This document shows positions 1 through 64,000 of a DNA stretch of 64,000 bases, piece by piece (positions within the stretch are counted from its first letter, which is position 1; every line of letters starts with the position of its first letter). Under the pieces are notes generated by a model that was not told the DNA's origin, did not search any database, and saw only the letters and a list, made by a program, of their open reading frames with translations. This DNA is from an uncultured Ohtaekwangia sp. (GTDB lineage: Bacteria > Bacteroidota > Bacteroidia > Cytophagales > Cyclobacteriaceae). The stretch covers positions 117,320 to 181,319 of the forward strand of contig CAYNCP010000002.1 of assembly GCA_964395905.1 (NCBI GenBank), read 5' to 3'. A program made the position numbers and the translations under genes.

Positions 1-1885
1 TGTTATTAAAGTCCTTTTTTGGAAATAGCACCCTTGGGGTTGAACTCCACATGGTATAAGGGTATACATCAGCCGTAATGTCAACACCGCTTAATCTTGC
101 TTGTTCCAGCCTGTTTAAAAGTTTTTGACCTGTACCCCACTTGCTGCGTAATGCAATTTTGAAATGAGCAATTTGAACAGGGATGTTTGCCTGCCTGCCT
201 ATTTCGATGATCTCCTCAATGGCTTCGTCAAGGTGAAGGTCTTCACTTCGCATGTGACTGATGTAACGACCACCTTTTGCGGCTGCTACTTTAGCCAGAC
301 TGACTACTTCTTCGGGTGTGCTATAAAACGCTGTTTCATACTCAAGGCCAGTACTCAATCCAAGAGAACCCTTGTCCAGTTCATGAGCCAGCAAAGCTTT
401 CATGGAATCAACTTCTGTTGCTGTTGCTTTGCGCCTTACATCTTCCAGGAATTGTTGGCGCAGCCATCCGTGGCCGGTATAGGTTGCCAGGTTAATGGCT
501 ACCGGCACCTTCTCCAGCCTGGATAAAATGGTATCAATGGGCACTGATCCGCCATCTTGCCCGACCACGATGGTGGTAATCCCCTGATTGGTGGCCGCGA
601 GTGCTGAGGGGTTTTGGGACAACTGCCAATCGTGGTGACTGTGCGTGTCTATAAAGCCGGGCGCCAGCATTTTGCCTTCACCATCTGTGACACTTTCGTT
701 AGGGAAGGCGGAGAGCTTTCCGATATCACGTATTCGGTTGTTGACGATGCGTACGCTGCCATCATATGCACCAAGGCCAGTGCCATCCATTACTTTCACA
801 TGGGTTATTAAGTGTGTTGAAGGCGGTGTATAAGGTTTCCCTTCCCATATGTTTTCTACAGCGGCCCTTGCATAAAAATTGGATGAATTGTCAAGCAGGA
901 TAACCGTTTGATTCTTCTCCAGGTAGCGTACGATGTAGGTTCCAAAGCCAACCCATCCGCCTGTATGTGAAATTTTCTTACCCGGTTCGTTGATGAACCA
1001 GCCGAAACCGTACTCGGTGTCACTTCCATCGTTGAGTTTTCCAGCGGTAATGGCTTCTGCAAACGTTGATTTTTTTATCAACTTTTCCGTGTAGAGTGCC
1101 TTATCCCATTTATACAAATCTTCGACAGAAGAGTACACATTGCCATCTCCTACAATGCCATCAAAGCGAAGCAAATCGTTGGGTATGGGCCTGCCACCTT
1201 CAAATTGCAATCCAAATACTCTTGAAGCGGGGTAGGACTTTAGCGTGAGATTATACACATATGTATTTGGAAGTTTTAATGGGCCGGCAATGGTTTGTTG
1301 AAAAAACTTGTCTGCCGAGGTTCCACTTATCTTTTCAATCACAGAGGCAAGGGTGGTGTAATTTGTGTTGCAGTATCTCCATTTTTCTCCAGGTTGAAAT
1401 TCCAGTGGAGGTTTTTTGACAGCAAGTAATTCCATTAAGGCTGGATTGGTAAGTGTGTCCAGCAGGTTCATATTCGCGTCTGCCATTTCAAAGTATTCCT
1501 GGAGTCCGGAGGTTTGATTCATCAAGTGCCGAATGGTGATGTTGCTGTAGGGAAAGCCTAGAATGTACTTTTGAACGGCCTCATCATAGTTTAACTTACC
1601 TTGCTCTTTAAGAATCATGATCATCATCGTATAAAACTGCTTCGAAACCGAAGCCAGGTTGAAAGCCGAGGTAGTGGTTAACGGTGCAAGAGTTTCTGCG
1701 TTGCATATTCCAAAAGCTTTTTTATAAAGTACTTTCCCTTTTTCCCCCAATAAGACAGTGCCATTGAAAAGTTGGCGCTGGTGCAAATAAGTAAGCACTG
1801 AATCGATACGTTCAATTTTGTCCTTATGCTGGGCAAACGAATTTGTACCCACTAGGACCAAGAGCAGGAGTATTGACTTTCTCAT
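1..1885 (-). CDS. Secreted fusion: beta-lactamase-family serine hydrolase (N-term) + N-acyl-D-amino-acid deacylase-like amidohydrolase (C-term); truncated by window edge, absent from ORF track
   Basis: Hand translation from ATG at 1885 (MRKSILLLLVLVGTNSFAQ, signal peptide) stays open to position 1. Motifs: FNLASVSK (SxxK), YCN (YxN), HTGGW; then PGFIDTHSHHD, GITTIVVGQDGGS, ISHMRSE, QIAHFK, ADVYPY. Confidence 0.88.
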   Translation of the reverse strand, partial: MRKSILLLLVLVGTNSFAQHKDKIERIDSVLTYLHQRQLFNGTVLLGEKGKVLYKKAFGICNAETLAPLTTTSAFNLASVSKQFYTMMIMILKEQGKLNYDEAVQKYILGFPYSNITIRHLMNQTSGLQEYFEMADANMNLLDTLTNPALMELLAVKKPPLEFQPGEKWRYCNTNYTTLASVIEKISGTSADKFFQQTIAGPLKLPNTYVYNLTLKSYPASRVFGLQFEGGRPIPNDLLRFDGIVGDGNVYSSVEDLYKWDKALYTEKLIKKSTFAEAITAGKLNDGSDTEYGFGWFINEPGKKISHTGGWVGFGTYIVRYLEKNQTVILLDNSSNFYARAAVENIWEGKPYTPPSTHLITHVKVMDGTGLGAYDGSVRIVNNRIRDIGKLSAFPNESVTDGEGKMLAPGFIDTHSHHDWQLSQNPSALAATNQGITTIVVGQDGGSVPIDTILSRLEKVPVAINLATYTGHGWLRQQFLEDVRRKATATEVDSMKALLAHELDKGSLGLSTGLEYETAFYSTPEEVVSLAKVAAAKGGRYISHMRSEDLHLDEAIEEIIEIGRQANIPVQIAHFKIALRSKWGTGQKLLNRLEQARLSGVDITADVYPYTMWSSTPRVLFPKKDFNN

Positions 1886-2079
1886 GATGTAAGGAGATTA
1901 AGCAATTAAGATACTGAAATTTATCAAAGTAAAATCTGCCTCCATGATTTTCCAATAATGAGGGAGTACAAGTCTTTATGGACCCTGTGGATGATGATCC
2001 GAAGCCTTATTAAGGATAATGAGTAAAAAAAATGCTCAGCAATGGTGCTGAGCATTTTCAATCTTTCAACGAAAATTAA

Positions 2080-4332
2080 TTATCCAAGCTTAATGTCTTC
2101 GCTCAGGAAGGGCTGGTTATAATATCGTTTGCCGGTGGCTTTATACAGCGCGTTGGCCAATGCTCCTATCACCGGAGGAAATGGGGGTTCTCCGAGGCCT
2201 GTCGGATCAATTCCGTTTTCAACAAAATGCACATCAACTGCCTTAGGCGCTTCGCTGTGGCGAATCAAACGGTATTTGTCGAAATTTTTTTGATCCGGAG
2301 CACCTTCAGTGAACGTTAATCCACTGAACATTGCATGACCAATGCCATCCACAGATCCCCCTTCGCATAAGTTGGTTGCTGCTACCGGGTTGACCACCAC
2401 GCCACAGTCAACCGCGCAGTGAATCTTTTGTACTCGCGGCTTGCCATTTTCCATGGCCAAATCCAACACATGAGCGACATAAGAGTTGTGACAGAAATAA
2501 GCAGCCACTCCGCGGTGCACACCAGGCATATCCTCGCCCCAGTTTGATTTGGTCTTTACCAATTCCAAAACGCCAGCATAGCGATCTGCCTCGTAATCAT
2601 TGTTCTCACCAACCGGATTTTTCATGGCCCGATCCAACAGTGCAAGTCTGAAGTCGATCGGATCTTTCCCAGCGGCTTCTGCTACTTCATCGAGGAAAGC
2701 TTGCTCAACCCCTGCAATGAAATTTGACCTAGGTGCCCTAAAAGCTCCAATGCTGATATTCGAAGGGATAGACCAATCCTCGGCCAGGTAATTGTCTACC
2801 GATCCCGCAGGAAAGCGATTGGCAAAAAGCGGACTTTCTGGAATTCCACCAGCCTTGACATGGAAAGCAATAAGGTTATTGTTTTCATCCAGGGCGGCTT
2901 TATAGGTGGCATGATATGCCGGACGGTAGGTTCCGAAAGTCATATCATCTTCACGCGTATAAATCAATTTGACTGGTGCGCCAACCTTTTGAGAAATGAC
3001 AGCGGCTTCCACGAGGAAATTTCCGTAAAGTCGTCTTCCAAAACCTCCGCCCATTCGGGTCATTTTGATGTCAACTTTTTCCAGAGGTAGTCCCAGTCTT
3101 GCTGCAACCGTTTTTTCCATATACTCCGGAGTTTGTATGGGTCCGACCAACTCTGCCTTATCACTTGTTACATCAGCAAAAAAGTTCATGGGCTCCATGG
3201 TGTTGTGCGCAAGGAAGGGAGCCGTGTAGGTACGTTCAATCACCTTGGCAGCATTCTTGAAGGCAGCTTCCGGATTGCCGTCTTTTCTTACCACCCGGGC
3301 AGGCTTAGTAGCATGCTCTTTCATTAGCTGAACGTGTTTGCTTGAGCTTTCCAAACCAGCAGGAACTTTAACTGAGGTTGTACCTCCCTGGAAGGTCGAC
3401 ATGGTAATATCATGGTCACCGAAAGGCTCCCATTCCAGTTGCAAGGCTTTGCGTGCATTCATTACTTCCCAGGTAGTGTTGCCCACCACGGCCACCATCT
3501 CCGTGAATGCACTGGTATCGCTCCATTGCCTGGCATAATCATCATTAAAAGTCTTGAAGGTGAAAACATCTTTAATTCCAGGCATGGTCCTGGCGTGCGA
3601 ATCGTCAACACTCTTCAACTTCAATCCAAATGCCGGGGGATGGGCGATCATCGCAATTAACATTCCCTCTTTTCGGTAGTCTAAACCAAACAAAGGTTGA
3701 CCGGTAACAATCTTTTTGCCATCCACATTTTTCTTGGAGGTGCCTATTATTTTAAAATCCTTTGGATCTTTTAGTTCTACCTCTTTGGGAACCTCAAGTT
3801 TGGCTGCGGCCGATGCCATCTCACCAAAGCCTGCTGACTTGCCACTGGACTTATGATGAAGCATACCGGCCTCAGTGGTAATTTCACTCGCTGGAACCTG
3901 CCAGGCAGCAGCTGCAGCTTCGCGCAGCATGCTTCGTGCCGTAGCGCCTGCCATACGCAGTCCTTTCCAACCCTGGCGTATAGATTGACTGCCGCCAGCC
4001 AATTGCCGAGTAAAGATATCAGTGTTAAGCGGAGCTTGTTCTACAATTACATTCCTCCAATCCACATCCAGTTCTTCCGCCACAATCATTGGCATGGAAG
4101 TCTTTACGTTCTGTCCAATTTCAGGATTGGGTGACATGATAGTAACTACACCGTTGTCTCCAACTTTAAGATAGCCATTCAACTCAAACCATTCTTTCGG
4201 CATAGCAAGGGCATCTTCCGGATTGGATTGGCAGGAACCCAACCAACTGAAGCTAAGCATCAGGCCACCACTCGCGAGTGCTGATGTTTTCAAAAAAGTT
4301 CTTCTTCCTATCGATGTTTTTATAAGTGTCAT
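2080..4332 (-). CDS. Xanthine dehydrogenase family molybdopterin-binding subunit (isoquinoline 1-oxidoreductase beta-like)
   Basis: Twin-arginine leader RRTFLK; EIGQNVKTSMPMIVAEEL, GGGFGRR, GAFRAP and GLGEPP motifs; paired with a 2Fe-2S subunit. Confidence 0.9.
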   Translation of the reverse strand: MTLIKTSIGRRTFLKTSALASGGLMLSFSWLGSCQSNPEDALAMPKEWFELNGYLKVGDNGVVTIMSPNPEIGQNVKTSMPMIVAEELDVDWRNVIVEQAPLNTDIFTRQLAGGSQSIRQGWKGLRMAGATARSMLREAAAAAWQVPASEITTEAGMLHHKSSGKSAGFGEMASAAAKLEVPKEVELKDPKDFKIIGTSKKNVDGKKIVTGQPLFGLDYRKEGMLIAMIAHPPAFGLKLKSVDDSHARTMPGIKDVFTFKTFNDDYARQWSDTSAFTEMVAVVGNTTWEVMNARKALQLEWEPFGDHDITMSTFQGGTTSVKVPAGLESSSKHVQLMKEHATKPARVVRKDGNPEAAFKNAAKVIERTYTAPFLAHNTMEPMNFFADVTSDKAELVGPIQTPEYMEKTVAARLGLPLEKVDIKMTRMGGGFGRRLYGNFLVEAAVISQKVGAPVKLIYTREDDMTFGTYRPAYHATYKAALDENNNLIAFHVKAGGIPESPLFANRFPAGSVDNYLAEDWSIPSNISIGAFRAPRSNFIAGVEQAFLDEVAEAAGKDPIDFRLALLDRAMKNPVGENNDYEADRYAGVLELVKTKSNWGEDMPGVHRGVAAYFCHNSYVAHVLDLAMENGKPRVQKIHCAVDCGVVVNPVAATNLCEGGSVDGIGHAMFSGLTFTEGAPDQKNFDKYRLIRHSEAPKAVDVHFVENGIDPTGLGEPPFPPVIGALANALYKATGKRYYNQPFLSEDIKLG

Positions 4333-4344
4333 AATCTTGGATGT

Positions 4345-4800
4345 CTATAAGGTTGACGCTGTTTTAATAGCTTGCTTGATTCTAACATAAGTACCGCAAC
4401 GACAGATGTTGCCATTCATGGCGGCTTCAATCTCCTCGTCACTTGGACTTGGATTGGATTTAAGCAGCGCAGCAGCGCTCATGATTTGTCCTGCCTGACA
4501 GTAACCGCATTGAGGAACGTCTTGCTCCAACCATGCTTTTTGAACGGGATGATCTCCGCTTTCGGACAACCCTTCAATGGTGGTAATTTCCTGCCCTGCG
4601 GCTGAAGTAACCGGTAACACGCATGAACGGGTGGCCACACCATTCACATGAATAGTGCAAGCACCGCACATGGCTACACCGCAACCGAACTTGGTGCCTT
4701 GTAGATCCAGGTGATCGCGCAGCACCCATAGCATTGGAGTGGTAGGATCAACGTCTACTTCTTGCTTTTTGCCGTTAATGTTAAGATTGAAAATGGCCAT
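4345..4800 (-). CDS. (2Fe-2S)-binding small subunit (isoquinoline 1-oxidoreductase alpha-like)
   Basis: [21 protein letters not shown] and NICRCG cysteine motifs. Confidence 0.93.
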
Positions 4801-4978
4801 GATGGTCTTGATTTTAAATGATTGAATTTATCCCGCTGAATTAAGTTAGGAAGGTAATAAATTCTGGTGGATAATAATTGCAAAATTCAATCAATGGATC
4901 ATGCAGACAGGCTAATTATCCGTATTTCTCGATCAATACTAATGCAGACGGTAAAGTTGCGCATCCAAATGTATCGGT

Positions 4979-6649
4979 CTATTCCCTTTTGTACACCAAT
5001 TTGCCCCCGACAAAAGTTTGCATAATTTTTGCGTCTTTGATTTTTGCAGGGTCCATCTTAATCAGGTCCTGATCTATGATTACAAAATCTGCCAGCTTTC
5101 CAGGTTCCAAAGTTCCCTTGATATTTTCATCAAACGATGCAAAGGCAGCATTCACGGTGTAGGCAGTCAAGGCCTGCTCAACAGAAATTTTTTGTTCGGG
5201 CACCCAGCCATTCGGATTTTGATCATCTAAAGTCTTTCGGGTAACGGCAGCATATATTCCCATCAAGGGAATAGGAGGCGCCACGAACCAGTCGCTTCCA
5301 AATGCGACTTTTGCACGGGCGTCAAACAACGATTTGAAGGCATACGTAGTTTTAATTCGATCGGCTCCAATCACTTTTTCTGCCCAGCGACCATCATCAA
5401 TAGCATGATAAGGTTGCATACTGGCGATAACACCAAGTTTAGCAAACCTGGCTATGTCATTGGGTGCAATGTGTTGGGCGTGTTCAATTCTGAATCTTCT
5501 GTCTTTAACTCCATTTTCATTCCCCACTTTTTCATAAATATTTAATAATGTATTGATGGCCCTGTCACCAATGGCATGCACCATCAATTGCAAGCCTGCG
5601 CTATCGGCACTCGATATCCAGTTGTATAAATCGCCTTCACTGTTCACAAAAAAACCACTGTCTTTGGGTGCATCTGTGAAAGGCTTGAAAAAGGCTGCCG
5701 TATGTGAACCTAGTGATCCATCCACAAATCCTTTGAGTCCACCAATCTTTAGCCATTTGTTTCCTTTGCCATCACTTTTTATTTTTTGTGCAAGGGCAGG
5801 CCATTGATTGAGGGGCATCATGGCATAAATCCGTGTGATCAAGGTGTTGTTGTCTCGGGCACGTTCCAGACCATCCAGGTATCCCGCCATGTGATGAACA
5901 GAAGTGACACCGTGAGAAGCAACGTAGTTCATGGCCGTGGCCAGGGCTTTGTCTATCTGTTGGTTTGTCGGAGGAGGAACTTTCTCAAAAATCATATCCA
6001 TGGCGTTGTCTTTAAACACTCCTGTCAATTCGCCTTTGTTATTTCGAACAATGGTTCCCCCTTTTACATCGCGCACAGATTTTGATATACCTGCCGCTTT
6101 CAATGCGGCAGAGTTTGCCAGGGACATATGACCATCCAGGCGGGTTACCCATACGGGATGATCCGCTGTAAATTGATCAATCCATTCCTTAGTGGGCAGT
6201 TCTCCGCCCCAATTCTCGTGATCCCAGTCACCACCCAAAATCCAGGTGCCCGCGGGCACCGTTGCCGCAAACTCTTTGATTCGCAATGAGAATTCCTCCG
6301 GTGTTTTCGCATCCCTGAGTTGAACCGATGAGAGATTGAAGCCTCCTGTCAGGAAATGAACGTGACTATCAATGAAACCGGGCGTGATAAATTGACCCCT
6401 GGCGTCAATCAATTTGGTTTGCTCTGACTTATACTTTTGGATTTCGTCATTGGAGCCAACTGCAATAATGGTATCACCCGCAACAGCCAATGCCTCAGCA
6501 TAGGGTTGCTTTTCATTGCCTGTCCAAATGGTGGCATTCGAAATGATTAGCTCTGCCCTTGTCAATTCTTGTTGGCAGGACAAAAAAGATAGCAGAATAG
6601 CTGCGCTTGCAAGACAAGTCTTCCAATTGAAATTATGAAATATTGGCAT
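4979..6649 (-). CDS. Amidohydrolase (YtcJ-like, Amidohydro_3), probable lipoprotein
   Basis: PGFIDSHVH, HAIGDRA, RIEHAQ, FGSDW and GKLADFV motifs; lipobox SFLSC. Confidence 0.88.
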   Translation of the reverse strand: MPIFHNFNWKTCLASAAILLSFLSCQQELTRAELIISNATIWTGNEKQPYAEALAVAGDTIIAVGSNDEIQKYKSEQTKLIDARGQFITPGFIDSHVHFLTGGFNLSSVQLRDAKTPEEFSLRIKEFAATVPAGTWILGGDWDHENWGGELPTKEWIDQFTADHPVWVTRLDGHMSLANSAALKAAGISKSVRDVKGGTIVRNNKGELTGVFKDNAMDMIFEKVPPPTNQQIDKALATAMNYVASHGVTSVHHMAGYLDGLERARDNNTLITRIYAMMPLNQWPALAQKIKSDGKGNKWLKIGGLKGFVDGSLGSHTAAFFKPFTDAPKDSGFFVNSEGDLYNWISSADSAGLQLMVHAIGDRAINTLLNIYEKVGNENGVKDRRFRIEHAQHIAPNDIARFAKLGVIASMQPYHAIDDGRWAEKVIGADRIKTTYAFKSLFDARAKVAFGSDWFVAPPIPLMGIYAAVTRKTLDDQNPNGWVPEQKISVEQALTAYTVNAAFASFDENIKGTLEPGKLADFVIIDQDLIKMDPAKIKDAKIMQTFVGGKLVYKRE

Positions 6650-6803
6650 GGATTATTTTTATTAAGGATTGTCCAATTTCGATCATTTTAAGTTGAACTG
6701 AATTTATTCAGGCATTTTTTTTATAAAAATGGGTCTTCAAATTATGGATATTTCAACTAAATTGATATTCTCAAATCAAAGGTGGCCATAATTAACAAAC
6801 GCT

Positions 6804-7241
6804 ATGAATTTTACTGAAATAATTAATCTGTTCCGACAAGGAAAGGCTGGTGCTAAAAGCCACATGAAAAACCTCATTGAAATGGCGGCTGTGGATGGTC
6901 ATTTTGAGGCGGTTGAGTATGATCTCCTCAAAGCAATCGCCAAAAGAAACGGAATCTCTGAAGGTCAATTAAAATCGATTCAATCCAATCCGGAAAAAGT
7001 TAAATTTGAGGTGCCTGCTGATGAAAAGGAAAGATTCTATCAATTGTATGATCTGGTTCACATGATGTCCATTGACAACGACATTCATTCAGAAGAGACC
7101 AAACTGTGCAATCTGTTTGCCATCAAATTTGGGTATCCAAAAGATAAAGTGAATGATCTGGTGGAGGCCATTCAAGGCAATATCACTCACGGCCAAAATC
7201 ATCAGGAAACAATGACTCGTGTTACCATGATGCTGAATTGA
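6804..7241 (+). CDS. TerB-family (tellurite-resistance-like) helical protein
   Basis: NLIEMAAVDG..E..LL and LVHMMSIDNDIHSEE repeated half-motifs typical of the TerB fold. Confidence 0.75.
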   Translation: MNFTEIINLFRQGKAGAKSHMKNLIEMAAVDGHFEAVEYDLLKAIAKRNGISEGQLKSIQSNPEKVKFEVPADEKERFYQLYDLVHMMSIDNDIHSEETKLCNLFAIKFGYPKDKVNDLVEAIQGNITHGQNHQETMTRVTMMLN

Positions 7242-7377
7242 GGCACTCATTGTGCTCCTTCAAAGAAGTAAGCTTCCTGTTTTTTTTCAATAGACTATAT
7301 TAATATTAGCTGCCGCGGTATCATTTTTTATGATGACGGACTCAGTAGATGCATGGTAATTGTTATACTTTAGTGAA

Positions 7378-8691
7378 ATGAGAAAGATGGCATTGCTTTG
7401 TGTGTTGACGGTCACCCTGTCAGGTGCAGTTGCTCAATTTAAAAACATCAAGTTAGCTGAGCAGAAGAATGATGGTCGTCCTATGGTGGAACCTAGTATA
7501 GTTGTTAATCAAAAAGACGAGAAGAATATTATTGCGGCTTACAGTTTAGACCGCATCAATTACACTTTTGATAGCGGTGAAACCTGGAAAGAGACAACGG
7601 TGACTTCACCCTATGGTGTATATGGGGATGTGGTTTTGGAATCGGATAAAAAAGGCAATGTTTATTTTATGCATCTGTCGGATCCAAGTGGCGAAGGACG
7701 AAGTAATGAAGCTTGGCTGGACAGAATTGTTTGTCATTTGTCTTCTGATGGTGGGAAAAGCTGGGATGAAGGCCATTCTATTGGTCACAACCCACCAAAG
7801 GATCAGGACAAGCCCTGGGTGGCCATTCATCCGAGAAAAGGAACTTTAGTAGCCACTTGGACACAATTTGATCAATACGGACTTGACGATCCTGCCTGTC
7901 AATCCAGCATTTTATTCAGCAGTTCCTCCAATGGGAAGAAATGGAGTAATCCATATCAGCTGAATCAAAATCCTGGCGATTGCATCGATGGCGACAATAC
8001 CACAGAAGGTGCTGTACCTGCAATAGGATATGATGGTAAAATATTTGTGACATGGTCCAATGCCGGCACCATTTACCTGGATCGATCTTATGATAATGGA
8101 AGCACCTGGTTGCGCAATGATATTCCCATTGCCAAACAACATGGCGGCTGGGATATGGATATTCCGGGATTACGCAGATGTAATGGAATGCCGGTATTGA
8201 AAATTGACAATAGCACAGGCAAAAACAGCGGAACACTTTTTGTTTTGTGGGCCGATCAAAAGAATGGCGAGGAAAATACTGACATTTGGTTAATACGGTC
8301 GCCCAATCATGGCGACAATTGGACTGCACCTTATAAACTCAACCAGGACACAACCTCCAGACATCAGTTTTTGCCATGGATGACGATTGATCAGTCTAAC
8401 GGATATATTTATATAGTGTATTACGACAGGAGGAACTATGATGACAATCGAACCGATGTTTACATGGCTTACTCTGCAGACGGATATTCTTTTCAGGAAA
8501 TAAGAATCAGTGAAACGCCATTTGTTCCGACTGCAGATACCTTTTTTGGTGACTATACCAATATTTCTGCTCACAATGGGATAATCGCGCCTATTTGGGC
8601 CAGGATGGATGACGGCAAAACCAGCATTTGGACCACCATCATCAAACAAGAGGATCTCTTTAAGCCAACTGAGCCCGCCAAGAAGAAATAG
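7378..8691 (+). CDS. Secreted BNR/Asp-box beta-propeller (sialidase-like family) protein
   Basis: Signal peptide from ATG 7378; Asp-boxes TFDSGETW, SSDGGKSW, SYDNGSTW, SPNHGDNW; C-terminal GDY motif. Confidence 0.75.
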   Translation: MRKMALLCVLTVTLSGAVAQFKNIKLAEQKNDGRPMVEPSIVVNQKDEKNIIAAYSLDRINYTFDSGETWKETTVTSPYGVYGDVVLESDKKGNVYFMHLSDPSGEGRSNEAWLDRIVCHLSSDGGKSWDEGHSIGHNPPKDQDKPWVAIHPRKGTLVATWTQFDQYGLDDPACQSSILFSSSSNGKKWSNPYQLNQNPGDCIDGDNTTEGAVPAIGYDGKIFVTWSNAGTIYLDRSYDNGSTWLRNDIPIAKQHGGWDMDIPGLRRCNGMPVLKIDNSTGKNSGTLFVLWADQKNGEENTDIWLIRSPNHGDNWTAPYKLNQDTTSRHQFLPWMTIDQSNGYIYIVYYDRRNYDDNRTDVYMAYSADGYSFQEIRISETPFVPTADTFFGDYTNISAHNGIIAPIWARMDDGKTSIWTTIIKQEDLFKPTEPAKKK

Positions 8692-8694
8692 TTT

Positions 8695-9345
8695 CTATTC
8701 AGCCGGAACCTTGCCGGCTATATCTCTGAAAGCGCGAACGAAGTTTTCTGCCATTTGCGCTCCTGAAATTCCAAACTTATGGTTGACTATATAAAATGGA
8801 ACGCCAGTGATGCCACGCTGGCGATTGAGTTCTTGCAGATACGCTACTTCAACCATTCCCTCATCAGTATCCAATAAGTTTTTCACTTTAATTGGGTCCA
8901 AACCAGCTGCCACTGTGATATGGATTAGATTTTTGGATTGGGTCAGATCAATGCCGTCCTCAAAATAGGCTTTGAGCAAAGCTTCTTTTACGGCTGCCTG
9001 GCAACCCTCAGTCTTGGCGAGCCAAATGAGGCGGTGGGAGTCTTTGGTATTGGGAGACTTGGTTTGCTTTTGGTAATTAAACATTAGCCCTTCGGTGGCA
9101 GCCACTTTTGTAACATTATCAGTCAGCTCTTTATAGCGGGCTGCTCCACCAAACTTGGCAGTCAAGTAGGCTGCTTGATTTTTTCCTTCTTTGGGCATAC
9201 CGGGATTTAGTTCGAAAGGCAAATAGTTAATTTCAAATTCAAACTCATCCCTCAAGGAGGCCACCGCTTTCTCTAGTCGTCTTTTTCCGATATAGCACCA
9301 GGGGCAAACTATATCCGAAACCACATCAACCATGATCTTTTCCAT
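8695..9345 (-). CDS. DsbA-family oxidoreductase (FrnE-like)
   Basis: VSDIVCPWCYIGKRRL and GITGVPFY motifs. Confidence 0.9.
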   Translation of the reverse strand: MEKIMVDVVSDIVCPWCYIGKRRLEKAVASLRDEFEFEINYLPFELNPGMPKEGKNQAAYLTAKFGGAARYKELTDNVTKVAATEGLMFNYQKQTKSPNTKDSHRLIWLAKTEGCQAAVKEALLKAYFEDGIDLTQSKNLIHITVAAGLDPIKVKNLLDTDEGMVEVAYLQELNRQRGITGVPFYIVNHKFGISGAQMAENFVRAFRDIAGKVPAE

Positions 9346-9477
9346 TCTTTATTATTTGATGAATAGCCAACAGCAATAGTGCTCTCAATAGTTCACCGTT
9401 CCTGGTTGGATGGTATTTATTAACCTTTATTGTATTTTTGTGTTTTCATATTGAAAACAGCATAATTAAAGCATACC

Positions 9478-10782
9478 ATGGTAGAAGAAAAGGTTAAATT
9501 CAAAGTAAAAGACATTAAACTGGCTGACTGGGGCCGTAAAGAAATTGAACTGGCCGAGGCTGAAATGCCCGGTTTAATGGCCATCAGGGAAGAGTATGGC
9601 CCTAAGAAACCCTTAAAAAATGCAAGAATAGCGGGTTGTCTGCATATGACCATCCAAACTGCCGTTTTGATTGAAACATTGACTGAGTTGGGTGCGCAGG
9701 TTTCATGGTCATCGTGCAATATATTTTCCACGCAAGATCACGCTGCTGCCGCCATCGCCAAGGCGGGAATTCCTGTTTTTGCATGGAAAGGCATGAATGA
9801 GCAGGAATTTGATTGGTGCATTGAGCAAACATTGCATGCCTTTGAAGGGGGAGAGCCATTAAATATGATACTTGACGATGGTGGCGATCTCACCAATATG
9901 GTGTTGGATCGTTTCCCGGAGTTGGTCCCTGGGATCAAAGGCATTTCTGAAGAAACCACCACCGGTGTTCATCGATTGGTTGAGCGCATGCAGAAGGGCA
10001 CTTTGCCCATGCCAGCCATCAACGTAAATGATTCAGTGACCAAGTCAAAATTTGACAACAAATACGGATGTAAAGAATCCTGTGTTGACGCGATCCGCAG
10101 GGCAACGGATGTAATGATTGCAGGCAAAGTAGCTGTTGTGGCCGGATACGGAGACGTTGGAAAGGGATCTGCCGCTTCACTTCGTGGCGCAGGAGCCCGT
10201 GTTATTGTTACTGAAATTGATCCTATTTGTGCATTGCAGGCTGCCATGGACGGTTATGCGGTGAAGCGCATGGACAATGCCGTGAAAGAAGCAGACATCG
10301 TGGTGACAGCAACAGGAAACTTTAATATCCTTGTTGAACGACACTTCAAATCCATGAAGGATAAGACCATAGTTTGTAACATTGGCCATTTTGACAATGA
10401 GATTGATGTGGCCTGGTTGAACAAGAACACGAAAAAGGACACCATTAAACCACAGGTGGACATTTATACCCTGGACAATGGAAATCAGATTATCCTGTTG
10501 GCCGAAGGCCGTCTGGTTAATTTGGGTTGTGCGATGGGCCATCCTTCATTTGTGATGTCCAATTCCTTTAGCAATCAGGTATTGGCGCAGCTGGAGTTGT
10601 GGAACAACACAGATCAGTATGAGAACAAAGTGTACATGTTGCCTAAGCATTTGGACGAAAAAGTAGCAGCCTTCCACCTGAAGAAAATTGGTGTAGAGCT
10701 GGATACGCTTTCGAATGAGCAAGCAAAGTACATTGGTGTAGAGCCAAAAGGTCCTTTCAAACCTGATTACTATCGTTATTAA
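9478..10782 (+). CDS. ahcY: Adenosylhomocysteinase
   Basis: [67 protein letters not shown]. Confidence 0.98.
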
Positions 10783-10802
10783 TCAGCAATAAATCTTTTT
10801 TT

Positions 10803-10845
10803 GAAGCCCATGTAATGGTAAATTGCATGGGCTTCCTATTTTTTT
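10803..10845 (+). terminator. Intrinsic terminator after ahcY
   Basis: GAAGCCCATGTAAT-GGTAA-ATTGCATGGGCTTC hairpin followed by a T-rich run. Confidence 0.75.
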
Positions 10846-10858
10846 AAACTAACTCAAG

Positions 10859-11101
10859 ATGAAAACTTTTTTAATCTTGGTAGCCGTATCACTTGGCATA
10901 AGCGCTACTCCCGACAGTAAGCTTGAACTTGTCTGCGTCAAAAACAGCAAAGCCAAAAATACCTGCTACTACAACTTTAAGGTCGATGGCAAGCAATATC
11001 AGTTTATGGATATTGGTTGCAGGTACAGCCGGGAAAGGGTGTTGCAAAAAGTGGAACAGGGCACCATCGCCTTAGGTAAAGACTGGAAGGTGCCCTGTTG
11101 A
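10859..11101 (+). CDS. Small secreted hypothetical protein (80 aa, 4 Cys)
   Basis: Signal-peptide-like MKTFLILVAVSLGISA; A-rich leader before ATG; fills the gap between terminator and the convergent gene. Confidence 0.65.
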   Translation: MKTFLILVAVSLGISATPDSKLELVCVKNSKAKNTCYYNFKVDGKQYQFMDIGCRYSRERVLQKVEQGTIALGKDWKVPC

Positions 11102-11115
11102 TTGCTTTCAGTACA

Positions 11116-11493
11116 TTAACCTGGCTTTGAGTTCTTTAGCGCGAAGCTGAGCGCGAACCAGATGATGTAAGAAAGTACGTATATAAACAGGCCGTACAAG
11201 GTGGTAATCATCGAAACTTTCAATCCACCTGCAAGCATGGCTGAAGATACACTACCCATGGCTTCGATGCCCATGAAGGCCTGATAGAGGCCAATCAGCT
11301 GACCCAATATGCCAATAATCAATGCAAAAAGACCCACCGACTTGACATAGGATATCTTTATCCGATCATGATCACTTTTAGATCCTTTTAAAACTGGCAG
11401 GCCGTTAAAAACAGCTACAGCTATCATAGCCAATAATATCAGTGTCAAAATGCCCATAAAAAGGGGTCCTCCCATGAAGTACAATTCCATCAT
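11116..11493 (-). CDS. Short MotA/TolQ/ExbB proton-channel-like membrane protein (3 TM)
   Basis: GGPLFMGILT; GLFALIIGILGQLIGLYQAF; AGGLKVSMITTLYGL. Start placed at ATG 11493 (track start 11517 is a TTG). Confidence 0.7.
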   Translation of the reverse strand: MMELYFMGGPLFMGILTLILLAMIAVAVFNGLPVLKGSKSDHDRIKISYVKSVGLFALIIGILGQLIGLYQAFMGIEAMGSVSSAMLAGGLKVSMITTLYGLFIYVLSYIIWFALSFALKNSKPG

Positions 11494-11528
11494 AACTTTA
11501 AAACTAGGTTGAGTCAATTATTATGCAT

Positions 11529-11536
11529 CAAAATTA
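11529..11536 (-). promoter_or_regulatory. Bacteroidota -7 promoter element (TAATTTTG) for the MotA-like gene
   Basis: Exact match to the TAnnTTTG consensus about 36 nt upstream of the ATG. Confidence 0.5.
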
Positions 11537-11638
11537 GGAATGAGAGGAGACCCGAAACAAGGTCATATCCATCTGTAAATCCGTTATCCATCGATTTAAT
11601 TGATGAATAACCATTAAAAAAAATCATTTTTGTAATTG

Positions 11639-12397
11639 ATGAACAGGCGGATATCATATCATTTGTGCTTTTGGGCGCTCTCCATCTTATTTCTGACTTT
11701 TTATTTTGGACGACATAACGAAGAATATGATAAGGCTTTTTACTTTGCCTCGTTCCTTATGCCTGTAGTGATGGGCACCAGCTATTTCTTTAGTTACTAC
11801 CTGATTCCCAAATTCTTGTTACCCGGTCGATACGGCAAATTCTCGTTGTATTTTATTTACCTGATCATTATTTCTTTGTATTTGGAAATGCTGGTGGTGA
11901 CGGCATCGTTTGTCATTTTGGCCAATTATCAGTACGACAAAATGCTGCCAATTACCGTGGACGCGATTTCTATGGGCATTACGTTGTACTTAATTGTTTT
12001 TGGGGTGGCTTTCATCCGAATGATTTCGGTGCTTCGACAGCATGCAGAAGAAAAAAATCAGTTGCAAAGTGAAATTGCTAGGAATCAGATAGAAACCATC
12101 ACGGTGGTGGCTGATCGAAATAAAGTCCCACTACCTGTATCAGAAATACTTTTTATAGAAAGCCTGGCAGACTATGTAAAAATTATTTCGATAAAAGGAA
12201 GTTTGGTTACGAAGGAGAAAATCAGTTCGTTGAACGATCGATTACCAACCCACTTTATTAGGATTCACCGCTCTTATATGGTTAATAAAAATCACATTCA
12301 ATCCTTCAACAAGGAAAAGGTGGTAGTCGGGAATGAGGAACTACCTATCAGCAGGTCATATCGAAGGTCAGTTGAAGAGATGATGATGAAACGTTAA
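11639..12397 (+). CDS. Membrane-anchored LytTR DNA-binding protein (N-terminal TM sensor region, no receiver domain)
   Basis: About four hydrophobic helices in aa 1-130, then LytTR signatures ILFIESLADYVKI and FIRIHRSYMVN...ELPISRSY. Confidence 0.85.
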   Translation: MNRRISYHLCFWALSILFLTFYFGRHNEEYDKAFYFASFLMPVVMGTSYFFSYYLIPKFLLPGRYGKFSLYFIYLIIISLYLEMLVVTASFVILANYQYDKMLPITVDAISMGITLYLIVFGVAFIRMISVLRQHAEEKNQLQSEIARNQIETITVVADRNKVPLPVSEILFIESLADYVKIISIKGSLVTKEKISSLNDRLPTHFIRIHRSYMVNKNHIQSFNKEKVVVGNEELPISRSYRRSVEEMMMKR

Positions 12398-12415
12398 TGA
12401 AAAAGCACCTAAATG

Positions 12416-12449
12416 AAAGAGGCTCAAGCTTGCTTGAGCCTCTTTTTTT
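12416..12449. terminator. Bidirectional intrinsic terminator between the LytTR gene and the TonB-dependent receptor gene
   Basis: Perfect 14-bp inverted repeat AAAGAGGCTCAAGC-TT-GCTTGAGCCTCTTT followed by Ts, between convergent genes. Confidence 0.85.
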
Positions 12450-12465
12450 ATGACACTTAAAAAAA

Positions 12466-15231
12466 TTAGAATCTTACGTTTACGGCTAGGTTGATTAACA
12501 TACCCAGCTGACTGAAATGATATCCATCGTATGTCATTTGAGAATAACGCTGATTAAATGTGATCAGGTTAGATTCATTTTTCAATACGACAGGATCTGC
12601 CAGCAGGGCTTCTCCTGTAGGGCCGTCAGCTACAAATTCCCACTCAGGTACCACATTCAACAAGTTGTTCAGGTTCAATGTGAAATTTACCTTTTCAGAA
12701 GCAGCGTAATTGATACTTAAGTCAGTTACCACCTTTGGAATAAATTCAGTTCTCAAGTCGGAATTCATACCCTGTTGTTTGAAGGTAGTTTTACCGAAGT
12801 AAGTATTATTAAGGGAGAATATGAATTTATTCACACTATAATCTACACCCAGAATCCATTTTGTTTTTGGTCTTGACGTAAAGAAAAGTGCTTCTTGGGT
12901 GGCATCTACAACTGATTGACCTGAATTGGCAACGAACGCAGGGTTGTTGACCGCACCGTCTCTTTCGTTTTCGATGGTATAGTTACCTGCAAGGTTAAAT
13001 CTTAACGGTCCTGATTTGTAGTTAGCCACCACATCAATTCCTGATGTACGGGTATCAATAGCGTTAACGAAAAAACTGATATCAGATAATCCCTGGAAAG
13101 CTGGACCAGCCGGAGGGATAATCTCATTGCTTAATACAATTCTGTCTTTCACCTGAATGTTGTAGTAGTCAACAGTGAAGTTGAAATTCTCATTGGGTCT
13201 TGCGCCCAAACCTACAGTTAAGTTGGTGGATGTTTCAGCATCCAATTGCGGAATTTTCAAGAGTGTGGCTTCCCTTGAAACATTGCTCACCAGACCACCC
13301 ACCTGGATACCTTGCCCTGGGATGAAGCTATACTGTGCTTTCTGGGTATAAATCTGATGCAAAGTAGGTGCCCTAAAACCGGTCGATACTGATCCTCTGA
13401 GGGTGATCTTATCTTCCATAAATTTATAACGTGAGCTCACTTTCCAAACGAAGGCACTTCCAAAGTCGCTGTAGTTTTCTACGCGCGCTGTACCGTTTAA
13501 AAGAAAATCTTTAGTTACATCAAAAGCCAAATCGAAATAACCACCAAAGTTGTATCGATTGAATTTTCCGGAATTCTCTGGTCGGTTACCAGCAAAAGAG
13601 TCAGCACCACCACCATCGTATGACGACAGTTCACCTTCAATTACCGTAAACGTTTCGGACCTGAACTCAGATCCAAATGCAATACCGATTTGGTCAGAAA
13701 CTACTTTTGAAATATCAACGTTACCGACCGAATGATTGAATTGCGTTCCGCCCGGATCAAAAGACACCTGACTATTTTCACGATACAGGCTTGAACTGGG
13801 AACCATCTCACCTGGATCAACAATACCATCTGTGTTGGCGTCTATCCATTGTGCGGGAGAATAAACAAAATTTCTATTGTGTGAATTTACCACCCTGTAC
13901 GTTTGACGGTTGCCACCCGTTGTAAAGCTTACGTCATAAATCCAACCGTTTTGTTTGGATTTAAAACCGACCGTTCCATTGTAATCATTGAGGTCACCAT
14001 CAAAAGTAGGCACATAACCATTGTACCCGCCAGCATTGGTTGGGTGATCGCCAGGGAAGAAGTCAGCCAAATACGGAAAATCTGCAAGGGTCCTCCAGTA
14101 AGGAGTTCTGTAATTGGCAAAGCTGTTTACTTTTTTGTAGACATAGGCGGCATTGGCGTACACGTTTGTATTTTCATTGATATCAAATCCTCCATTTACT
14201 AAAAATTTGGAGGCGGTAGTCTCAGGAGATCCGTTGATATTGCCTGCATCAGGTTTCATGGCCAAGAATGTCTGTACGTCTGCCAGTGCTGCGCCAAAGT
14301 CGCCAGCTTCACCGGCAGCATCCACTGTACCTGGTCTGTTGGCCAGATTAACTTTGGATAAATCAACGGTGTAATTCAAAAAGCCCTTTCCATCTCCAAG
14401 ACTGGTTCCATTATTCAAACTCAGCCCCACTGTTTCGCCATCGCCTTCTGAAGTCATCCCGGTTCTCAAAGTAAATGATCCTCCGTCTGTACCATCATTA
14501 AGTATGATGTTCATTACGCCCGCAATGGCATCAGAACCATATTGAGCCGATGCACCATCTCTCAGAATTTCCACTCGCTTGATGGCATCGGTTGGAATGG
14601 CTGAGATATCTGCTCCTGTTTCTCCACGACCGGGAGAAGTTTGGGTATAAAGCAGTGCACTTAAATTTTTACGTTTTCCATTGATCAAAATCAACGTTCT
14701 GCTGGGGCCCATGTTCCTGATTTCATACGGGTCCAATAACGAAGTCGCATCGTTAACCGGAGTTTGCACGGTGTTGAATGAAGGAACGCGATATTGCAAG
14801 GCTTTATCGAAAGTCATTTGACCGGTTGATTTCAAGTTGTCACTGGACAAAATGTCTACGGGCAACGGGGTATCGGTGACCGATCGGGGCTGGGTACGCG
14901 AACCTACAATAATGACTCCTCCCAATTCAGTTACGTCTTCTAAAAGTGTAATGCTAAGATTGCGATTTTCACCTGCAGCAAGGGTGATGTCTTGTGTTTG
15001 CGAGACATATCCAATATAGCTGAAGGTTACTTTGTGTGTGCCTGCAGAAAGAGACAGGGTATATCTTCCGTCTGTATCGGTGACGGTTCCGATATTGGAT
15101 CCGGCACTTACGGTGGCCCCGATTACTGGTCCATCACTACTATTTACAACGCCTGATAGCGTTTGTGCCTGTACAAAAGCAGGCAGGGCCAATAGCAGTA
15201 ATAGCGCATATGCGTTTTTTACTATTCTCAT
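12466..15231 (-). CDS. TonB-dependent receptor with N-terminal carboxypeptidase-regulatory-like domain
   Basis: Signal peptide; plug motifs RTLILINGKR and IKRVEILRDGASAQYGSDAIAGVMNI; beta-barrel ending in VNVRF. Confidence 0.92.
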   Translation of the reverse strand: MRIVKNAYALLLLLALPAFVQAQTLSGVVNSSDGPVIGATVSAGSNIGTVTDTDGRYTLSLSAGTHKVTFSYIGYVSQTQDITLAAGENRNLSITLLEDVTELGGVIIVGSRTQPRSVTDTPLPVDILSSDNLKSTGQMTFDKALQYRVPSFNTVQTPVNDATSLLDPYEIRNMGPSRTLILINGKRKNLSALLYTQTSPGRGETGADISAIPTDAIKRVEILRDGASAQYGSDAIAGVMNIILNDGTDGGSFTLRTGMTSEGDGETVGLSLNNGTSLGDGKGFLNYTVDLSKVNLANRPGTVDAAGEAGDFGAALADVQTFLAMKPDAGNINGSPETTASKFLVNGGFDINENTNVYANAAYVYKKVNSFANYRTPYWRTLADFPYLADFFPGDHPTNAGGYNGYVPTFDGDLNDYNGTVGFKSKQNGWIYDVSFTTGGNRQTYRVVNSHNRNFVYSPAQWIDANTDGIVDPGEMVPSSSLYRENSQVSFDPGGTQFNHSVGNVDISKVVSDQIGIAFGSEFRSETFTVIEGELSSYDGGGADSFAGNRPENSGKFNRYNFGGYFDLAFDVTKDFLLNGTARVENYSDFGSAFVWKVSSRYKFMEDKITLRGSVSTGFRAPTLHQIYTQKAQYSFIPGQGIQVGGLVSNVSREATLLKIPQLDAETSTNLTVGLGARPNENFNFTVDYYNIQVKDRIVLSNEIIPPAGPAFQGLSDISFFVNAIDTRTSGIDVVANYKSGPLRFNLAGNYTIENERDGAVNNPAFVANSGQSVVDATQEALFFTSRPKTKWILGVDYSVNKFIFSLNNTYFGKTTFKQQGMNSDLRTEFIPKVVTDLSINYAASEKVNFTLNLNNLLNVVPEWEFVADGPTGEALLADPVVLKNESNLITFNQRYSQMTYDGYHFSQLGMLINLAVNVRF

Positions 15232-15493
15232 AAGTTATGTTGGTTATTTGGTTTTTGATTTACTGATCAGCCGTTGCTGATTCAGATTCTTTTCGTGAAA
15301 GGAATCTTCAAATTCCAGTGATTTTGACAGGTAATTTTCTTTTCAGGTAGAGTTATAATACATAGGTTTTACTTTGGTTAAATGGCAAATTATAGAAATG
15401 TACGGTTAAAAAGTCATTTTAACTAACTGGGTGCAGTAGATTCTTTTTGAGTGTGAATCCGTTATTTCCCGGCCATTCCTTTGCTATGTCTAA

Positions 15494-15649
15494 GACTTTT
15501 CCATTGTCATAACAATTAAGTTTAATTTGAACAAAAGTATTTCTATACCCGCAGTCTATACCGCTTTAAAACGGTTGGAATACAATCGGTTGGGTGAAAT
15601 CCACCTTTGGAAATGGACCAGGATTCGGAAGCGAAAGCATATTGGTTGA
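15494..15649 (+). pseudogene. Possible PadR-family regulator remnant
   Basis: Start-less open stretch between stops reads DFSIVITIKFNLNKSISIPAVYTALKRLEYNRL...RIRKRK, resembling the PadR recognition helix (S.GAVYTAL.RLE). Confidence 0.35.
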
Positions 15650-15763
15650 GGAAACTCCCCTGGCCATCATGAAGGTGGTGCTGACTAAATTGTAACGCTG
15701 ATTTTAGCTTGTATCACGCAGATGCAACCTTTGTTATACAGTTCATCCCAAATCTATCATCCA

Positions 15764-18175
15764 TTATTCACTGCGGAGTGCATTTACCGGATTACTTAAA
15801 GTTGCATTTACGATTTGTATGCTGATGGTTATCACTGTAATGAACAGGGTAATAAGAATCGTGTATAGAAAAATCATGAAATTGAGTTGCAGGTGATAAG
15901 CAAATCCGTTCAGCCATTGCTTTGCAAAATAAATCACCAAAGGAATAGCTGCCATATTGGCCACCACTACCAGCAACAAAAATTCCCTTGAAAGCAAAGA
16001 GGCAAGGTTCCACATGCTTGCCCCCAGTATCTTTCTGAGGCCAATCTCTTTGGTTTTGGCTGTAATCAGGAATGAGACCAAACCGAACAAACCTATTGCA
16101 GCTATCAAAATGGTGATGACGGAAAATAGGGAGAATACTTTGGCAGTTTGTTGCTCTTTGGCATATTGATTGGCAAATGTATCACTCAGGAAAAAGTAGC
16201 TGAACTCATTTTGAGGAAAGTAGGTCGTCCAAACACTGCTTAAGGTTTCAATCAGATTTTTTGTATCAGCGGCAGCAAATCGAATGGCGTACAGATAGGA
16301 ATACTCATTGTTGAAATCAATGGCACTGGGAGCGATTTTATTTTGAAGCCCAAGGTCATGGTAGTTTTTGACTACGCCAATCACAATGCCTGCCGGACGC
16401 TGCGATGGGCTGACAATTCTTTTGCCGATGGCATTTTCTGGTGTTTCCCAACCCATCTGTAATACGGCCTCTTCATTGATAATCAAACCATCTTCATCTG
16501 ATTTTCTGTCGGGATCGAAATTGCGACCTGCCAGCAAGGTCAGGTCCAACGTACTTATGTAGTTTTCATCCGCAGCAATGTATTGCATCTCTACCAGGTA
16601 ATCTCCATCTTCCTTGCCCTCCGGGTACGCCCACTGTCCGCGCCAGCCAGATACGGCTGGAAGTGCATTGCAAAACGACACTTCTTTCACCACGGTTTGT
16701 CCTTTCAGTTCGTTCAAGAATCCATCGTACGTATTGCCGTCCGTCAGTTGGGTACGGGCCACATTGATCACCAACACTTCATCGCTGGTGAAACCCAGCT
16801 CGCGACTTTGCATGTATTGCAATTGATTGATAACAATCAGCGTGCCTGCTACCAGGCTTACCGAAATGATAAACTGTGCCACCACGAGTACACGCCTCAG
16901 TTGAACTCCCTTAGAGCTGGTGTGCATTTTTCCCTTCAAAATTTCTGCTGGTTTGTAAGCGGAAATCACCCATGCCGGATAGTAGCCTGCGCATAACGCA
17001 ATGAAAGCCAACAGCGCGAAAATACCGATGATGATTTGGGCATCAAGCAAGGCAGCCATGGTATAATTTTTGGTGAGCAATTGATTGAACATGGGCAAGA
17101 ACATGCCAATGATTGCTATGGCAATTACAAATGAGAAAAGCGTAATGACCAACGACTCACTTAAAAACTGACCCACCAATCGCGTACGCGAAGAGCCCAC
17201 TACTTTCTTGACCCCTACTTCTTTGGCCCGGTAAACTGAGCGAGCCGTGGCCAAATTGATAAAGTTGATGCAGGCCAGTATGATGACAAACAACGCGACA
17301 CCACTCAACAAATAAACCGTAGTGATGCTTCCCAGAGGGCCCATGCCATTGCCGGCATTTGATTGCAGGTAGATCTCTTTCATAGGTTCGAACCCTATAG
17401 CAGCTTTGACGCCCCATTGTTGCATCATTTCACCAGCATACTGGTTATAGAGATTTTGCGCTTTTTTGAAGAAGTCCTGCGCATTGGTGTTGGGTTTGAG
17501 CAGCACATAGTTGCGCATATTAAAATTGCCCCACCCGGTAGTATAACTAAAGTCAGGAGATAACTTCTCAAACGATGCGAATGATGGCAGCAAGTCGGCT
17601 ACCATGTGCGAGTTGGAGGGTATGTCTTTCATCACACCGGTGATATGAAATTCTAACGTATCGTTAAAAATCAAAGTCTTGCCTAAAGCAGACTGACCGG
17701 GAAAATATTTGGCCTCCATCTTTTCCGAGATCACGATGGAGAAAGGTTTTTGTAAAGCCGATTCGGCATTGCCCTGAATGAGCGGAAATGAGAACAAGGT
17801 GAAAAATTCGGGGCTGACGAAATGTGCCTTTTCACGCACTTTCTTTCCTTCGAAAGTTACCATCAAATTGCCGGCACTGCGGGTGTACAATACTTGCTCC
17901 ACTTCCGGAAATTCACGCCTCAATATGTCACCAATGGGCCAGGCATTGGTTTCGTTTCTTCCCCCCTGGCCCTGATCACTGTTGAAGATGGTAATCACCC
18001 GATAAAGCCGGTCTTTATTGGCATGAAACTTATCGAAGGATAGCTCATCCAGTGCATACAACATGATTAATATTCCGGCCGAAAGGCCCAACGCCAACCC
18101 GACCAGGTTGATCAGGGTGTAGCCTTTGAATTTCATCAGGCTGCGCAGGGTTATTTTTAGGTAATGTTGGAGCAT
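15764..18175 (-). CDS. ABC transporter permease, MacB/FtsX family (duplicated Bacteroidota ~800-aa type)
   Basis: INLVGLALG, IILACINFINLATARS..RAKEVGVKKVVGS, AAIGLFGL...KTKEIGLRKILGA. Confidence 0.92.
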   Translation of the reverse strand: MLQHYLKITLRSLMKFKGYTLINLVGLALGLSAGILIMLYALDELSFDKFHANKDRLYRVITIFNSDQGQGGRNETNAWPIGDILRREFPEVEQVLYTRSAGNLMVTFEGKKVREKAHFVSPEFFTLFSFPLIQGNAESALQKPFSIVISEKMEAKYFPGQSALGKTLIFNDTLEFHITGVMKDIPSNSHMVADLLPSFASFEKLSPDFSYTTGWGNFNMRNYVLLKPNTNAQDFFKKAQNLYNQYAGEMMQQWGVKAAIGFEPMKEIYLQSNAGNGMGPLGSITTVYLLSGVALFVIILACINFINLATARSVYRAKEVGVKKVVGSSRTRLVGQFLSESLVITLFSFVIAIAIIGMFLPMFNQLLTKNYTMAALLDAQIIIGIFALLAFIALCAGYYPAWVISAYKPAEILKGKMHTSSKGVQLRRVLVVAQFIISVSLVAGTLIVINQLQYMQSRELGFTSDEVLVINVARTQLTDGNTYDGFLNELKGQTVVKEVSFCNALPAVSGWRGQWAYPEGKEDGDYLVEMQYIAADENYISTLDLTLLAGRNFDPDRKSDEDGLIINEEAVLQMGWETPENAIGKRIVSPSQRPAGIVIGVVKNYHDLGLQNKIAPSAIDFNNEYSYLYAIRFAAADTKNLIETLSSVWTTYFPQNEFSYFFLSDTFANQYAKEQQTAKVFSLFSVITILIAAIGLFGLVSFLITAKTKEIGLRKILGASMWNLASLLSREFLLLVVVANMAAIPLVIYFAKQWLNGFAYHLQLNFMIFLYTILITLFITVITISIQIVNATLSNPVNALRSE

Positions 18176-18222
18176 AAACAGGATTGATTTGAAGTACCAA
18201 ATTCAGTGCGCCCAATGCGTGT

Positions 18223-18312
18223 ACATTAATTATGCCATCAGAAAACAAGTTAATTTCTGACGATTTCTATAATAGCATGTCCTAAATTGGATTTTTTGTT
18301 TCAAAAGCGGAC
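18223..18312 (-). promoter_or_regulatory. Putative sigma-54-type promoter with upstream palindromic activator sites for the permease
   Basis: Minus strand TGGCATAATTAATGT (18237-18223) has -24/-12 spacing with GT instead of GC; imperfect palindromes at 18278-18293 and 18297-18312 (GTCCGCTTTTGAAACA). Confidence 0.3.
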
Positions 18313-18410
18313 GGAATTAGTGGAAATGGAAAACAACCAATGAATGGTAGATTGTCTGCCCCTGTGGTCTGCAATACCCAGCCAAATTTACTCTCACGGA
18401 TTCATCAAAT

Positions 18411-18441
18411 AAAAAAAGCCACTCATCTCTGAATGGCTTTT
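18411..18441 (-). terminator. Terminator downstream of tRNA-Asn
   Basis: AAAAGCCA...TGGCTTTT hairpin with an A-run on the plus strand (U-tract on minus). Confidence 0.65.
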
Positions 18442-18447
18442 GCTCTC

Positions 18448-18480
18448 GCTTGAACCTGCCTGCGACCGGCAGGCTTGAAC
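18448..18480. repeat. REP-like CCTGCC..GGCAGG palindrome flanked by an 8-bp direct repeat (GCTTGAAC)
   Basis: GCTTGAAC-CTGCCTGCGACCGGCAG-GCTTGAAC, read directly. Confidence 0.6.
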
Positions 18481-18495
18481 TAAGGTGAATTGATG

Positions 18496-18569
18496 CTCTC
18501 CCTCTTGGACTTGAACCAAGGACCCTCTGATTAACAGTCAGATGCTCTAACCAGCTGAGCTAAGGGAGA
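18496..18569 (-). tRNA. tRNA-Asn (GTT)
   Basis: TCTCCCT/AGGGAGA acceptor stem, D-arm GCTCAGCTGGTTAGAGC, anticodon arm TCTGA-CTGTTAA-TCAGA, T-loop GGTTCAAGTCC; CCA not encoded. Confidence 0.97.
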
Positions 18570-18597
18570 ATAATACTGCCGGGATTTCTCAAATGGC

Positions 18598-18650
18598 CAG
18601 ATGCTCTAACCAACTGAGCCCTGCCTGCCGGCAGGCAGGTAAGGGAGAAT
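18598..18650 (-). pseudogene. Partial (5'-half) copy of tRNA-Asn interrupted by a 20-bp perfect palindrome
   Basis: 33 nt match 18539-18571 with one mismatch, split by CCTGCCTGCCGGCAGGCAGG at 18620-18639. Confidence 0.8.
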
Positions 18651-18807
18651 GCTTCCTGTTTTAAAACGGGAGTGCAATATTAAGGGTTTGAGCCCTAAAT
18701 CACCAAGGGTGACTCCAAATTTTCCTAGTATCTGGCTTCTGTCCCAAATTCGATACCAGGGGCTTCAAAAAGAGGGCCTCCTTTTGGAAGCCCATTTTCT
18801 TTTTGAA

Positions 18808-21420
18808 TTACCTGGTTGCTCCCAGATAAATAGAATTAAAAATCAGTTTGTACGTATTTCGAGACTGACCGCGAAATTGTGGCCTGAAGCCAATCAGAAT
18901 GACATTTCCAGCTCCATGTTTCACATTCATCATGGCGCCTTTGTTTTTTATCCTGCTTTCGCCCAGTGCCCAACCGCTCATCAATAAATCTGAGCTGGCG
19001 TAAGTAGCCGCAGCAACAACATCTGGCCTCGGAACGGGTAGCTTTATCAACTCATTACCTCCTTCAGCTTTGCGTGAAGGTACGATCGTTTCGAAAGCAC
19101 GGCTCCGCGAAAAAGATGCCGCGGCCTCCTCCCTCATGCCAAAGGCCAATGGATCTTTGTTGTTTACCTTCATCCGGATAATTGAACCGGGAATAAAGAA
19201 CGAGCTGGAAGAAAATCCTTTGGTAATGTTTTCAACGGGCAGCCCAAATTCATCAATGGCCAGGTCGCAGGCCTGATCAAACATGATCAGCACGCCTCCG
19301 TTAGACACATAATTTTTTAGAGAAAGGGTTCCTTCCAACCCGATACCCCCTACATAAGGTTCGGGCATGGTGCCCGGGCGATGACCTATCAAGATTTCTT
19401 CAGGGGATTGAGAAGGAAAAATGACAGCTGAGTACCTGCTCAAGTCTTTCCCTTTGATATCCTCATTGTGCAACGTGTCCAGGTCAAATTCAAATTGCTC
19501 CAGTACCCAGCGGGTCCATCCCTCGTCTATGTTGGCGTCCCAGGATTTGTAAAGCCCAACTTTCACCTTCTTTAAGTCTTTAACTCCTGCAGGCTTCGAT
19601 GAAATACCTGTAAAGCTTAACCCCAGATCCTTGCTTAACCCGGAGATGCGGCTTTGCGTTTCACTTCCTTTTTCGATGACAAAGGTGCCTGGTTCAAAAG
19701 TATTTTTCCCGTCTATGAATGAAGTTTGCGCAATGGCGATTTTTTCTCCATTTTTTTGAAGCCGGTTGATTGCTGTAGCCGTTTGATTTTCCTTGGGGTC
19801 TAATGCAAATCCAAACCCTGCGCTACCGGAAACTTTTCCTTCACCTACTTTCACATTTGCAGTTACTTTCTTCGTCTTTGCTGTAAAGGAGGAGGTGGTT
19901 CTGTCTACCTGCACCCCCATTGACATAGGCAATGTCCAGCCGGTGAGGTCATACGGTGCGATGGGAGGTCCGCCCGGATACTGATACAAGTCAGGATAGT
20001 TTTGTTTTTCCATCAAATCTGACAAATAGGGTCGGAAGGGCTGTGCACCATACATGATGTACGTTCCTGCTTCATACTCCTTGTCACCCACTTTAAATTT
20101 GCCTGTTGCTTCTTCTACCTCAATGCCTCCCAACAGCATAATGTTGATCAGGTTAGCAGCCTCTTGTTTATCCCATTGATCTTTGGGGACAATATAAGCG
20201 AATGCACCCTTGGAATCTTCAATGGCGTCTTTACCCATCGAATAGATGTTGTAGAGCAGCTCATCGTGTTTTTCTGAGGCCAGATCAAGCACGGCCATGG
20301 ATGCCTCTAACATGTAGTCAACTGCATCTCTGAAGTGGGATTCTCCGCCTTTCCACGGATAGGGATAGAAAATTTCCGTTCCGTCCACTGTTTTTGAAAT
20401 GCCATCGCGTGCCGATCTTCCTCCGACTGCTTTGGGAATGGAGTCGGGCGGGTAGAACCTTGGAGTAGGCGAAGTGTGTGCGGTCTCTGTAAGAATTCCA
20501 ATTTGATTATGATAATACGGGGCGGTTCGCATGCCACCGTTCCACCACATCTCATAAGTGGTCATAGAGATGGCTCCCGGCATTTTCTTCATGGCAAAGC
20601 GATTGGCCATAGCTGTACCTACCAGGTTAACTCCCGTAGTTACGCCTGGGTGTATTTTCATATTCACCGGGCTTCTGAAGGGCGGGATAAAAATCCTTGC
20701 CCAGGCAGGAGAGGACTGATGATGGTTGTGCACAATCTGCGGGTACCATTCATTGTACAGCACATTCATCACCGCCTTGGTTTCTGGCATGTTGCCCATG
20801 AACCAGTCGCGGTTGTTGTCATGTCCCACGTATTCCTGATAGAGAATAGGAGGTCCTGAGGTTTCATAAATAGTGCCCAGGTTTTTTCGATACCATGCGC
20901 CTTCAATGTCGAGCCCGTCCGGATTAATCACGGGTACAACAAGCGTAACTACGTTGTCACGTATTTTTTTCATTTCGTCTGACTCCTCAGCGGCAATGCG
21001 GTAGAGCAGTTCGGGCGTCATCTGCGCATGTGCTTTTTCCGAGGCGTGCATTCCGCCATCAAACCATATGATGGCTTTCCCTTCCTTGGACAACTGTTGT
21101 GCCTCAGCCTCCGAAAGTCGCGCACGGGCCATTTTCTCGCTGATGTTTTTCCACTTGTCAAGCGATTTCATATTTTCTTCGCTTGAAATGAAAATCAATT
21201 TGATAGGCCTGCCACGAACTGACTTTCCTATTTCTGTCACCTTTACACGGTCAGTAGCTGCATCCAGCTTTTCATAGTAAGCCAGCATTTGATCGTAGGT
21301 GGCCATTTTGTAATCAGCTCCGGGTTCGAAGCCAAATGTTTCGGATGGCTTTGGAATTTGGCCGAATGTGGTGCCTGTAATCACCATAAAAGCCAGGCAT
21401 ATTATTTTAAACTTCATCAT
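18808..21420 (-). CDS. Secreted M14-family zinc carboxypeptidase-like protein with C-terminal GATase-like domain
   Basis: Signal peptide; GGMHASE, INPDG, GHDNNRDW, HNHHQ; C-terminal IDEGWTRWVLEQF and GFRPQFRGQ. Confidence 0.85.
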   Translation of the reverse strand: MMKFKIICLAFMVITGTTFGQIPKPSETFGFEPGADYKMATYDQMLAYYEKLDAATDRVKVTEIGKSVRGRPIKLIFISSEENMKSLDKWKNISEKMARARLSEAEAQQLSKEGKAIIWFDGGMHASEKAHAQMTPELLYRIAAEESDEMKKIRDNVVTLVVPVINPDGLDIEGAWYRKNLGTIYETSGPPILYQEYVGHDNNRDWFMGNMPETKAVMNVLYNEWYPQIVHNHHQSSPAWARIFIPPFRSPVNMKIHPGVTTGVNLVGTAMANRFAMKKMPGAISMTTYEMWWNGGMRTAPYYHNQIGILTETAHTSPTPRFYPPDSIPKAVGGRSARDGISKTVDGTEIFYPYPWKGGESHFRDAVDYMLEASMAVLDLASEKHDELLYNIYSMGKDAIEDSKGAFAYIVPKDQWDKQEAANLINIMLLGGIEVEEATGKFKVGDKEYEAGTYIMYGAQPFRPYLSDLMEKQNYPDLYQYPGGPPIAPYDLTGWTLPMSMGVQVDRTTSSFTAKTKKVTANVKVGEGKVSGSAGFGFALDPKENQTATAINRLQKNGEKIAIAQTSFIDGKNTFEPGTFVIEKGSETQSRISGLSKDLGLSFTGISSKPAGVKDLKKVKVGLYKSWDANIDEGWTRWVLEQFEFDLDTLHNEDIKGKDLSRYSAVIFPSQSPEEILIGHRPGTMPEPYVGGIGLEGTLSLKNYVSNGGVLIMFDQACDLAIDEFGLPVENITKGFSSSSFFIPGSIIRMKVNNKDPLAFGMREEAAASFSRSRAFETIVPSRKAEGGNELIKLPVPRPDVVAAATYASSDLLMSGWALGESRIKNKGAMMNVKHGAGNVILIGFRPQFRGQSRNTYKLIFNSIYLGATR

Positions 21421-21548
21421 TTTGAATTTTCATTGTTTACCAGCGCAAAGTATGCAAATGATGAAGGGCTTGCCCAAGGAATTTGATGACAAGGATATTT
21501 ACGCCCTGAACGGAAATACGAGGCGGAATCAGTGGACAAGACAATCGG

Positions 21549-22004
21549 CTATTTCCTGAATACCGCTATACATTCCATTTCCACGCGTGCCCCCAGCGCA
21601 AGACCAGACGTGCCAAAGGCACTGCGAGCAGGCTTGTCGTTTGGAAAGTATTGAACATAAACTGAATTGAAATCCTGCCATTCGCTGATGTCGGCCAGCA
21701 TGACGGTGCATTTCACCACCTGATCCAGTGATGATCCGTTTTGCTCCAGCAAGCTTTTGATGTTTTCAAGCATTTGTTTTGCCTCGCCCTTGATTCCACC
21801 TGGTGCCAGGGTCATTGGATCTTCTGGCATACTTCCAACTTGCCCGGAAAGATACATGACATTACCTACAACCACCATTTCTGAGAATGGGAGATCTGCT
21901 TTCTTAAATGCTTCAGACGTAATGAATTTAATATTTTCATCGCCTTGCTTTGTTTGGCAAGAAAGCAACAGTATAGCAACCAGTAGTGATGATGTTATTT
22001 TCAT
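21549..22004 (-). CDS. RidA/YjgF family protein with lipoprotein signal peptide
   Basis: LPFSE..VVGNVMYLSGQVG, VVKCTVMLAD, PARSAFG, RVEMECIA; N-terminal lipobox LLLSC16. Confidence 0.88.
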   Translation of the reverse strand: MKITSSLLVAILLLSCQTKQGDENIKFITSEAFKKADLPFSEMVVVGNVMYLSGQVGSMPEDPMTLAPGGIKGEAKQMLENIKSLLEQNGSSLDQVVKCTVMLADISEWQDFNSVYVQYFPNDKPARSAFGTSGLALGARVEMECIAVFRK

Positions 22005-22029
22005 GGGTCTTTATTTTAAATGAATTAAA

Positions 22030-22347
22030 TTATTTTCCTTTGTTAACCGTTTCGTAAGCAGTAACTACCATATCCTTCATTGTACTTTTCTTTACCTTAT
22101 CAAGCTCAATTGTTGTCCAACCCTGCTTGCCCCAGGCGCCTTTTACAGGATAGATAATATTCACGTTGAAATCACAAAATACGAATTGATCAATTTCACT
22201 CAGCTTCACCACCACACGCTTTGATTTTAAATCCATCGTTGCAAAAATTTTTTTCTTCACCCGAAAAGAGGTCTTTGCAAAATGAGGTTCTTCAACCGCA
22301 TGGGGAAGTGATAAGGCCAGTTGCCGAACTTCTTGAGTGCTTACCAT
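22030..22347 (-). CDS. MmcQ/YjbR family protein
   Basis: ALSLPHAVEEPHF..TSFRVKKKIFA; GAWGKQGWT. Confidence 0.8.
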   Translation of the reverse strand: MVSTQEVRQLALSLPHAVEEPHFAKTSFRVKKKIFATMDLKSKRVVVKLSEIDQFVFCDFNVNIIYPVKGAWGKQGWTTIELDKVKKSTMKDMVVTAYETVNKGK

Positions 22348-23496
22348 TTATCTCTGGTTACAAAAATCCAGGGTAGTTTGTAAAAGAACTGCTGACAGGT
22401 CATGAACGGAAGAAAGATCAACCCATTCCTTCTGTTGATGGATTCCACCACCTTTTGGTCCGATAATCACCGTTTCAATACCTGCTTCCCCAAAAAGCGC
22501 CGCGTCTTCCCACCAGGTATGGCCTATAAAGTTGTGCGAACGTGAATTTTGCATTGCCTGTTGCAATGATTTTACAATGGCAGCTTCGCTACTTATTTCA
22601 TAAGGATTTCGCCAGATTAATTGCTTTATGGATGATTTGAACTTTGGATCTACAGCACCTAATTTTTCCAGGATTTCATTAATCTCATCATACACCTGCT
22701 TTTCTTTTTCTCCTGGCAAAGTTCTGCGCTCAACCTGGATGGAGCACTGGCCTGCGTAAATGAATAAGCTTTGACCACCTTTAATTAATGGAACATGCAA
22801 AGAGGCATCGCCACAAAGCGGATGTTTCTTCCTATAGGTGAGGCTTTTCGATAAGGCACTGAGTTCGTTGAGTACCAAACCCATTTGCAAATTAGCATCA
22901 ATACCTACGTGATGTTGACCGCCATGAGCAATTTTTCCATGTGTGATAATTTCATATATACCAAAGCCGCGGTGTCCCAGACAGATTTGAAGTTCTGTTG
23001 GCTCGGTGACAATGCAAGCATCTGCCTTTACATTTCGAAGTAGCTGTTGCGTACCCACAGACTCATATTCTTCATCTGCTACGAAGGTAAGGTGTACATC
23101 GCCCAAAAGAGCATCCCGACTTTCGGCTATTGCTTTCGCTACTCCAAGCATGGCGGCAATGCTGCCTTTCATATCGTAAGCTCCTCTGCCAAAAAGTTTA
23201 CCATCAACTACCTTAGGCGAAAAGGCGTCTATCATTCCTTCCACACCCACTGTATCCATATGCGCATTGAGGATCAGAGATTTGCCATTGCCAGTGCCAT
23301 TCCATTTTCCGATTACATTAGCCCGGCCGGGTGCGAATTGATCCATGGAAGTCGCAAAACCACAGGATTGTAGCACTTGATGGATATAATTGCCAATTTC
23401 AATTTCTCCCATTCCCCCTTTTTCCAAATTCGGATTTACTGAATTGATTTTTACCAAATCAATAAGTGTGTTGGTAATAAATGTAGAATCGATCAT
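22348..23496 (-). CDS. M20 family ArgE/DapE-like deacylase
   Basis: LNAHMDTV, GRGAYDMKG, ADEEYES, TEPT and GGIHQ..EWV motifs. Confidence 0.88.
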   Translation of the reverse strand: MIDSTFITNTLIDLVKINSVNPNLEKGGMGEIEIGNYIHQVLQSCGFATSMDQFAPGRANVIGKWNGTGNGKSLILNAHMDTVGVEGMIDAFSPKVVDGKLFGRGAYDMKGSIAAMLGVAKAIAESRDALLGDVHLTFVADEEYESVGTQQLLRNVKADACIVTEPTELQICLGHRGFGIYEIITHGKIAHGGQHHVGIDANLQMGLVLNELSALSKSLTYRKKHPLCGDASLHVPLIKGGQSLFIYAGQCSIQVERRTLPGEKEKQVYDEINEILEKLGAVDPKFKSSIKQLIWRNPYEISSEAAIVKSLQQAMQNSRSHNFIGHTWWEDAALFGEAGIETVIIGPKGGGIHQQKEWVDLSSVHDLSAVLLQTTLDFCNQR

Positions 23497-23779
23497 GAGT
23501 CAATGATCCAGGGTCATCAAAAGGAAGAATATTGAAATGTAAACTTCGGCATAAAGAAGAAAAAGTGCTACCGGTCATGCTTACATTGATGCGACTGGTG
23601 CCTATCGATCAAACAAAATTGAGTAATCAGCCTGCTCTATACCTCAGAAGGAGGGATATCAACAGCGGTAGTGGGTGTACTTATGGTGCCGATGAGGACT
23701 ATTCTTCCTTTTTTCCTAAATTTCTACGTCAATTAGCAGTTCATCTGCTATAGTAGCTAATCAGGAAAAAATTTACAAA

Positions 23780-24535
23780 ATGAGAAAATTGGTAAGCATG
23801 GTGTTGATGACCGAACTCTTAAGCCTCGTCTCTGTATTGAGCGATGCTCAGGCACTACCCCCTCAAATCAGATTACGCGAAACCATGGAGGGTATTTCAG
23901 ATCCCGGTGGCGTGACGCGGGGCGAAGTGCTTTATGGTGTTGAGGTGCAACCAGGAAGAATATTGGGAGATTATTACCTCGATTCAAAATGGAACAAGGG
24001 TTCATTGCTGGCATACGGTAGCGATAAGGTGATTGATGGCTATTACATAAAGTATGACATTGAAGGAAATTCAATAGAGATAAAAGTAGGAGCGCAGATA
24101 AAACTCATTTCTGTTAACAAAATTGAAAGTATCATTTGGCGTGATTCAATTACGAACTACACAAGAGCATTTGTGAATGGAAAGGGCTACATGGTAAATG
24201 GCGAAGAGATAAATGGGTTAATTGAAATTCTGGAGGATGGGATGCTTCCCTTGGTCAAAAAGACGACCATTTGGATCAAACGACCGGATTATGTAATGGC
24301 ATTTGATGTAGGCAGCAAGGATGCACAAATTAATAAACGGGATAATTTCTACTATGCTAAGGGAAAGGAATTATTCGAAATCAAAAAGAAAAAGGATTTG
24401 CTTGCTGCGTTTGGCGATCGGAGTGAAGAAATGGCAAAATACATCAAAGTAAATCGCCTGAACATAGGCGATGAACGTCACCTGCGGGTGCTATTTCAAT
24501 ATTATAACAATCAGATGGAAGCGAACGCCAACTGA
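23780..24535 (+). CDS. Conserved-looking exported hypothetical protein
   Basis: 251-aa ORF filling the locus, hydrophobic N-terminus, G..Y....W..G pattern seen in Bacteroidota hypotheticals; no function recognised. Confidence 0.65.
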   Translation: MRKLVSMVLMTELLSLVSVLSDAQALPPQIRLRETMEGISDPGGVTRGEVLYGVEVQPGRILGDYYLDSKWNKGSLLAYGSDKVIDGYYIKYDIEGNSIEIKVGAQIKLISVNKIESIIWRDSITNYTRAFVNGKGYMVNGEEINGLIEILEDGMLPLVKKTTIWIKRPDYVMAFDVGSKDAQINKRDNFYYAKGKELFEIKKKKDLLAAFGDRSEEMAKYIKVNRLNIGDERHLRVLFQYYNNQMEANAN

Positions 24536-24537
24536 TC

Positions 24538-25137
24538 TTACTTCATGAGCGAATTATACAACCGCAAGCAAACCCACGCATCCGTGGCTGCATAACTAAT
24601 TTGCCTGTCAGTGTAGGTGGGAGCCTCCCAGTTGCTGGTTTGGGCGCTTTTTGAAATCCGGAAACCAAGTACCAATCCGGCCAACTTCTTCACACTTTCT
24701 ACCTGTAGCCCTTTACTTTTTGCAATGGTGGATAACTCCACGAATCCGTCAGCATTGAATCTTTGAAGTCTTTGAAGCGCTTTGATGTCGTCCCTCAATC
24801 CAATGCCTGCTTTCAGGATTTCATCATTTTCCAAAAAAGACACCATCTCTTTGGTTACACCTGTGTGATTGAGGCGGAAAAGAAAAACTTTTTGAGGGAG
24901 TGCAAGTTGCATCAATGACACATCATACCGCTGTCCTTTGTGAAAACTGGGCCGGGTTTCAGTATCGAAACCAACTACTTCGTGACTTTTAATTTCATCA
25001 AAGGCCCTGATTACTTTTTTGGGTTCGATAATTAAATTGACTTCTCCATTGAAAGAAGCTAATGGGAGCGAGTTGATTTCCTCCTTCGTAATGGTCAGGC
25101 GTGATGCGTTATGTTTTTGAAAGTTCACTATCGTCAA
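24538..25137 (-). CDS. 3'-5' exonuclease (DEDDy, RNase D/WRN-like); start uncertain, overlaps nhaC stop
   Basis: VGFDTETRP, SNWEA..YTDRQISYAATDAW. Confidence 0.85.
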   Translation of the reverse strand: MTIVNFQKHNASRLTITKEEINSLPLASFNGEVNLIIEPKKVIRAFDEIKSHEVVGFDTETRPSFHKGQRYDVSLMQLALPQKVFLFRLNHTGVTKEMVSFLENDEILKAGIGLRDDIKALQRLQRFNADGFVELSTIAKSKGLQVESVKKLAGLVLGFRISKSAQTSNWEAPTYTDRQISYAATDAWVCLRLYNSLMK

Positions 25138-26560
25138 ATCTGCGTATTTTGTAGTTTAAGTACGCTTGCAGTACAGTCATCAGTGGGCTGATGATGCAAA
25201 AGAAAGTAAAAGGCGCGTACACCATGGTGGCCACTCCGAGAACACCAGCCTGGGTTGCACCACAGGTATTCCAGGGCACGAGCACAGAAGTTACTGTGCC
25301 CGAGTCTTCGAGCGTGCGGCTAAGTAACTCTGGTTTATATCCTCTTTCCCGATAGGTATTGGCAAACATTCTGCCTGGAACGGCAATGGCCATATACTGA
25401 TCGGAGGCGGTAATGTTGAAAAACAAACAGCTTGCTGCCGTTGAAGTGACCAATGACCCTGTATTGTGTGCAAATTTTATGATCTCATCCGCAATGCGAT
25501 GTAACAAACCGGAAGATTCCATTACACCGCCAAATATCATCGCACAAAGAATTAACCAGATGGTATTTAGCATGCCTGCCATCCCTCGCCCGGTTAGTAA
25601 GTCCGTAATCATTTGATTATCTGTCTGCACATTAATAGTCGTTGTCATGGCGCGCATAACAGCGATAAAAGATGATTTCAAATAGTTGTCATCTATTCCT
25701 GAAATCTGATTTACCACCTGCGGCTGAAAAATCACCGCGCAAAGTCCGCCCAGTAATGAACCAACCAGGAGTGCCGGCAGGGCTGGTACTTTTTTGACAA
25801 TCAGGTAAACTACTGCAACAGGAACCAGGAACAAGAGCGGATTAAGGTCAAATGATTTTTCGATGGTAAGCAAAACCGCATCCGTGTTGGTAACTGTACC
25901 GGTGGTATCCAGCATGAATCCCCACACCAGGAATATAATTAGGGTAATGGTGATCGATGGAATGGTGGTGACCGCCATGTATTTGATATGGGTAAACAAA
26001 TCGGTTCCCGCCATAGCGGGTGCCAGATTAGTGGTATCTGATAGGGGAGACATCTTATCACCGAAATAGGCACCTGATACTATTGCGCCCGCAATCACAC
26101 CTTCGTCAAGGCCAAGTGCTTTTCCAATTCCAAGGAGCGCTATTCCAATCGTGGCCACAGTAGTCCATGAGCTACCAGTAGAAACAGAAACGACTGCGCA
26201 GGCCATACAGGCTGCGAATAAAAAAATAGTTGGATTGAGAATCTTAAGACCATAGTAAATCATGGCAGGAACGATTCCACTCAATAACCATGTGCCGGAC
26301 AATGAACCAATCAACAACAGAATAAGCATGGCGCCCATTGCCGTGTTAATGCTTTTGAGCATGCTTTTCTCAATTTCTTTCCAGGAGTAACCTAGTCGGA
26401 TGGAAACAATGCCCGCTACGGCAGCTGCCAGCAGCAAGCCAATTTGATTAGGACCATTGGTGGCATCGGTGCCCAGCACGAGCACATTAATTGCCAACAG
26501 CACAATGAGCACAATGATGGGAGTCATTGCCTGCAAAAGACTAGGTTTTTTTTTGGTCAT
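25109..26560 (-). CDS. nhaC: Na+/H+ antiporter NhaC
   Basis: TGSSWTT, GAYFGDKMSPLSDTTNLA, LSRTLEDSGT..LVPWNTCG. Confidence 0.92.
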   Translation of the reverse strand: MTKKKPSLLQAMTPIIVLIVLLAINVLVLGTDATNGPNQIGLLLAAAVAGIVSIRLGYSWKEIEKSMLKSINTAMGAMLILLLIGSLSGTWLLSGIVPAMIYYGLKILNPTIFLFAACMACAVVSVSTGSSWTTVATIGIALLGIGKALGLDEGVIAGAIVSGAYFGDKMSPLSDTTNLAPAMAGTDLFTHIKYMAVTTIPSITITLIIFLVWGFMLDTTGTVTNTDAVLLTIEKSFDLNPLLFLVPVAVVYLIVKKVPALPALLVGSLLGGLCAVIFQPQVVNQISGIDDNYLKSSFIAVMRAMTTTINVQTDNQMITDLLTGRGMAGMLNTIWLILCAMIFGGVMESSGLLHRIADEIIKFAHNTGSLVTSTAASCLFFNITASDQYMAIAVPGRMFANTYRERGYKPELLSRTLEDSGTVTSVLVPWNTCGATQAGVLGVATMVYAPFTFFCIISPLMTVLQAYLNYKIRRFDDSELSKT

Positions 26561-26727
26561 TCAGCGAATCTTATGATGGACATTAGCTGGCTAAAGATTT
26601 CAAGATAATAATATTTGTTGATTCACCCTTTTCCGGGAAAATTTATCTGATAGGAGTACGATGATTTCCAGTGCCTGAATGAGCCCATTTGTTCACCGAT
26701 TGGACAATTCATAACTTACTGAGAAAT

Positions 26728-27252
26728 ATGCCAGCTATGTTTGATCCAGCCCTGATTTTAGAAAAAGCTAAGAAATCTTCTTTTTATTTAAGTCTACTTA
26801 ACTTCTCTTTGAATCGGATGATTCCATTCAATAAGCCACATGGATTTAAAGTGGTGGAATTGGAAGACTACCGCCTGAAAACGACAATCCCGTATCGCCC
26901 AAGAAATTTCAACCATATTCGTGGGTTGCACGCTTGTGCTTTAGCCACGCTCTCCGAGTTTACCACTGGATTCTTGTTGGTAACAAAATTGGATGCAAAA
27001 AAGTATAGACTGATCATGCAAAAGCTGGAGATGAATTATCACTATCAGGGAAAAATGGATGCGTTTGCTGAGTTTGTAATCAGCGAAGCGTGGCTCAATG
27101 AAAAAGTATATCATGCCCTGGAAAAAAATGAAGCCGTTGTAGTTATATGTGAAATTAAAATCCATGACAAAAATGGCAATCACCTCACTACAGGACTTGT
27201 TCATTGGCAAATCAAAGACTGGAGTAGCGTAAAGACGAAAGTGGCTGCCTGA
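26728..27252 (+). CDS. Hotdog-fold/PaaI-like protein (DUF4442-like)
   Basis: IPFNKPHG, NFNHIRGLHACALATLSEFTTG motif. Confidence 0.75.
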   Translation: MPAMFDPALILEKAKKSSFYLSLLNFSLNRMIPFNKPHGFKVVELEDYRLKTTIPYRPRNFNHIRGLHACALATLSEFTTGFLLVTKLDAKKYRLIMQKLEMNYHYQGKMDAFAEFVISEAWLNEKVYHALEKNEAVVVICEIKIHDKNGNHLTTGLVHWQIKDWSSVKTKVAA

Positions 27253-27265
27253 TTTGCGCATTAAG

Positions 27266-28234
27266 ATGGGTGAGCGTTTCAATATTAATCGACATAAACC
27301 GTATGAATTCATCCAGGGCAATTGCCCTATTGGGTATAAACCTTTGTATGATCCCTCGCTTTATAGCACACTAATACATAGGGCGCTTCAATCCCAGAGC
27401 AATTGGCGATCGTATCATATCATACGAAGAGATAAAAAATATGTGATTGGTTCTATTCATTTTTGCAACAAGGAGGGGGTTGCCAAAAGTCCTTATTCTG
27501 CTCCGTTTGGTTCTTTTGAGTTATGGAAAGCAACACCGGCATCCTTGCTATTTGATTTTATTTTATTTTATGAAACTGATTTAAAGAAACTGCACATTAA
27601 GCGAATTTTAATCAAAAGCTTCCCGGAGGGTTATCAATCGAAAATGCACAACTTAATTACCGTTCTGCTTTTCAATCATCATTATTCGATTGGAAATGCT
27701 GAACTGGGCGCCTTGCTTAAAATTGATGAAGATCTATTTGTTAATCAGATCGATCCCTGGGAAAAAAGAAAATTAAAACAGGCATTCAAAGCAAAGCTTA
27801 GATTTGAGACCATCCCAAATAAGAAACTGAAGGACGCCTATCAGTTTATTTTGGCTTGTCGAAAAGAACGAGGTTATGAGATCAGCATGTCATTTGATCA
27901 ACTGAAAAGAACCGTACAAAAGTTAGATCAATATTTTTATTGCTTTGGAGTTTATCACGAAGATAGATTGATTGCAGCTTCAATTTGTGTAAGGGAGAAT
28001 AAGCATATTCTGTATAATTTTTATTCAGGTCACAGCAAAGCATCGGATTCATTGAGTCCAATCGTTTTCCTGATTGGTGAATTATACAGTTGGTGTCAGC
28101 ATCACAAAGTAAAGCTTCTTGATTTGGGCACCTCTGCGTTGGGAGGAAAGCCGAATTTCTCGCTCATTGATTTCAAGTTGCGACTGGGTGCCATACCTTC
28201 CATGAAGCTCACTTTCGAAAAAGAGTTGAAATAA
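27266..28234 (+). CDS. FemAB-like GNAT family protein
   Basis: SPYSAPFGS; RKLKQA; LIAASIC...LYNFYSG; LLDLGTS...LIDFKLRLGA. Confidence 0.7.
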   Translation: MGERFNINRHKPYEFIQGNCPIGYKPLYDPSLYSTLIHRALQSQSNWRSYHIIRRDKKYVIGSIHFCNKEGVAKSPYSAPFGSFELWKATPASLLFDFILFYETDLKKLHIKRILIKSFPEGYQSKMHNLITVLLFNHHYSIGNAELGALLKIDEDLFVNQIDPWEKRKLKQAFKAKLRFETIPNKKLKDAYQFILACRKERGYEISMSFDQLKRTVQKLDQYFYCFGVYHEDRLIAASICVRENKHILYNFYSGHSKASDSLSPIVFLIGELYSWCQHHKVKLLDLGTSALGGKPNFSLIDFKLRLGAIPSMKLTFEKELK

Positions 28235-29079
28235 TGGATGCCCCACTGGTTTCAGTGATTTGCCTTTGTTACAACCATGAGAAGTTTGTCAGTCAAGCTA
28301 TCCTTTCAGTGATTAGCCAGTCGTATCCGCGAGTTGAGATCATTGTGGTGAATGATGCCAGTACGGACAAAAGTGCGGCTGTAATTGATGCGCTGTTGCG
28401 TCAATACCCTCAAATCACATTTATAAACCTGGAAAATAATGTGGGCAATTGCAAAGCATTCAACTTGGGATTTGCCAGGTCTAAGGGCGAATACATCATT
28501 GATTTTGCTACTGATGATGTTTTACTGGAAACGAGAATACAAGAGGGAGTCGATGCCTTGGAAGCTGCTGGAACCGACTATGGCATCCAGTTTTCTGATG
28601 CAGAGCTCATTGATGAAAATGGTGAGAAGGCAGGTCTTCATTCTGACAAGCACCCGCATGCATCCATTCCATCAGGTGATATTTATTTGGAATTGATTCA
28701 TCGTTACTTTATTTGTGCTCCAACCATGCTGATTAAAAGAAAGGTATTGGAGCGGTTGAATGGATATGACGAGGCGCTCGCTTATGAAGATTTTGATTTT
28801 TGGATCAGGTCCGCTCGTGAGTTCAATTATCTCTATCTTCCTAAAGCTTTGGTCAAACGGAGAATAGTCCCTCATTCGATGAGGAGCTATCAGTTCAGGA
28901 AGGGTTCGAGCCAACTCCAATCGACATATTTGATTTGCAAAAAAATAAAAAAACTTAATAAGTCCGCAGATGAGAACATTGCACTGCGCTACCGCTTGAG
29001 GTATGAGTTGAAAGTGTGTCTCAAGTTGTTTGAAGTTGGCCTTGCCATGAAGTACGCAAAACTCTTGCTTTCGGTCTAG
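28234..29079 (+). CDS. Glycosyltransferase family 2
   Basis: LVSVICLCYN, VVNDASTD, DFATDD, YDE.LAYEDFDFW; overlaps upstream stop (TAATG). Confidence 0.9.
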   Translation: MDAPLVSVICLCYNHEKFVSQAILSVISQSYPRVEIIVVNDASTDKSAAVIDALLRQYPQITFINLENNVGNCKAFNLGFARSKGEYIIDFATDDVLLETRIQEGVDALEAAGTDYGIQFSDAELIDENGEKAGLHSDKHPHASIPSGDIYLELIHRYFICAPTMLIKRKVLERLNGYDEALAYEDFDFWIRSAREFNYLYLPKALVKRRIVPHSMRSYQFRKGSSQLQSTYLICKKIKKLNKSADENIALRYRLRYELKVCLKLFEVGLAMKYAKLLLSV

Positions 29080-29083
29080 TCGC

Positions 29084-30001
29084 TTATTTCCTGTTGTCTT
29101 CTCCAGTTACCATGCTGATATAACTTTGGTAACGACTCAGGGCTACCTCACCTTGTTCAACGGCTTTAATAATGGCGCACTCGGGTTCGTTCAGGTGAAT
29201 GCATCGCGATCCAAATTTACAGTTAAGTCGCCTGTCTCTCATCTCCGGAAAGTAATCTGAAATTTCCTGTTCATTCATATCCATAAGTCCCCACTCTTTG
29301 ACACCAGGCGTATCAATGATAAACGTGGTGGAGTTGATTTGAAACATTTCAGCAAAAGTGGTGGTATGCGTGCCTTTATCAGAAAAATTGGAGATTTCAC
29401 TCACCGATTGCTGAATGGCAGTTGAAAGTCTGTTCAGCAGAGTACTTTTGCCAACACCTGAATGACCAGCCACTAATGTGGTTTTACCGTGTATGATATC
29501 TTGAAATGCGCCAAGGTTTTCGTCATGCCAAGCTGAAATACTGATTGTTTTAACATTTATCGATTGATACAATGATTCCAATCGGTTTTGCTTTTCTTTT
29601 TCATCGGGGCTAAGCAAGTCAGATTTATTAAAAAGAAGAACCTGTGGTATTCGATACGACTCAGCGGAAACCAAAAATCGGTCAATGAATCCAAGCGAAG
29701 TGCGAGGTTGTTTAAGCGTTGCCATGAGCAGCACCTGGTCAACGTTGGCAGCAAGCACGTGTGCATGACCTGTTTTTTTTACTGACTTTCTTTCAATAAT
29801 ATTTTCTCGCTCTAATAGCTCAGTAATGTGCCCTTCTTTTTGTGTGTTGTCAAACAAAACATAGTCGCCCACTGCGATGGGATTTGACTCTTTGATGCCT
29901 TCAAGTCTTAATTTTCCTCTTGCCCTGCAGGTATATACTGTTTGATCTTCACCCAGCACATTATACCACAAGCCAGTAGACCGAATGACCCTCCCTTTCA
30001 T
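29084..30001 (-). CDS. rsgA: Ribosome small subunit-dependent GTPase A
   Basis: MKGRVIRSTG start (ATG 30001), NKSD, GHSGVGKST, HTTT, DTPG, zinc site CKF..CIH.NEP.C. Confidence 0.95.
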   Translation of the reverse strand: MKGRVIRSTGLWYNVLGEDQTVYTCRARGKLRLEGIKESNPIAVGDYVLFDNTQKEGHITELLERENIIERKSVKKTGHAHVLAANVDQVLLMATLKQPRTSLGFIDRFLVSAESYRIPQVLLFNKSDLLSPDEKEKQNRLESLYQSINVKTISISAWHDENLGAFQDIIHGKTTLVAGHSGVGKSTLLNRLSTAIQQSVSEISNFSDKGTHTTTFAEMFQINSTTFIIDTPGVKEWGLMDMNEQEISDYFPEMRDRRLNCKFGSRCIHLNEPECAIIKAVEQGEVALSRYQSYISMVTGEDNRK

Positions 30002-31245
30002 TTCCTTTGAAGCAATTGGTGGCAGTATTTTATAATCACTTCGGTGGCACCCAAATTTTCGGTAACGTACCCTTTGGTTACCTCGCAAGCGAGCAAATAA
30101 TTTTCCGGACGGCTCGTCAGCAGTTCATATTTCATTAGAAAATCATGATATTCACCCACCTCAAAGGCACCACCCCTCATGATGAGGTCTTTGGCTTCTT
30201 GAAATTTTTGATAATTCCTGTTGCCAAAGAAGATAGGGATACCATAACAGGCCGCTTCCAAAATATTATGAAGTCCCTTTCCAAATCCACCTCCTACGTA
30301 AGCATACTCACCATAGTGATATAAACTGGATAGCATACCAATGTTATCAATAATTAACACATCGGACTTTGATATTTCAGAATTGGCTTTTGAATACCTG
30401 ATAACGTCAACACTTAACGTATTTTCGATTTCATTGATGAACGACTCCCTGATTTCGTGGGGAGCGACAATGAACTTCAATTTTCCCTTTTGGCTATTTA
30501 TAAATGGAGCGAGTAATTCAATGTCCTCCGGCCAGCAACTGCCCACTACAAAAACATTGTCTGTTCCTTTGAAGGCTTCAGCCAAATCAATTTCTTTTCG
30601 CTGACTGGTGATTTGATTTACCCGATCAAAGCGCGTGTCACCTGAAATGGTCACATTATTAATGTTGATGCCATTCAGCAAATCTTTGGATTTATTATTC
30701 TGAACGAAAAAATGATTGACTTGGGTAAGCAGGGATCTGAAGAATGATCCATATGCCCGGAAGAAAATTTGATCCTCTCTGAATATGGATGATGCCGAAA
30801 TCAGCGGGATATGCTGACGAGCTAAGTTTTTGATATAGTTTGGCCAAAATTCATACTTTATGAAGATAGCAATTACAGGCTTGGTTATTTTTATGAATTT
30901 TTCCGCATTCGGTTGGGTGTCCCAGGGCAGGTAAAAGACATAGTTCGCATAGGAATAATTTTTTTTGGCTTCGTATCCGGATGGTGAAAAGAAGGTTAAT
31001 AAAATTTTGTTGCTGGGATATGTTTCTTTCAATCGCTCTATAATAGGGCGGCCTTGCTCAAATTCTCCCAGTGAGGCACAATGTATCCATATCACAGGTG
31101 CCTTTTCTGTTTGAAATGATGTTGATAACCGGGAAAAAATATGTTGACGCCCGTTTACAAATGCCCTTGCTTTCGGATTAAACAACGCTGCCAGCCGGGT
31201 TAGCCAATCAATAATAATGATGCCAATTGAATAAAGGACGTCCAT
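29998..31245 (-). CDS. waaA: 3-deoxy-D-manno-octulosonic acid (Kdo) transferase
   Basis: WIHCASLGEFEQ, LTFFSPSG, GDTRFD, DNIGMLS, GGGF..GLHNILEAA. Confidence 0.93.
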   Translation of the reverse strand: MDVLYSIGIIIIDWLTRLAALFNPKARAFVNGRQHIFSRLSTSFQTEKAPVIWIHCASLGEFEQGRPIIERLKETYPSNKILLTFFSPSGYEAKKNYSYANYVFYLPWDTQPNAEKFIKITKPVIAIFIKYEFWPNYIKNLARQHIPLISASSIFREDQIFFRAYGSFFRSLLTQVNHFFVQNNKSKDLLNGININNVTISGDTRFDRVNQITSQRKEIDLAEAFKGTDNVFVVGSCWPEDIELLAPFINSQKGKLKFIVAPHEIRESFINEIENTLSVDVIRYSKANSEISKSDVLIIDNIGMLSSLYHYGEYAYVGGGFGKGLHNILEAACYGIPIFFGNRNYQKFQEAKDLIMRGGAFEVGEYHDFLMKYELLTSRPENYLLACEVTKGYVTENLGATEVIIKYCHQLLQRK

Positions 31246-31359
31246 TTTTGAAGGTTCAGCACAAATATAGTTGTAATTGGGCGGGCAACTGAAATCGGGG
31301 CATACAAGGTGATCGTAATCTATATTTTGTTAATTTTAAACTGATTAAACTGACCAACC

Positions 31360-32367
31360 ATGAAAAAATTCTACGCAGCTGTTATTATAGTTTTCATAAC
31401 ATTTTCATTTCAGGCAAATGCCCAGGATGACATCGACAAATTTTTAGAAGAAAGTGTGGAAGATGGAGAGAAACTTATTGGAGCGTACATTTCGCCCGCA
31501 ATGAAAGCATTCAGTCTGGGGATGAATCAGGGCTGGTACAATACGGCTAAACCACATAAGATAGCGGGTATTGATTTAACATTCACAGGTAGTCTGATGA
31601 AAGTGCCTGCTGCAGAGCAGGTGTTCGATGCCGATGCGCTGGGATTAACAAATGTGACCGTGGTGGACCCCGTAACCGGACTTAAGAAGACGGATCAAAC
31701 AATGTCTACACTGTTGGGACCGGATAATCCCGCAACATTATCCTCTACCAGCACACTTGGAAATACAACCGATGATTTTGAAGCGCCTACCGGCCTGGAA
31801 TTGGGGTCAGATGTGAAGCTACTAAGGAACAAAATGCCGTCCGCCATGCTCCAACTTGGTTTTGGACTTCCGAAAGGAACCGATATTAAACTGCGCCTTA
31901 TTCCAACTGTTGATTTGGGTAATGACAGCGAATATAAATTGTTTGGAATTGGTGTAATGCATGATGTAAAGCAGCATATCCCTGGCTTGAAAAACCTTCC
32001 TTTTGATCTTTCAGCCTTAATTGGTTATACCAAAATGACAATGGACATTACCCTTGATCCAGGTCAAAGAGGACTATTTGAAGTAAAAGCAACGACCATT
32101 CAAGGTGTTATTTCCAAAAAATTATCGGTAGTTACATTTTATGGAGGACTTGGCTATAACATTGCCAAATCCAGATTGGCGTTATTGGGAGATTATGACA
32201 TCAATGGAACCAACTACACCAATCCGGTGGATCTAAGTTTTGCTGCTTCCGGCATGCGGCTTACCACCGGCATGCGCCTGAAACTGGCTGTATTTACCTT
32301 CCACGCAGATTATACCGTTCAAAAGTATAGCGCTCTTACTTTTGGGTTTGGCATTAATGTGAGATAA
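31360..32367 (+). CDS. Outer-membrane beta-barrel protein (DUF6588-like)
   Basis: Signal peptide; MNQGWYNTAKPH, GIGVMH, HADYT; alternating C-terminal beta-strands. Confidence 0.65.
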   Translation: MKKFYAAVIIVFITFSFQANAQDDIDKFLEESVEDGEKLIGAYISPAMKAFSLGMNQGWYNTAKPHKIAGIDLTFTGSLMKVPAAEQVFDADALGLTNVTVVDPVTGLKKTDQTMSTLLGPDNPATLSSTSTLGNTTDDFEAPTGLELGSDVKLLRNKMPSAMLQLGFGLPKGTDIKLRLIPTVDLGNDSEYKLFGIGVMHDVKQHIPGLKNLPFDLSALIGYTKMTMDITLDPGQRGLFEVKATTIQGVISKKLSVVTFYGGLGYNIAKSRLALLGDYDINGTNYTNPVDLSFAASGMRLTTGMRLKLAVFTFHADYTVQKYSALTFGFGINVR

Positions 32368-32373
32368 TACAAG

Positions 32374-32427
32374 AAACGGGATACTGGATACTGAGGTTAG
32401 AATCTAGTATCCCGTTTTGTTTTTTTT
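32374..32427. terminator. Bidirectional terminator between convergent genes
   Basis: AAACGGGATACT...AGTATCCCGTTT hairpin followed by a T-run. Confidence 0.75.
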
Positions 32428-33199
32428 ATTTTCCTTTAAATTCTGCTGGTCGCTTTTCAATAAAAGCCTTCATTCCTTCTTTCTGATCCTCTGAAGCAAA
32501 GGTCATGTAAAAATTCTTGCGTTCGAATGCCAGTCCCTCGTCCAACTGTGTTTCGAATGAGCGGTTGATGGCTTCCTTGCCAAGTTGAACCGCAATGGGC
32601 GACATCTGCGCAATTTCTTTTGCCAATTGAAAAGCCTCATGCATATACATTTCAACCGGCACCACTTTATTGACCAGTCCATAAAAGTGTGCTTCTTCGG
32701 CAGAGATAAATCGACCTGACAGTATCAGTTCCATGGCCTTTGCTTTGCCCACTGCTTTGGTGAGTCGTTGTGTGCCACCTGCACCGGGAATTACGCCCAG
32801 TTTGATCTCTGGCTGGCCAAACTTGGCACTTTCCGAAGCGATGATCATGTCACAGGTCATCGCCAGTTCACATCCACCACCTAGGGCAAATCCTGAGACT
32901 GCCGCTATAATGGGCTTTTTGGTTTTTCTGATTTGGTCCCAGGTACTGAACTGGTCCAGCTTCAACATATCCACCGCGCTTTTATCTGCCATTTGCTTAA
33001 TGTCGGCTCCGGCTGCAAAAGCTTTTTCATTTCCCGTAATGATGACCACCCTCACCATATCATTTTTGTCAAGCGCCAACAGTGCGTCCCGCATTTCCTG
33101 CATGAGCTGAGGATTCAATGCATTGAGTTCCTTGGGCCTGTTTAATTCAATTAATGCTACGCCAGGCTCCTGTTGTTCGGTTACTTTTATTAATTCCAT
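32426..33199 (-). CDS. Enoyl-CoA hydratase (crotonase; PaaF-like)
   Basis: LNRPKELNAL, AFAAGADI, ALGGGCELA, FGQPEI..GVIPGAGGTQRL. Confidence 0.92.
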   Translation of the reverse strand: MELIKVTEQQEPGVALIELNRPKELNALNPQLMQEMRDALLALDKNDMVRVVIITGNEKAFAAGADIKQMADKSAVDMLKLDQFSTWDQIRKTKKPIIAAVSGFALGGGCELAMTCDMIIASESAKFGQPEIKLGVIPGAGGTQRLTKAVGKAKAMELILSGRFISAEEAHFYGLVNKVVPVEMYMHEAFQLAKEIAQMSPIAVQLGKEAINRSFETQLDEGLAFERKNFYMTFASEDQKEGMKAFIEKRPAEFKGK

Positions 33200-33260
33200 T
33201 GTGTATCAATTTTGAATTCCAAAACTAAGGAATAAGTTAAATTTGGATTGAGGTAAAACA

Positions 33261-33287
33261 AGGAAAGCCCCACATGGGGGCTTTCCT
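33261..33287. other. Strong hairpin in the divergent intergenic region
   Basis: AGGAAAGCCCC-ACATG-GGGGCTTTCCT; followed by TGTTTT on the minus strand. Confidence 0.6.
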
Positions 33288-33390
33288 CTAACCAAAAGGC
33301 CAAAATAAATGCTATACTGCTATTTTATACGGTTGTTGGCAATTAGGTAACTGCTTGCATTTATTGATATTTAGCTTAAATCTCAGGTTT

Positions 33391-33861
33391 ATGAAGGTAT
33401 TATTTGTTTGTTTAGGCAACATCTGTCGCTCCCCGCTCGCAGAGGGCATTATGAAATATAAGATGGAGGCAGCAGGATTGGCTGATAAGATCGTGGTGGA
33501 TTCCTGCGGTACGTCCAACTACCATGTAGGTGACAAGCCGGATGCGAGAACAAGGAACAACGCATTGAAAAATGGAGTAAAGCTGAATCATCTGGGGCGC
33601 CAATTGAATGCCTCAGACCTGGTCGAATTTGATTTTATACTTGCCATGGACCGATCCAACCATCAAAACATCATGAGGCTGAAAAATGCAACACAATATG
33701 CTTCGAAGATAAGACTGATGCGCGAGTTTGATGCGGCATCAGGCGATGAGGTGCCTGATCCTTACTACGGGAGCGAGGATGGATTTCAAGAGGTTTTTGA
33801 AATGCTCGATCGATCTGTGGATGGGTTTATATCTTATTTAAAATCCCAAAAGTTAATTTGA
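33391..33861 (+). CDS. Low-molecular-weight protein-tyrosine phosphatase
   Basis: P-loop VCLGNICRSP, DFILAMD, VPDPYYG. Confidence 0.95.
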   Translation: MKVLFVCLGNICRSPLAEGIMKYKMEAAGLADKIVVDSCGTSNYHVGDKPDARTRNNALKNGVKLNHLGRQLNASDLVEFDFILAMDRSNHQNIMRLKNATQYASKIRLMREFDAASGDEVPDPYYGSEDGFQEVFEMLDRSVDGFISYLKSQKLI

Positions 33862-35100
33862 TTTAATCAGCACCTGCAAGGTGGAGCGAGACGATTGCTC
33901 CAATATCACTCCTTTTTGATTTCTATATTTTTCAAAGCTATTGGAGTCATAATTTTTAACTGTTATCAATGTCAGTCCTGTATTGTAGAATACTTCAAAA
34001 CGCTTACTCAGCACTTTGATAAGCGCCATGACTTTTGATTCCTTGAAATCAAGACAAAAGGAAAAGGAGATGGCTGAATTTTGCATCATATTCAATCGCA
34101 GACCCTGCGACTTCAGTGAATTGAAAATGAACTCAAGTTGGGACTCATCAATAAAGGTATAATCAGTAACGTGGCATGACACAAGGCACTGATTGTCTTT
34201 GAACACGATAAGCGGGGGAAGGTTTTTCACCACACATTCGTGAATGCGCGTGCCGGGTAAATTGACGTTATCGAAATTTTTTACATACAGATTAATGCCC
34301 TTGTTGGCGAGTGGCTTAATAGTTTTAGGATGGATAACCGATGCTCCATAGTAAGTCATTTCGGCCGCTTCCCGAAAAGGCAATTCCTCAAACGTAATGG
34401 CTGCCGGCAGTCTTTTAGGATCCGCGCTCATCACACCTGGAACATCTTTCCATATGGTTACATCTTCCGCATTTAAGCAAGAGGCGAAAATGGCAGCACT
34501 GAAATCTGAACCTTCGCGTCCAAGTGTGGTAGTCAAATGTGTGGGATCTGATCCAATAAAGCCTTGGGTAACCAACACCTTGTTTTCCAATGGAGACTGA
34601 AGTTCCTGAATATTTTTTTCAGTTTCTACCCAATTTACTTTTCCTTCCCTGAAAGTGGAGTCGGTACGTATCATTTGTCGAGCATCTATCCATTCACTAT
34701 TTATACCGATATTTTGAAAGTGTGCATTAACGATGACACTTGAAAGTAATTCGCCTGCCGATACGACCTGATCATACAGCTGGTCGTAAGAGTAATTTTG
34801 CTTCAGATGGTCAATAATTTGATTTCGGATTGCCGAAATGACAGCCAGCACGTACTCGGAGTTGTCGACTACATCATCAATGACTTTATTATGGTAACTG
34901 AGTATATCGTCAAGTGCCACTTCATAAGATTTCCCGGATTTGGCCAGCGATACAACTTTTTCCAGGGCATTGGTGGTTTTGCCCATCGCGGAGATGACAA
35001 TTAGAAGTTTTTCCTTTTTAAAGGAGCTGACAATTCGGCCTACGTTGGCGATGGAAGAGGCGTCTTTTACCGAAGCACCTCCAAATTTAAAGACCTTCAT
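33853..35100 (-). CDS. lysC: Aspartate kinase (monofunctional, ACT domains)
   Basis: KVFKFGGASV, SAMGKTTN, SAGELLS, LGREGSDFSA, WKDVPG..ADP. Confidence 0.92.
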   Translation of the reverse strand: MKVFKFGGASVKDASSIANVGRIVSSFKKEKLLIVISAMGKTTNALEKVVSLAKSGKSYEVALDDILSYHNKVIDDVVDNSEYVLAVISAIRNQIIDHLKQNYSYDQLYDQVVSAGELLSSVIVNAHFQNIGINSEWIDARQMIRTDSTFREGKVNWVETEKNIQELQSPLENKVLVTQGFIGSDPTHLTTTLGREGSDFSAAIFASCLNAEDVTIWKDVPGVMSADPKRLPAAITFEELPFREAAEMTYYGASVIHPKTIKPLANKGINLYVKNFDNVNLPGTRIHECVVKNLPPLIVFKDNQCLVSCHVTDYTFIDESQLEFIFNSLKSQGLRLNMMQNSAISFSFCLDFKESKVMALIKVLSKRFEVFYNTGLTLITVKNYDSNSFEKYRNQKGVILEQSSRSTLQVLIKSN

Positions 35101-35219
35101 AGGCTAATTTTGATTGGTTTCAAACGATTGCGGTGTATATTTGCGACCCTATGGCATTAACGGGCGAATTTAGTTTCAAAAACCCAGTAGCCCACAGAAT
35201 TAGATATATTTTAAAATAG

Positions 35220-36203
35220 ATGGAGGCATCAAGAATAGGCGAATCGATTGGTATTACACTTGATCGATTTATTAAGAACAATCAAGATCAGTTTCAATTT
35301 GCCAGCGGAGAACTTTCTCAGTTATTGCGCGACATTGCATTGGCATCAAAAGTGGTAAACCGTGAAGTGAATAAAGCCGGCCTGATTGATATTATGGGGC
35401 CGCTGGGTTCGCAAAACACGGGCGGTGAAGACCAGCAGAAGTTGGATGTTTTGGCCAATATTCGATTTAGCCGGGCGCTAAAGAAAGGAGGAGAGGTTTG
35501 TGCATTGATATCAGAAGAATCAGAATCTTTTGAAGACCTAAATAATCATGGTAAGTACGTGATTGCCATTGATCCGCTTGACGGTTCATCCAATATAGAC
35601 GTAAACGTTTCTATTGGAACAATTTTTTCAATTTACAGGCGCAAGAGTAAGGTGGGCGGTCCCATTCAGGAGGAAGATATCCTTCAAAAGGGAACGGAGC
35701 AGGTGGCTGCAGGTTATATACTCTATGGCTCATCAACCATGCTGGTTTACACCACCGGTCATGGTGTAAATGGATTTACTTTTGAGCAATCATTGGGTGA
35801 ATACTTTTTATCTCACGAGAATATGCAAATGCCTGTGGATGGTAAAATCTACTCCATTAATGAAGGGCCGTCCAATTCATTTCCTGAACAAATTAAAAAG
35901 TACCTTGAATTTTGTAAAAGTAGCAATTACACAGCCCGGTACATTGGTTCTCTTGTGGCAGACTTTCACAGGAATTTACTTAAGGGAGGGGTCTATATTT
36001 ATCCCTCTACCGCCAAAGATCCAAATGGAAAGCTGCGATTAATGTATGAATGCAATGCGCTTGCCTTTATTTCAGAGCAGGCAGGAGGAAAGGCGACAGA
36101 TGGGAAAAAACGTATTCTGGAAATATCCCCAACCACTTTGCATCAACGGGTTCCGTTTTTTGTTGGATCAAAGCATATGGTCGAAAAAGCAGAGTCTTTT
36201 TAG
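35220..36203 (+). CDS. fbp: Fructose-1,6-bisphosphatase class 1
   Basis: [45 protein letters not shown]. Confidence 0.96.
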
Positions 36204-36206
36204 CAA

Positions 36207-36626
36207 TTACTTTTTAGCGTCTTGCTTTTCATCTTTCAGAATCTCAGGGGCATGCTTTCCGATAATGCCATACCATTTGACCAGTTTTTTGATGTCAGAA
36301 ACATACACTCGATTTTCATCATAGTCAGGCAGCACGGATTTTAGAAAGGCTTTCAGTTCATTGCCTTCGGCATCAGCCTCCAAACCCAGATCATCTCCAA
36401 ACTCAGCATGGATTTTTTTTAATACTTCCGCCAATGGAGTAGTTCCCTCCTTGGTGTTGGTGTAAATTGAGATTTCATCCAAAATCGAAACTTTGTGGGA
36501 CCCGGTAGCCACCAGTTTGGTTTTGGCTTCGTCCATTGATTCCATTATCAGTCCTGATTTGGCCGGCTTTAACACTTTGAACAATCCTCCCTTTCCGGTT
36601 ACTGATGCAATTTCACTTAGTTTCAT
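36207..36626 (-). CDS. DUF5606-like conserved Bacteroidota protein
   Basis: IASVTGKGGLFK, LDEISIYT, RVYVSDIKKLVKWY. Confidence 0.75.
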   Translation of the reverse strand: MKLSEIASVTGKGGLFKVLKPAKSGLIMESMDEAKTKLVATGSHKVSILDEISIYTNTKEGTTPLAEVLKKIHAEFGDDLGLEADAEGNELKAFLKSVLPDYDENRVYVSDIKKLVKWYGIIGKHAPEILKDEKQDAKK

Positions 36627-36664
36627 TTTAGGTTTGATTTTATTGAAGGGCCAAAACTAGTAAT

Positions 36665-37264
36665 TTATAGAAGACCCTTCATGGCTTTATGAATAAAATC
36701 CAAGAGCTCTTTGTTGCCGATTTTTTTTTCTGCAGAGGTAACAAAGATAGGCGGAAGATCTTCCCAGGATTCAAGTAATTTCTTTTTGTAGCGTGCTACT
36801 GATTTTGCCAACTCATTTCTTTTAAGTTTATCTGACTTAGTAAGCACCGCAGCCAGCGGAATGCCTCGTTCTCCAAGCCAGGTGAGAAACTCAATGTCTT
36901 TTTTTTGTGGCTCATGCCGGGCGTCCATTAACACAAATGTGCAATACAGGTTTTCCCGCTTTAGCAGATAATTTTCAATCATGGCTCCCCATCCTTTACG
37001 GGCTGTTCTGCTTACTCCGGCATACCCATAACCGGGAAGGTCAACCAGGTACCAGGCATCATTGACTTTAAAATGGTTGATTGTTTGTGTTTTGCCCGGC
37101 TTGCCGGAGGTTTTGGCGAGGTCCTTGCGATTGGTAAGCAGATTAATCAAGGAAGACTTTCCTACATTCGATCTGCCAATAAATGCAAACTCTGGCATAT
37201 CAGGCTTTGGGCACTTGCTTAGTTCAGTATTGCTAATTACAAATTCTGCTGACTTGATGATCAT
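36665..37264 (-). CDS. engB: Ribosome biogenesis GTPase YihA/YsxC/EngB
   Basis: GRSNVGKSS, PGKTQ, DLPGYG, TKSDK. Confidence 0.95.
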   Translation of the reverse strand: MIIKSAEFVISNTELSKCPKPDMPEFAFIGRSNVGKSSLINLLTNRKDLAKTSGKPGKTQTINHFKVNDAWYLVDLPGYGYAGVSRTARKGWGAMIENYLLKRENLYCTFVLMDARHEPQKKDIEFLTWLGERGIPLAAVLTKSDKLKRNELAKSVARYKKKLLESWEDLPPIFVTSAEKKIGNKELLDFIHKAMKGLL

Positions 37265-37423
37265 GGATCTATTGACTAAAAAGGTTACGAAATTAGGCTT
37301 TTGAGCAGCCCCATGTACCTTAATCTCCTTAATTTTAGGCCTTCTTTCTGGAAGATTTTGCTAAATTGCTAAAATTGAGAGGTAGTTTTTTGTGTTATCA
37401 ACGACCAAAATCATTTTTTGAGC

Positions 37424-39415
37424 ATGAACAGTATTAAAAGAATACTGATTTTTTCAACTCTCTACATTAGCCTTACCCTCCCCTCACTTGCTCAAATGGA
37501 ACAAGACAAGGAGCAATCCAGGCTTTATTGGGAGCAAGCTGAATTAATCATGAGCGAGACACAGGCCATGGATGATGCCCGTGATCTGATGGTGGCTGCA
37601 GCCAACTACGACACTACCAACGCGCAGGCTAATTTCTCTGCAGGCTACATGTACTTAATTACCACCGGCAAAATAAGAGCCACCAAATTTCTTTTGCGTG
37701 CCTATAGAAGCAACCCCGACTACAGATTTGACATTGAATATCAAATTGCCAGGAGTTATCAATACGCACTGAATTTTGATAAAGCCATAACTTATTTTAA
37801 TCTGTACAAAATAAGATTGGAATCAAGTCCAAATTATAATGGGGAAGATAAAATCCCCATGGAGGATGTGGTTCGTAAAATAAGCGAGTCAGAAAACGGA
37901 ATGATATACTTAGCCAACCCCTCAAAGCATTCAATTGTGAATATGGGACCAGAAATAAATTCGGAGTTTGACGACTACGCCCCGGTGTTAAATGAGCGGG
38001 AAGATGAAATCGTATTTACCTCCAGAAGAAGAGATGGTAACTTGAACGACAATGTTTCGGACGACAATAAGCCTTATGAGGATATCTTTTATTCAAAAAA
38101 GACCGGAGACAAATGGAGTCGTGCCAGAAATATAGGTGATCAAGTGAACACCTTGTTCAACGAGTCAAACCTTGCTCTTTCACCAGACGGGAAAACACTT
38201 TTTATTTATCGTGACGAAAATGCCGGAGATGTGTATTTCAGTACCCGGCAGGCGGATGACACGTGGACAGTACCCCAACCTTTACCGGGAGAAGTGAATT
38301 CAACCTACCGCGAAACCTCAGTTTCTATTTCGAAAGATGGCAACACACTGTACTTCGCCAGTGACAGACCAGGTGGATTGGGCGGATCTGATATTTATGT
38401 AAGCACCAAAAACAGAATGGGCGAATGGACCAAGGTGAGCAACATGGGCCCCAAAATTAACAGCGAACTCGATGAAGACAGCCCTTATATCGATTATGAT
38501 GGAAAGACATTATATTTTAGTAGCGAGGGCAAGAAAGGCATGGGTGGATTTGACATTTACAAAGTGACCCTGGAGGATGAGAAGAAAAACCAATGGAGCG
38601 ATCCTCAAAATCTTGGCTTTCCCATAAATACCCCCGATAATGACATTTTCTATGTTGGGTCACAAGATAGTGAGCGAGGTTACTATTCATCCGTTCGTGA
38701 CGATGGCATGGGCTATTCCGACATCTATGTGGTGACGACAGAACCCGAAAAATTCACGTCAGATGAGCCGGTAAAAAAGAAATCAGAACTCATTTCTTTA
38801 CTTTATGAAGTGAAGGTTGTAGACGCTAAAACACAGGAACCACTGGAAGTAACGATAAGTTTACGCCAAGGTAGTAATGTCATCGAGTCGCGAACTTTAA
38901 AACCAGGTGAGTATACTTTTAATATTAAAGATCCTGACCCTAAGACTTATAATCTTTCCGTTGAGTTGGACGGTTACATTTTTCAAAATATGAATCTTGA
39001 TATCGAAGGAGCTACCGAAGAGGTAAAGATGATAAGCAATAAGATTGAAATGAAGAAATTGGTGAAAGGTGCCACTTCTGTCCTGCGCAATATCTATTTC
39101 GATTATGGCACAGCTAAATTCCGTGAAGAGTCTTACGATGAGCTGAACAAGCTGGAAAACATGATGCGCAATAACAACAATCTGATGGTGGAGATTGCAG
39201 GCCATACTGATAATGTAAGCAGTGCCTCATTCAACCTGAAGTTGTCTCAAAAGAGAGCAAATGCCGTAAGAGACCATTTGATCTCAAAAGGCATTGACGC
39301 TGGACGCGTAACAGCTGTCGGCTACGGTGAAGAAAAGCCCCTTGCGAGCAACGATGATGAAATTGATGGAAGAGAATTAAATAGAAGAGTGGAGTTTGAA
39401 GTGATCAATAATTAG
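37424..39415 (+). CDS. OmpA-family protein with TPR, PD40 beta-propeller and carboxypeptidase-regulatory-like domains (PorE-like architecture)
   Basis: TPR-like helices; PD40 repeats (LYFASDRPGGLGGSDIY, LYFSSEG..GMGGFDIY); OmpA C-terminus GHTD..LSQKRA, GYGE..P, NRRVEF. Confidence 0.88.
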   Translation: MNSIKRILIFSTLYISLTLPSLAQMEQDKEQSRLYWEQAELIMSETQAMDDARDLMVAAANYDTTNAQANFSAGYMYLITTGKIRATKFLLRAYRSNPDYRFDIEYQIARSYQYALNFDKAITYFNLYKIRLESSPNYNGEDKIPMEDVVRKISESENGMIYLANPSKHSIVNMGPEINSEFDDYAPVLNEREDEIVFTSRRRDGNLNDNVSDDNKPYEDIFYSKKTGDKWSRARNIGDQVNTLFNESNLALSPDGKTLFIYRDENAGDVYFSTRQADDTWTVPQPLPGEVNSTYRETSVSISKDGNTLYFASDRPGGLGGSDIYVSTKNRMGEWTKVSNMGPKINSELDEDSPYIDYDGKTLYFSSEGKKGMGGFDIYKVTLEDEKKNQWSDPQNLGFPINTPDNDIFYVGSQDSERGYYSSVRDDGMGYSDIYVVTTEPEKFTSDEPVKKKSELISLLYEVKVVDAKTQEPLEVTISLRQGSNVIESRTLKPGEYTFNIKDPDPKTYNLSVELDGYIFQNMNLDIEGATEEVKMISNKIEMKKLVKGATSVLRNIYFDYGTAKFREESYDELNKLENMMRNNNNLMVEIAGHTDNVSSASFNLKLSQKRANAVRDHLISKGIDAGRVTAVGYGEEKPLASNDDEIDGRELNRRVEFEVINN

Positions 39416-39443
39416 AATCTTTTTACCAACTTTGAACCTCCTA

Positions 39444-39477
39444 AACCAACGGTTGTTTAATCGTTGGTTGTTTTTTT
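39444..39477 (+). terminator. Hairpin plus T-run after the OmpA gene, 2 nt before the menG ATG
   Basis: AACCAACGGTT-GTTT-AATCGTTGGTT-G-TTTTTTT. Confidence 0.55.
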
Positions 39478-39479
39478 AT

Positions 39480-40202
39480 ATGACAGTAGTTCCATACAAG
39501 CAAGATAGTTCTTCCAAGAAAAAGCAGGTGGCCATGATGTTTGACAACATCAGCGGCAACTATGATTTCTTAAATCATTTCCTCAGTTTCGGCATAGACA
39601 TACTTTGGAGAAAAAAGGCCATTAAAATGCTGCGTACACTGCAGCCGAAGCAGATTTTGGATGTGGCTACAGGCACCGGTGATTTTGCCATTGAGGCATT
39701 ATCGCTGAATCCGGACAAGGTTATAGGAGTTGATATTTCTGAAGGAATGTTAGAAGTAGGCCGGGTGAAGATGAAAGAAAGGAAACTGGATCATCAAATT
39801 GAATTGCTTTATGGTGACTCTGAAAATCTGCCTTTTGAAGAGAACAGCTTTGATGCCATTATCGTGGCATTTGGGGTTAGGAATTTTGAAAATCTGGAAA
39901 ATGGGCTTGCTGAGATGCTTCGTGTGGCAAGGCCTAATGGGAAAGTGGTAGTATTGGAGTTTAGCAAGCCCAGGAAATTTCCCTTTAAACAGTTATATAA
40001 CTTTTATTTTAGGTACGTTTTACCTAAAATCGGACGTTGGGTCTCCAGAGACAGTTCAGCTTACACTTATCTGCCTGAATCTGTTCAGGCCTTTCCGGAC
40101 GGTCAAGGTTTTATCGACATTCTAAACCGGTTGGGATATAAAAATACAGCATGCAAGCCACTCACATTTGGGATAAGTTCATTATACATCGGCACAAAAT
40201 AG
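39480..40202 (+). CDS. menG: Demethylmenaquinone methyltransferase (UbiE/MenG)
   Basis: MFDNIS.NYDFLNH.LSFGID..WR, LDVATGTGD, FGVRN, AY.YLPES. Confidence 0.95.
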   Translation: MTVVPYKQDSSSKKKQVAMMFDNISGNYDFLNHFLSFGIDILWRKKAIKMLRTLQPKQILDVATGTGDFAIEALSLNPDKVIGVDISEGMLEVGRVKMKERKLDHQIELLYGDSENLPFEENSFDAIIVAFGVRNFENLENGLAEMLRVARPNGKVVVLEFSKPRKFPFKQLYNFYFRYVLPKIGRWVSRDSSAYTYLPESVQAFPDGQGFIDILNRLGYKNTACKPLTFGISSLYIGTK

Positions 40203-40885
40203 TGCTGCTTGGCCTGCTTATGCTATCGCCTGGTGCCTTTGCCCAAACGTTCAAATGGGCACGACAGCATAATCCAAACTATGACGAGCGAAGAATCAGC
40301 TATGGTTTCATGATTGGCATCCATACTTCAGCCTACCAGGTGAAGTATTCAGATAAATTTGTGACCCAGTCTTTTGATACGGTCCATTCCGTACTCACTC
40401 CATTTGCGCCTGGCTTTTCTCTGGGTTTTCTCATTAACCTGAGGCTAAACAGTGATCTGGATTTGCGCATCATGCCCAAAGCAGGGTTTTACGATCATCA
40501 GCTGGAATACAATTACACAGATGAAACCACGCAAACACAGCTGACAGAAACCACCATGGTGGAATTTCCCATTCTGTTGAAATACAAATCAATGCGAAGG
40601 GGAAATGTGCGTATGTATATGATTGGCGGAATTACTCCATCTATTGAGGCTTCTGGTAAAAATGACATACAAGCTACCACTGAGGTGCTTGATATCAGGC
40701 AAACTAACCTATCCATAGATGCTGGCATTGGTTTTGACTTTTATTTTCCGCTTTTCAAATTCTCTCAGGAAATTCGATTTTCAAGGGGCATTGCCAATAT
40801 GTTGGGTCCTGACCCAAGCTCTTTTAAAGAACCGATCACTCGGGTAAATACAAATACAATTTCAGTTTATTTCATTTTTCAATAG
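40151..40885 (+). CDS. porT: PorT-family T9SS outer-membrane beta-barrel protein
   Basis: NPNYD...SYGF, GFSLG, LRIMP, EFPILLKYKS.RRGN, D.YFP.FKFS.E; the menG-porT adjacency matches what I recall for Bacteroidota. Confidence 0.8.
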   Translation: MQATHIWDKFIIHRHKIVLLGLLMLSPGAFAQTFKWARQHNPNYDERRISYGFMIGIHTSAYQVKYSDKFVTQSFDTVHSVLTPFAPGFSLGFLINLRLNSDLDLRIMPKAGFYDHQLEYNYTDETTQTQLTETTMVEFPILLKYKSMRRGNVRMYMIGGITPSIEASGKNDIQATTEVLDIRQTNLSIDAGIGFDFYFPLFKFSQEIRFSRGIANMLGPDPSSFKEPITRVNTNTISVYFIFQ

Positions 40886-40886
40886 G

Positions 40887-41648
40887 ATGACTCCAAAGAG
40901 AATAGCACTTATTACGGGTGCCACTTCCGGCATTGGCGAAGCCACTGCAAGGCTTTTAGCTGTACACTCATTTAAATTAATCCTCTGCGGAAGGAGGAGG
41001 GAACGGCTCGACAGGTTGCAAAAGGAATTATTAAAGTCTACGGAGGTTACTACGTTGACTTTTGATGTTCGCCATCGAGGGGAGGTGTCACGTGCAATAG
41101 GGTCATTGAGCAAGGAATGGCAGCAAGTGGATGTTCTGATCAACAATGCCGGCAATGCGCATGGATTAGCCCCAATTCAGAGTGGGAGTGTTGACGATTG
41201 GGATGCCATGATTGACATCAATGTGAAGGGCCTGCTTTATGTATCTCGTGCCATCCTGCCAGGCATGGTGGAAAGAAGTGCCGGGCATATTGTTAATCTG
41301 GGGTCTATTGCGGGTAAAGAAACTTACCCGAACGGAAATGTTTACTGCGGCAGCAAGTATGCGGTGGATGCCATCACCAAGGGCATGCGCATCGATTTGA
41401 ATGCATATGGAATAAAAGTAACAGCAATCCATCCGGGGCTCGTGGAAACTGAATTTTCATTGGTTCGATTTAAAGGCGATGAAGAAAGGGCAAAATCGGT
41501 GTACCAGGGCTATCAGCCGCTGCTTCCGGAAGATATTGCTGATTTAATACTATTCACTTTAAACAGGCCAGCCCATGTAGTTGTAGCCGACCTGGTGGTG
41601 TTTCCAGTTGCGCAGGCCAGTTCCACGATTGTGAAAAAAACCTTATAA
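40887..41648 (+). CDS. SDR family NAD(P)-dependent oxidoreductase (YdfG-like)
   Basis: TGATSGIG, NNAG, GSIAG, YCGSK (YxxxK), PGLVETEF. Confidence 0.92.
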   Translation: MTPKRIALITGATSGIGEATARLLAVHSFKLILCGRRRERLDRLQKELLKSTEVTTLTFDVRHRGEVSRAIGSLSKEWQQVDVLINNAGNAHGLAPIQSGSVDDWDAMIDINVKGLLYVSRAILPGMVERSAGHIVNLGSIAGKETYPNGNVYCGSKYAVDAITKGMRIDLNAYGIKVTAIHPGLVETEFSLVRFKGDEERAKSVYQGYQPLLPEDIADLILFTLNRPAHVVVADLVVFPVAQASSTIVKKTL

Positions 41649-42305
41649 TAAGATTACTTTTTCAAGAGCAGCATCATTGATTTCATGTCCGCCTTTAAAT
41701 TGGATTTGTGTAGGCACTACCTGCAGTCGTTGACTGAGCATCTCCATCTCTTTCTTTTTGTCTGGTGAAATAAACGGATCGTCCTTTCCATAGACCGCCA
41801 GTATCTCCTTGTTGGCAAAAATATTTTTTCCATGCTCAAAGTTCATATCGGCTGGGAATATGCCGGCCCACAAAATAAAGCGATCAAATCTTGCCCGGCC
41901 GCTGAGCGCCCAACGGGTAATAGTAGCTGCACCTTGAGAAAATCCTAAAAGCGTAACGCGGGCATTATTGATTTTATTCAACTCGTAGTCATAAATAGAC
42001 TGCAGGTAGTTGATATAATTTTCAATATCCATTTCTCTGTTTTCCCGGGTCATCCAGGTTGCCCCCACCCGGTTGGTGCCACCGGCCATCCTGGTGGGTA
42101 TGTCTTCCAGGTAAAAACGGGAAAGGCCTTCAGGGGCAATAACGCATATACCTTTACGGGATAGTAATTCAAACTTCTTGATAAAGAACCGGGCCAATTG
42201 ACCATAACCATGAGTAACAAACCATACCTCCGGTTCGGCCTTTATCACTTCACCAAGCTTGAAGTATCGTGCCCGGTAGGTAAACTGAAGCGAAAGCTCT
42301 TTCAT
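41643..42305 (-). CDS. Alpha/beta hydrolase (phospholipase/carboxylesterase)
   Basis: HGYGQ, GFSQG nucleophile elbow, DPF and GGH catalytic positions. Confidence 0.85.
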   Translation of the reverse strand: MKELSLQFTYRARYFKLGEVIKAEPEVWFVTHGYGQLARFFIKKFELLSRKGICVIAPEGLSRFYLEDIPTRMAGGTNRVGATWMTRENREMDIENYINYLQSIYDYELNKINNARVTLLGFSQGAATITRWALSGRARFDRFILWAGIFPADMNFEHGKNIFANKEILAVYGKDDPFISPDKKKEMEMLSQRLQVVPTQIQFKGGHEINDAALEKVILL

Positions 42306-42321
42306 AAGGCGTTTTTAAATG

Positions 42322-42359
42322 AGAAAGCCGCCACATCCACATTGGAAATGGCGGCTGCC
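42322..42359 (-). terminator. Hairpin closing the SiaC-ABC operon
   Basis: AGCCGCCA...TGGCGGCT inverted repeat about 25 nt after the stop of the 143-aa gene; short T-run on minus (TTTCTC). Confidence 0.55.
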
Positions 42360-42381
42360 TAATATAATGGTTGGATTCAAA

Positions 42382-42813
42382 TTATCTTTTAAATCCCAGC
42401 GCGCTGCCTCCGCAATAAGTGGCTGAGCCATCGAAGGTATATTGAATGTAGTAGATGCCTGTGGCGTTGCAAGGATATGCGATGGCTGAAATGAATTGAT
42501 CATTCACTTTACTGCTGGCGACTTTGTTTCGCTTGCTGTCATACAGGCTTACCACCAACCCATCAGGACTGTTGCCATCGGCACAAAGATTAATCATGTA
42601 CTGCGTTCCTTTGGTAAACACATAGGAGTACTCAACTTTTTCTTTATTTCCGCCATCTCCGTCTATTTTATAGCTTTTTAAAAAATTGAACCCGCTGCTT
42701 AATTTAGGAATGCAAGCATTGCTAAGATTGTCGGCATCACATTCTGCATTGAGTCCGGTTGAGCCATAGGCTGCCGAAATGATCATAAGAATTAATATTA
42801 TCGTCTTTTTCAT
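42382..42813 (-). CDS. Secreted hypothetical protein (143 aa, 5 Cys, beta-rich)
   Basis: Signal peptide; YVFTKGTQYMINLC...VSLYD...YPCNATGIYY pattern suggests a PPC-like beta-sandwich. Confidence 0.75.
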   Translation of the reverse strand: MKKTIILILMIISAAYGSTGLNAECDADNLSNACIPKLSSGFNFLKSYKIDGDGGNKEKVEYSYVFTKGTQYMINLCADGNSPDGLVVSLYDSKRNKVASSKVNDQFISAIAYPCNATGIYYIQYTFDGSATYCGGSALGFKR

Positions 42814-42826
42814 ATCCTGTTCGCTA

Positions 42827-43723
42827 TTAGCTAATGATTTTATTTCTAATTGAGTTGGTCGCTGACATAATATTTTTTACATCATCTTCTGTTATGTCAA
42901 TGGTGGTGGTACTGTTGTCTTTGATTACGGCTACCCCGTCTACCACTTCCATCGTTGATTCCTTATAGGTGTAGGTGATGTTAATATTATTGAAGGCCGC
43001 CTCCAATTCCTTCAGATCCTTCAATAACGATGCCATATTTTCATCATTCTCGTAAAATGAAAAGAGAAGAAGGATCTGTTCCAGCGTTATTTTTTGCTCC
43101 CCAATCTTTTCGCGAAGGTCCTTATGATCCGGGTTTTTCATAGCCAATTGGCAGGTTACCTGCATGGCCTCTATCCAGCCACCTGTAAGCAGCAATACGC
43201 TTAAATTAGAACGGTTCTGCTCTTGCAGGTAGTGATTAATCGAATTGAAGTTTTGTGTGGTGATAAGCAAAAGGGAATCCAGGTTTCTGCTGTTAGTGGC
43301 CAGTCGCGCAATGGTTTCAATGTCAAAAAATTGACCAATGTTCAATTGGTTGGCAAGTGATTTTATGGTCGTCAGGTACTTGATTCCGTCCTTATTTTGC
43401 TCATAAATATTGGTGTACCCTAAGTCTGTACCGTATACCCCCAGATTGAGTGCCATTTTGTAGTTTGTGTTGTACTTGGATAGGTTGTCGGGTGTATTCA
43501 ACAGGCTGGCATTGTACTTGACCTTGGATTGCTTAAGCAATACAGAAATCTCCAACGGGCTTGGGATTTGACCCAATATGCTCCCGATTACTTCCTGGTC
43601 AATGGACGGCCCCTGGTTGAGGGTAGAATCTAAGCTTTCTTCAAATGCCTTTTCATCAGGTTTTTTCCCTGAACCGCATGACATTAATACGAAGGCAGCT
43701 AAAGCCACAAATAGAATTCTCAT
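42827..43723 (-). CDS. Hypothetical alpha-helical lipoprotein (298 aa)
   Basis: Lipobox VLMSC16; PSPLE, ALNLGVYGTDLGY, GGWIE, KIGEQK segments. Confidence 0.8.
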   Translation of the reverse strand: MRILFVALAAFVLMSCGSGKKPDEKAFEESLDSTLNQGPSIDQEVIGSILGQIPSPLEISVLLKQSKVKYNASLLNTPDNLSKYNTNYKMALNLGVYGTDLGYTNIYEQNKDGIKYLTTIKSLANQLNIGQFFDIETIARLATNSRNLDSLLLITTQNFNSINHYLQEQNRSNLSVLLLTGGWIEAMQVTCQLAMKNPDHKDLREKIGEQKITLEQILLLFSFYENDENMASLLKDLKELEAAFNNINITYTYKESTMEVVDGVAVIKDNSTTTIDITEDDVKNIMSATNSIRNKIIS

Positions 43724-43785
43724 AATTGATCATTTAGGGATACCAAAATAAATAATTAAGCTGGCACTTACCAAAATTGGCAGGT

Positions 43786-46700
43786 TTACTTTGACTTTGA
43801 CACTGCGAATTTACCAGATGAATTGACTAATTTTCTCAATAGTTCAAAATAAAGAAACACATAAAGTAATGCCGTCATTAGCCAAATGGCCATGGAATTA
43901 AATAGGAAAGTGCTGAACTGAATTCCCAAGAAGTGTTTTTGCGGAAAGAAAAAGCCGGTTCTATAGTCAAGCGCGTGGAGCGGACTTGGATCCTGAAATA
44001 CAGGGTCTATTAGCTGAATTACTCTGCCCTGGTGAATGACCAATCTCTCCTTTGTATTCACGTTCCTCACCAAATCAGAAAGACTTTCATTAAAGTAGAG
44101 ATTTTTCTCCTGATTGAGGTCGAAGCCTTGTTTCTCATAAAATAACTTTTTCTTATCTGAGATAACAATTTGCTCGTTGTAAACATCCTGATAATGTCTT
44201 CGGTAATCCATAATGTAGGTTTGAAGTTGTTGACCAAACTCCTTTGTGTATCCGGCAACAGTAAGGGAGATTGCCAAATTACCATCATTCAGTTTGCCTT
44301 TAAATGGATCATTGATGATCTGACTTCTCAGGATCTGCAGATTTATGGCCATCTGATTTCTTACTGAATCTGCCTGGTTATCAAAATTGTCAAGTATGAA
44401 TTGATTTCTCGCTTGTAACTCATCGGCTACATAGGCAGACTTGAAGTCTGCCTTTGATGCCTTTTTCTCATATTCATAAAACCCTTGCTCGTAGTTGTTG
44501 TCCATGAATTGTTCTACTGCTAATGCTTCATAGGCCCACCTCGAAGCCATCATATCCGCCACTATGGGTACTTTTTCTTTATTGCTAATTACACTGTGTA
44601 GCTTGTCAAAGCTAAACAGCACACCGCTCAAAATCATTTGTGGAATCAGCAGCAGCGGAATGAGCACGTAAACAGTAACAGCCGAGTTAAATGCAGAAGA
44701 TATGTTGAGGCCAAGCACGTTGGCCATGCAGGAAGTGGTAAACAAAATGAACCAAAAAGATAGCGTAATTCCCTTGATCTCTAAAACCAAATTTCCAACC
44801 AAAACGAATAGCAATGTTTGAATGGCAGAAAGCAGGAACAGGATGCTGATTTTTGAAACGAGGTAACTATTCCAGCTCAGGTTGAGGAATGATTCTCTCT
44901 TTAAAATTTTCCTGTCCCTGATTATCTCTTCGGCACTTACGGTAAGTCCCATAAACAGGGCTACTATTATACTCATTAAAAAAAATGCAGGTAGATTTTC
45001 ATTGAATCTGAATAGATAGCTCTGACCGCCAGGAGCGCTCTTATACCGGATAATAAACGAAAGTATCAATGCCAGCAAGGGAGCCTCCAGTAAATTGATG
45101 AGCAGATACTGCGTATTGCTTATTTTAGACTTTAAGTCACGCGAGGCAAAGATGAGGGTCTGTTTTATTCTGTTTGGAATCCTGAGCGACTGGGGTGGAT
45201 CTTCTTTTTCATCGGCAACACGTATTATTTTAAATTTGTTTTTATACATGTCGTGCCATTGCACGGGGGTGACTTTTCTCTTGTTGGTCGGTTGACCGTA
45301 CTCATCAACTACTTTCGCTTCAATGATGTTGAATATTTGTTCCGGGTTTACGTTTCCACAGGTTTCGCATTGACCTCTTTCGCTATGTACCTGGTGGGTG
45401 GCTCTCTTAAAGTATGAAACGGCATCAACGGGGGCACCGATATAAGTTGGATAGCCACCTGTATCCATTATGATCATTTTGTCAAACATCTTATAAATGT
45501 CTGATGATGGCTGATGAATGATAACGAAAACCAACTTCCCTTTTAAAGAAAGTTCTTTGAGCAAGTCGATTACATTTTCAGAGTCGCGGGAAGATAGTCC
45601 TGATGTTGGTTCGTCCAGAAAGAGAATAGCTGGCTCCCGTATGAGTTCAAGTGCTATATTCAGTCTTTTTCGTTGACCGCCACTTATTTTCTTGTCAAGT
45701 ACAGATCCAACTTTTAAATCTTTTCTGGTTTCAAGCCCCAGATTTTCGAGTACGGAATGAACCCGATTCCTGATTTCAGTATCCGACAAGTTGGCAAAGC
45801 AAAGCCTGGCGTTATAGTACAAATTCTCAAAAACAGTCAGTTCTTCAATCAGGAGGTCGTCCTGGGCAACATAGCCAACCACGCCTTTAATTTTGTCCTG
45901 GCGTGAATGAATATTGTATCCGTTGATGAGTATTTCTCCTTTGGTTGGCTGCTCCAGCCCTGCCAGCACATTGAGCAATGTGGTCTTGCCTGCACCGCTG
46001 GCCCCCATAATGCCTATCAGTTTCCCCGGACCCTCAGAAATGATTATGTTTCTTAGCCCGATTGCCCCGCTTGAAAATTGATACTCATCAACAACTGCAT
46101 TAAAAGAAAGCTTCGTAGTTTGAATTTCCTCATTGAAGTCGGCAACAATATCACTATAGTACAGCGCACCTCCTGCTTGTAATTTAATGGTGCTTCCATG
46201 TGAGAAAAGATAAATGCGATTGTGCTGCATCACAAATCCATTTAACAGGTGTGAGTCATCACCCAGGTATTGTGCAAAGTAAAGTTCCACACTTGGCACT
46301 TTTAGAAAAAAAAGATTGCCGTCAATTTCCGTCTGAATGTGCTTTTGTTTTTCGGCAGATTTAGTTGCTAAAGAATTAACCACGAGTATGTCAGTAAAGT
46401 TGAGTTCTGCCATGTTGGTGGTTATCACAAAGGTCTCTATCAATTTGTATTCGGCAGCGCTGATGTTAAACACAGTGGAAACCGTATTGATAATCTCCAT
46501 TCGCTGTGGCGTAAAATTATTATCGGCACCTACCAGTTCAAGCAACTTGATCAACACAATCACCTTCTGCTTTTGCGTAAGCGTGCGATTTATTTTTTTG
46601 CAAATACCCAGTGTTACAATTGAGTCTTTTACGGATGGAGTGGTGTAAGTAGTTATTTCCCTGGCAGCGTTGCTTTCATTGAATTCAGAATACTTATCGT

Positions 46701-46851
46701 AGCGATCAAGATATTCCTGGATAGAAGCTTGATCCAGTTCTTGTTGGAAAAATCGAATCACATACTGCCGTTCCTTGATCGTCACCCCACCATCCTGCTT
46801 GGTGATAATTGCAAAAAGTTGCGTTAGTGCCTTGAGTATCTCTTCACTCAT
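43786..46851 (-). CDS. ABCG-like NBD-TMD half transporter with N-terminal TerB-like domain
   Basis: Walker A GASGAGKT (aa 283), GYVAQDD, ISGGQ, ILFLDEPTSGL, IIHQP; ABC2-type TM helices; large extracytoplasmic loop; TerB-like aa 1-145. Confidence 0.9.
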   Translation of the reverse strand: MSEEILKALTQLFAIITKQDGGVTIKERQYVIRFFQQELDQASIQEYLDRYDKYSEFNESNAAREITTYTTPSVKDSIVTLGICKKINRTLTQKQKVIVLIKLLELVGADNNFTPQRMEIINTVSTVFNISAAEYKLIETFVITTNMAELNFTDILVVNSLATKSAEKQKHIQTEIDGNLFFLKVPSVELYFAQYLGDDSHLLNGFVMQHNRIYLFSHGSTIKLQAGGALYYSDIVADFNEEIQTTKLSFNAVVDEYQFSSGAIGLRNIIISEGPGKLIGIMGASGAGKTTLLNVLAGLEQPTKGEILINGYNIHSRQDKIKGVVGYVAQDDLLIEELTVFENLYYNARLCFANLSDTEIRNRVHSVLENLGLETRKDLKVGSVLDKKISGGQRKRLNIALELIREPAILFLDEPTSGLSSRDSENVIDLLKELSLKGKLVFVIIHQPSSDIYKMFDKMIIMDTGGYPTYIGAPVDAVSYFKRATHQVHSERGQCETCGNVNPEQIFNIIEAKVVDEYGQPTNKRKVTPVQWHDMYKNKFKIIRVADEKEDPPQSLRIPNRIKQTLIFASRDLKSKISNTQYLLINLLEAPLLALILSFIIRYKSAPGGQSYLFRFNENLPAFFLMSIIVALFMGLTVSAEEIIRDRKILKRESFLNLSWNSYLVSKISILFLLSAIQTLLFVLVGNLVLEIKGITLSFWFILFTTSCMANVLGLNISSAFNSAVTVYVLIPLLLIPQMILSGVLFSFDKLHSVISNKEKVPIVADMMASRWAYEALAVEQFMDNNYEQGFYEYEKKASKADFKSAYVADELQARNQFILDNFDNQADSVRNQMAINLQILRSQIINDPFKGKLNDGNLAISLTVAGYTKEFGQQLQTYIMDYRRHYQDVYNEQIVISDKKKLFYEKQGFDLNQEKNLYFNESLSDLVRNVNTKERLVIHQGRVIQLIDPVFQDPSPLHALDYRTGFFFPQKHFLGIQFSTFLFNSMAIWLMTALLYVFLYFELLRKLVNSSGKFAVSKSK

Positions 46852-46874
46852 ATGTATTTATAAAAATCGCGCTG

Positions 46875-47237
46875 CTAGTTATGTATAAACTCAAATGGAA
46901 CGCTGACCAGTTCAGCAAGTTCCTCACCAATTTCTTCCATGTCTTCATCATCTTCCTTAAAGTACCAGTTTACTTTTGCTCCACTTATTTTTTCTAATAA
47001 GGTAATGATATCCAATACAGATTTTGAAGATTCCGTGTTAAGATACTCAAATTTAAATGTAAAGTAGGTTGCAGGAAGCGGGTCAGATGCGTATTCCTGC
47101 AGCCATTCCGTCACAGGCTGGTAAAATGTTGCCGGGTTGTCGCATAACGACCGCCCGCTAATTTCAAATAGACCCTGGCGTGCATCAAGATTCACTTCAG
47201 GTGTTTCATTGGTAGCTGATATATGTAATGGATTCAT
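46875..47237 (-). CDS. SiaC-family (DUF1987) regulatory phosphoprotein
   Basis: ATNETPEV, ISGRS..DN...FYQPV.EW, FEYLNT68ESSK, VNWY..EDDEDM.E.GEE. Confidence 0.88.
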   Translation of the reverse strand: MNPLHISATNETPEVNLDARQGLFEISGRSLCDNPATFYQPVTEWLQEYASDPLPATYFTFKFEYLNTESSKSVLDIITLLEKISGAKVNWYFKEDDEDMEEIGEELAELVSVPFEFIHN

Positions 47238-47385
47238 TCGTCTTTATAATAATATATGAATGAAATCAGACGATCAAAAGGCGCTTATTGACAATATGAA
47301 TTCAGCCATGATCTTTCGGTCCAATTTAGAGGATTATGCGATATAAATAAAGAAAAGGAAGGGTAGTTCTTGTTGGGTTAAAAAA

Positions 47386-47853
47386 TTAAATCAGATTCTC
47401 CTTATTGAAGCTGTACGGCAAAAGGAAGGAGGCGGACGGAAAAATTACCCAATTCGATTCCTTGGTTAACATTACAATTTGAATCGGTTTTTTTTGAGTG
47501 GCCTCAAACTCCGACATGACTTGCCGGCAGGCCCCACATGATGTGGCGGCTACCAGGTCTTTTTGATTCTTTTTGTGTGCTACTACTGCTATTTTCTTAA
47601 TGCTTTTATTAGGATGAGCTGCTGCGGCAGCATAAAGCGCCACCCTTTCGGCACACATGCAAAGCGGATAGGCAGCGTTTTCATGATTTGCACCGGTAAC
47701 TACCATGTCATCTTCCAGGATGATGGCGGCACCCACATAAAACTTTGAATAGGGGGCATAGGCGTGATGAGCAGCATCTTTGGCTTTGTGGACAAGGTAT
47801 TTCGACTCTGAATCGAGACCTTCAATGTGCTCGAATGTTTGCAGTCCTTTCAT
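47386..47853 (-). CDS. cdd: Cytidine deaminase (homotetrameric type)
   Basis: AYAPYSKFYVGAA, GANHENAAYP..MCAER, CGACRQ, LLPYSF. Confidence 0.93.
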   Translation of the reverse strand: MKGLQTFEHIEGLDSESKYLVHKAKDAAHHAYAPYSKFYVGAAIILEDDMVVTGANHENAAYPLCMCAERVALYAAAAAHPNKSIKKIAVVAHKKNQKDLVAATSCGACRQVMSEFEATQKKPIQIVMLTKESNWVIFPSASFLLPYSFNKENLI

Positions 47854-47997
47854 TGGTGAAAAGGAAGTACCCTATTAAAAATAATAAAGCTTCTTGTTCC
47901 TAAAAAGTATTTGGTCATAATTCGTTTAATTTGGCGCCAGATTTAAAGGGGTCGGATTCTTTTACTTAAGATCAATAAGAGGTCGAATCAAAATAAT

Positions 47998-49344
47998 ATG
48001 AAAAAATCAATCCTGGTGTTGGGTGCAGGCAGGTCTTCATCAGCACTCATTTCCTATCTATTGGAAAATGCTGAAAATGGAGGTTGGCAGGTAACTGTAG
48101 GTGATTACATGGAGCAGGCGGCAAAAGACAGGATTGGCCATTCAAAATTTGGCACAGCCATCCGATTTAATATTGAGGAAACGGAATTGTGCAGCGAGGC
48201 GGTGTCAGCAGCAGATGTTGTCATTTCATTGGTTCCTGCAGATTTGCATCCCCGGGTGGCTGAGCTATGTTTAAAGTTCAACAAGCACTTGCTTACAGCA
48301 AGCTATGTTTCGGATAAAATGCAATCCTATCATGAGGATGCAAAGTCCAAAGGTTTGTTGTTCATGAATGAGTGTGGCCTCGATCCCGGGATTGATCACA
48401 TGAGTGCCATGGAGGTCATTGACAAGATCAAAGAAAGGGGAGGCAGGATATTATCCTTCGAATCCTTTGCAGGTGGACTGATTGCCCCTGAAACTGATCC
48501 TGACAATCCATGGCGCTATAAGTTTACCTGGAACCCACGCAATGTAGTGATAGCGGGCCAGGGGGTGGCCAAATTCATTGAGCAAGGGGAATACAAATTC
48601 ATTCCCTATCAGCAATTATTTAAACGCACCACCAATGTTCACATTCATGGGTATGGAGATTATCAAGGATACGCCAATCGAGACTCCTTAAAATATATCG
48701 ATACCTATGGATTGAACGGTGTAAAAACCATGGTTCGTGGAACATTGCGCAATGAAGGATTTTGTGCTGCCTGGAATGTTTTGGTACAGCTGGGGTGCAC
48801 CGATGATACCTATCAGATGGAAGGCGTGGATAAGATGACGCACCGCGACTTCATTAATGCTTTCTTGCCTTACTCTAAAGTAGACATGCTGGAGGGAAAA
48901 CTGGCCAATCGATTTGGTTTAGACGAATCTGGATTTGAGATACAAAAATTGAAATGGTCTGGATTCTTCGAACAAGAAAGAATAGGCTTGGACAGAGGCA
49001 CACCGGCTCAAATACTGGAACATATTCTGAACAAGAAATGGAAATTAGAACCGGTGGATAAAGACATGGTGGTGATGTGGCATCGCTTTACTTACGAAAT
49101 TGAAAATGAAAAGAGGGAAATTCAAACTCACCTCATCCTTAAGGGAGTGGATGCAGTGCATACTGCAATGGCTAAGGGAGTGGGTTTGCCGCTGGCCATT
49201 GGGGCTAAACTTCTTTTGAAAGGCAAATTAAAGCAGCGTGGTGTGTGCATACCAGTGGACAAGGAAATCTATTTACCCATTCTTGAGGAATTGGGAACGC
49301 TCGGAATTCATTCTGAGGAAACGGAAAAGTTGGTTACGGGTTAG
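47998..49344 (+). CDS. Saccharopine dehydrogenase family protein
   Basis: LGAGRSS, TASYVS, ECGLDPGIDHMSA, YKFTWNPRNV, NRDS, RGTLR, AMAKGVG.P. Confidence 0.9.
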   Translation: MKKSILVLGAGRSSSALISYLLENAENGGWQVTVGDYMEQAAKDRIGHSKFGTAIRFNIEETELCSEAVSAADVVISLVPADLHPRVAELCLKFNKHLLTASYVSDKMQSYHEDAKSKGLLFMNECGLDPGIDHMSAMEVIDKIKERGGRILSFESFAGGLIAPETDPDNPWRYKFTWNPRNVVIAGQGVAKFIEQGEYKFIPYQQLFKRTTNVHIHGYGDYQGYANRDSLKYIDTYGLNGVKTMVRGTLRNEGFCAAWNVLVQLGCTDDTYQMEGVDKMTHRDFINAFLPYSKVDMLEGKLANRFGLDESGFEIQKLKWSGFFEQERIGLDRGTPAQILEHILNKKWKLEPVDKDMVVMWHRFTYEIENEKREIQTHLILKGVDAVHTAMAKGVGLPLAIGAKLLLKGKLKQRGVCIPVDKEIYLPILEELGTLGIHSEETEKLVTG

Positions 49345-49795
49345 GCACGTTGTTTTCATACGCTTCGTCTACCTTCAAATTACGACTTTGGGCGGCCTCT
49401 ACAGCAAGCTGATCGCATCGCTCATTCTCAGCATGACCAGCGTGACCTTTGATCCATTTAAATTTGGGTTTGAATTTGTGATGCAATGGAATATATCGCT
49501 TCCATAAATCGGGGTTGGCTTTCTTTTTGAAATTATTTTTCTCCCAATTCCAAAGCCAACCTTTCTCAATGGCCTCCACTACGTATTTCGAGTCGGAAAT
49601 TATTGTAACCGGAATCCCATTTTTTTTAATCGACTCCAACCCTGCAATTACTGCCATTAACTCCATTCGGTTGTTGGTGGTTAGCCGAAACCCTTCACTC
49701 AATTCCTTCTCGTGCTTACCATATCGCAGAATTGCCCCGTATCCTCCGGGCCCCGGATTCCCCTGGGCTGCCCCATCGGTAAAAATCTGAATCAT
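49334..49795 (-). CDS. rnhA: Ribonuclease HI
   Basis: FTDGA..GNPGPGGYG, TTNNRMEL, DSKYV, WIKGHAG..ENERCD. Confidence 0.96.
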   Translation of the reverse strand: MIQIFTDGAAQGNPGPGGYGAILRYGKHEKELSEGFRLTTNNRMELMAVIAGLESIKKNGIPVTIISDSKYVVEAIEKGWLWNWEKNNFKKKANPDLWKRYIPLHHKFKPKFKWIKGHAGHAENERCDQLAVEAAQSRNLKVDEAYENNVPNP

Positions 49796-49812
49796 GAGCG
49801 TTTAATAAGAAT

Positions 49813-50391
49813 TTATACAGTACCCAGGTTTGACTTGAAAATTTTAACAGCAATAGCCAGCAGGATGACGCCAAACACCCTGCGCAACACTGCAAATCCG
49901 GATTTACCAATTACCCGTTCCAGCCATCCGGATAATCTCAGTACGATGTAAACAAAAACAAGGTTAACTAAGATACCGATGAGTACATTAACCTCAGCAT
50001 ACACAGCCCTGAGGGACAAAATGGTGGTTAATGTGCCGGCTCCTGCAATTAGCGGAAAGGCAAGTGGCACTACGGATCCGGAACCGCTGGACTCAGGATC
50101 ATCTTTAATGAGCGTGATGCCGAGAATCATTTCTATGGCTACGATAAAAATAACGATGGCCCCGGCCAATGCAAAAGAGGCAACATCAAGTCCGAAAAGC
50201 ATAAGTATGGATTGCCCCAGGAAAAGAAATAGTACCATCAATACCGCTGAGATGATGGTTGCTTTCTCTGCATAAATTCTTCCATCTCTTTTCTTGATAA
50301 TTATGATTAGAGGAATAGCGCCCAAGATATCAATGACAGAGAACAGGATAAGGGTGACGGAAAAAACTTCGGTAAAACTGAATGAACTCAT
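49813..50391 (-). CDS. MarC family inner-membrane protein
   Basis: LFSVIDILG, VVPLAFPLIAGAG, RVFGVILLAIAV. Confidence 0.9.
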   Translation of the reverse strand: MSSFSFTEVFSVTLILFSVIDILGAIPLIIIIKKRDGRIYAEKATIISAVLMVLFLFLGQSILMLFGLDVASFALAGAIVIFIVAIEMILGITLIKDDPESSGSGSVVPLAFPLIAGAGTLTTILSLRAVYAEVNVLIGILVNLVFVYIVLRLSGWLERVIGKSGFAVLRRVFGVILLAIAVKIFKSNLGTV

Positions 50392-50445
50392 GTCGGATAA
50401 GTTTAAGCGACAAAAGTAAACAATTATCAGGTGCGGGAGTCAGGC

Positions 50446-51261
50446 CTATTCCTTCTTTTGAAAGTCAAAATTGTAGGTAAGGGATAGCTGAAAGGTATGA
50501 TTGTTTTCCGCGTCAACTGCATTGCCTTTAATGACGAATTGATTGAGGTAGCCTACCTGGACATTGGCGTGTGATGAGAACATATAGCCAAGTGCTCCAT
50601 ACAATCTGTTTTGGTCTAAATAGTTTAGCCCAAAATTGGAACCATACTGTAAGAACACTTCATCATAAGCACATAAAAAAACAGCTCCTTTTTCCATTGC
50701 AGTTTTATTGAGTGGGAGATTTACCAAAAAGCGATAACGCGCGCGGCTTCGATAGGTATAGCCGTCCTTTGAGGAAGTGCCATCACCGTTGTCGCGCCTG
50801 TTTTCGAGATAGCGTTGTTCCAGTCTGAATCTGTGGTTGAAGAAAAATCGTCCCGATGATTGCGTTAAGATCAATTGTTCCCAAATGCGATGTTCATGAA
50901 ATTTGAAAGCGATGGGCTGGTCCCCGTAAGGAAAGCTGACAATGAAACCATAACCGCCTGTTACCATAACCGTTGGCGATAATTTATAATCCAATCCTAT
51001 CCGGGAGAGCGACTGTTGCCATTCTTGAATTACGTCATCTCTTCGCCATTGGTATTCGGTATGCAGGCTTAATTTATCGTTAAGCTTGTGATTGCCAAAG
51101 TACATGTACCAGCCATGGTTCTGCGTAGATATATTTTTTTGTGACCAGACGGTAGTGGCCAGGCAAGTCATTGCAACTGCGGCAAAAATTGATTTGACTA
51201 TAATGGTTGGCTTTAATGCCTCAATGTTATGTTTCCTGGTAGTCGATTCCTCCATCATCAT
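50446..51261 (-). CDS. DUF2490-like outer-membrane beta-barrel protein; start uncertain
   Basis: HTEYQWR, EHRIWEQ, HRFRLEQR, RSRARYR, YDEVF, DQNRLYGALGY. Confidence 0.8.
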   Translation of the reverse strand: MMMEESTTRKHNIEALKPTIIVKSIFAAVAMTCLATTVWSQKNISTQNHGWYMYFGNHKLNDKLSLHTEYQWRRDDVIQEWQQSLSRIGLDYKLSPTVMVTGGYGFIVSFPYGDQPIAFKFHEHRIWEQLILTQSSGRFFFNHRFRLEQRYLENRRDNGDGTSSKDGYTYRSRARYRFLVNLPLNKTAMEKGAVFLCAYDEVFLQYGSNFGLNYLDQNRLYGALGYMFSSHANVQVGYLNQFVIKGNAVDAENNHTFQLSLTYNFDFQKKE

Positions 51262-51317
51262 TTTTCATATGTTTTCCATTCTCATGTACAAATGAGATGC
51301 CTCAATGTTTTTTTATT

Positions 51318-51740
51318 TCAGATCGTTTTTAGGAAGTACCGAATGGCTAAGGCATAGCCTTCCATGCCAAAACCAGTAATCAACCCAACACATTTGGAAG
51401 TAATAAGGCTTTTATATCTGAATTCTTCACGTGCATGAAGGTTTGAAATATGTACTTCAGCTACTTTAGTGGTAATAGCCCCTATGGCATCGTGAATGGC
51501 AATGGAGGTGTGAGTATAAGCCCCTGCATTCAATACAATGCCATCGTAAGAAAACCCAACTTCATGAAGTTTATTGATAATCTCCCCTTCTACATTGGAT
51601 TGGTAGTAGTCAATGCTAACATCCGGGAATTTCTTTTTAAGAACCACCAGAAAATCATCAAAGGATTGATCTCCATAAATCGACTTTTCGCGTGTTCCCA
51701 GCAAGTTCAGGTTAGGTCCGTTGATGATCTGAATTTTCAT
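51318..51740 (-). CDS. aroQ: Type II 3-dehydroquinate dehydratase
   Basis: INGPNLNLLGTRE..IYG, QSNVEGE, NAGAYTHTSIAIHDA, EVHISN...REEFR. Confidence 0.96.
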   Translation of the reverse strand: MKIQIINGPNLNLLGTREKSIYGDQSFDDFLVVLKKKFPDVSIDYYQSNVEGEIINKLHEVGFSYDGIVLNAGAYTHTSIAIHDAIGAITTKVAEVHISNLHAREEFRYKSLITSKCVGLITGFGMEGYALAIRYFLKTI

Positions 51741-51833
51741 TTTGGAAAGATAGCGGCTGCGTACCTATGAATCAATAGTTGTACATCCACAACGCCTACT
51801 TGTTTCTTGAATGGTGAATCTTGAATTTTGAGT

Positions 51834-52730
51834 ATGTGGGAGCAGCACATCAAACATTTTAGTAATTACCTTAAATTGGAAAGGTCACTTTCTGGCAATT
51901 CCATTGAAGCATACGTACGGGATATTGAAAAGCTCCGTCAATTTACGGAAATGACCCACAAAGAGGTCTCTGCCGTAAAAGTAACGGGCAAACACCTTCA
52001 GGGTTTTCTGACTTATGTCAACGAATTGGGACTGAGCGCACACAGCCAGGCACGCATTTTGTCTGGAGTGAAGGCTTTTTACAAGTATTTGTTATTCGAG
52101 GAAATGATTGACAAGGATCCCACGCAATTGATCGAAGGCCCCAAGTTGGGTAGGAAGTTGCCGGACACGCTGAGTTACCCCGAAATAGAAAACCTGCTAG
52201 GGGCGATTGATATGTCGTCACCGGAAGGTAGCCGCAACAGAGCCATGCTTGAAGTACTCTACAGTTCGGGATTGCGCGTATCTGAATTGATAGAATTGAG
52301 AATAAACAACGTTTACTTCGATGTTGGGTTTTTACGTGTAATCGGGAAGGGCAACAAAGAGCGCCTGGTACCGATTGGAAAAGATGCACTTAAGTTTTTA
52401 AAAATTTACAAAGATCAAATCAGGGTTCACATCCCTGTGCAAAAGGGATATGAGAGTTATATGTTTTTAAACCGGAGGGGAAGGAAACTTTCTCGGGTGA
52501 TGATCTTTACCATCATCAAGCAATTGGCAAAGCGCATTGGCTTAAGAAAGGTGGTAAGCCCGCATACCTTCAGGCATTCCTTTGCTACCCATTTGATTGA
52601 GGGTGGGGCAGACTTAAGGGCAGTTCAGGAAATGCTTGGCCATGAATCCATTACCACTACCGAAATATATACGCACCTGGACAGGGATTATTTAAGGCAA
52701 GTGATCCAGGAATTTCATCCGAGAAGTTAA
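51834..52730 (+). CDS. xerD: Site-specific tyrosine recombinase XerD
   Basis: LYSSGLRVSEL, GKGNKERLVP, SPHTFRHSFATHL, VQEMLGHESITTTEIY; core context between aroQ and pyrD. Confidence 0.9.
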   Translation: MWEQHIKHFSNYLKLERSLSGNSIEAYVRDIEKLRQFTEMTHKEVSAVKVTGKHLQGFLTYVNELGLSAHSQARILSGVKAFYKYLLFEEMIDKDPTQLIEGPKLGRKLPDTLSYPEIENLLGAIDMSSPEGSRNRAMLEVLYSSGLRVSELIELRINNVYFDVGFLRVIGKGNKERLVPIGKDALKFLKIYKDQIRVHIPVQKGYESYMFLNRRGRKLSRVMIFTIIKQLAKRIGLRKVVSPHTFRHSFATHLIEGGADLRAVQEMLGHESITTTEIYTHLDRDYLRQVIQEFHPRS

Positions 52731-52760
52731 AGCATTACCTTTGTTGACTTGTTCAGCTTG

Positions 52761-53792
52761 ATGTATAAATTTTTTATCCGGCCCATTCTTTTTCTATTCG
52801 ATCCCGAGGCCATTCATCATTTCGTTTTCAAAACACTTTCATTCAAAGGAAAAATACCCGGTTTCAAAGGCCTGCTCAGCATGTTTTTTGACTATCATAA
52901 TCCGATTCTTGAAAAAGAGGTTTTTGGAATCAGGTTTGCAAACCCGGTTGGTTTAGCTGCAGGATTTGATAAAGATGCCAGGTTGATCGATGAGTTGGCC
53001 TGCTTTGGTTTTGGATTTATTGAAATAGGCACTCTTACTCCCCGTGCCCAGGTGGGCAATGAGAAACCTCGCTTATTCAGGCTACCTAAAGATGGCGCAT
53101 TAATCAATCGCATGGGCTTTAACAATGAAGGACTCGAAGCGGCTGTTGCGAGGTTGCGAAAGAGAAATTCGAAAGTGATTATAGGCGGAAATATTGGAAA
53201 GAATAAAGACACGCCCAACGACAAAGCGTTTTCGGATTACATGTTGTGTTTTGAAGCACTTCATCCGCATGTTGATTATTTTGTAGTGAATGTAAGTTCG
53301 CCCAATACACCGGGTCTCAGGGAACTTCAGGACAAAGAACCTTTGAAAAGGCTGCTTTCCCATGTGAAGGGACTAAGCCGATCCAAAGAGAAAGTGAAGC
53401 CTGTGCTGTTGAAAATTGCTCCCGATCTAACCACTTCACAATTGGACGACATTGTGGAAATTCTCACTGAGACTAAAACGGATGGCGTAATCGCGACCAA
53501 CACCACCGTCAGCAGAGATAATTTATTGACAGCCACGGAGGAGGTGACGGCCATGGGGGCCGGGGGACTAAGTGGAAAGCCCCTGACATTGAAAGCCAAT
53601 GAAGTCATCCGCTATTTAAGGGAAAAACTTCCTCATCGTTATCCCATTATCGGGGTTGGGGGAATCATGACAACGCAGGATGCCCTGGATAAGCTGGATG
53701 CAGGAGCGGATTTAATTCAGATTTATACCGGTTTTGTTTATGAAGGGCCGGGATTTGTCAAAAAGATAAACAAAGCGATTCTTAGGAAATAG
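52761..53792 (+). CDS. pyrD: Quinone-dependent dihydroorotate dehydrogenase
   Basis: [51 protein letters not shown]; TACCTTTG promoter element at 52736-52743. Confidence 0.96.
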
Positions 53793-53795
53793 CAT

Positions 53796-56700
53796 TTACT
53801 TTTTTACAGTAATGTACCCTGACAAAGCTTTCCTGCCACTCTTGAATTCGATTTTGTAAAAGTAGATACCTGTTGTGACATCATCACCGTGCTTATTGAT
53901 CCCTTTAAATACGCGGGTATCGTTGTCATAGTTCTCGACCTCAAAAACAAGATCACCCCAGCGGTTGTAAATGGTCACCTTGTTTTCTTTGGTGTCTGGT
54001 AGTGTTTCAATATTTTGAATGATCCACTTACCGTTAAACAAGTCTCCGTTTGGTGAAATGCCGTTGTAGATGATGACATCTCCATCCACATTGATTATAA
54101 ATTCTTGTTGGGTGCAGACATTAACCATGTCACATGCTTCTATTGTAATTCTATCTTGCCCTGCAAATGAAACTGCAAAATAATTGATGTTAAGAATACC
54201 ATTGGTAATCGAAGCACTGGCACCACTAATTGGTTGTATTAAAATCTTTATTGAATTTGGATCCAGGTTACCATCAACATCATTGATTAATGTATTTAAG
54301 TCAAAGGTTGCAATTCCCGCTATTGTTGTTGAGGTGCTTGCCGTTGCAATTACCGGAGGGCTGTTGCTACAGCTTGAACCGCCAATTGTGGCTACCACGG
54401 GTGTTCGGGTACTTTCGCATATTCCATCATTGATGGCTACATAATAAGTAGTCGTTGAGCTGATCACAGGAGTTGTAAACATAGAGTTGACTTGACCAGG
54501 AATAGATGTTCCTCCAGTTGGCGTATCATACCAAACATAGTTGCCATTTATCCCACCGGCAGCACTTAGCGTTACGGCTCCTGCACCGCAGCTAATGCCA
54601 TCGGTGGAAGTTGGAGCGGTTGGAGTTGCATTGATAGTGGCGACCACAGAAGTACGTGTGCTTTCACATGTTCCATTGTTGATACTGACATAGTAAGTTG
54701 TTGTACCTGCAAGTACAGGAGTTGTGTAGGAGCTACTGGTTTCCCCAGCAATGGGGATTCCTCCAGATGCAACGGTGTACCATCGATACTGTCCATTGGT
54801 GCCGCCCGTAGCGTTGAGGGTTACTGTACCTGTATTGCAGCGCGAAGCATCGGTAGTTGAGGGTTGCGCAACAATCGTGACAGTTGCGGTCACTGCCGTT
54901 CTTGAACTCTCACACGTTCCATTGTTGATGGCAACGTAGTAGGTCGTGGTAACAGACAGGATCGGGGTAGTGAGTGAACTATTAACCTGACCTGCAATTG
55001 CAACACCTCCGCTTGGCGAGGTGTACCATCGATAGTTTCCGTCAGTAGAGCCGGAAGCTGTAAGTGTTAACGCTGCCGGGCTGCATGTTGACGCTGATGT
55101 GGTTACAGGAGGTGAGATTCCCGAAGGTATTTTGGTGGCAACAACAGGAACTCTTGGACTTTCACAAACAGCATCGACCAACGTCACATAGTAGGTTGTG
55201 GTGGCGTCAAAACTTGAAATTGTTAGGGATCCATTTGTTTCACCGGCAATCGGTGTGCCACCGGATGCAACAGTGTACCATTGATATTGGCCATTGCTTC
55301 CGCCACAGGCTGAAATGGTAATTGTATCTATACAACTGGAGTTGTCGATAGCGGTGGGAATAGGAACGCAATTGTTATCAACCATTGCGATTCCATTTTG
55401 AAGCAAATTGTTCCAACGATCGAAATAACCTGCTACCAATACCCTGTTCCCGGATGTAGGAGCAATACTGGTAACTAGAGAATTTGCGCCAACACCTGCA
55501 TCAAAGAAATTATCCACGCTTCCATCAGGATATAATCTTGCGATAAAATTTCTTGGGCTGCCATTGTAATTTTGAAACCAACCACCAATTAAAATTTTAC
55601 CTGAGGGATCGAATAGTATTTTATAGATTCCAAGGTCAGTACCTGTGCCATCATCAAAGGTATTGTCCAGGGATCCGTTGACGTTTAGCCTTCGCAATTC
55701 AGTTCGATTGATGTCGTGAACAATTTTTCCGTCTGGCTGAATGGCAGTAACATTGACATTACCTGCCGTTGTAGGAACTGTAAAACCTGAATCTATACTT
55801 CCATTTGCATTCAGTCTGACGATGGTCTGGACGGAAGCGGCATTATAGGTAGTAAAAACCCCTCCAACCAGGACTTGGCCATTGGGCTGGATTTGAATTG
55901 AATTCACCGAACCATTAAATCCCGTACCAATACCAAAACTACCATCAATAGAACCGTTGGAATTCAATCTGATTATTCGGTTTACCAACGTGCCATTGTA
56001 GCTTGTGAATGCCCCGCCAAGGACTATTTTATTATCAGATTGAATAGCTATAGCATTTACATTATTATTAAATCCGGATTGACTTGAGTTAAAAGTCGCA
56101 TCAATGCTTCCATTTGAGTTGAACCTCACGATCCTTCCATAATTGGTACCTGCTATATTAGTGAATCGCCCAACAAGAAGAACCTTGCCATCAGACTGCA
56201 AAGCAATTCTGTCACCCCTTCCGGAAAAAACTGTAAACGGCCATTGTGTAAATCCGGGATCAAGAGATCCGTTGCTCAGCAATCTGCACATGTTGTATTG
56301 AGACCCACCAGTTTCAAAGAAATTGAGTAGAATTTTTCCGTCTGGCTGAACGATCATGTCATCAATTTCTGAATAGTTGGATGGACTGTTGGCTACAGGT
56401 GAAAATGTATTCTCTAAAGCACCGGGCCCGCTATTGCCAATGTAAACTGATGATGTAAAGACGTCTGAGGCATAGGTGCCTGAGATTTTGCATCGATAGT
56501 TGCCTTTTCCAAATCCTCCAGTCGTATTGATACTAAGGGTGGCTGTTGAAGAACCAGAATAGCCACCTGTATCGGAAAGGTCATCGTATACACCTGTTCC
56601 TTCATTAAATACCTGCCACCTATAAACCAGGCCAGGATTTCCTGAAGCAGATGTCGCCAAAGTCACAACGCCACCATTACAAGTGAAATTTTGAGATACC

Positions 56701-57362
56701 GGTTGAGTATCAATGACAATTGGTGGCGTAAGTGAAACGTTATCCAATCGGTTGGTCGTGTTTGCGTCACGATACAGGCCCCTGATTTCAAGGTTGGCGA
56801 TGTCTGAAAGAAAACTGAGCAGTTGCGCCTCCGTTGCCCAAGGGCCAGAAATGCTGTTTGTTGTTTTCCAGTAACCCAGTGTATTATTTAGCGCCACATT
56901 GTAGCTGCCCCAGGAAGGTGGTGCCGGTGGCTGATTTGAAACGGATGGAAAGTAATAAAGGGAAATGCCGCTATTATTGGTGATGATGACCTCCGCGTAG
57001 GAGTTGGGAAGACCGGTCGAACTTTGTTGGATTTCGTAGTGGAGCGTTCCGTTGTAGTATGAACTTTGATTTCCTCGATAGGCCAAAGGTGCTACAAAAT
57101 TGAAAGGAACATAGAAGGTGGTCATGCCAAGCACAATCACGAAAGGAGTCCCGAAGACATGTCCACCCGGATTGCCACCAGTTGAACTATAGCCAATTGA
57201 GCCATCGGCATCGTTAGGCGTTGTCCATCCCTCAGCATTAGCGTTATAAGTACTTGTGATCTGGCCATAAACCATACCTGTGGTCCATACACCAAAATTT
57301 ATAAACATGATGAGTGATAGTAATCGCATGCAGTTGAAAGATAATTTGGACCCAATGATCAA
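53796..57362 (-). CDS. T9SS type-B CTD (gliding-motility-associated C-terminal domain) surface protein with laminin-IV-like, Ig-like, delta-60 propeller and Ig_7-like domains
   Basis: C-terminus IYNGISPNGD..N..W.I...IYNRWGDLVF...GIYFYKI; alternative start ATG 57329. Confidence 0.9.
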   Translation of the reverse strand: MIIGSKLSFNCMRLLSLIMFINFGVWTTGMVYGQITSTYNANAEGWTTPNDADGSIGYSSTGGNPGGHVFGTPFVIVLGMTTFYVPFNFVAPLAYRGNQSSYYNGTLHYEIQQSSTGLPNSYAEVIITNNSGISLYYFPSVSNQPPAPPSWGSYNVALNNTLGYWKTTNSISGPWATEAQLLSFLSDIANLEIRGLYRDANTTNRLDNVSLTPPIVIDTQPVSQNFTCNGGVVTLATSASGNPGLVYRWQVFNEGTGVYDDLSDTGGYSGSSTATLSINTTGGFGKGNYRCKISGTYASDVFTSSVYIGNSGPGALENTFSPVANSPSNYSEIDDMIVQPDGKILLNFFETGGSQYNMCRLLSNGSLDPGFTQWPFTVFSGRGDRIALQSDGKVLLVGRFTNIAGTNYGRIVRFNSNGSIDATFNSSQSGFNNNVNAIAIQSDNKIVLGGAFTSYNGTLVNRIIRLNSNGSIDGSFGIGTGFNGSVNSIQIQPNGQVLVGGVFTTYNAASVQTIVRLNANGSIDSGFTVPTTAGNVNVTAIQPDGKIVHDINRTELRRLNVNGSLDNTFDDGTGTDLGIYKILFDPSGKILIGGWFQNYNGSPRNFIARLYPDGSVDNFFDAGVGANSLVTSIAPTSGNRVLVAGYFDRWNNLLQNGIAMVDNNCVPIPTAIDNSSCIDTITISACGGSNGQYQWYTVASGGTPIAGETNGSLTISSFDATTTYYVTLVDAVCESPRVPVVATKIPSGISPPVTTSASTCSPAALTLTASGSTDGNYRWYTSPSGGVAIAGQVNSSLTTPILSVTTTYYVAINNGTCESSRTAVTATVTIVAQPSTTDASRCNTGTVTLNATGGTNGQYRWYTVASGGIPIAGETSSSYTTPVLAGTTTYYVSINNGTCESTRTSVVATINATPTAPTSTDGISCGAGAVTLSAAGGINGNYVWYDTPTGGTSIPGQVNSMFTTPVISSTTTYYVAINDGICESTRTPVVATIGGSSCSNSPPVIATASTSTTIAGIATFDLNTLINDVDGNLDPNSIKILIQPISGASASITNGILNINYFAVSFAGQDRITIEACDMVNVCTQQEFIINVDGDVIIYNGISPNGDLFNGKWIIQNIETLPDTKENKVTIYNRWGDLVFEVENYDNDTRVFKGINKHGDDVTTGIYFYKIEFKSGRKALSGYITVKK
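54375..55370 (-). repeat. Four tandem ~80-aa Ig-like repeats within the T9SS protein
   Basis: Repeated G.Y.WY...SGG..I.G....S.TTP....TTTYYV...G.CES.R..V.AT. Confidence 0.85.
55400..56420 (-). repeat. About seven delta-60 beta-propeller repeats within the T9SS protein
   Basis: Repeated (A/I)IQ.DGKI(L/V)..G.F and RL..NGS.D..F units. Confidence 0.8.
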
Positions 57363-57446
57363 TAGTGAAGATAGATTAAGGTCTGTATAGTTTTATACGT
57401 TTTAACCCTTTTAATTTATTGCTTAGTTTTGTGGCAGATTGAAGCA

Positions 57447-59882
57447 ATGGCGCAGAATTCATACAAGTCCAATACGTTTAAGAAATCAGATAAAAAGAAA
57501 AAGAATGGAGGTTCTAAGTTTTCTTTTTCCTTTTTCAGCGATCCTCGGCTAAAGCTGGCATTTGGATTTTTTCTGTTGATTGCCTCATTGTATTTGGTTA
57601 CAGCATTCATTTCATACCTGTTTACCGGCAAGGCGGATCAAAGTGTGGTGGAGGCATTGGGTGAAACCGGAATCCTGAGCTCAGGTCAGGAGGTGGAAAA
57701 CTGGCTGGGCCTGTACGGTGCCATTACCTCTCACTATTTCATATTCAGATGGTTTGGCATCTCTGCATTTTTCATCCCGCCCATGCTGTTTATCCTTGGA
57801 TTCAGGATGGTGTTTAAAAGAACTCTACTTCCACTTTTCTCCGTTTTTATTTTTTCTCTTTTTTCCGGTCTGTGGTTAAGTCTGCTGCTGGGATATATTA
57901 CCCATAGCATTTCGGGTGTTCATGAGGTCAATTTTTTGAGCGGAGGACTTGGATATGAATTGGCAAAAATAGCGGATGGGCTATTGGGGTGGGGAACTTT
58001 TCTTGTATTGGTGTTTTCGCTTTTCGTCTTTATCATTTACTTCTTCAACGTCACTGCCATCAATGCATTTCAGTTGAAAGATCCCAAACCCATGGGTAAC
58101 GCAGCTTTAGCTGATGACATTAAGCCAACGTACCTGGATGATCAGGACAATTGGAAGGCGCAATTGGATGAAGAAAATGAAACGGAAGTAAGTCAGGCCA
58201 GTGAGGAGATTACCGAAGAAGAAACTCCTGAGGAAAGCCCGGAGATTGTTTTGTCATCTGAAGTAAAAAAACCCGTAAAAGATCCAAAGGCGGAACCTTC
58301 GTTTGTCGTTGAAGAAACTAAGGAGATGGATGTGATTGCTGGTAGGCTGGTAGCTGAGCATGGCGTCTATGATCCAACCATGGACCTGAGTAAGTATAAA
58401 TTTCCACCCCTCGAATTGCTGGATGAATACGATTCAGGAAAAGTTCAGGTAACGCAGGAGGAACTAACACAAAATAAGGACAGGATTCTTGAGACATTAA
58501 CCAATTTTAAAATTGGAATCTCCAGCATCAAAGCCACCATTGGTCCTACGGTAACTTTGTATGAAATCGTGCCAGAGGCTGGAATTAAGATTTCTAGAAT
58601 CAAAAACCTGGAAGACGATATAGCGCTTAGCTTGTCGGCTTTGGGCATTCGAATCATTGCACCCATACCGGGAAAAGGAACAATTGGCATTGAGGTTCCC
58701 AATAAGAACAGAGAAATGGTTGGCATCCGCCAGGTGCTCAGCACGGAGAAATTCATGAAATCTGATAAGGAGCTTCCCATAGCCCTTGGTAAGACCATTT
58801 CAAATGAGGTGCTTGTAATAGACCTGGCCAAAATGCCTCACTTGCTGGTGGCAGGAGCTACAGGCCAGGGAAAGTCAGTGGGACTTAATGTCATTCTTAC
58901 CTCCTTATTGTATAAGAGACATCCGAGCCAACTTAAGTTTGTCCTGGTTGATCCGAAAAAAGTGGAGATGTCACTTTTTAGCAAGATTGAAAGGCACTAC
59001 CTGGCCAAACTCCCCAATAGTGAAGAAGCCATCATCACCGACACACGCAAAGTGGTGCATACGCTTAACTCGTTATGCATAGAGATGGAGCACAGGTATG
59101 AGATGATGAAAGATGCGGGTGCCAGAAACCTGAAGGAATACAACACGAAGTTTGTTGCCAGAAAACTAAACCCGCAGGATGGTCACCGTTTTATGCCTTA
59201 CATTGTTTTGGTGATCGATGAATTGGCTGACTTGATGATGACAGCCGGAAAAGAAGTAGAGACACCGATCGCCAGGTTGGCACAATTGGCCCGTGCAATT
59301 GGCATCCATTTGGTTGTGGCCACCCAGCGGCCTTCCGTTAATGTCATTACGGGTGTGATAAAAGCCAATTTCCCTGCCCGGCTTTCATTTCGCGTGACAT
59401 CCAAAGTAGATTCTCGCACCATCCTCGACACGGGAGGAGCGGATCAGCTTATCGGACAGGGTGACATGCTGCTTTCTGCCGGATCTGATATCATCAGATT
59501 GCAGTCTCCATTTGTAGATACGCACGAAGTGGAGAAAATATGTGAATTCATTGGCAACCAGCGTGGATATGACTCGGCTTATCTGCTTCCTGAGTTTGAA
59601 GATGACGAAGCGGGTGCGGCAAAAGTGGACCTCAGCGAAAGAGATGCCCTTTTTGAAGACGCTGCCCGATTGATTGTGTCCCATCAGCAGGGGAGCACCT
59701 CATTAATTCAGCGCAAGCTCAAATTGGGCTACAACCGGGCCGGTAGGCTAATTGACCAATTGGAAGCAGCAGGAATTGTGGGAGCTTTTGAAGGTTCTAA
59801 AGCCCGGGAAGTATTAATTTCGGATGAGGTAAGTTTGGAACAATTATTGAATGATTTAAAAGAGAAACATAGTCCTTCATAA
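57447..59882 (+). CDS. ftsK: DNA translocase FtsK
   Basis: N-terminal TM helices; MPHLLVAGATGQGKS, VIDELADLM, ATQRPS, gamma domain QRKLKLGYNRAGR; TAGTTTTG element at 57424-57431. Confidence 0.97.
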   Translation: MAQNSYKSNTFKKSDKKKKNGGSKFSFSFFSDPRLKLAFGFFLLIASLYLVTAFISYLFTGKADQSVVEALGETGILSSGQEVENWLGLYGAITSHYFIFRWFGISAFFIPPMLFILGFRMVFKRTLLPLFSVFIFSLFSGLWLSLLLGYITHSISGVHEVNFLSGGLGYELAKIADGLLGWGTFLVLVFSLFVFIIYFFNVTAINAFQLKDPKPMGNAALADDIKPTYLDDQDNWKAQLDEENETEVSQASEEITEEETPEESPEIVLSSEVKKPVKDPKAEPSFVVEETKEMDVIAGRLVAEHGVYDPTMDLSKYKFPPLELLDEYDSGKVQVTQEELTQNKDRILETLTNFKIGISSIKATIGPTVTLYEIVPEAGIKISRIKNLEDDIALSLSALGIRIIAPIPGKGTIGIEVPNKNREMVGIRQVLSTEKFMKSDKELPIALGKTISNEVLVIDLAKMPHLLVAGATGQGKSVGLNVILTSLLYKRHPSQLKFVLVDPKKVEMSLFSKIERHYLAKLPNSEEAIITDTRKVVHTLNSLCIEMEHRYEMMKDAGARNLKEYNTKFVARKLNPQDGHRFMPYIVLVIDELADLMMTAGKEVETPIARLAQLARAIGIHLVVATQRPSVNVITGVIKANFPARLSFRVTSKVDSRTILDTGGADQLIGQGDMLLSAGSDIIRLQSPFVDTHEVEKICEFIGNQRGYDSAYLLPEFEDDEAGAAKVDLSERDALFEDAARLIVSHQQGSTSLIQRKLKLGYNRAGRLIDQLEAAGIVGAFEGSKAREVLISDEVSLEQLLNDLKEKHSPS

Positions 59883-59902
59883 ACCGTCTTCAACCAGAAC
59901 TA

Positions 59903-60544
59903 ATGAAAAAGAGCCTATTCACGCTATTATTTGTAGTTTTTGTACAGTACCTGTTTGCCCAATACGACCCCAAAGCCCTGGAGATACTGGAGGCCATGAG
60001 CAATAAATACAAAAATTTATCCTCCTTTCAGGCCAACCTGACCTCATCCCTCACCAATGAAACAGATGGAATCAATGAGGAATTCACCGGTAAAATCACT
60101 GTGAAGGGAGATAAATTCAAGTTGGAAATAGAAGACCAGGAGATCATTAACAATGGCACTACTGTGTGGACTTACCTGCCTTCAGCCAAAGAGGTAAATA
60201 TCGACAATGTGGACCCCGACACCGATGAGATGAATCCCTCCAGGTTCTACATCATGTACAAAAAGGGCTATAAATACTTATACCTCGAAGACCAGACCGA
60301 TGGTGGTGTGCTGTGTGAAGTCGTAGACCTGGTGCCTGAAAAGAAAGATGCGCAGTACTTTAAGATAAGGATGAACATCAATAAAAAAGACAAGAGCATC
60401 CAGAGCTGGACCATGTTTGACAAATCAGGAAACAGATACAAATACTCCATCAGTAAGTTTCAGCCCAATGTAAAGGTGGACGACTCATTTTTTACATTCG
60501 ATCCCAAAAAATATCCGGGAGTTGAAGTCATCGATCTCAGGTAA
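59903..60544 (+). CDS. lolA: Outer-membrane lipoprotein carrier protein LolA
   Basis: Signal peptide; KGDKFKL, NNGTTVWTY..KEV; directly downstream of ftsK as in the conserved ftsK-lolA pair. Confidence 0.85.
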   Translation: MKKSLFTLLFVVFVQYLFAQYDPKALEILEAMSNKYKNLSSFQANLTSSLTNETDGINEEFTGKITVKGDKFKLEIEDQEIINNGTTVWTYLPSAKEVNIDNVDPDTDEMNPSRFYIMYKKGYKYLYLEDQTDGGVLCEVVDLVPEKKDAQYFKIRMNINKKDKSIQSWTMFDKSGNRYKYSISKFQPNVKVDDSFFTFDPKKYPGVEVIDLR

Positions 60545-60627
60545 TTCGGATCCAAATATCGTTGGGAGGGCGTTTATAATACCAGGGGCAGCCCTTTTTA
60601 TTGGTTCAGGCTGCTTATTTTTGTTTC

Positions 60628-61443
60628 ATGACCCGCGCTGAACTCTTTGAACAAATAAAAAGCAAGCAATCTTATTTATGCGTTGGCCTGGACACAGACT
60701 TGGATAAAATTCCGAGGCATCTGCTTAAATATGAGGATCCCGTTTTTGAGTTCAACAAACAGATCATTGATGCCACTAAAGAATATGCCGTGGCTTATAA
60801 ACCAAACACAGCATTTTACGAAGCACTTGGTTCGCATGGATGGAAGAGCCTTCAAAAAACCGTAGACTATTTCCCCAACGACATTTTTGCCATAGCCGAT
60901 GCCAAACGTGGAGATATTGGAAATACATCTGCACTCTATGCCAGGGCTTTTTTTGAGAAAATGACTTTTGATGCGATCACCGTGGCCCCTTATATGGGTA
61001 AGGACTCAATCACCCCTTTTCTGAAAGACCACAAGTGGATTGTCGTGCTGGTGCACACCTCTAACCCTGGTAGTGCCGATTTTCAACTTTTGGAGTCAAA
61101 GGAAACGGGAAAGAAATTTTACGAGGAGGTTATTAACCAAACACAAAAGTGGGCCACACCAGATAATTTGATGTACGTGATCGGAGCAACCCGGGCTGAC
61201 AAGATGATGTCTATCAGGGCACTTGCCAGGCAACACTTCTTCCTGGTGCCCGGTGTGGGTGCACAAGGTGGTGATCTGGCAGAAGTGAGCCGGTATGGTT
61301 TCAACACGCAGTGCGGCTTGCTGGTGAATTCCTCGAGGAGCATCATTTATGCTTCACAGGGGGAAGATTTTGCCGAGAAGGCTGCTTTGGAAGCAAAGAA
61401 AATACAAAGTGAAATGAAAATACTTTTGGATAAGTATCTTTAG
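60628..61443 (+). CDS. pyrF: Orotidine-5'-phosphate decarboxylase
   Basis: LCVGLD, YKPNTAFYE, DAKRGDIGNT, PYMG.D, TSNPG, LVPGVGAQGG, NSSR. Confidence 0.96.
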   Translation: MTRAELFEQIKSKQSYLCVGLDTDLDKIPRHLLKYEDPVFEFNKQIIDATKEYAVAYKPNTAFYEALGSHGWKSLQKTVDYFPNDIFAIADAKRGDIGNTSALYARAFFEKMTFDAITVAPYMGKDSITPFLKDHKWIVVLVHTSNPGSADFQLLESKETGKKFYEEVINQTQKWATPDNLMYVIGATRADKMMSIRALARQHFFLVPGVGAQGGDLAEVSRYGFNTQCGLLVNSSRSIIYASQGEDFAEKAALEAKKIQSEMKILLDKYL

Positions 61444-61456
61444 GTATTCACACACC

Positions 61457-62743
61457 ATGCAGGAGTCATTCCTTCATTACATATGGCAATTTCAATATTT
61501 TGACAAGAAGGACCTCAAAACTTCACAGGGAGAGAAATTGGACATTTTTAAGCCTGGGCTTCTGAATGGTGACTCCGGAGCTGACTTTTCCGATTCAAAA
61601 ATGCGAATAGGAGAAATGGATTGGGCAGGAAGCGTAGAAATCCACACCAAATCTTCAGGCTGGTACGACCATCACCATGACAGCGACCCAGCTTACGAAA
61701 ATGTGATCTTGCATGTGGTCTGGCAAGAGGATAAACCAGTGTTCCGTCAGGATGGTACTCCGCTGCCCACCCTTGTGCTGGAGAACAGGGTGGATGGAAA
61801 CTTGATCGAACGCTATCGTATCCTGCTTGAAAACCCGTCTGCTATACCATGCGAAAAACAATTCAATGGTGTGGATGAATTGATCATCCACTCCATGTTA
61901 GATAAGTCGCTGCTGCAACGATTAGAAACAAAAGCGGCCCAAATACTGCAGTTGCTACACGATGTCAAGCATGACTGGGAGGCAGTTACTTATCAATTAA
62001 TGGCCAGGAATTTTGGATTCAAAATTAACCGAGATCCTTTTCTTCAGTTGGCCAATTCAGTCAGGCGAAATATTTTGTTAAAGCATAGCGATAATCTTAC
62101 ACAGGTTGAAGCTTTGCTTTTTGGCCAAGCGGGATTTTTGGATTATGGCATCAAGGATGAGTACTTACAGCTTTTGAAAAGGGAGTACAAGATACTTTCA
62201 AGCAAGTATGGATTGGAAAATCAAAAGGTGAGTGGTGAATCATGGAAGTTTCTCAGGTTGCGGCCCGCCAATTTCCCCACCATAAGAATTGCCCAGTTTA
62301 GCGCATTGTTTTGTAAGAACAAGGATTTATTTTCTAAACTGACAGAATCAGAAAACGCTCAGCAATTGATCGATTTGTTTGATGTGAGCACTTCTGAATA
62401 CTGGCATCACCATTATCGATTCGGCCGAAAAACAGCCAGGTCGATTTCAAAATTAGGGATAGAGAGCATTAATAATATTATCATCAACACCGTTGCCCCA
62501 TTGCTGGTGGCTTACGGGAAATCTCAGGATGACCAGCACTACGTGGACAAAGCGCTTATGTACCTTCATAAGGTGGAGGCAGAGAAAAATAAAATTACAA
62601 AATCCTGGGGCGAATTGGGCTTGACTGCCAGGGATGCGTTTGACTCTCAGGCAATTATTGAACTGAACAATAATTACTGTTTAAAGCGAAGATGTCTTGC
62701 ATGTAACATAGGGATTGCCATCCTCAAGCCAGTTGTAAAATGA
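61457..62743 (+). CDS. DUF2851 family protein
   Basis: E.FLHYIW, G.DF, WAGSVEIH..SS.WY.H.H..DPAY.NVILHVVW, RPANFPTIRIAQ, C....C..C at C-terminus. Confidence 0.85.
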   Translation: MQESFLHYIWQFQYFDKKDLKTSQGEKLDIFKPGLLNGDSGADFSDSKMRIGEMDWAGSVEIHTKSSGWYDHHHDSDPAYENVILHVVWQEDKPVFRQDGTPLPTLVLENRVDGNLIERYRILLENPSAIPCEKQFNGVDELIIHSMLDKSLLQRLETKAAQILQLLHDVKHDWEAVTYQLMARNFGFKINRDPFLQLANSVRRNILLKHSDNLTQVEALLFGQAGFLDYGIKDEYLQLLKREYKILSSKYGLENQKVSGESWKFLRLRPANFPTIRIAQFSALFCKNKDLFSKLTESENAQQLIDLFDVSTSEYWHHHYRFGRKTARSISKLGIESINNIIINTVAPLLVAYGKSQDDQHYVDKALMYLHKVEAEKNKITKSWGELGLTARDAFDSQAIIELNNNYCLKRRCLACNIGIAILKPVVK

Positions 62744-64000
62744 TGGCGGTGATTTCAGCAGCAGGCTTATGTCTATTCATTTTTATTATCATTAAGGTTT
62801 ACCCGTCACAAAGTAATATCATTAAAGTATTTTACTTCCCCGCCCTTGGCCTGAAAATTATCAGTGGTATATCACTCGGATTGATTTACACCTATTACTA
62901 CTCCGTTGGGGATACATTTGGTTTTTTTGATGACGCGCTAAAGGTAGCTGCACTTTCTCATGGCCACATTTCTGATTACCTGAACTTTTTACTTGTTGGC
63001 AACAATCAATCTCCGATCGTAAGTGAATTGATCAATACGCAGGAACGATCCCTGTTTCTGGTAAAAATATTGAGTGTGGTATCCCTGTTTTCGTTTAGCA
63101 ACTACTGGATTGCTTCATTTTATTTATCAGCGGCTTCTTTTCTCGGTTCGTGGTATCTGTTTACCAAAATCAGCTTGATTGATAAAGATGCGATTGTCTC
63201 ATCTGCCATTTCTTTTCTGTTGTTGCCTTCATTTCTGTTTTGGAGTTCAGGTATAATCAAGGAGAGCCTTGCTGCAGGGTCAATCATGTTTCTATCCGGA
63301 GCATTTCTATTTATGATCAAAAAACAAAAACTACATTACTGGGAGTGGATCGTTGGTTTGATTTCCGCTGTGATACTATGGAACTTGAAGTATTACTGGG
63401 CCGTGTTGTTCATTCCAGCAGCCATCACATCGTTGGTTGTCATTAGGTTCATCAGTCCTTGGATTCCAGATCGGTTTCGTGCTGCAGAGACATTGATCTG
63501 GACCCTCGTTTTTCTTTCAATGATACTTTTGGCCAGCACCATCCATCCCAATTTTTATTTGAGCAGAGTTTTGCAAGTCGTGGTCGAAAATCATGATGCC
63601 TATGTCATCGTGTCTGGCGACAAACCATTTGTTGAATTTAACTTACTGGAACCAACCTGGAAAAGCGTTTTAATGAATAGCCCCTGGGCGCTTTTTTCGG
63701 GACTATTCCGTCCTTTTATTTTTGAGGCATCAACGCTGTTTCAGGGAATCGTAGGCCTGGAAAATATGTTGTTGCTCTTGCTGACCATTTACAACCTGAG
63801 GTATCTCTCACTATTTTGGAATTCCGATGAACGGCACATGATTTTTGGCCTGATGGTGTATATTTCATTGCTTGCAATCTTCCTTACGCTTTCCACTCCT
63901 AATTTTGGCACCCTATCGCGATATCGGGTAGGGTTTCTTCCGTTCTATTTCTTTTTATTACTGTACTATCCAATTAAGAATTTCAAGCCGCTGAAATTAA
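62740..64000 (+). CDS. Polytopic membrane protein (GT-C/Wzy-like), truncated by window edge, absent from ORF track
   Basis: ATG 62740 overlaps the DUF2851 stop; many TM helices; YYSVGDT..FF loop, LPSFLFWSSGIIKE, NFGTLSRYR. The start and last codons read open by hand; the middle was not checked codon by codon. Confidence 0.75.
   Translation, partial: MMAVISAAGLCLFIFIIIKVYPSQSNIIKVFYFPALGLKIISGISLGLIYTYYYSVGDTFGFFDDALKVAALSHGHISDYLNFLLVGNNQSPIVSELINTQERSLFLVKILSVVSLFSFSNYWIASFYLSAASFLGSWYLFTKISLIDKDAIVSSAISFLLLPSFLFWSSGIIKESLAAGSIMFLSGAFLFMIKKQKLHYWEWIVGLISAVILWNLKYYWAVLFIPAAITSLVVIRFISPWIPDRFRAAETLIWTLVFLSMILLASTIHPNFYLSRVLQVVVENHDAYVIVSGDKPFVEFNLLEPTWKSVLMNSPWALFSGLFRPFIFEASTLFQGIVGLENMLLLLLTIYNLRYLSLFWNSDERHMIFGLMVYISLLAIFLTLSTPNFGTLSRYRVGFLPFYFFLLLYYPIKNFKPLKL

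Follow-up and report, generated by a model that had tools for sequence, protein, structure and literature searches.

REP palindromes are each specific to a lineage and have a conserved tetranucleotide, GTAG or the like, next to the stem, and SegB of phage T4 is a larger, multi-domain homing endonuclease. The closest published system for the locus that we describe here is that of the Ssn enzymes: single-domain GIY-YIG nucleases of single-stranded DNA that cut beside dispersed GC-rich hairpins (NTS/SRM) flanking their own genes (Chenal et al. 2025, PMC11893778). Those hairpin repeats occur in many copies in several phyla, and an IS-like hairpin-gene-hairpin layout was noted by the authors (PMC11893778). 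The SegB report (PMC2330249) describes a free-standing GIY-YIG homing endonuclease of the phage T4 tRNA cluster, which cuts tRNA-gene DNA and spreads together with flanking sequence. Tiny GC-rich palindromes are also known from mitochondria: the GC clusters (e.g., yeast GC42) proliferate within a genome, cross species, and merge and shuffle; putative target-site duplications have been reported for them, and no mobilising enzyme has been identified (PMC4478555).

The locus considered here surrounds a tRNA-Asn(GTT) gene, the sole tRNA gene that ARAGORN finds in the window (the whole 64-kb stretch of DNA analysed); an Rfam scan of 17500-19500 likewise returned tRNA only, with nothing else above threshold. 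The intact gene is nested between split copies of its own 5' half (upstream) and its own 3' half (downstream), with the following features:

18663..18722, minus strand: conserved upstream block, probable tRNA promoter region (conserved in relatives)
18640..18650, minus strand: pseudo 5' end ATTCTCCCTTA, a copy of tRNA positions -2 to 9 (direct repeat D2, alignment with relatives)
18620..18639, no strand assigned: PAL, a perfect 20-bp palindrome CCTGCCTGCCGGCAGGCAGG between the copies of tRNA positions 9 and 10 (repeat and hairpin searches)
18598..18619, minus strand: GCTCAGTTGGTTAGAGCATCTG, which repeats tRNA positions 10-31, from the D-arm into the anticodon stem (5' strand), with 21/22 identical (direct repeat D1)
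18570..18597, minus strand: 28-nt spacer GCCATTTGAGAAATCCCGGCAGTATTAT, from split copy to intact gene (minus-strand reading, alignment)
18495..18569, minus strand: intact tRNA-Asn(GTT) gene (ARAGORN; Rfam RF00005, 69.7 bits)
18474..18485, minus strand: pseudo 3' half, piece 1, CCTTAGTTCAAG, a copy of the T-arm (positions 49-59) and of the variable-loop C before it, 11/12 identical (direct repeat D4)
18455..18473, no strand assigned: PAL-related hairpin CCTGCCTGCGACCGGCAGG on the plus strand (CCTGCCGGTCGCAGGCAGG on the minus), in the T-loop of the pseudo 3' half (hairpin and repeat searches)
18441..18454, minus strand: pseudo 3' half, piece 2, TTCAAGCGAGAGCA, decayed 3' strand of the T-stem plus 3' strand of the acceptor (direct repeats D6, D12)
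18414..18441, minus strand: intrinsic-terminator-like hairpin and T run that closes the tRNA unit (terminator search)

Read along the minus strand, a conserved leader thus gives way to ATTCTCCCTTA, PAL, GCTCAGTTGGTTAGAGCATCTG, the 28-nt spacer and the intact tRNA-Asn gene, and it is to the pseudo 5' end (18650-18640) that the native leader is still attached. The first-pass annotation had described a 33-nt copy of the tRNA 5' part with one D-loop change, about 60-80 nt upstream of the gene. Repeat search bears this out (positions -2 to 31, one mismatch, D-loop C>T), with measured start-to-start spacings of 59 and 79 nt. The same account had placed the palindrome at 18620-18639, exactly between A9 and G10, with no target duplication on its flanks and with the copy ending in the anticodon stem; minus-strand inspection agrees on the junction, on the missing duplication and on the end point (position 31). 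The arms of PAL are 10 nt each and there is no loop. A CCGGCAG motif in the spacer is found again in spacers of other units combining PAL with a split tRNA. On the downstream side, the 3' copy begins 9 nt past the tRNA-Asn gene and is more decayed than the 5' copy; its hairpin is 19 nt long, with arms as in PAL. One exact copy of PAL is present in the 64-kb window, where 100 shuffles gave 0 matches even with 3 mismatches allowed, and CCTGCC-N0-12-GGCAGG hairpins in the window are confined to the tRNA-Asn locus (expected number, 0.06): one exact PAL and one variant. The tRNA lies among genes for two peptidases (M14 and M20), a MacB/FtsX permease and a TonB-dependent receptor. For the M14 peptidase the best homologues belong to named Cyclobacteriaceae, which places the genome in the Bacteroidota; the best source of the sequence is a metagenome from a bioreactor.

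Instructive comparisons came from relatives, that is, from loci encoding the closest M14 homologues, which we fetched and aligned. DNA identity of the M14 gene among these loci is 78-87%, and they are from different species. Two of them (L125 and L127) have the promoter-like block directly before the tRNA: the empty site. A third, L126, has one 5' unit, in which TTCTCCTTTA, the same 20-mer and GCTCAGCTG... are followed by a spacer ending in ATCCGGCAAAGTA and by the intact tRNA; the 3' unit is absent. The window has one 5' unit and one 3' unit. In L121, its closest relative, the 5' unit is present twice in tandem and there is a 3' unit as well. The 9/10 junction in the first 5' unit of L121 is again occupied by a palindrome, but by a different one, TCCCGCCAAGGCGGGA; the 3' unit of L121 has the hairpin CCTGCCTCAGGCAGG at the site matching the 18455-18473 hairpin of the window, and the first piece of its pseudo 3' half is a perfect copy, CCTTGGTTCAAG. 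Orthologous sites therefore show a presence/absence polymorphism of 0, 1 or 2 5' units. In more distant loci (L122-L124; 84-85% M14 identity) the tRNA is absent at the corresponding position.

Another key observation to emerge from this alignment is that relatives differ by a whole unit of 79-84 nt, consisting of palindrome, D-arm copy, spacer and new 5' end. Among the aligned orthologous loci, the states are empty site or whole unit, with no palindrome-free duplicate. Conservation across the window, L121 and L126 is sharply uneven: PAL is identical at 20/20 positions and the tRNA at 74-75/75, the promoter block (also present at the empty sites of L125 and L127) at 53-59/60, and the D-arm copy and spacer beside PAL at 55-65%. 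The 20-mer is thus not unique to the window, since the same 20 bases are found in L121 and L126 as well as in many phyla. These data also bear on the earlier suggestion that a former tandem tRNA gene was inactivated by a minimal palindromic mobile unit. The second part of that suggestion stands, in that the palindrome is dispersed and mobile-like; nothing indicates that the copy was once a whole gene, an origin that is unsupported because relatives differ by the whole unit and not by a palindrome placed in a pre-existing duplicate. The empty sites could be ancestral, or could represent precise losses by recombination between the repeats; either history needs at least two events.

The window also belongs to a natural 0/1/2-unit series at one orthologous site, and has a 5' and a 3' unit, both in the ORF-less form, around one gene.

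Exact matches to PAL were found in at least 120 genome stretches from more than 10 phyla, in a survey of one genome per species. Among the matches listed, the hosts include Patescibacteria/CPR, Omnitrophota, Bacteroidota, Planctomycetota, Gamma- and Deltaproteobacteria, Bdellovibrionales, Thermodesulfovibrionales, Elusimicrobia, Verrucomicrobia and Chloroflexi; the cultured Bacteroidota isolates among these listed matches include Winogradskyella echinorum, Flagellimonas yonaguniensis, Longitalea luteola, Aquiflexum lacus, Agriterribacter humi and Aestuariivivens sediminis. PAL also occurs in 35 viral-contig stretches, one contig having at least 6 copies. Its locations extend to coding regions, other intergenic DNA and phage contigs, and in non-tRNA DNA it often forms the centre of a larger hairpin or lies between short direct repeats. 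The flanks of 165 PAL copies have direct repeats of at least 6 nt in 24% of cases (5% in controls) and inverted repeats in 15% (4.5% in controls), an enrichment consistent with insertion into hairpin loops and with the repair of breaks by local templated copying. Among the matches listed, 15/125 copies are no more than 400 nt away from a tRNA gene, as against 3.6% of positions, and 88% are away from any tRNA. In the literature searched, no relevant paper contains the 20-mer or its 12-nt core, and a search on GIY-YIG enzymes, tRNA and palindromes yielded as nearest subjects only SegB, mitochondrial elements and integrase att fragments.

The architecture at tRNA-Asn recurs elsewhere. A metagenome scan with the pattern CCTTA-CCTGCC-N0-10-GGCAGG-GCTCA returned 41 contigs, in most of which tRNA positions 1-9, PAL and GCTCAG are followed by a spacer of 17-214 nt and then by a tRNA-Asn(GTT) or tRNA-Thr(TGT) gene that is intact; within the palindrome, the central 8 nt, free in the scan pattern, are mostly TGCCGGCA. 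Two of these contigs (L158 and L160) share the tRNA-Asn and promoter block of the window but not its gene context, and their palindromes are 19-nt variants. A short hairpin often stands 3' of PAL (GCTCAGAACTGAGC at tRNA-Asn, GCTCAGCGGAACCGCTGAG at the unit-adjoining tRNA in L133); it is built from local tRNA sequence and therefore looks target-derived. At other loci, several PAL copies interrupt partial tRNA copies at 12/13, 14/15, 21/22, 31/32 or in the T-loop, all of which are single-stranded or junction positions of the tRNA. Flanking duplicates of at least 10 nt accompany 43/97 tRNAs in the fetched loci, a set chosen for PAL and hence no genome-wide estimate. Their polarity is constant: 5' parts are upstream and 3' parts downstream, and the only exceptions (L040, L043, L157) can be put down to a homologous tRNA gene next door. 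Duplicates stand on both sides of the tRNA in L004, L029, L039, L074, L084 and L121, from several phyla, as well as in the window. Other GC-rich palindromes replace or split the arms of partial tRNA copies, for example in L118, where there are three tandem pseudo-tRNA-Gly units, and in single cases in L002, L129 and L116.

The first-pass annotation had stated that the window encodes no nuclease, which holds for the GIY-YIG family: a six-frame profile search of all 64 kb revealed no such domain. No ORF is present in the spacers at the locus (28 nt on the 5' side, 9 nt on the 3' side), and so the unit here is of the ORF-less form, like most of the 41 metagenome examples. Following up a further suggestion, to look for GIY-YIG genes beside PAL copies, we did find small GIY-YIG ORFs near PAL at other loci. 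In L037, L106 and L118 the ORF has the PAL-split 5' copy directly on one side and the intact tRNA on the other, and in L106 it ends within the tRNA. In L039 a truncated GIY-YIG remnant occupies this position, the 5' copy is split by a different palindrome and a PAL-split 3' copy follows downstream; L039 therefore has the two-sided layout of the window with a decaying gene. Altogether, five loci (L037, L106, L118, L010 and L039) have a small GIY-YIG gene no more than ~300 nt from PAL, about 5/120 stretches among the matches listed. With 88% of the listed copies off tRNAs and ~5/120 stretches near a GIY-YIG gene, the link is statistical, not obligatory.

GIY-YIG ORFs also lie downstream of tRNA-Asn in four metagenome contigs (L142, L162, L165, L156), where a split or partial 3' tRNA copy may be present too: it follows the ORF in L165 and precedes it in L156. 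This downstream type has 162 homologues, all PF01541, and is annotated "GIY-YIG nuclease family protein" in Flavobacteriaceae isolates; in one isolate with a complete genome, Gilvibacter sp. SZ-19, the gene is 140 nt downstream of tRNA-Asn, without PAL. The PAL-linked and tRNA-linked proteins are single-domain and roughly 80-95 aa long. Their nearest solved relatives are UPF0213 (1ywl, 1zg2), SLX1 being more distant, and in NCBIfam the PAL-linked proteins match no family above cut-off. We also considered the spacer as a remnant of a GIY-YIG 3' end (GAGAAATCCCGGCAG compared with codons for EK..KSG) and rejected this candidate: a six-frame profile of 45 spacers was noise, the forward direction scoring no better than the reverse.

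Both split copies fall within an interval bounded by two terminators, that of the upstream M14 gene (18793-18774) and that of the tRNA (18441-18414), and are therefore probably part of the tRNA precursor transcript. Drawing on knowledge of Bacteroidota promoters, we regard the conserved block at 18663..18722 as the probable promoter region; it contains TAATATTG (18682-18675), which we take to resemble the Bacteroidota -7 box TAnnTTTG. A sigma-70-type promoter scan gave one weak match in the spacer, no better than in shuffles, in a tool whose coverage does not extend to Bacteroidota promoters. The leader has a predicted fold of -40.1 kcal/mol (z = -3.2 against shuffles), which together with the position of the copy inside the transcription unit makes plausible the earlier proposal of co-transcription as a structured leader. 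In a set of 21 Flavobacteriia-type units, the first 44 nt (5'-end copy, PAL and the GCTCAGAACTGAGC hairpin) are nearly invariant and the remaining spacer has diverged; despite this conservation, the alignment contains no compensatory changes in the leader. The units are probably passive now, transcribed as a structured leader and trailer that would be removed in tRNA processing.

We hypothesize, with moderate confidence, that the locus is an ORF-less member of a recurrent, apparently undescribed cassette, palindrome plus partial tRNA duplication, that inserts into tRNA genes. Whole-unit insertion or deletion, strict polarity, a fixed junction and the ORF-bearing versions are what lead us to this reading. 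An insertion/duplication event would have put ~80 nt into the 5' part of tRNA-Asn: the original 5' end (-2 to 31, with native promoter and leader) would have been split at 9/10 by the fixed 20-bp palindrome, and a spacer and a fresh 5' end would have restored an intact gene, the segment that was hit being duplicated. Since the native leader is joined to the split copy and the spacer to the working gene, the 5' end now at work would be the "new" one. A mirror-image event at the T-loop would have produced the split 3' half downstream. A GIY-YIG nuclease might make or spread such units by cutting in or beside tRNA DNA, with repair or recombination to follow; for this locus, we infer that it would be encoded elsewhere in the genome or have been lost. 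The conserved promoter block and tRNA could serve as homology arms for transfer between species. A simple homing model leaves unexplained why the regenerated intact tRNA escapes recutting.

A more specific and more doubtful proposal, which we offer only tentatively, is that PAL and the split tRNA copies are the footprint of an unrecognised minimal mobile system, in which a tiny structure-specific GIY-YIG nuclease acts and repair writes a fixed 20-nt hairpin. Such a nuclease would target single-stranded loops and helix junctions of hairpin-forming DNA, chiefly tRNA genes; neighbouring sequence would be duplicated during repair, so that essential tRNA genes survive, and ORF-less units would be maintained or re-made in trans. 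A minimal mobile system of this kind would explain a 20-mer that is identical across phyla and phages while its surroundings drift.

Several other explanations have to be weighed against the cassette. An assembly or library artefact comes to mind for a window taken from a metagenome-type assembly, bearing in mind that palindromes and short repeats can mislead assemblers, and the first-pass annotation had itself raised this concern. Yet Logan's separate assembly of the source run reproduces 18572-18900 with zero differences, and a contig from an unrelated sand metagenome spans 18614-18890, including the junction of PAL with tRNA positions 1-9, with one substitution and one 1-nt insertion. The same junction in an independent metagenome is therefore no assembly artefact; moreover, the unit stands at the orthologous site in other species and PAL is present in the genomes of cultured isolates (e.g., Winogradskyella echinorum, Aquiflexum lacus, Longitalea luteola), and we give an artefact next to no credence. 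Two unrelated events might instead be at work: a decayed local tandem duplication of the tRNA 5' region, and the later landing in that dispensable copy of a REP/MITE-type or GC-cluster-type palindrome, an incoming miniature mobile element with a preference for single-stranded loops or stem bases. This would suit the majority of PAL copies that lie away from tRNAs (among the matches listed), the frequent finding of PAL, outside tRNA regions, at the centre of larger hairpins or flanked by short direct repeats, the different palindrome at the same 9/10 site in the first unit of L121, and the existence of partial tRNA copies that contain other palindromes and have no CCTGCC...GGCAGG hairpin nearby. 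It sits poorly with orthologous loci that are either empty or complete, a palindrome-free duplicate never being seen, with the same 9/10 junction in 41 contigs and two tRNA species, with copies that are always partial and correctly polarised, and with a CCGGCAG motif common to spacers across lineages. This sequence of two events is, in our estimation, rather unlikely.

Less probable again is a benefit to the host: the split half-copies would give the tRNA-Asn precursor a structured leader and trailer, for instance as a processing or stability signal or a tRNA-like decoy, and would be conserved for RNA function rather than as selfish DNA. The location of the units within the transcription unit, the leader fold beyond that of shuffles (z = -3.2), the near-invariant first 44 nt of the Flavobacteriia-type set and the 20/20 identity of PAL across species speak for such a function; but close relatives without the unit keep an identical tRNA and promoter block, the number of 5' units varies from 0 to 2, and the 21-unit alignment is devoid of compensatory base changes. 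Nor does a role specific to the RNA of tRNA-Asn fit, because the same 20-mer occurs in coding, intergenic and phage DNA of many phyla. The least credible of the biological alternatives, and a very improbable one, is the att-like scar that the earlier reading had offered: the repeats would mark a tyrosine-integrase element that had integrated into tRNA-Asn and was later lost. The downstream 3' partial copy does begin in the T-arm, which is reportedly a known integrase sublocation in tRNA genes. Partial tRNA duplicates beside intact tRNA genes are, besides, a classic signature of integrative elements (PMC9897764). Against this, there is no island, element or integrase between the repeats, which are separated from the gene by only 9 and 28 nt; duplication affects not just the 3' part, downstream, but also the 5' part, upstream, and the latter is rare for integrase att sites; palindromes interrupt both copies; and precise excision would leave no duplicate.

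If the mobile reading is true, PAL would be one of the smallest mobile DNAs known (20 bp), identical in free-living Bacteroidota, CPR, Omnitrophota, Planctomycetota, Proteobacteria and phages, and its system would remodel tRNA genes without destroying them. This bears on how selfish elements colonise essential, ultra-conserved genes, and on horizontal transfer, for which a conserved tRNA and promoter would be ready-made homology arms. A tool may also be in prospect: a mini-nuclease that is specific for hairpins or structure and has a defined partner of 20 nt. For tRNA annotation there is a practical side, in that split half-copies may be mis-called or may break assemblies.

How, then, does PAL compare with what has been described? 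It resembles the hairpins of the Ssn/SRM system in being GC-rich, dispersed across phyla and linked at some loci to small GIY-YIG genes. It differs in that the PAL-linked proteins match UPF0213 structures best, and in that SRM variants are lineage-specific whereas PAL is one identical 20-mer across phyla; tRNA genes and partial tRNA duplicates are not mentioned in the Ssn paper (PMC11893778). We also considered PAL as an Ssn-related motif and set this candidate aside, the published SRM pattern being no match: HGTCWY...RNCYNB has 0 matches on either strand of the window, and SRM-like arms surround 1/125 PAL copies among the matches listed. With REP/REPIN-RAYT elements, PAL shares a short GC-rich palindrome that is scattered and non-autonomous; for REPs, the presumed mobiliser is an enzyme acting in trans that recognises hairpins, the RAYT (HUH/Y1) transposase. 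Unlike REPs, which are not known to be tied to split tRNA duplicates, PAL is identical across phyla; a GTAG-type tetranucleotide is absent beside it (minus-strand flanks TTA/PAL/GCT), the flanks of 165 copies show a weak preference only, for A/G at -1 and T at +1, and, where the first-pass annotation had pointed to RAYT as mobiliser, the nuclease genes that we found linked to PAL elsewhere are small GIY-YIG genes, the family covered by our profile search.

The att duplications of integrative elements are alike in placing a partial tRNA copy beside an intact gene, which in their case is regenerated by incoming DNA (PMC9897764). Their repeats bracket kb-scale integrase elements and normally comprise the 3' part only, whereas the inserts here are ~35-80 nt, lie on both sides (tRNA 3' part in the downstream copy, 5' part in the upstream copy) and have each copy split by a palindrome. 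SegB offers the parallel of a GIY-YIG gene lodged among tRNA genes, but its system is not known to involve a palindrome or a partial tRNA duplication. Mitochondrial GC clusters differ from PAL in being organellar, in their sequences and in lacking a systematic link to split tRNA copies or GIY-YIG genes. None of the known systems compared combines a fixed, cross-phylum palindrome with polarised, split tRNA duplicates, and the palindrome-plus-split-tRNA cassette was not found in the literature searched.

In the closest relative's orthologous locus (L121), where two tandem 5' units (each a partial tRNA copy split by a palindrome, plus a spacer) lie on one side of the tRNA gene, the junction between tRNA positions 9 and 10, which the 20-mer occupies in the window, holds another palindrome, TCCCGCCAAGGCGGGA, in the first of the two (5770-5830). 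The D-arm copy of this TCCCGCCAAGGCGGGA unit is nonetheless closer to that of the window's unit than is the D-arm copy of the second unit, which bears the 20-mer. Because the unit with the other palindrome thus has the more window-like D-arm copy, we suggest that palindromes are exchangeable at a fixed site.

The window itself contains just one other GC-rich perfect palindrome, GGTGCCCGCGGGCACC, with 8-nt arms and 88% GC:

6245-6260, palindrome GGTGCCCGCGGGCACC, inside a 556-aa open reading frame on the minus strand (4979-6649)

Either ordinary coding sequence or a short palindromic insertion that kept the reading frame could account for it.

Palindromes also interrupt tRNA copies elsewhere. 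At L118 (~2450-2781), an intact tRNA-Gly(GCC) is preceded upstream by three tandem pseudo-tRNA-Gly units, all of which have a GC-rich palindrome in place of the anticodon arm (TCCCGACTTGTCGGGA once, GATCCGCCTGAGGCGGAT twice), and each of which is followed by an identical 37-nt spacer. A two-sided layout is found in a Gammaproteobacteria MAG (L039, 880-1290): tRNA-Val lies between a 5' copy that a 33-nt palindrome interrupts and a split 3' copy with a long insert in its T-loop, the exact 20-mer included, and is flanked, too, by a truncated GIY-YIG remnant. This arrangement matches that of the window, with the addition of a decaying nuclease gene.

In the complete genome of a cultured isolate, Gilvibacter sp. 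SZ-19 (L204, 987-1482), tRNA-Asn is also followed, 140 nt further downstream, by a GIY-YIG gene (93 aa) in the same orientation; this locus has neither the 20-mer nor an obvious partial tRNA copy within 1.2 kb. Separately, we observed the exact 20-mer in the D-loop of a tRNA with anticodon TCT in Agriterribacter humi strain YJ03 (L085, 1-137), arranged as GTAGCTCAGTTGGATA, palindrome, GAGCATTAGCCTTCTAAGCTGAGGG; apart from this 20-mer, the tRNA gene appears complete as far as the T-arm, where the contig ends, and it may be functional, a spare or a pseudo-copy.

One viral contig of 29.5 kb (IMGVR_UViG_3300037242_000417; L189, L196, L197) contains the exact 20-mer six times or more. The 20-mer often lies within or beside short tandem repeat arrays with a period of ~7 nt (L050, L058, L101, L045, L082 and L005), for example of AATTACG, GAGTGAT or TCTAAAA, and exact direct repeats of 7-8 nt immediately flank 6 of 165 copies. 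At four loci (L031, L091, L019 and L049) it was read by eye as occupying the loop of a larger hairpin with GTCAT...ATC-type arms; L031 alone passed a loose version of the search pattern published for Ssn, the single-domain GIY-YIG ssDNA nucleases with dispersed hairpin repeats (PMC11893778). By eye, these arms around some copies of the 20-mer resemble the Ssn-related motifs described there.

Follow-up and report, generated by a model that had tools for sequence, protein, structure and literature searches.

A four-gene operon conserved across Bacteroidota encodes a SiaC-family protein, an ABCG-type transporter and two envelope proteins

A conserved four-gene operon

The 64-kb stretch of Ohtaekwangia sp. 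DNA analysed here (the window) contains a genuine four-gene operon that is conserved across Bacteroidota and has apparently never been studied before. It probably specifies an envelope machine in which a homodimeric ABCG-type (ABC-2 fold) transporter acts with a SiaC partner and two envelope subunits, and the input module of this conserved system has been lost in the window. The four genes are intact and, like all features discussed below, lie on the minus strand. In 5' to 3' order they encode a SiaC-family protein of 120 aa (46875..47237), a TerB-headed NBD-TMD ABC protein of 1021 aa (43786..46851), a lipoprotein of 298 aa (42827..43723) and a signal-peptide protein of 143 aa (42382..42813), separated by computed gaps of 23, 62 and 13 nt, as the initial annotation had described. 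A literature search returned no functional description of a SiaC protein combined with an ABCG-type transporter and two envelope proteins, and none had been known to the initial annotation.

The operon is closed by a terminator-like hairpin (about 42326..42358), also proposed at the outset, in which AGCCGCCA...UGGCGGCU folds at -24.6 kcal/mol (z = -3.7); none of 200 shuffled sequences folded as well, and the stem is followed by UUCUCAUUU. The hairpin is missing from the list produced by a simple terminator scan; loci L083, L084 and L001 carry a hairpin at the equivalent position with different stem sequences. At the other end, the intergenic region between the cytidine deaminase gene cdd and SiaC (47238..47385) contains a candidate promoter, TAAATTGG (47321-47328), kept in the window, L083 and L084, that is one base off the Bacteroidota -7 consensus TAnnTTTG. 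Past the terminator, a cytoplasmic α/β-hydrolase of the phospholipase/carboxylesterase family (220 aa, 41643..42305; PF02230, E = 1.7e-11) is a frequent fifth neighbour, being the next gene downstream in 30 of 68 assessable loci.

A pattern scan of GTDB species genomes matched at least 600 stretches, 597 of which encode a relative of the transporter. The synteny set comprised 80-81 loci from other genomes, the best of at least 597 and hence biased to close relatives. Absence of synteny elsewhere had been named in advance as grounds for abandoning the proposal; all four genes were found together in 48 of the 64 assessable loci of other Bacteroidota genomes. Individually, the lipoprotein gene is present in 60 of 73 assessable loci and the gene for the 143-aa protein in 56 of 71, while in L025, L028 and L044 the transporter and SiaC are kept without the two envelope genes adjoining them.

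Loss of the upstream regulatory module

In most relatives the locus continues upstream with cheR, cheB, a GAF-like gene, a SiaA-like sensor phosphatase and a SiaB-like kinase. The kinase gene precedes SiaC in 51 of 65 loci, 48 of 62 encode the SiaA-like PP2C phosphatase, and cheR and cheB occur in 45 of 56 and 42 of 58, respectively. The kinase is a DUF6272 protein related to Pseudomonas aeruginosa SiaB (PDB 6kko_A, E = 5.7e-12), and the SiaA-like proteins display dCache-like, HAMP, GAF, PAS and SpoIIE (PP2C) domains. This makes the ancestral system a SiaABC partner switch that has an ABC transporter, and not a diguanylate cyclase, as its output. In L005-L012 the order is cdd, the regulatory module and then SiaC; the same site in the window is the cdd/SiaC intergenic region. 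Here and in the closest relatives (90% and 81% transporter identity), which have the short form in common, a module of roughly 6 kb is missing and cdd abuts SiaC. Kinase, phosphatase and CheR/CheB are absent at the locus and throughout the 64 kb of the window. The module has eroded repeatedly and to varying degrees, with the loss of SiaC itself in L051 as the endpoint.

The window SiaC is a STAS-like partner-switch protein (DUF1987; PF09345, E = 3.5e-36) that aligns along its entire length with P. aeruginosa SiaC (PDB 6kko_C, E = 7e-13), although its score of 71.6 bits falls short of the NCBIfam SiaC equivalog cutoff (150 bits). The initial annotation envisaged a phosphorylation-gated exporter. 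For the family this is supported by the kinase and phosphatase genes described above, and the phospho-acceptor Thr68, within a YLNT motif, is kept in the window protein. It is possible, if doubtful, that the window SiaC is still switched at Thr68 by a kinase/phosphatase pair encoded elsewhere in the genome. Purifying selection on SiaC persists after loss of the module (dN/dS = 0.083, window versus L083), Thr68 is retained in seven of eight orphan SiaC proteins, and additional paralogous SiaB/SiaC/PP2C sets lie nearby in some related Cytophagales (L040, L041 and L045), making cross-talk conceivable. Against continued switching, in addition to the lack of either enzyme across the window and the graded erosion of the module, the ratio of SiaC to transporter amino-acid divergence is 1.65 for pairs that include an orphan lineage compared with 0.69 where both members keep the module. 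Relative to the transporter, orphan SiaC thus evolves ~2.4 times faster, while the lipoprotein/transporter ratio is unchanged (1.0-1.1) with or without the module. Furthermore, the EYFNTASSKLILD motif around Thr68, which faces the kinase, is almost invariant in loci with the kinase and has drifted in those that lack it, and one close relative carries T68H. In view of this drift and the His68 variant, gating in the window is doubtful and unproven, and may have been lost. The retention of SiaC without its kinase fits the rule established in P. aeruginosa, where the unphosphorylated protein is the binding form (PMC8457831).

The ABCG-type transporter

Pfam hits, alignment to ABCG2 and hydropathy identify the 1021-aa protein as an ABCG-type half-transporter. 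A TerB-like N-terminal domain (residues 8-137, 46441..46830; PF05099, 30.2 bits against a cutoff of 24.4) and an extra, unassigned domain of ~120 aa precede the NBD, the ABC_tran core of which spans residues 272-417 (45601..46038; PF00005, E = 4.2e-33). The linker after the NBD contains a CxxC motif (45358..45369), with C495 and C498 each at least 90% conserved in a set of 26 family members that reaches down to 34% identity. There follows an ABC2_membrane domain (residues 564-752, 44596..45162; PF01061, E = 7.5e-19) containing TM1-TM5, predicted from hydropathy at residues 583-603, 622-642, 665-687, 695-715 and 723-747. Residues 275-786 align to residues 73-590 of ABCG2 (E = 1e-40). The NBD-TMD order originally assigned to the protein stands, but its supposed C-terminal extension most likely is a very large periplasmic loop, as ~230 hydrophilic residues (about 750-980, 43912..44604) are flanked by TM5 and by a predicted TM6 at 981-1005, which is followed by a K/R-rich tail. 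This predicted insertion is located where ABCG proteins have extracellular loop 3, has no Pfam match and is the fastest-evolving part of the transporter.

Transporters of this type had been thought uncommon in bacteria. Within this phylum that view was rejected, given the at least 597 stretches of GTDB species genomes that encode a relative; full-length relatives extend down to 36% identity, and those with the full architecture form more than 150 clusters at 50% identity.

A large periplasmic loop could, in principle, serve a mechanotransducer such as FtsEX, MacB or LolCDE, in which loop motion driven by ATP hydrolysis would either activate one of the two envelope proteins or release it, without passage of a substrate across the membrane. 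The loop itself, the two dedicated and strongly conserved partners at the periplasm or outer membrane, and the lack of any conserved substrate-related enzyme gene in the cluster at the surveyed loci are consistent with such a role. We nevertheless regard it as unlikely, as the membrane domain is of the ABC-2/ABCG type and aligns lengthwise with ABCG2, while the FtsX/MacB fold of the known mechanotransducers was not detected by Pfam in the transporter. To our knowledge, the characterised members of the ABC-2/ABCG fold are exporters or floppases.

The same locus survey bears on the target of SiaC. It is distinctly unlikely that SiaC acts on a protein encoded elsewhere and that its adjacency to the transporter reflects shared regulation alone, even though the only characterised SiaC targets a diguanylate cyclase and the transporter family also occurs without SiaC (L051, L056, L067 and paralogues). 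In 61 of 72 loci, spread over orders of Bacteroidota, SiaC is the gene directly upstream of the transporter gene, and the gap between them is 23 nt in the window; SiaC remains beside the transporter when the sensor and kinase have been deleted; and the surveyed clusters contain no conserved GGDEF or other obvious output gene. DUF1987 proteins have been proposed to modulate adjacent proteins (PMC8457831). With respect to where SiaC might bind, the TerB-like domain is the only transporter domain with a raised relative rate in orphan-SiaC lineages (1.27-fold, from non-independent pairs), a weak hint that the head may be a regulatory or docking domain. The presence of the TerB head in paralogues without SiaC, however, counts against a SiaC-TerB link.

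The lipoprotein and the 143-residue secreted protein

Both envelope proteins belong to unnamed families. Across 27 diverse homologues, the most distant at 26% identity, the lipobox Cys16 of the lipoprotein never varies. None of its 3162 relatives in the database carries a Pfam domain, no PDB match was found by fold or sequence, and a weak AF2 model (pLDDT 68.7) shows mainly helices and, at the C terminus, a small sheet. The lipoprotein gene still accompanies this ABC family when transporter identity has fallen to 37% (L086), and also in distant paralogues without SiaC. The beta-rich 143-aa protein has a hydrophobic N-terminal signal, which in homologues ends in A-Q-C; five Cys residues are invariant among close homologues, and a C-terminal GGSALGFKR motif is invariant. 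None of its 1481 relatives contains a Pfam domain, no PDB relatives were found and the AF2 model is poor (pLDDT 51).

The suggestion that these proteins are cargo secreted by the transporter is hardly credible, as only their downstream operon position favours it, whereas both carry classical N-terminal signal peptides and should cross the inner membrane by Sec, and, with dN/dS values of 0.017 (lipoprotein) and 0.007 (143-aa protein), their genes are the slowest-evolving of the set. We also know of no folded protein exported by an ABC-2/ABCG-fold transporter. Their own Sec signals and extreme conservation are such that they look like accessory subunits rather than cargo. The rapid evolution of the periplasmic loop beside proposed partners that are nearly frozen is, however, contrary to expectation for a tight interface.

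Comparison with known systems

The closest parallel for the regulatory genes is SiaABCD of P. aeruginosa. The window SiaC has the same length, fold family and Thr68 as its Pseudomonas counterpart, and the relatives share a SiaB-type kinase, a HAMP-containing PP2C sensor phosphatase and the order SiaA, SiaB, SiaC, output. The systems differ in that the output is an ABC transporter in place of the diguanylate cyclase SiaD, the relatives have a much larger sensor, with Cache-like, GAF and PAS domains, accompanied by CheR/CheB, and the window has neither SiaA nor SiaB and a SiaC below the equivalog cutoff.

Regulation of an ABC ATPase by a STAS protein is known from MlaFB, in which MlaB binds the ATPase (PMC7367683). 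The phospholipid transport system MlaFEDB-MlaC-MlaA (PMC7367683) likewise combines an ABC transporter with a small cytoplasmic protein of the STAS type, a lipoprotein and a soluble protein in the periplasm, and an unswitched orphan SiaC would behave like MlaB. The resemblance is one of logic and not of homology: there is no MCE protein (MlaD), the membrane domain is of the ABCG/ABC-2 type and fused to the NBD, and neither envelope protein is similar to MlaC or MlaA in sequence or fold.

With the eukaryotic transporters ABCG2, ABCG1 and ABCG5/8 the window protein shares an NBD that precedes the TMD, similarity over both domains (512 residues for ABCG2), six TM helices and a main extracellular loop between TM5 and TM6. 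It differs from them in its TerB-like head and ~120-aa domain, a TM5-TM6 loop that is several-fold larger, a score below the TIGR00955 cutoff (254.7 versus 736 bits), and its dedicated periplasmic partners and SiaC regulator. The initial annotation also drew an analogy with Mycobacterium tuberculosis Rv1747, which is reported to be controlled by Ser/Thr phosphorylation signalling (PMC3138270). Both are bacterial NBD-TMD half-transporters with N-terminal regulatory domains, but Rv1747 relies on the Hanks kinase PknF and a pair of FHA domains, in contrast to a partner switch comprising SiaB, PP2C and a separate STAS-like protein. As no FHA domain was detected in the window transporter, the analogy is topological only.

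Proposed mechanism

In the mechanism we favour, cytoplasmic ATP hydrolysis would drive the extraction of a substrate, hydrophobic or lipid-like in nature, from the inner membrane, and the substrate would enter, or pass through, the unusually large periplasmic loop of the transporter. The loop would work with the Sec-exported lipoprotein and the 143-aa protein, presumably disulfide-bonded, as fixed accessory subunits, possibly an acceptor or adaptor. Unphosphorylated SiaC would bind the cytoplasmic part of the transporter, probably at the TerB-like head or the NBD, and switch on or stabilise it, mirroring the action of SiaC on SiaD and of MlaB on MlaF. In the form that is ancestral and still common, SiaC is under the control of an adjoining SiaB-type kinase together with a SiaA-type PP2C phosphatase that senses the periplasm, with a CheR/CheB methylation pair alongside. 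In the lineage of the window the whole input module has been deleted between cdd and SiaC, such that SiaC is most likely now a constitutive partner of the transporter and no longer switched.

Organization and conservation of the operon

The genes encoding SiaC (46875-47237, minus strand, 120 aa), the TerB-headed transporter (43786-46851, minus, 1021 aa), a lipoprotein (42827-43723, minus, 298 aa) and a secreted protein with five cysteines (42382-42813, minus, 143 aa) are intact, co-oriented open reading frames, and recalculation of the gaps between them gave the 23, 62 and 13 nt reported in the initial annotation. The hairpin proposed there to close the set also withstood scrutiny. This GC-rich element (∼42326-42358) lies between the stop codon of the fourth gene at 42382 and the start of the next gene at 42305, folds with −24.6 kcal/mol (z = −3.7; none of 200 shuffled sequences folded as well) and is followed by UUCUCAUUU. 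Its position is shared with three relatives, in which the stem sequences differ; the Chryseotalea hairpin ends in a clean U9 tail. The stability of the hairpin, together with a conserved position occupied by differing stems, indicates that it is very probably the terminator of the four-gene operon. It is the only conserved terminator in the operon, 3′ of the last gene, and no exact Bacteroidota −7 motif occurs within the three intergenic gaps. These features, in combination with the common strand and the short gaps, point indirectly to a predicted single transcript. The region upstream of SiaC likewise contains no exact −7 motif; its one-mismatch version of the consensus TAnnTTTG, TAAATTGG at 47321-47328 (minus), is conserved in the window and in its close relatives L083 and L084, and the surrounding block of ∼50 nt is almost identical in the window and L083. 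A sigma-70 promoter scan returned matches no better than in shuffled sequences, the sigma-70 model being inapplicable to Bacteroidota.

The operon is embedded in ordinary chromosome, with genes for FtsK, DHODH, a TonB-dependent receptor (12466-15231, minus) and a 1188-aa T9SS cargo protein (53796-57362, minus; Laminin_B, DUF5122, Ig_7 and CHU_C domains). Neither these last two genes nor that of a MacB/FtsX-type permease (15764-18175, minus) is linked to the operon in relatives. A role in defence was rejected, as the PADLOC models match the generic ABC ATPase only.

Conservation of the locus was surveyed by scanning GTDB species genomes with a pattern from the family-specific membrane region, which matched at least 600 stretches, 597 of them encoding a relative. 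In the best 80 of at least 597 loci, a sample biased to close relatives, ORFs were called and searched with the window proteins, and each count is expressed relative to the loci whose flanking DNA sufficed for an assessment. SiaC is directly upstream of the transporter in 61 of 72 loci, and the lipoprotein and the 143-aa protein are downstream in 60/73 and 56/71, respectively. The combination described initially from the window is thus syntenic in other genomes, with all four genes together in 48 of 64 loci; an esterase (41643-42305 in the window) is the fifth gene in 30 of 68. The surveyed taxa comprise Cytophagales families, Bacteroidales, Sphingobacteriales and other Bacteroidota MAGs.

SiaC and the 143-aa protein are missing from more distant members of the family (36-37% identity), one of which retains a lipoprotein-family gene beside the transporter. 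In a paralogous subfamily (L063, L070, L072, L076, L077 and L086:5818-6681) the lipoprotein gene is located upstream of the transporter, and genes for SiaC and the 143-aa protein are again lacking. The transporter and lipoprotein thus constitute the ancient core, with SiaC and the 143-aa protein as additions within one large subfamily. The SiaC type (L020) and the paralogous type (L077) were found in the same MAG, showing that both can coexist in one genome. Three loci (L025, L028 and L044) keep a full sensor module, SiaC and the transporter, with the lipoprotein and 143-aa genes missing downstream; in L028 (11626-13269) an unrelated 127-aa signal-peptide protein and an MFS-like membrane protein occupy the place of the envelope pair. 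In L085 (11064-12531) a member with 36% identity is followed not by the lipoprotein but by NfeD and the flotillin-like FloA, which hints at a link to membrane organisation. Locus L068 (CALPOI020000156.1), labelled as the actinobacterium Candidatus Planktophila lacus, encodes a Bacteroidota-type transporter with ∼60% identity over the post-NBD linker and membrane region, and its placement probably reflects a MAG binning error.

Architecture of the transporter

The transporter opens with a TerB domain (PF05099, residues 8-137; 30.2 bits against a cutoff of 24.4) that is also annotated in most of its homologues. Pfam places ABC_tran (272-417) before ABC2_membrane (564-752) in the one polypeptide, and residues 275-786 align with residues 73-590, approximately the whole, of human ABCG2, covering both NBD and TMD (E = 1.2e-40). 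This organization is that expected of an ABCG-type, reverse-topology ABC-2 half-transporter. The score against TIGR00955 (Eye-pigment-precursor/White subfamily), 254.7 bits, is below the cutoff of 736.35. The hydropathy profile displays five TM helices within residues 583-747, then ∼230 hydrophilic residues and a sixth TM helix at 981-1005, after which the tail contains five Lys/Arg and no acidic residue. The positive-inside rule predicts that what looks like a C-terminal extension is a giant periplasmic loop at the position of ABCG extracellular loop 3. Residues 138-262 and the periplasmic loop matched no Pfam family at E up to 10. C-terminal to the NBD, the linker contains a CxxC motif (C495 and C498; 45358-45369, minus) that is nearly invariant across the family and could form a metal site or redox switch in the transporter dimer.

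The comparison made initially with Rv1747, which is regulated through FHA domains, did not hold for the mode of control, since the window transporter has no FHA match in Pfam (E ≤ 0.1 for the whole protein, E ≤ 10 for residues 138-262). A degenerate FHA fold that motifs had led us to suspect in the pre-NBD domain (138-262) was likewise unsupported at E ≤ 10.

The two envelope proteins

The N-terminus of the 298-aa protein, MRILFVALAAFVLMSC, coincides with a hydropathy peak, and all 27 homologues compared, with identities as low as 26%, retain the lipobox Cys16. Signal peptide and lipobox together predict that the protein is an SPase II substrate and thus a lipoprotein. The 143-aa protein contains a signal peptide, five conserved cysteines and an invariant C-terminal GGSALGFKR. 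Its signal ends A-Q-C in most homologues, in keeping with the common occurrence in Bacteroidota of Gln after the signal peptidase I cleavage site; residue 24, which precedes the first Cys (42739-42741, minus), is Glu in the window and the nearest relative and Gln in nearly all homologues.

Neither protein has a significant family in Pfam or NCBIfam, and their database relatives (3162 for the lipoprotein and 1481 for the 143-aa protein) are all unnamed. Profiles built from diverse alignments of both proteins found nothing below E = 0.003 among PDB sequences, the match at that value being a coiled-coil artefact. The AF2 model of the lipoprotein, of moderate confidence (pLDDT 68.7), had no Foldseek match in the PDB at E < 0.2, and the matches of the poor 143-aa model (pLDDT 51), generic beta-sandwiches at E ≥ 0.06, were discarded. 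Cargo was among the roles first suggested for the two exported proteins; this is unlikely, because each has its own signal peptide and their genes are better conserved than the other two.

SiaC and its sensor module in relatives

Window SiaC is a clear match to PF09345 (DUF1987; 123.9 bits against a cutoff of 24.5, E = 3.5e-36), its residues 6-119 covering profile positions 1-119 of 120. The alignment with Pseudomonas aeruginosa SiaC (PDB 6kko_C) is gap-free over the first 85 residues and pairs Thr68 of the two proteins, both of which contain YLNT. Thr68 is retained in 64 of the 65 SiaC proteins adjoining relatives of the window transporter; the single exception (L084:9606-9968, from GCA_964655635.1, beside a transporter 81% identical to that of the window) has His at this position. 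Against the SiaC equivalog NF038265 (biofilm regulation phosphoprotein) window SiaC scores 71.6 bits, below the cutoff of 150, which argues for membership of the DUF1987 family and not for functional equivalence to the Pseudomonas protein. In the only paper mentioning them among the literature searched, DUF1987 proteins were proposed, without examples, to modulate adjacent proteins (PMC8457831).

In Chryseotalea sp. WA131a and ∼45 other loci, SiaC and the three genes that follow it are preceded, in order, by cheR, cheB, a GAF-like gene (∼247 aa), a sensor gene (∼1100 aa) and a DUF6272 gene. The sensor comprises a Cache-like region, HAMP, GAF, PAS and a SpoIIE/PP2C phosphatase, while the DUF6272 protein is homologous over its full length to SiaB, the P. 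aeruginosa kinase (PDB 6kko_A, E = 5.7e-12). Upstream genes were found in 51 of 65 loci for the SiaB-like kinase, 48/62 for the SiaA-like protein, 45/56 for cheR and 42/58 for cheB; no gene for CheA, CheW or an MCP was called in the clusters bearing CheR/CheB. No GGDEF output was detected in the window proteins scanned or in the genes of the Chryseotalea reference cluster, the ABC transporter being in the output position. The presence of a SiaA-like sensor and a SiaB homologue ahead of SiaC and the transporter suggests that the ancestral system was a SiaA-SiaB-SiaC partner switch with the transporter where SiaABCD has the cyclase SiaD. Just downstream of the cluster in Nafulsella and Cesiribacter (L040:13847-17358, L041:13479-16889 and L045:13914-17347) there is a second, divergent partner-switch set, consisting of a SpoIIE-like gene and, on the opposite strand, genes for a SiaC-like protein and a longer SiaB-like one, so that this group does possess paralogous partner-switch modules.

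Loss of the module at the window locus

With Chryseotalea proteins as tblastn queries, the window yielded matches to the four operon genes and the esterase, and none to cheR, cheB, the GAF-like gene, the sensor or SiaB across the entire 64 kb. The window locus thus has neither an adjacent SiaB-type kinase nor a SiaA-type PP2C phosphatase, and the window itself holds only the output half of the system. The phosphorylation switch postulated initially is linked to the transporter by the SiaB- and SiaA-like genes of relatives, with neither gene within the window. A cytidine deaminase gene, which is upstream of cheR in L005-L012, is 148 nt from SiaC in the window, the arrangement that a deletion of ∼6 kb between the two genes would leave. 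The short form and its flanking genes recur in the two closest relatives among the loci found (transporter identity 90 and 81%), so the loss is old and stable. Other loci display further stages of erosion between cytidine deaminase and SiaC (∼2000-8600 per locus): only cheR remains in L014 and L023, a weak SiaB remnant in L030 and a truncated sensor in L047 and L054, while L051 has lost SiaC as well and in L067 the sensor phosphatase adjoins the transporter, without SiaB or SiaC. The lineages with orphan SiaC form three adjacent clades in a neighbour-joining tree of the transporter, and the differing deletion end-points argue for loss in more than one event.

In the comparison of the window with L083, dN/dS was lowest in the 143-aa protein (0.007), followed by the lipoprotein (0.017), the transporter (0.034) and SiaC (0.083); with dS near saturation, these ratios are rough. 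By these values the orphan SiaC of the window is still under purifying selection. Relative to the transporter, SiaC has nevertheless accelerated: the ratio of SiaC to transporter amino-acid distance is 0.69 where both members of a pair keep the module, against 1.65-1.67 for pairs involving orphans, whereas the lipoprotein/transporter ratio is constant at 1.0-1.1 across the same classes. Among the transporter domains, the TerB head alone evolves relatively faster in orphan lineages (1.27-fold, against 0.92-1.06 for the remaining domains, from non-independent pairs), a weak hint that it may belong to the regulatory interface; against this, paralogues without SiaC also keep the head, which likewise led us to reject its confinement to SiaC-bearing loci.

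Loci with the kinase show almost no variation in the motif surrounding Thr68, EYFNTASSKLILD, which has drifted in orphans (EYLNTESSKSVLD in the window). A kinase encoded elsewhere in the genome might still phosphorylate window SiaC, which retains the threonine itself within this drifted motif, an explanation that we consider rather unlikely. That SiaC has persisted after loss of the kinase, and in one relative even of the phospho-acceptor, fits the rule established in P. aeruginosa that the unphosphorylated protein is the target-binding form (PMC8457831). On this basis we read window SiaC as a putative constitutive partner of the transporter.

A model for the operon and its relatives

The operon brings together a reverse-topology ABC-2/ABCG fold, two Sec-exported partners and a STAS-like regulator, and at the window locus it has lost its sensor module. 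A homodimeric transporter would move a hydrophobic substrate from the inner membrane toward its periplasmic loop and the two partners, with SiaC binding the cytoplasmic part of the transporter and activating or stabilizing it. In our tentative model for the family, a periplasm-sensing PP2C phosphatase and SiaB, tuned by CheR/CheB without CheA, CheW or an MCP, would switch SiaC, which would directly gate an ABCG-type exporter that, with two partner families of unknown fold, delivers a lipid or other hydrophobic envelope component to the outer membrane or surface. This pathway, which is possible rather than probable as a whole, would be undescribed, and the window would represent a ‘hard-wired on' derivative. 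A caveat to the interplay of loop and partners is that no part of the transporter evolves faster than the periplasmic loop, while the proposed partners are nearly frozen. Decidedly less probable is a role for the ABC protein as a mechanotransducer, as in FtsEX or LolCDE, in an operon whose membrane component aligns with ABCG2.

The closest functional parallel to the predicted export system would be Mla, where the ATPase MlaF has a STAS protein, MlaB, that binds and stabilizes it, and the rest of the pathway consists of a periplasmic carrier and a lipoprotein (PMC7367683). The likeness lies in a STAS-type regulator on the ATPase, a periplasmic protein and a lipoprotein; the window operon has, however, no homology to MlaD, MlaE, MlaC or MlaA, and neither MCE (MlaD) nor MlaE families are among the Pfam matches of its proteins. 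One difference from P. aeruginosa SiaABCD is in the output, which is the diguanylate cyclase SiaD in that system and an ABC transporter in the window family.

SiaC/DUF1987 proteins are widespread and, to our knowledge, have a single characterized target, a diguanylate cyclase. Our literature search found no paper describing DUF6272, the association of SiaC/DUF1987 with an ABC transporter, or that of CheR/CheB with SpoIIE in Bacteroidota. The system would be a partner switch of the known SiaABC type with a new predicted output, joined to two unnamed protein families. If SiaC binds the transporter, this would be the first non-cyclase SiaC output and, with MlaB-MlaF as the precedent, the second instance of an ABC ATPase under the control of a STAS-type protein. 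For the window alone the significance is more modest, namely a conserved operon whose regulatory input was lost and to whose transporter the analysis of its genes assigns no substrate. Across the family, genomes with the full module, with parts of it deleted, with an orphan SiaC or with SiaC gone form a series that provides a natural experiment on the function of the switch. Lipid and lipoprotein trafficking in Bacteroidota is poorly understood, and the cluster, present with its two conserved envelope families in hundreds of species of the phylum, offers an entry point to unknown envelope biology.
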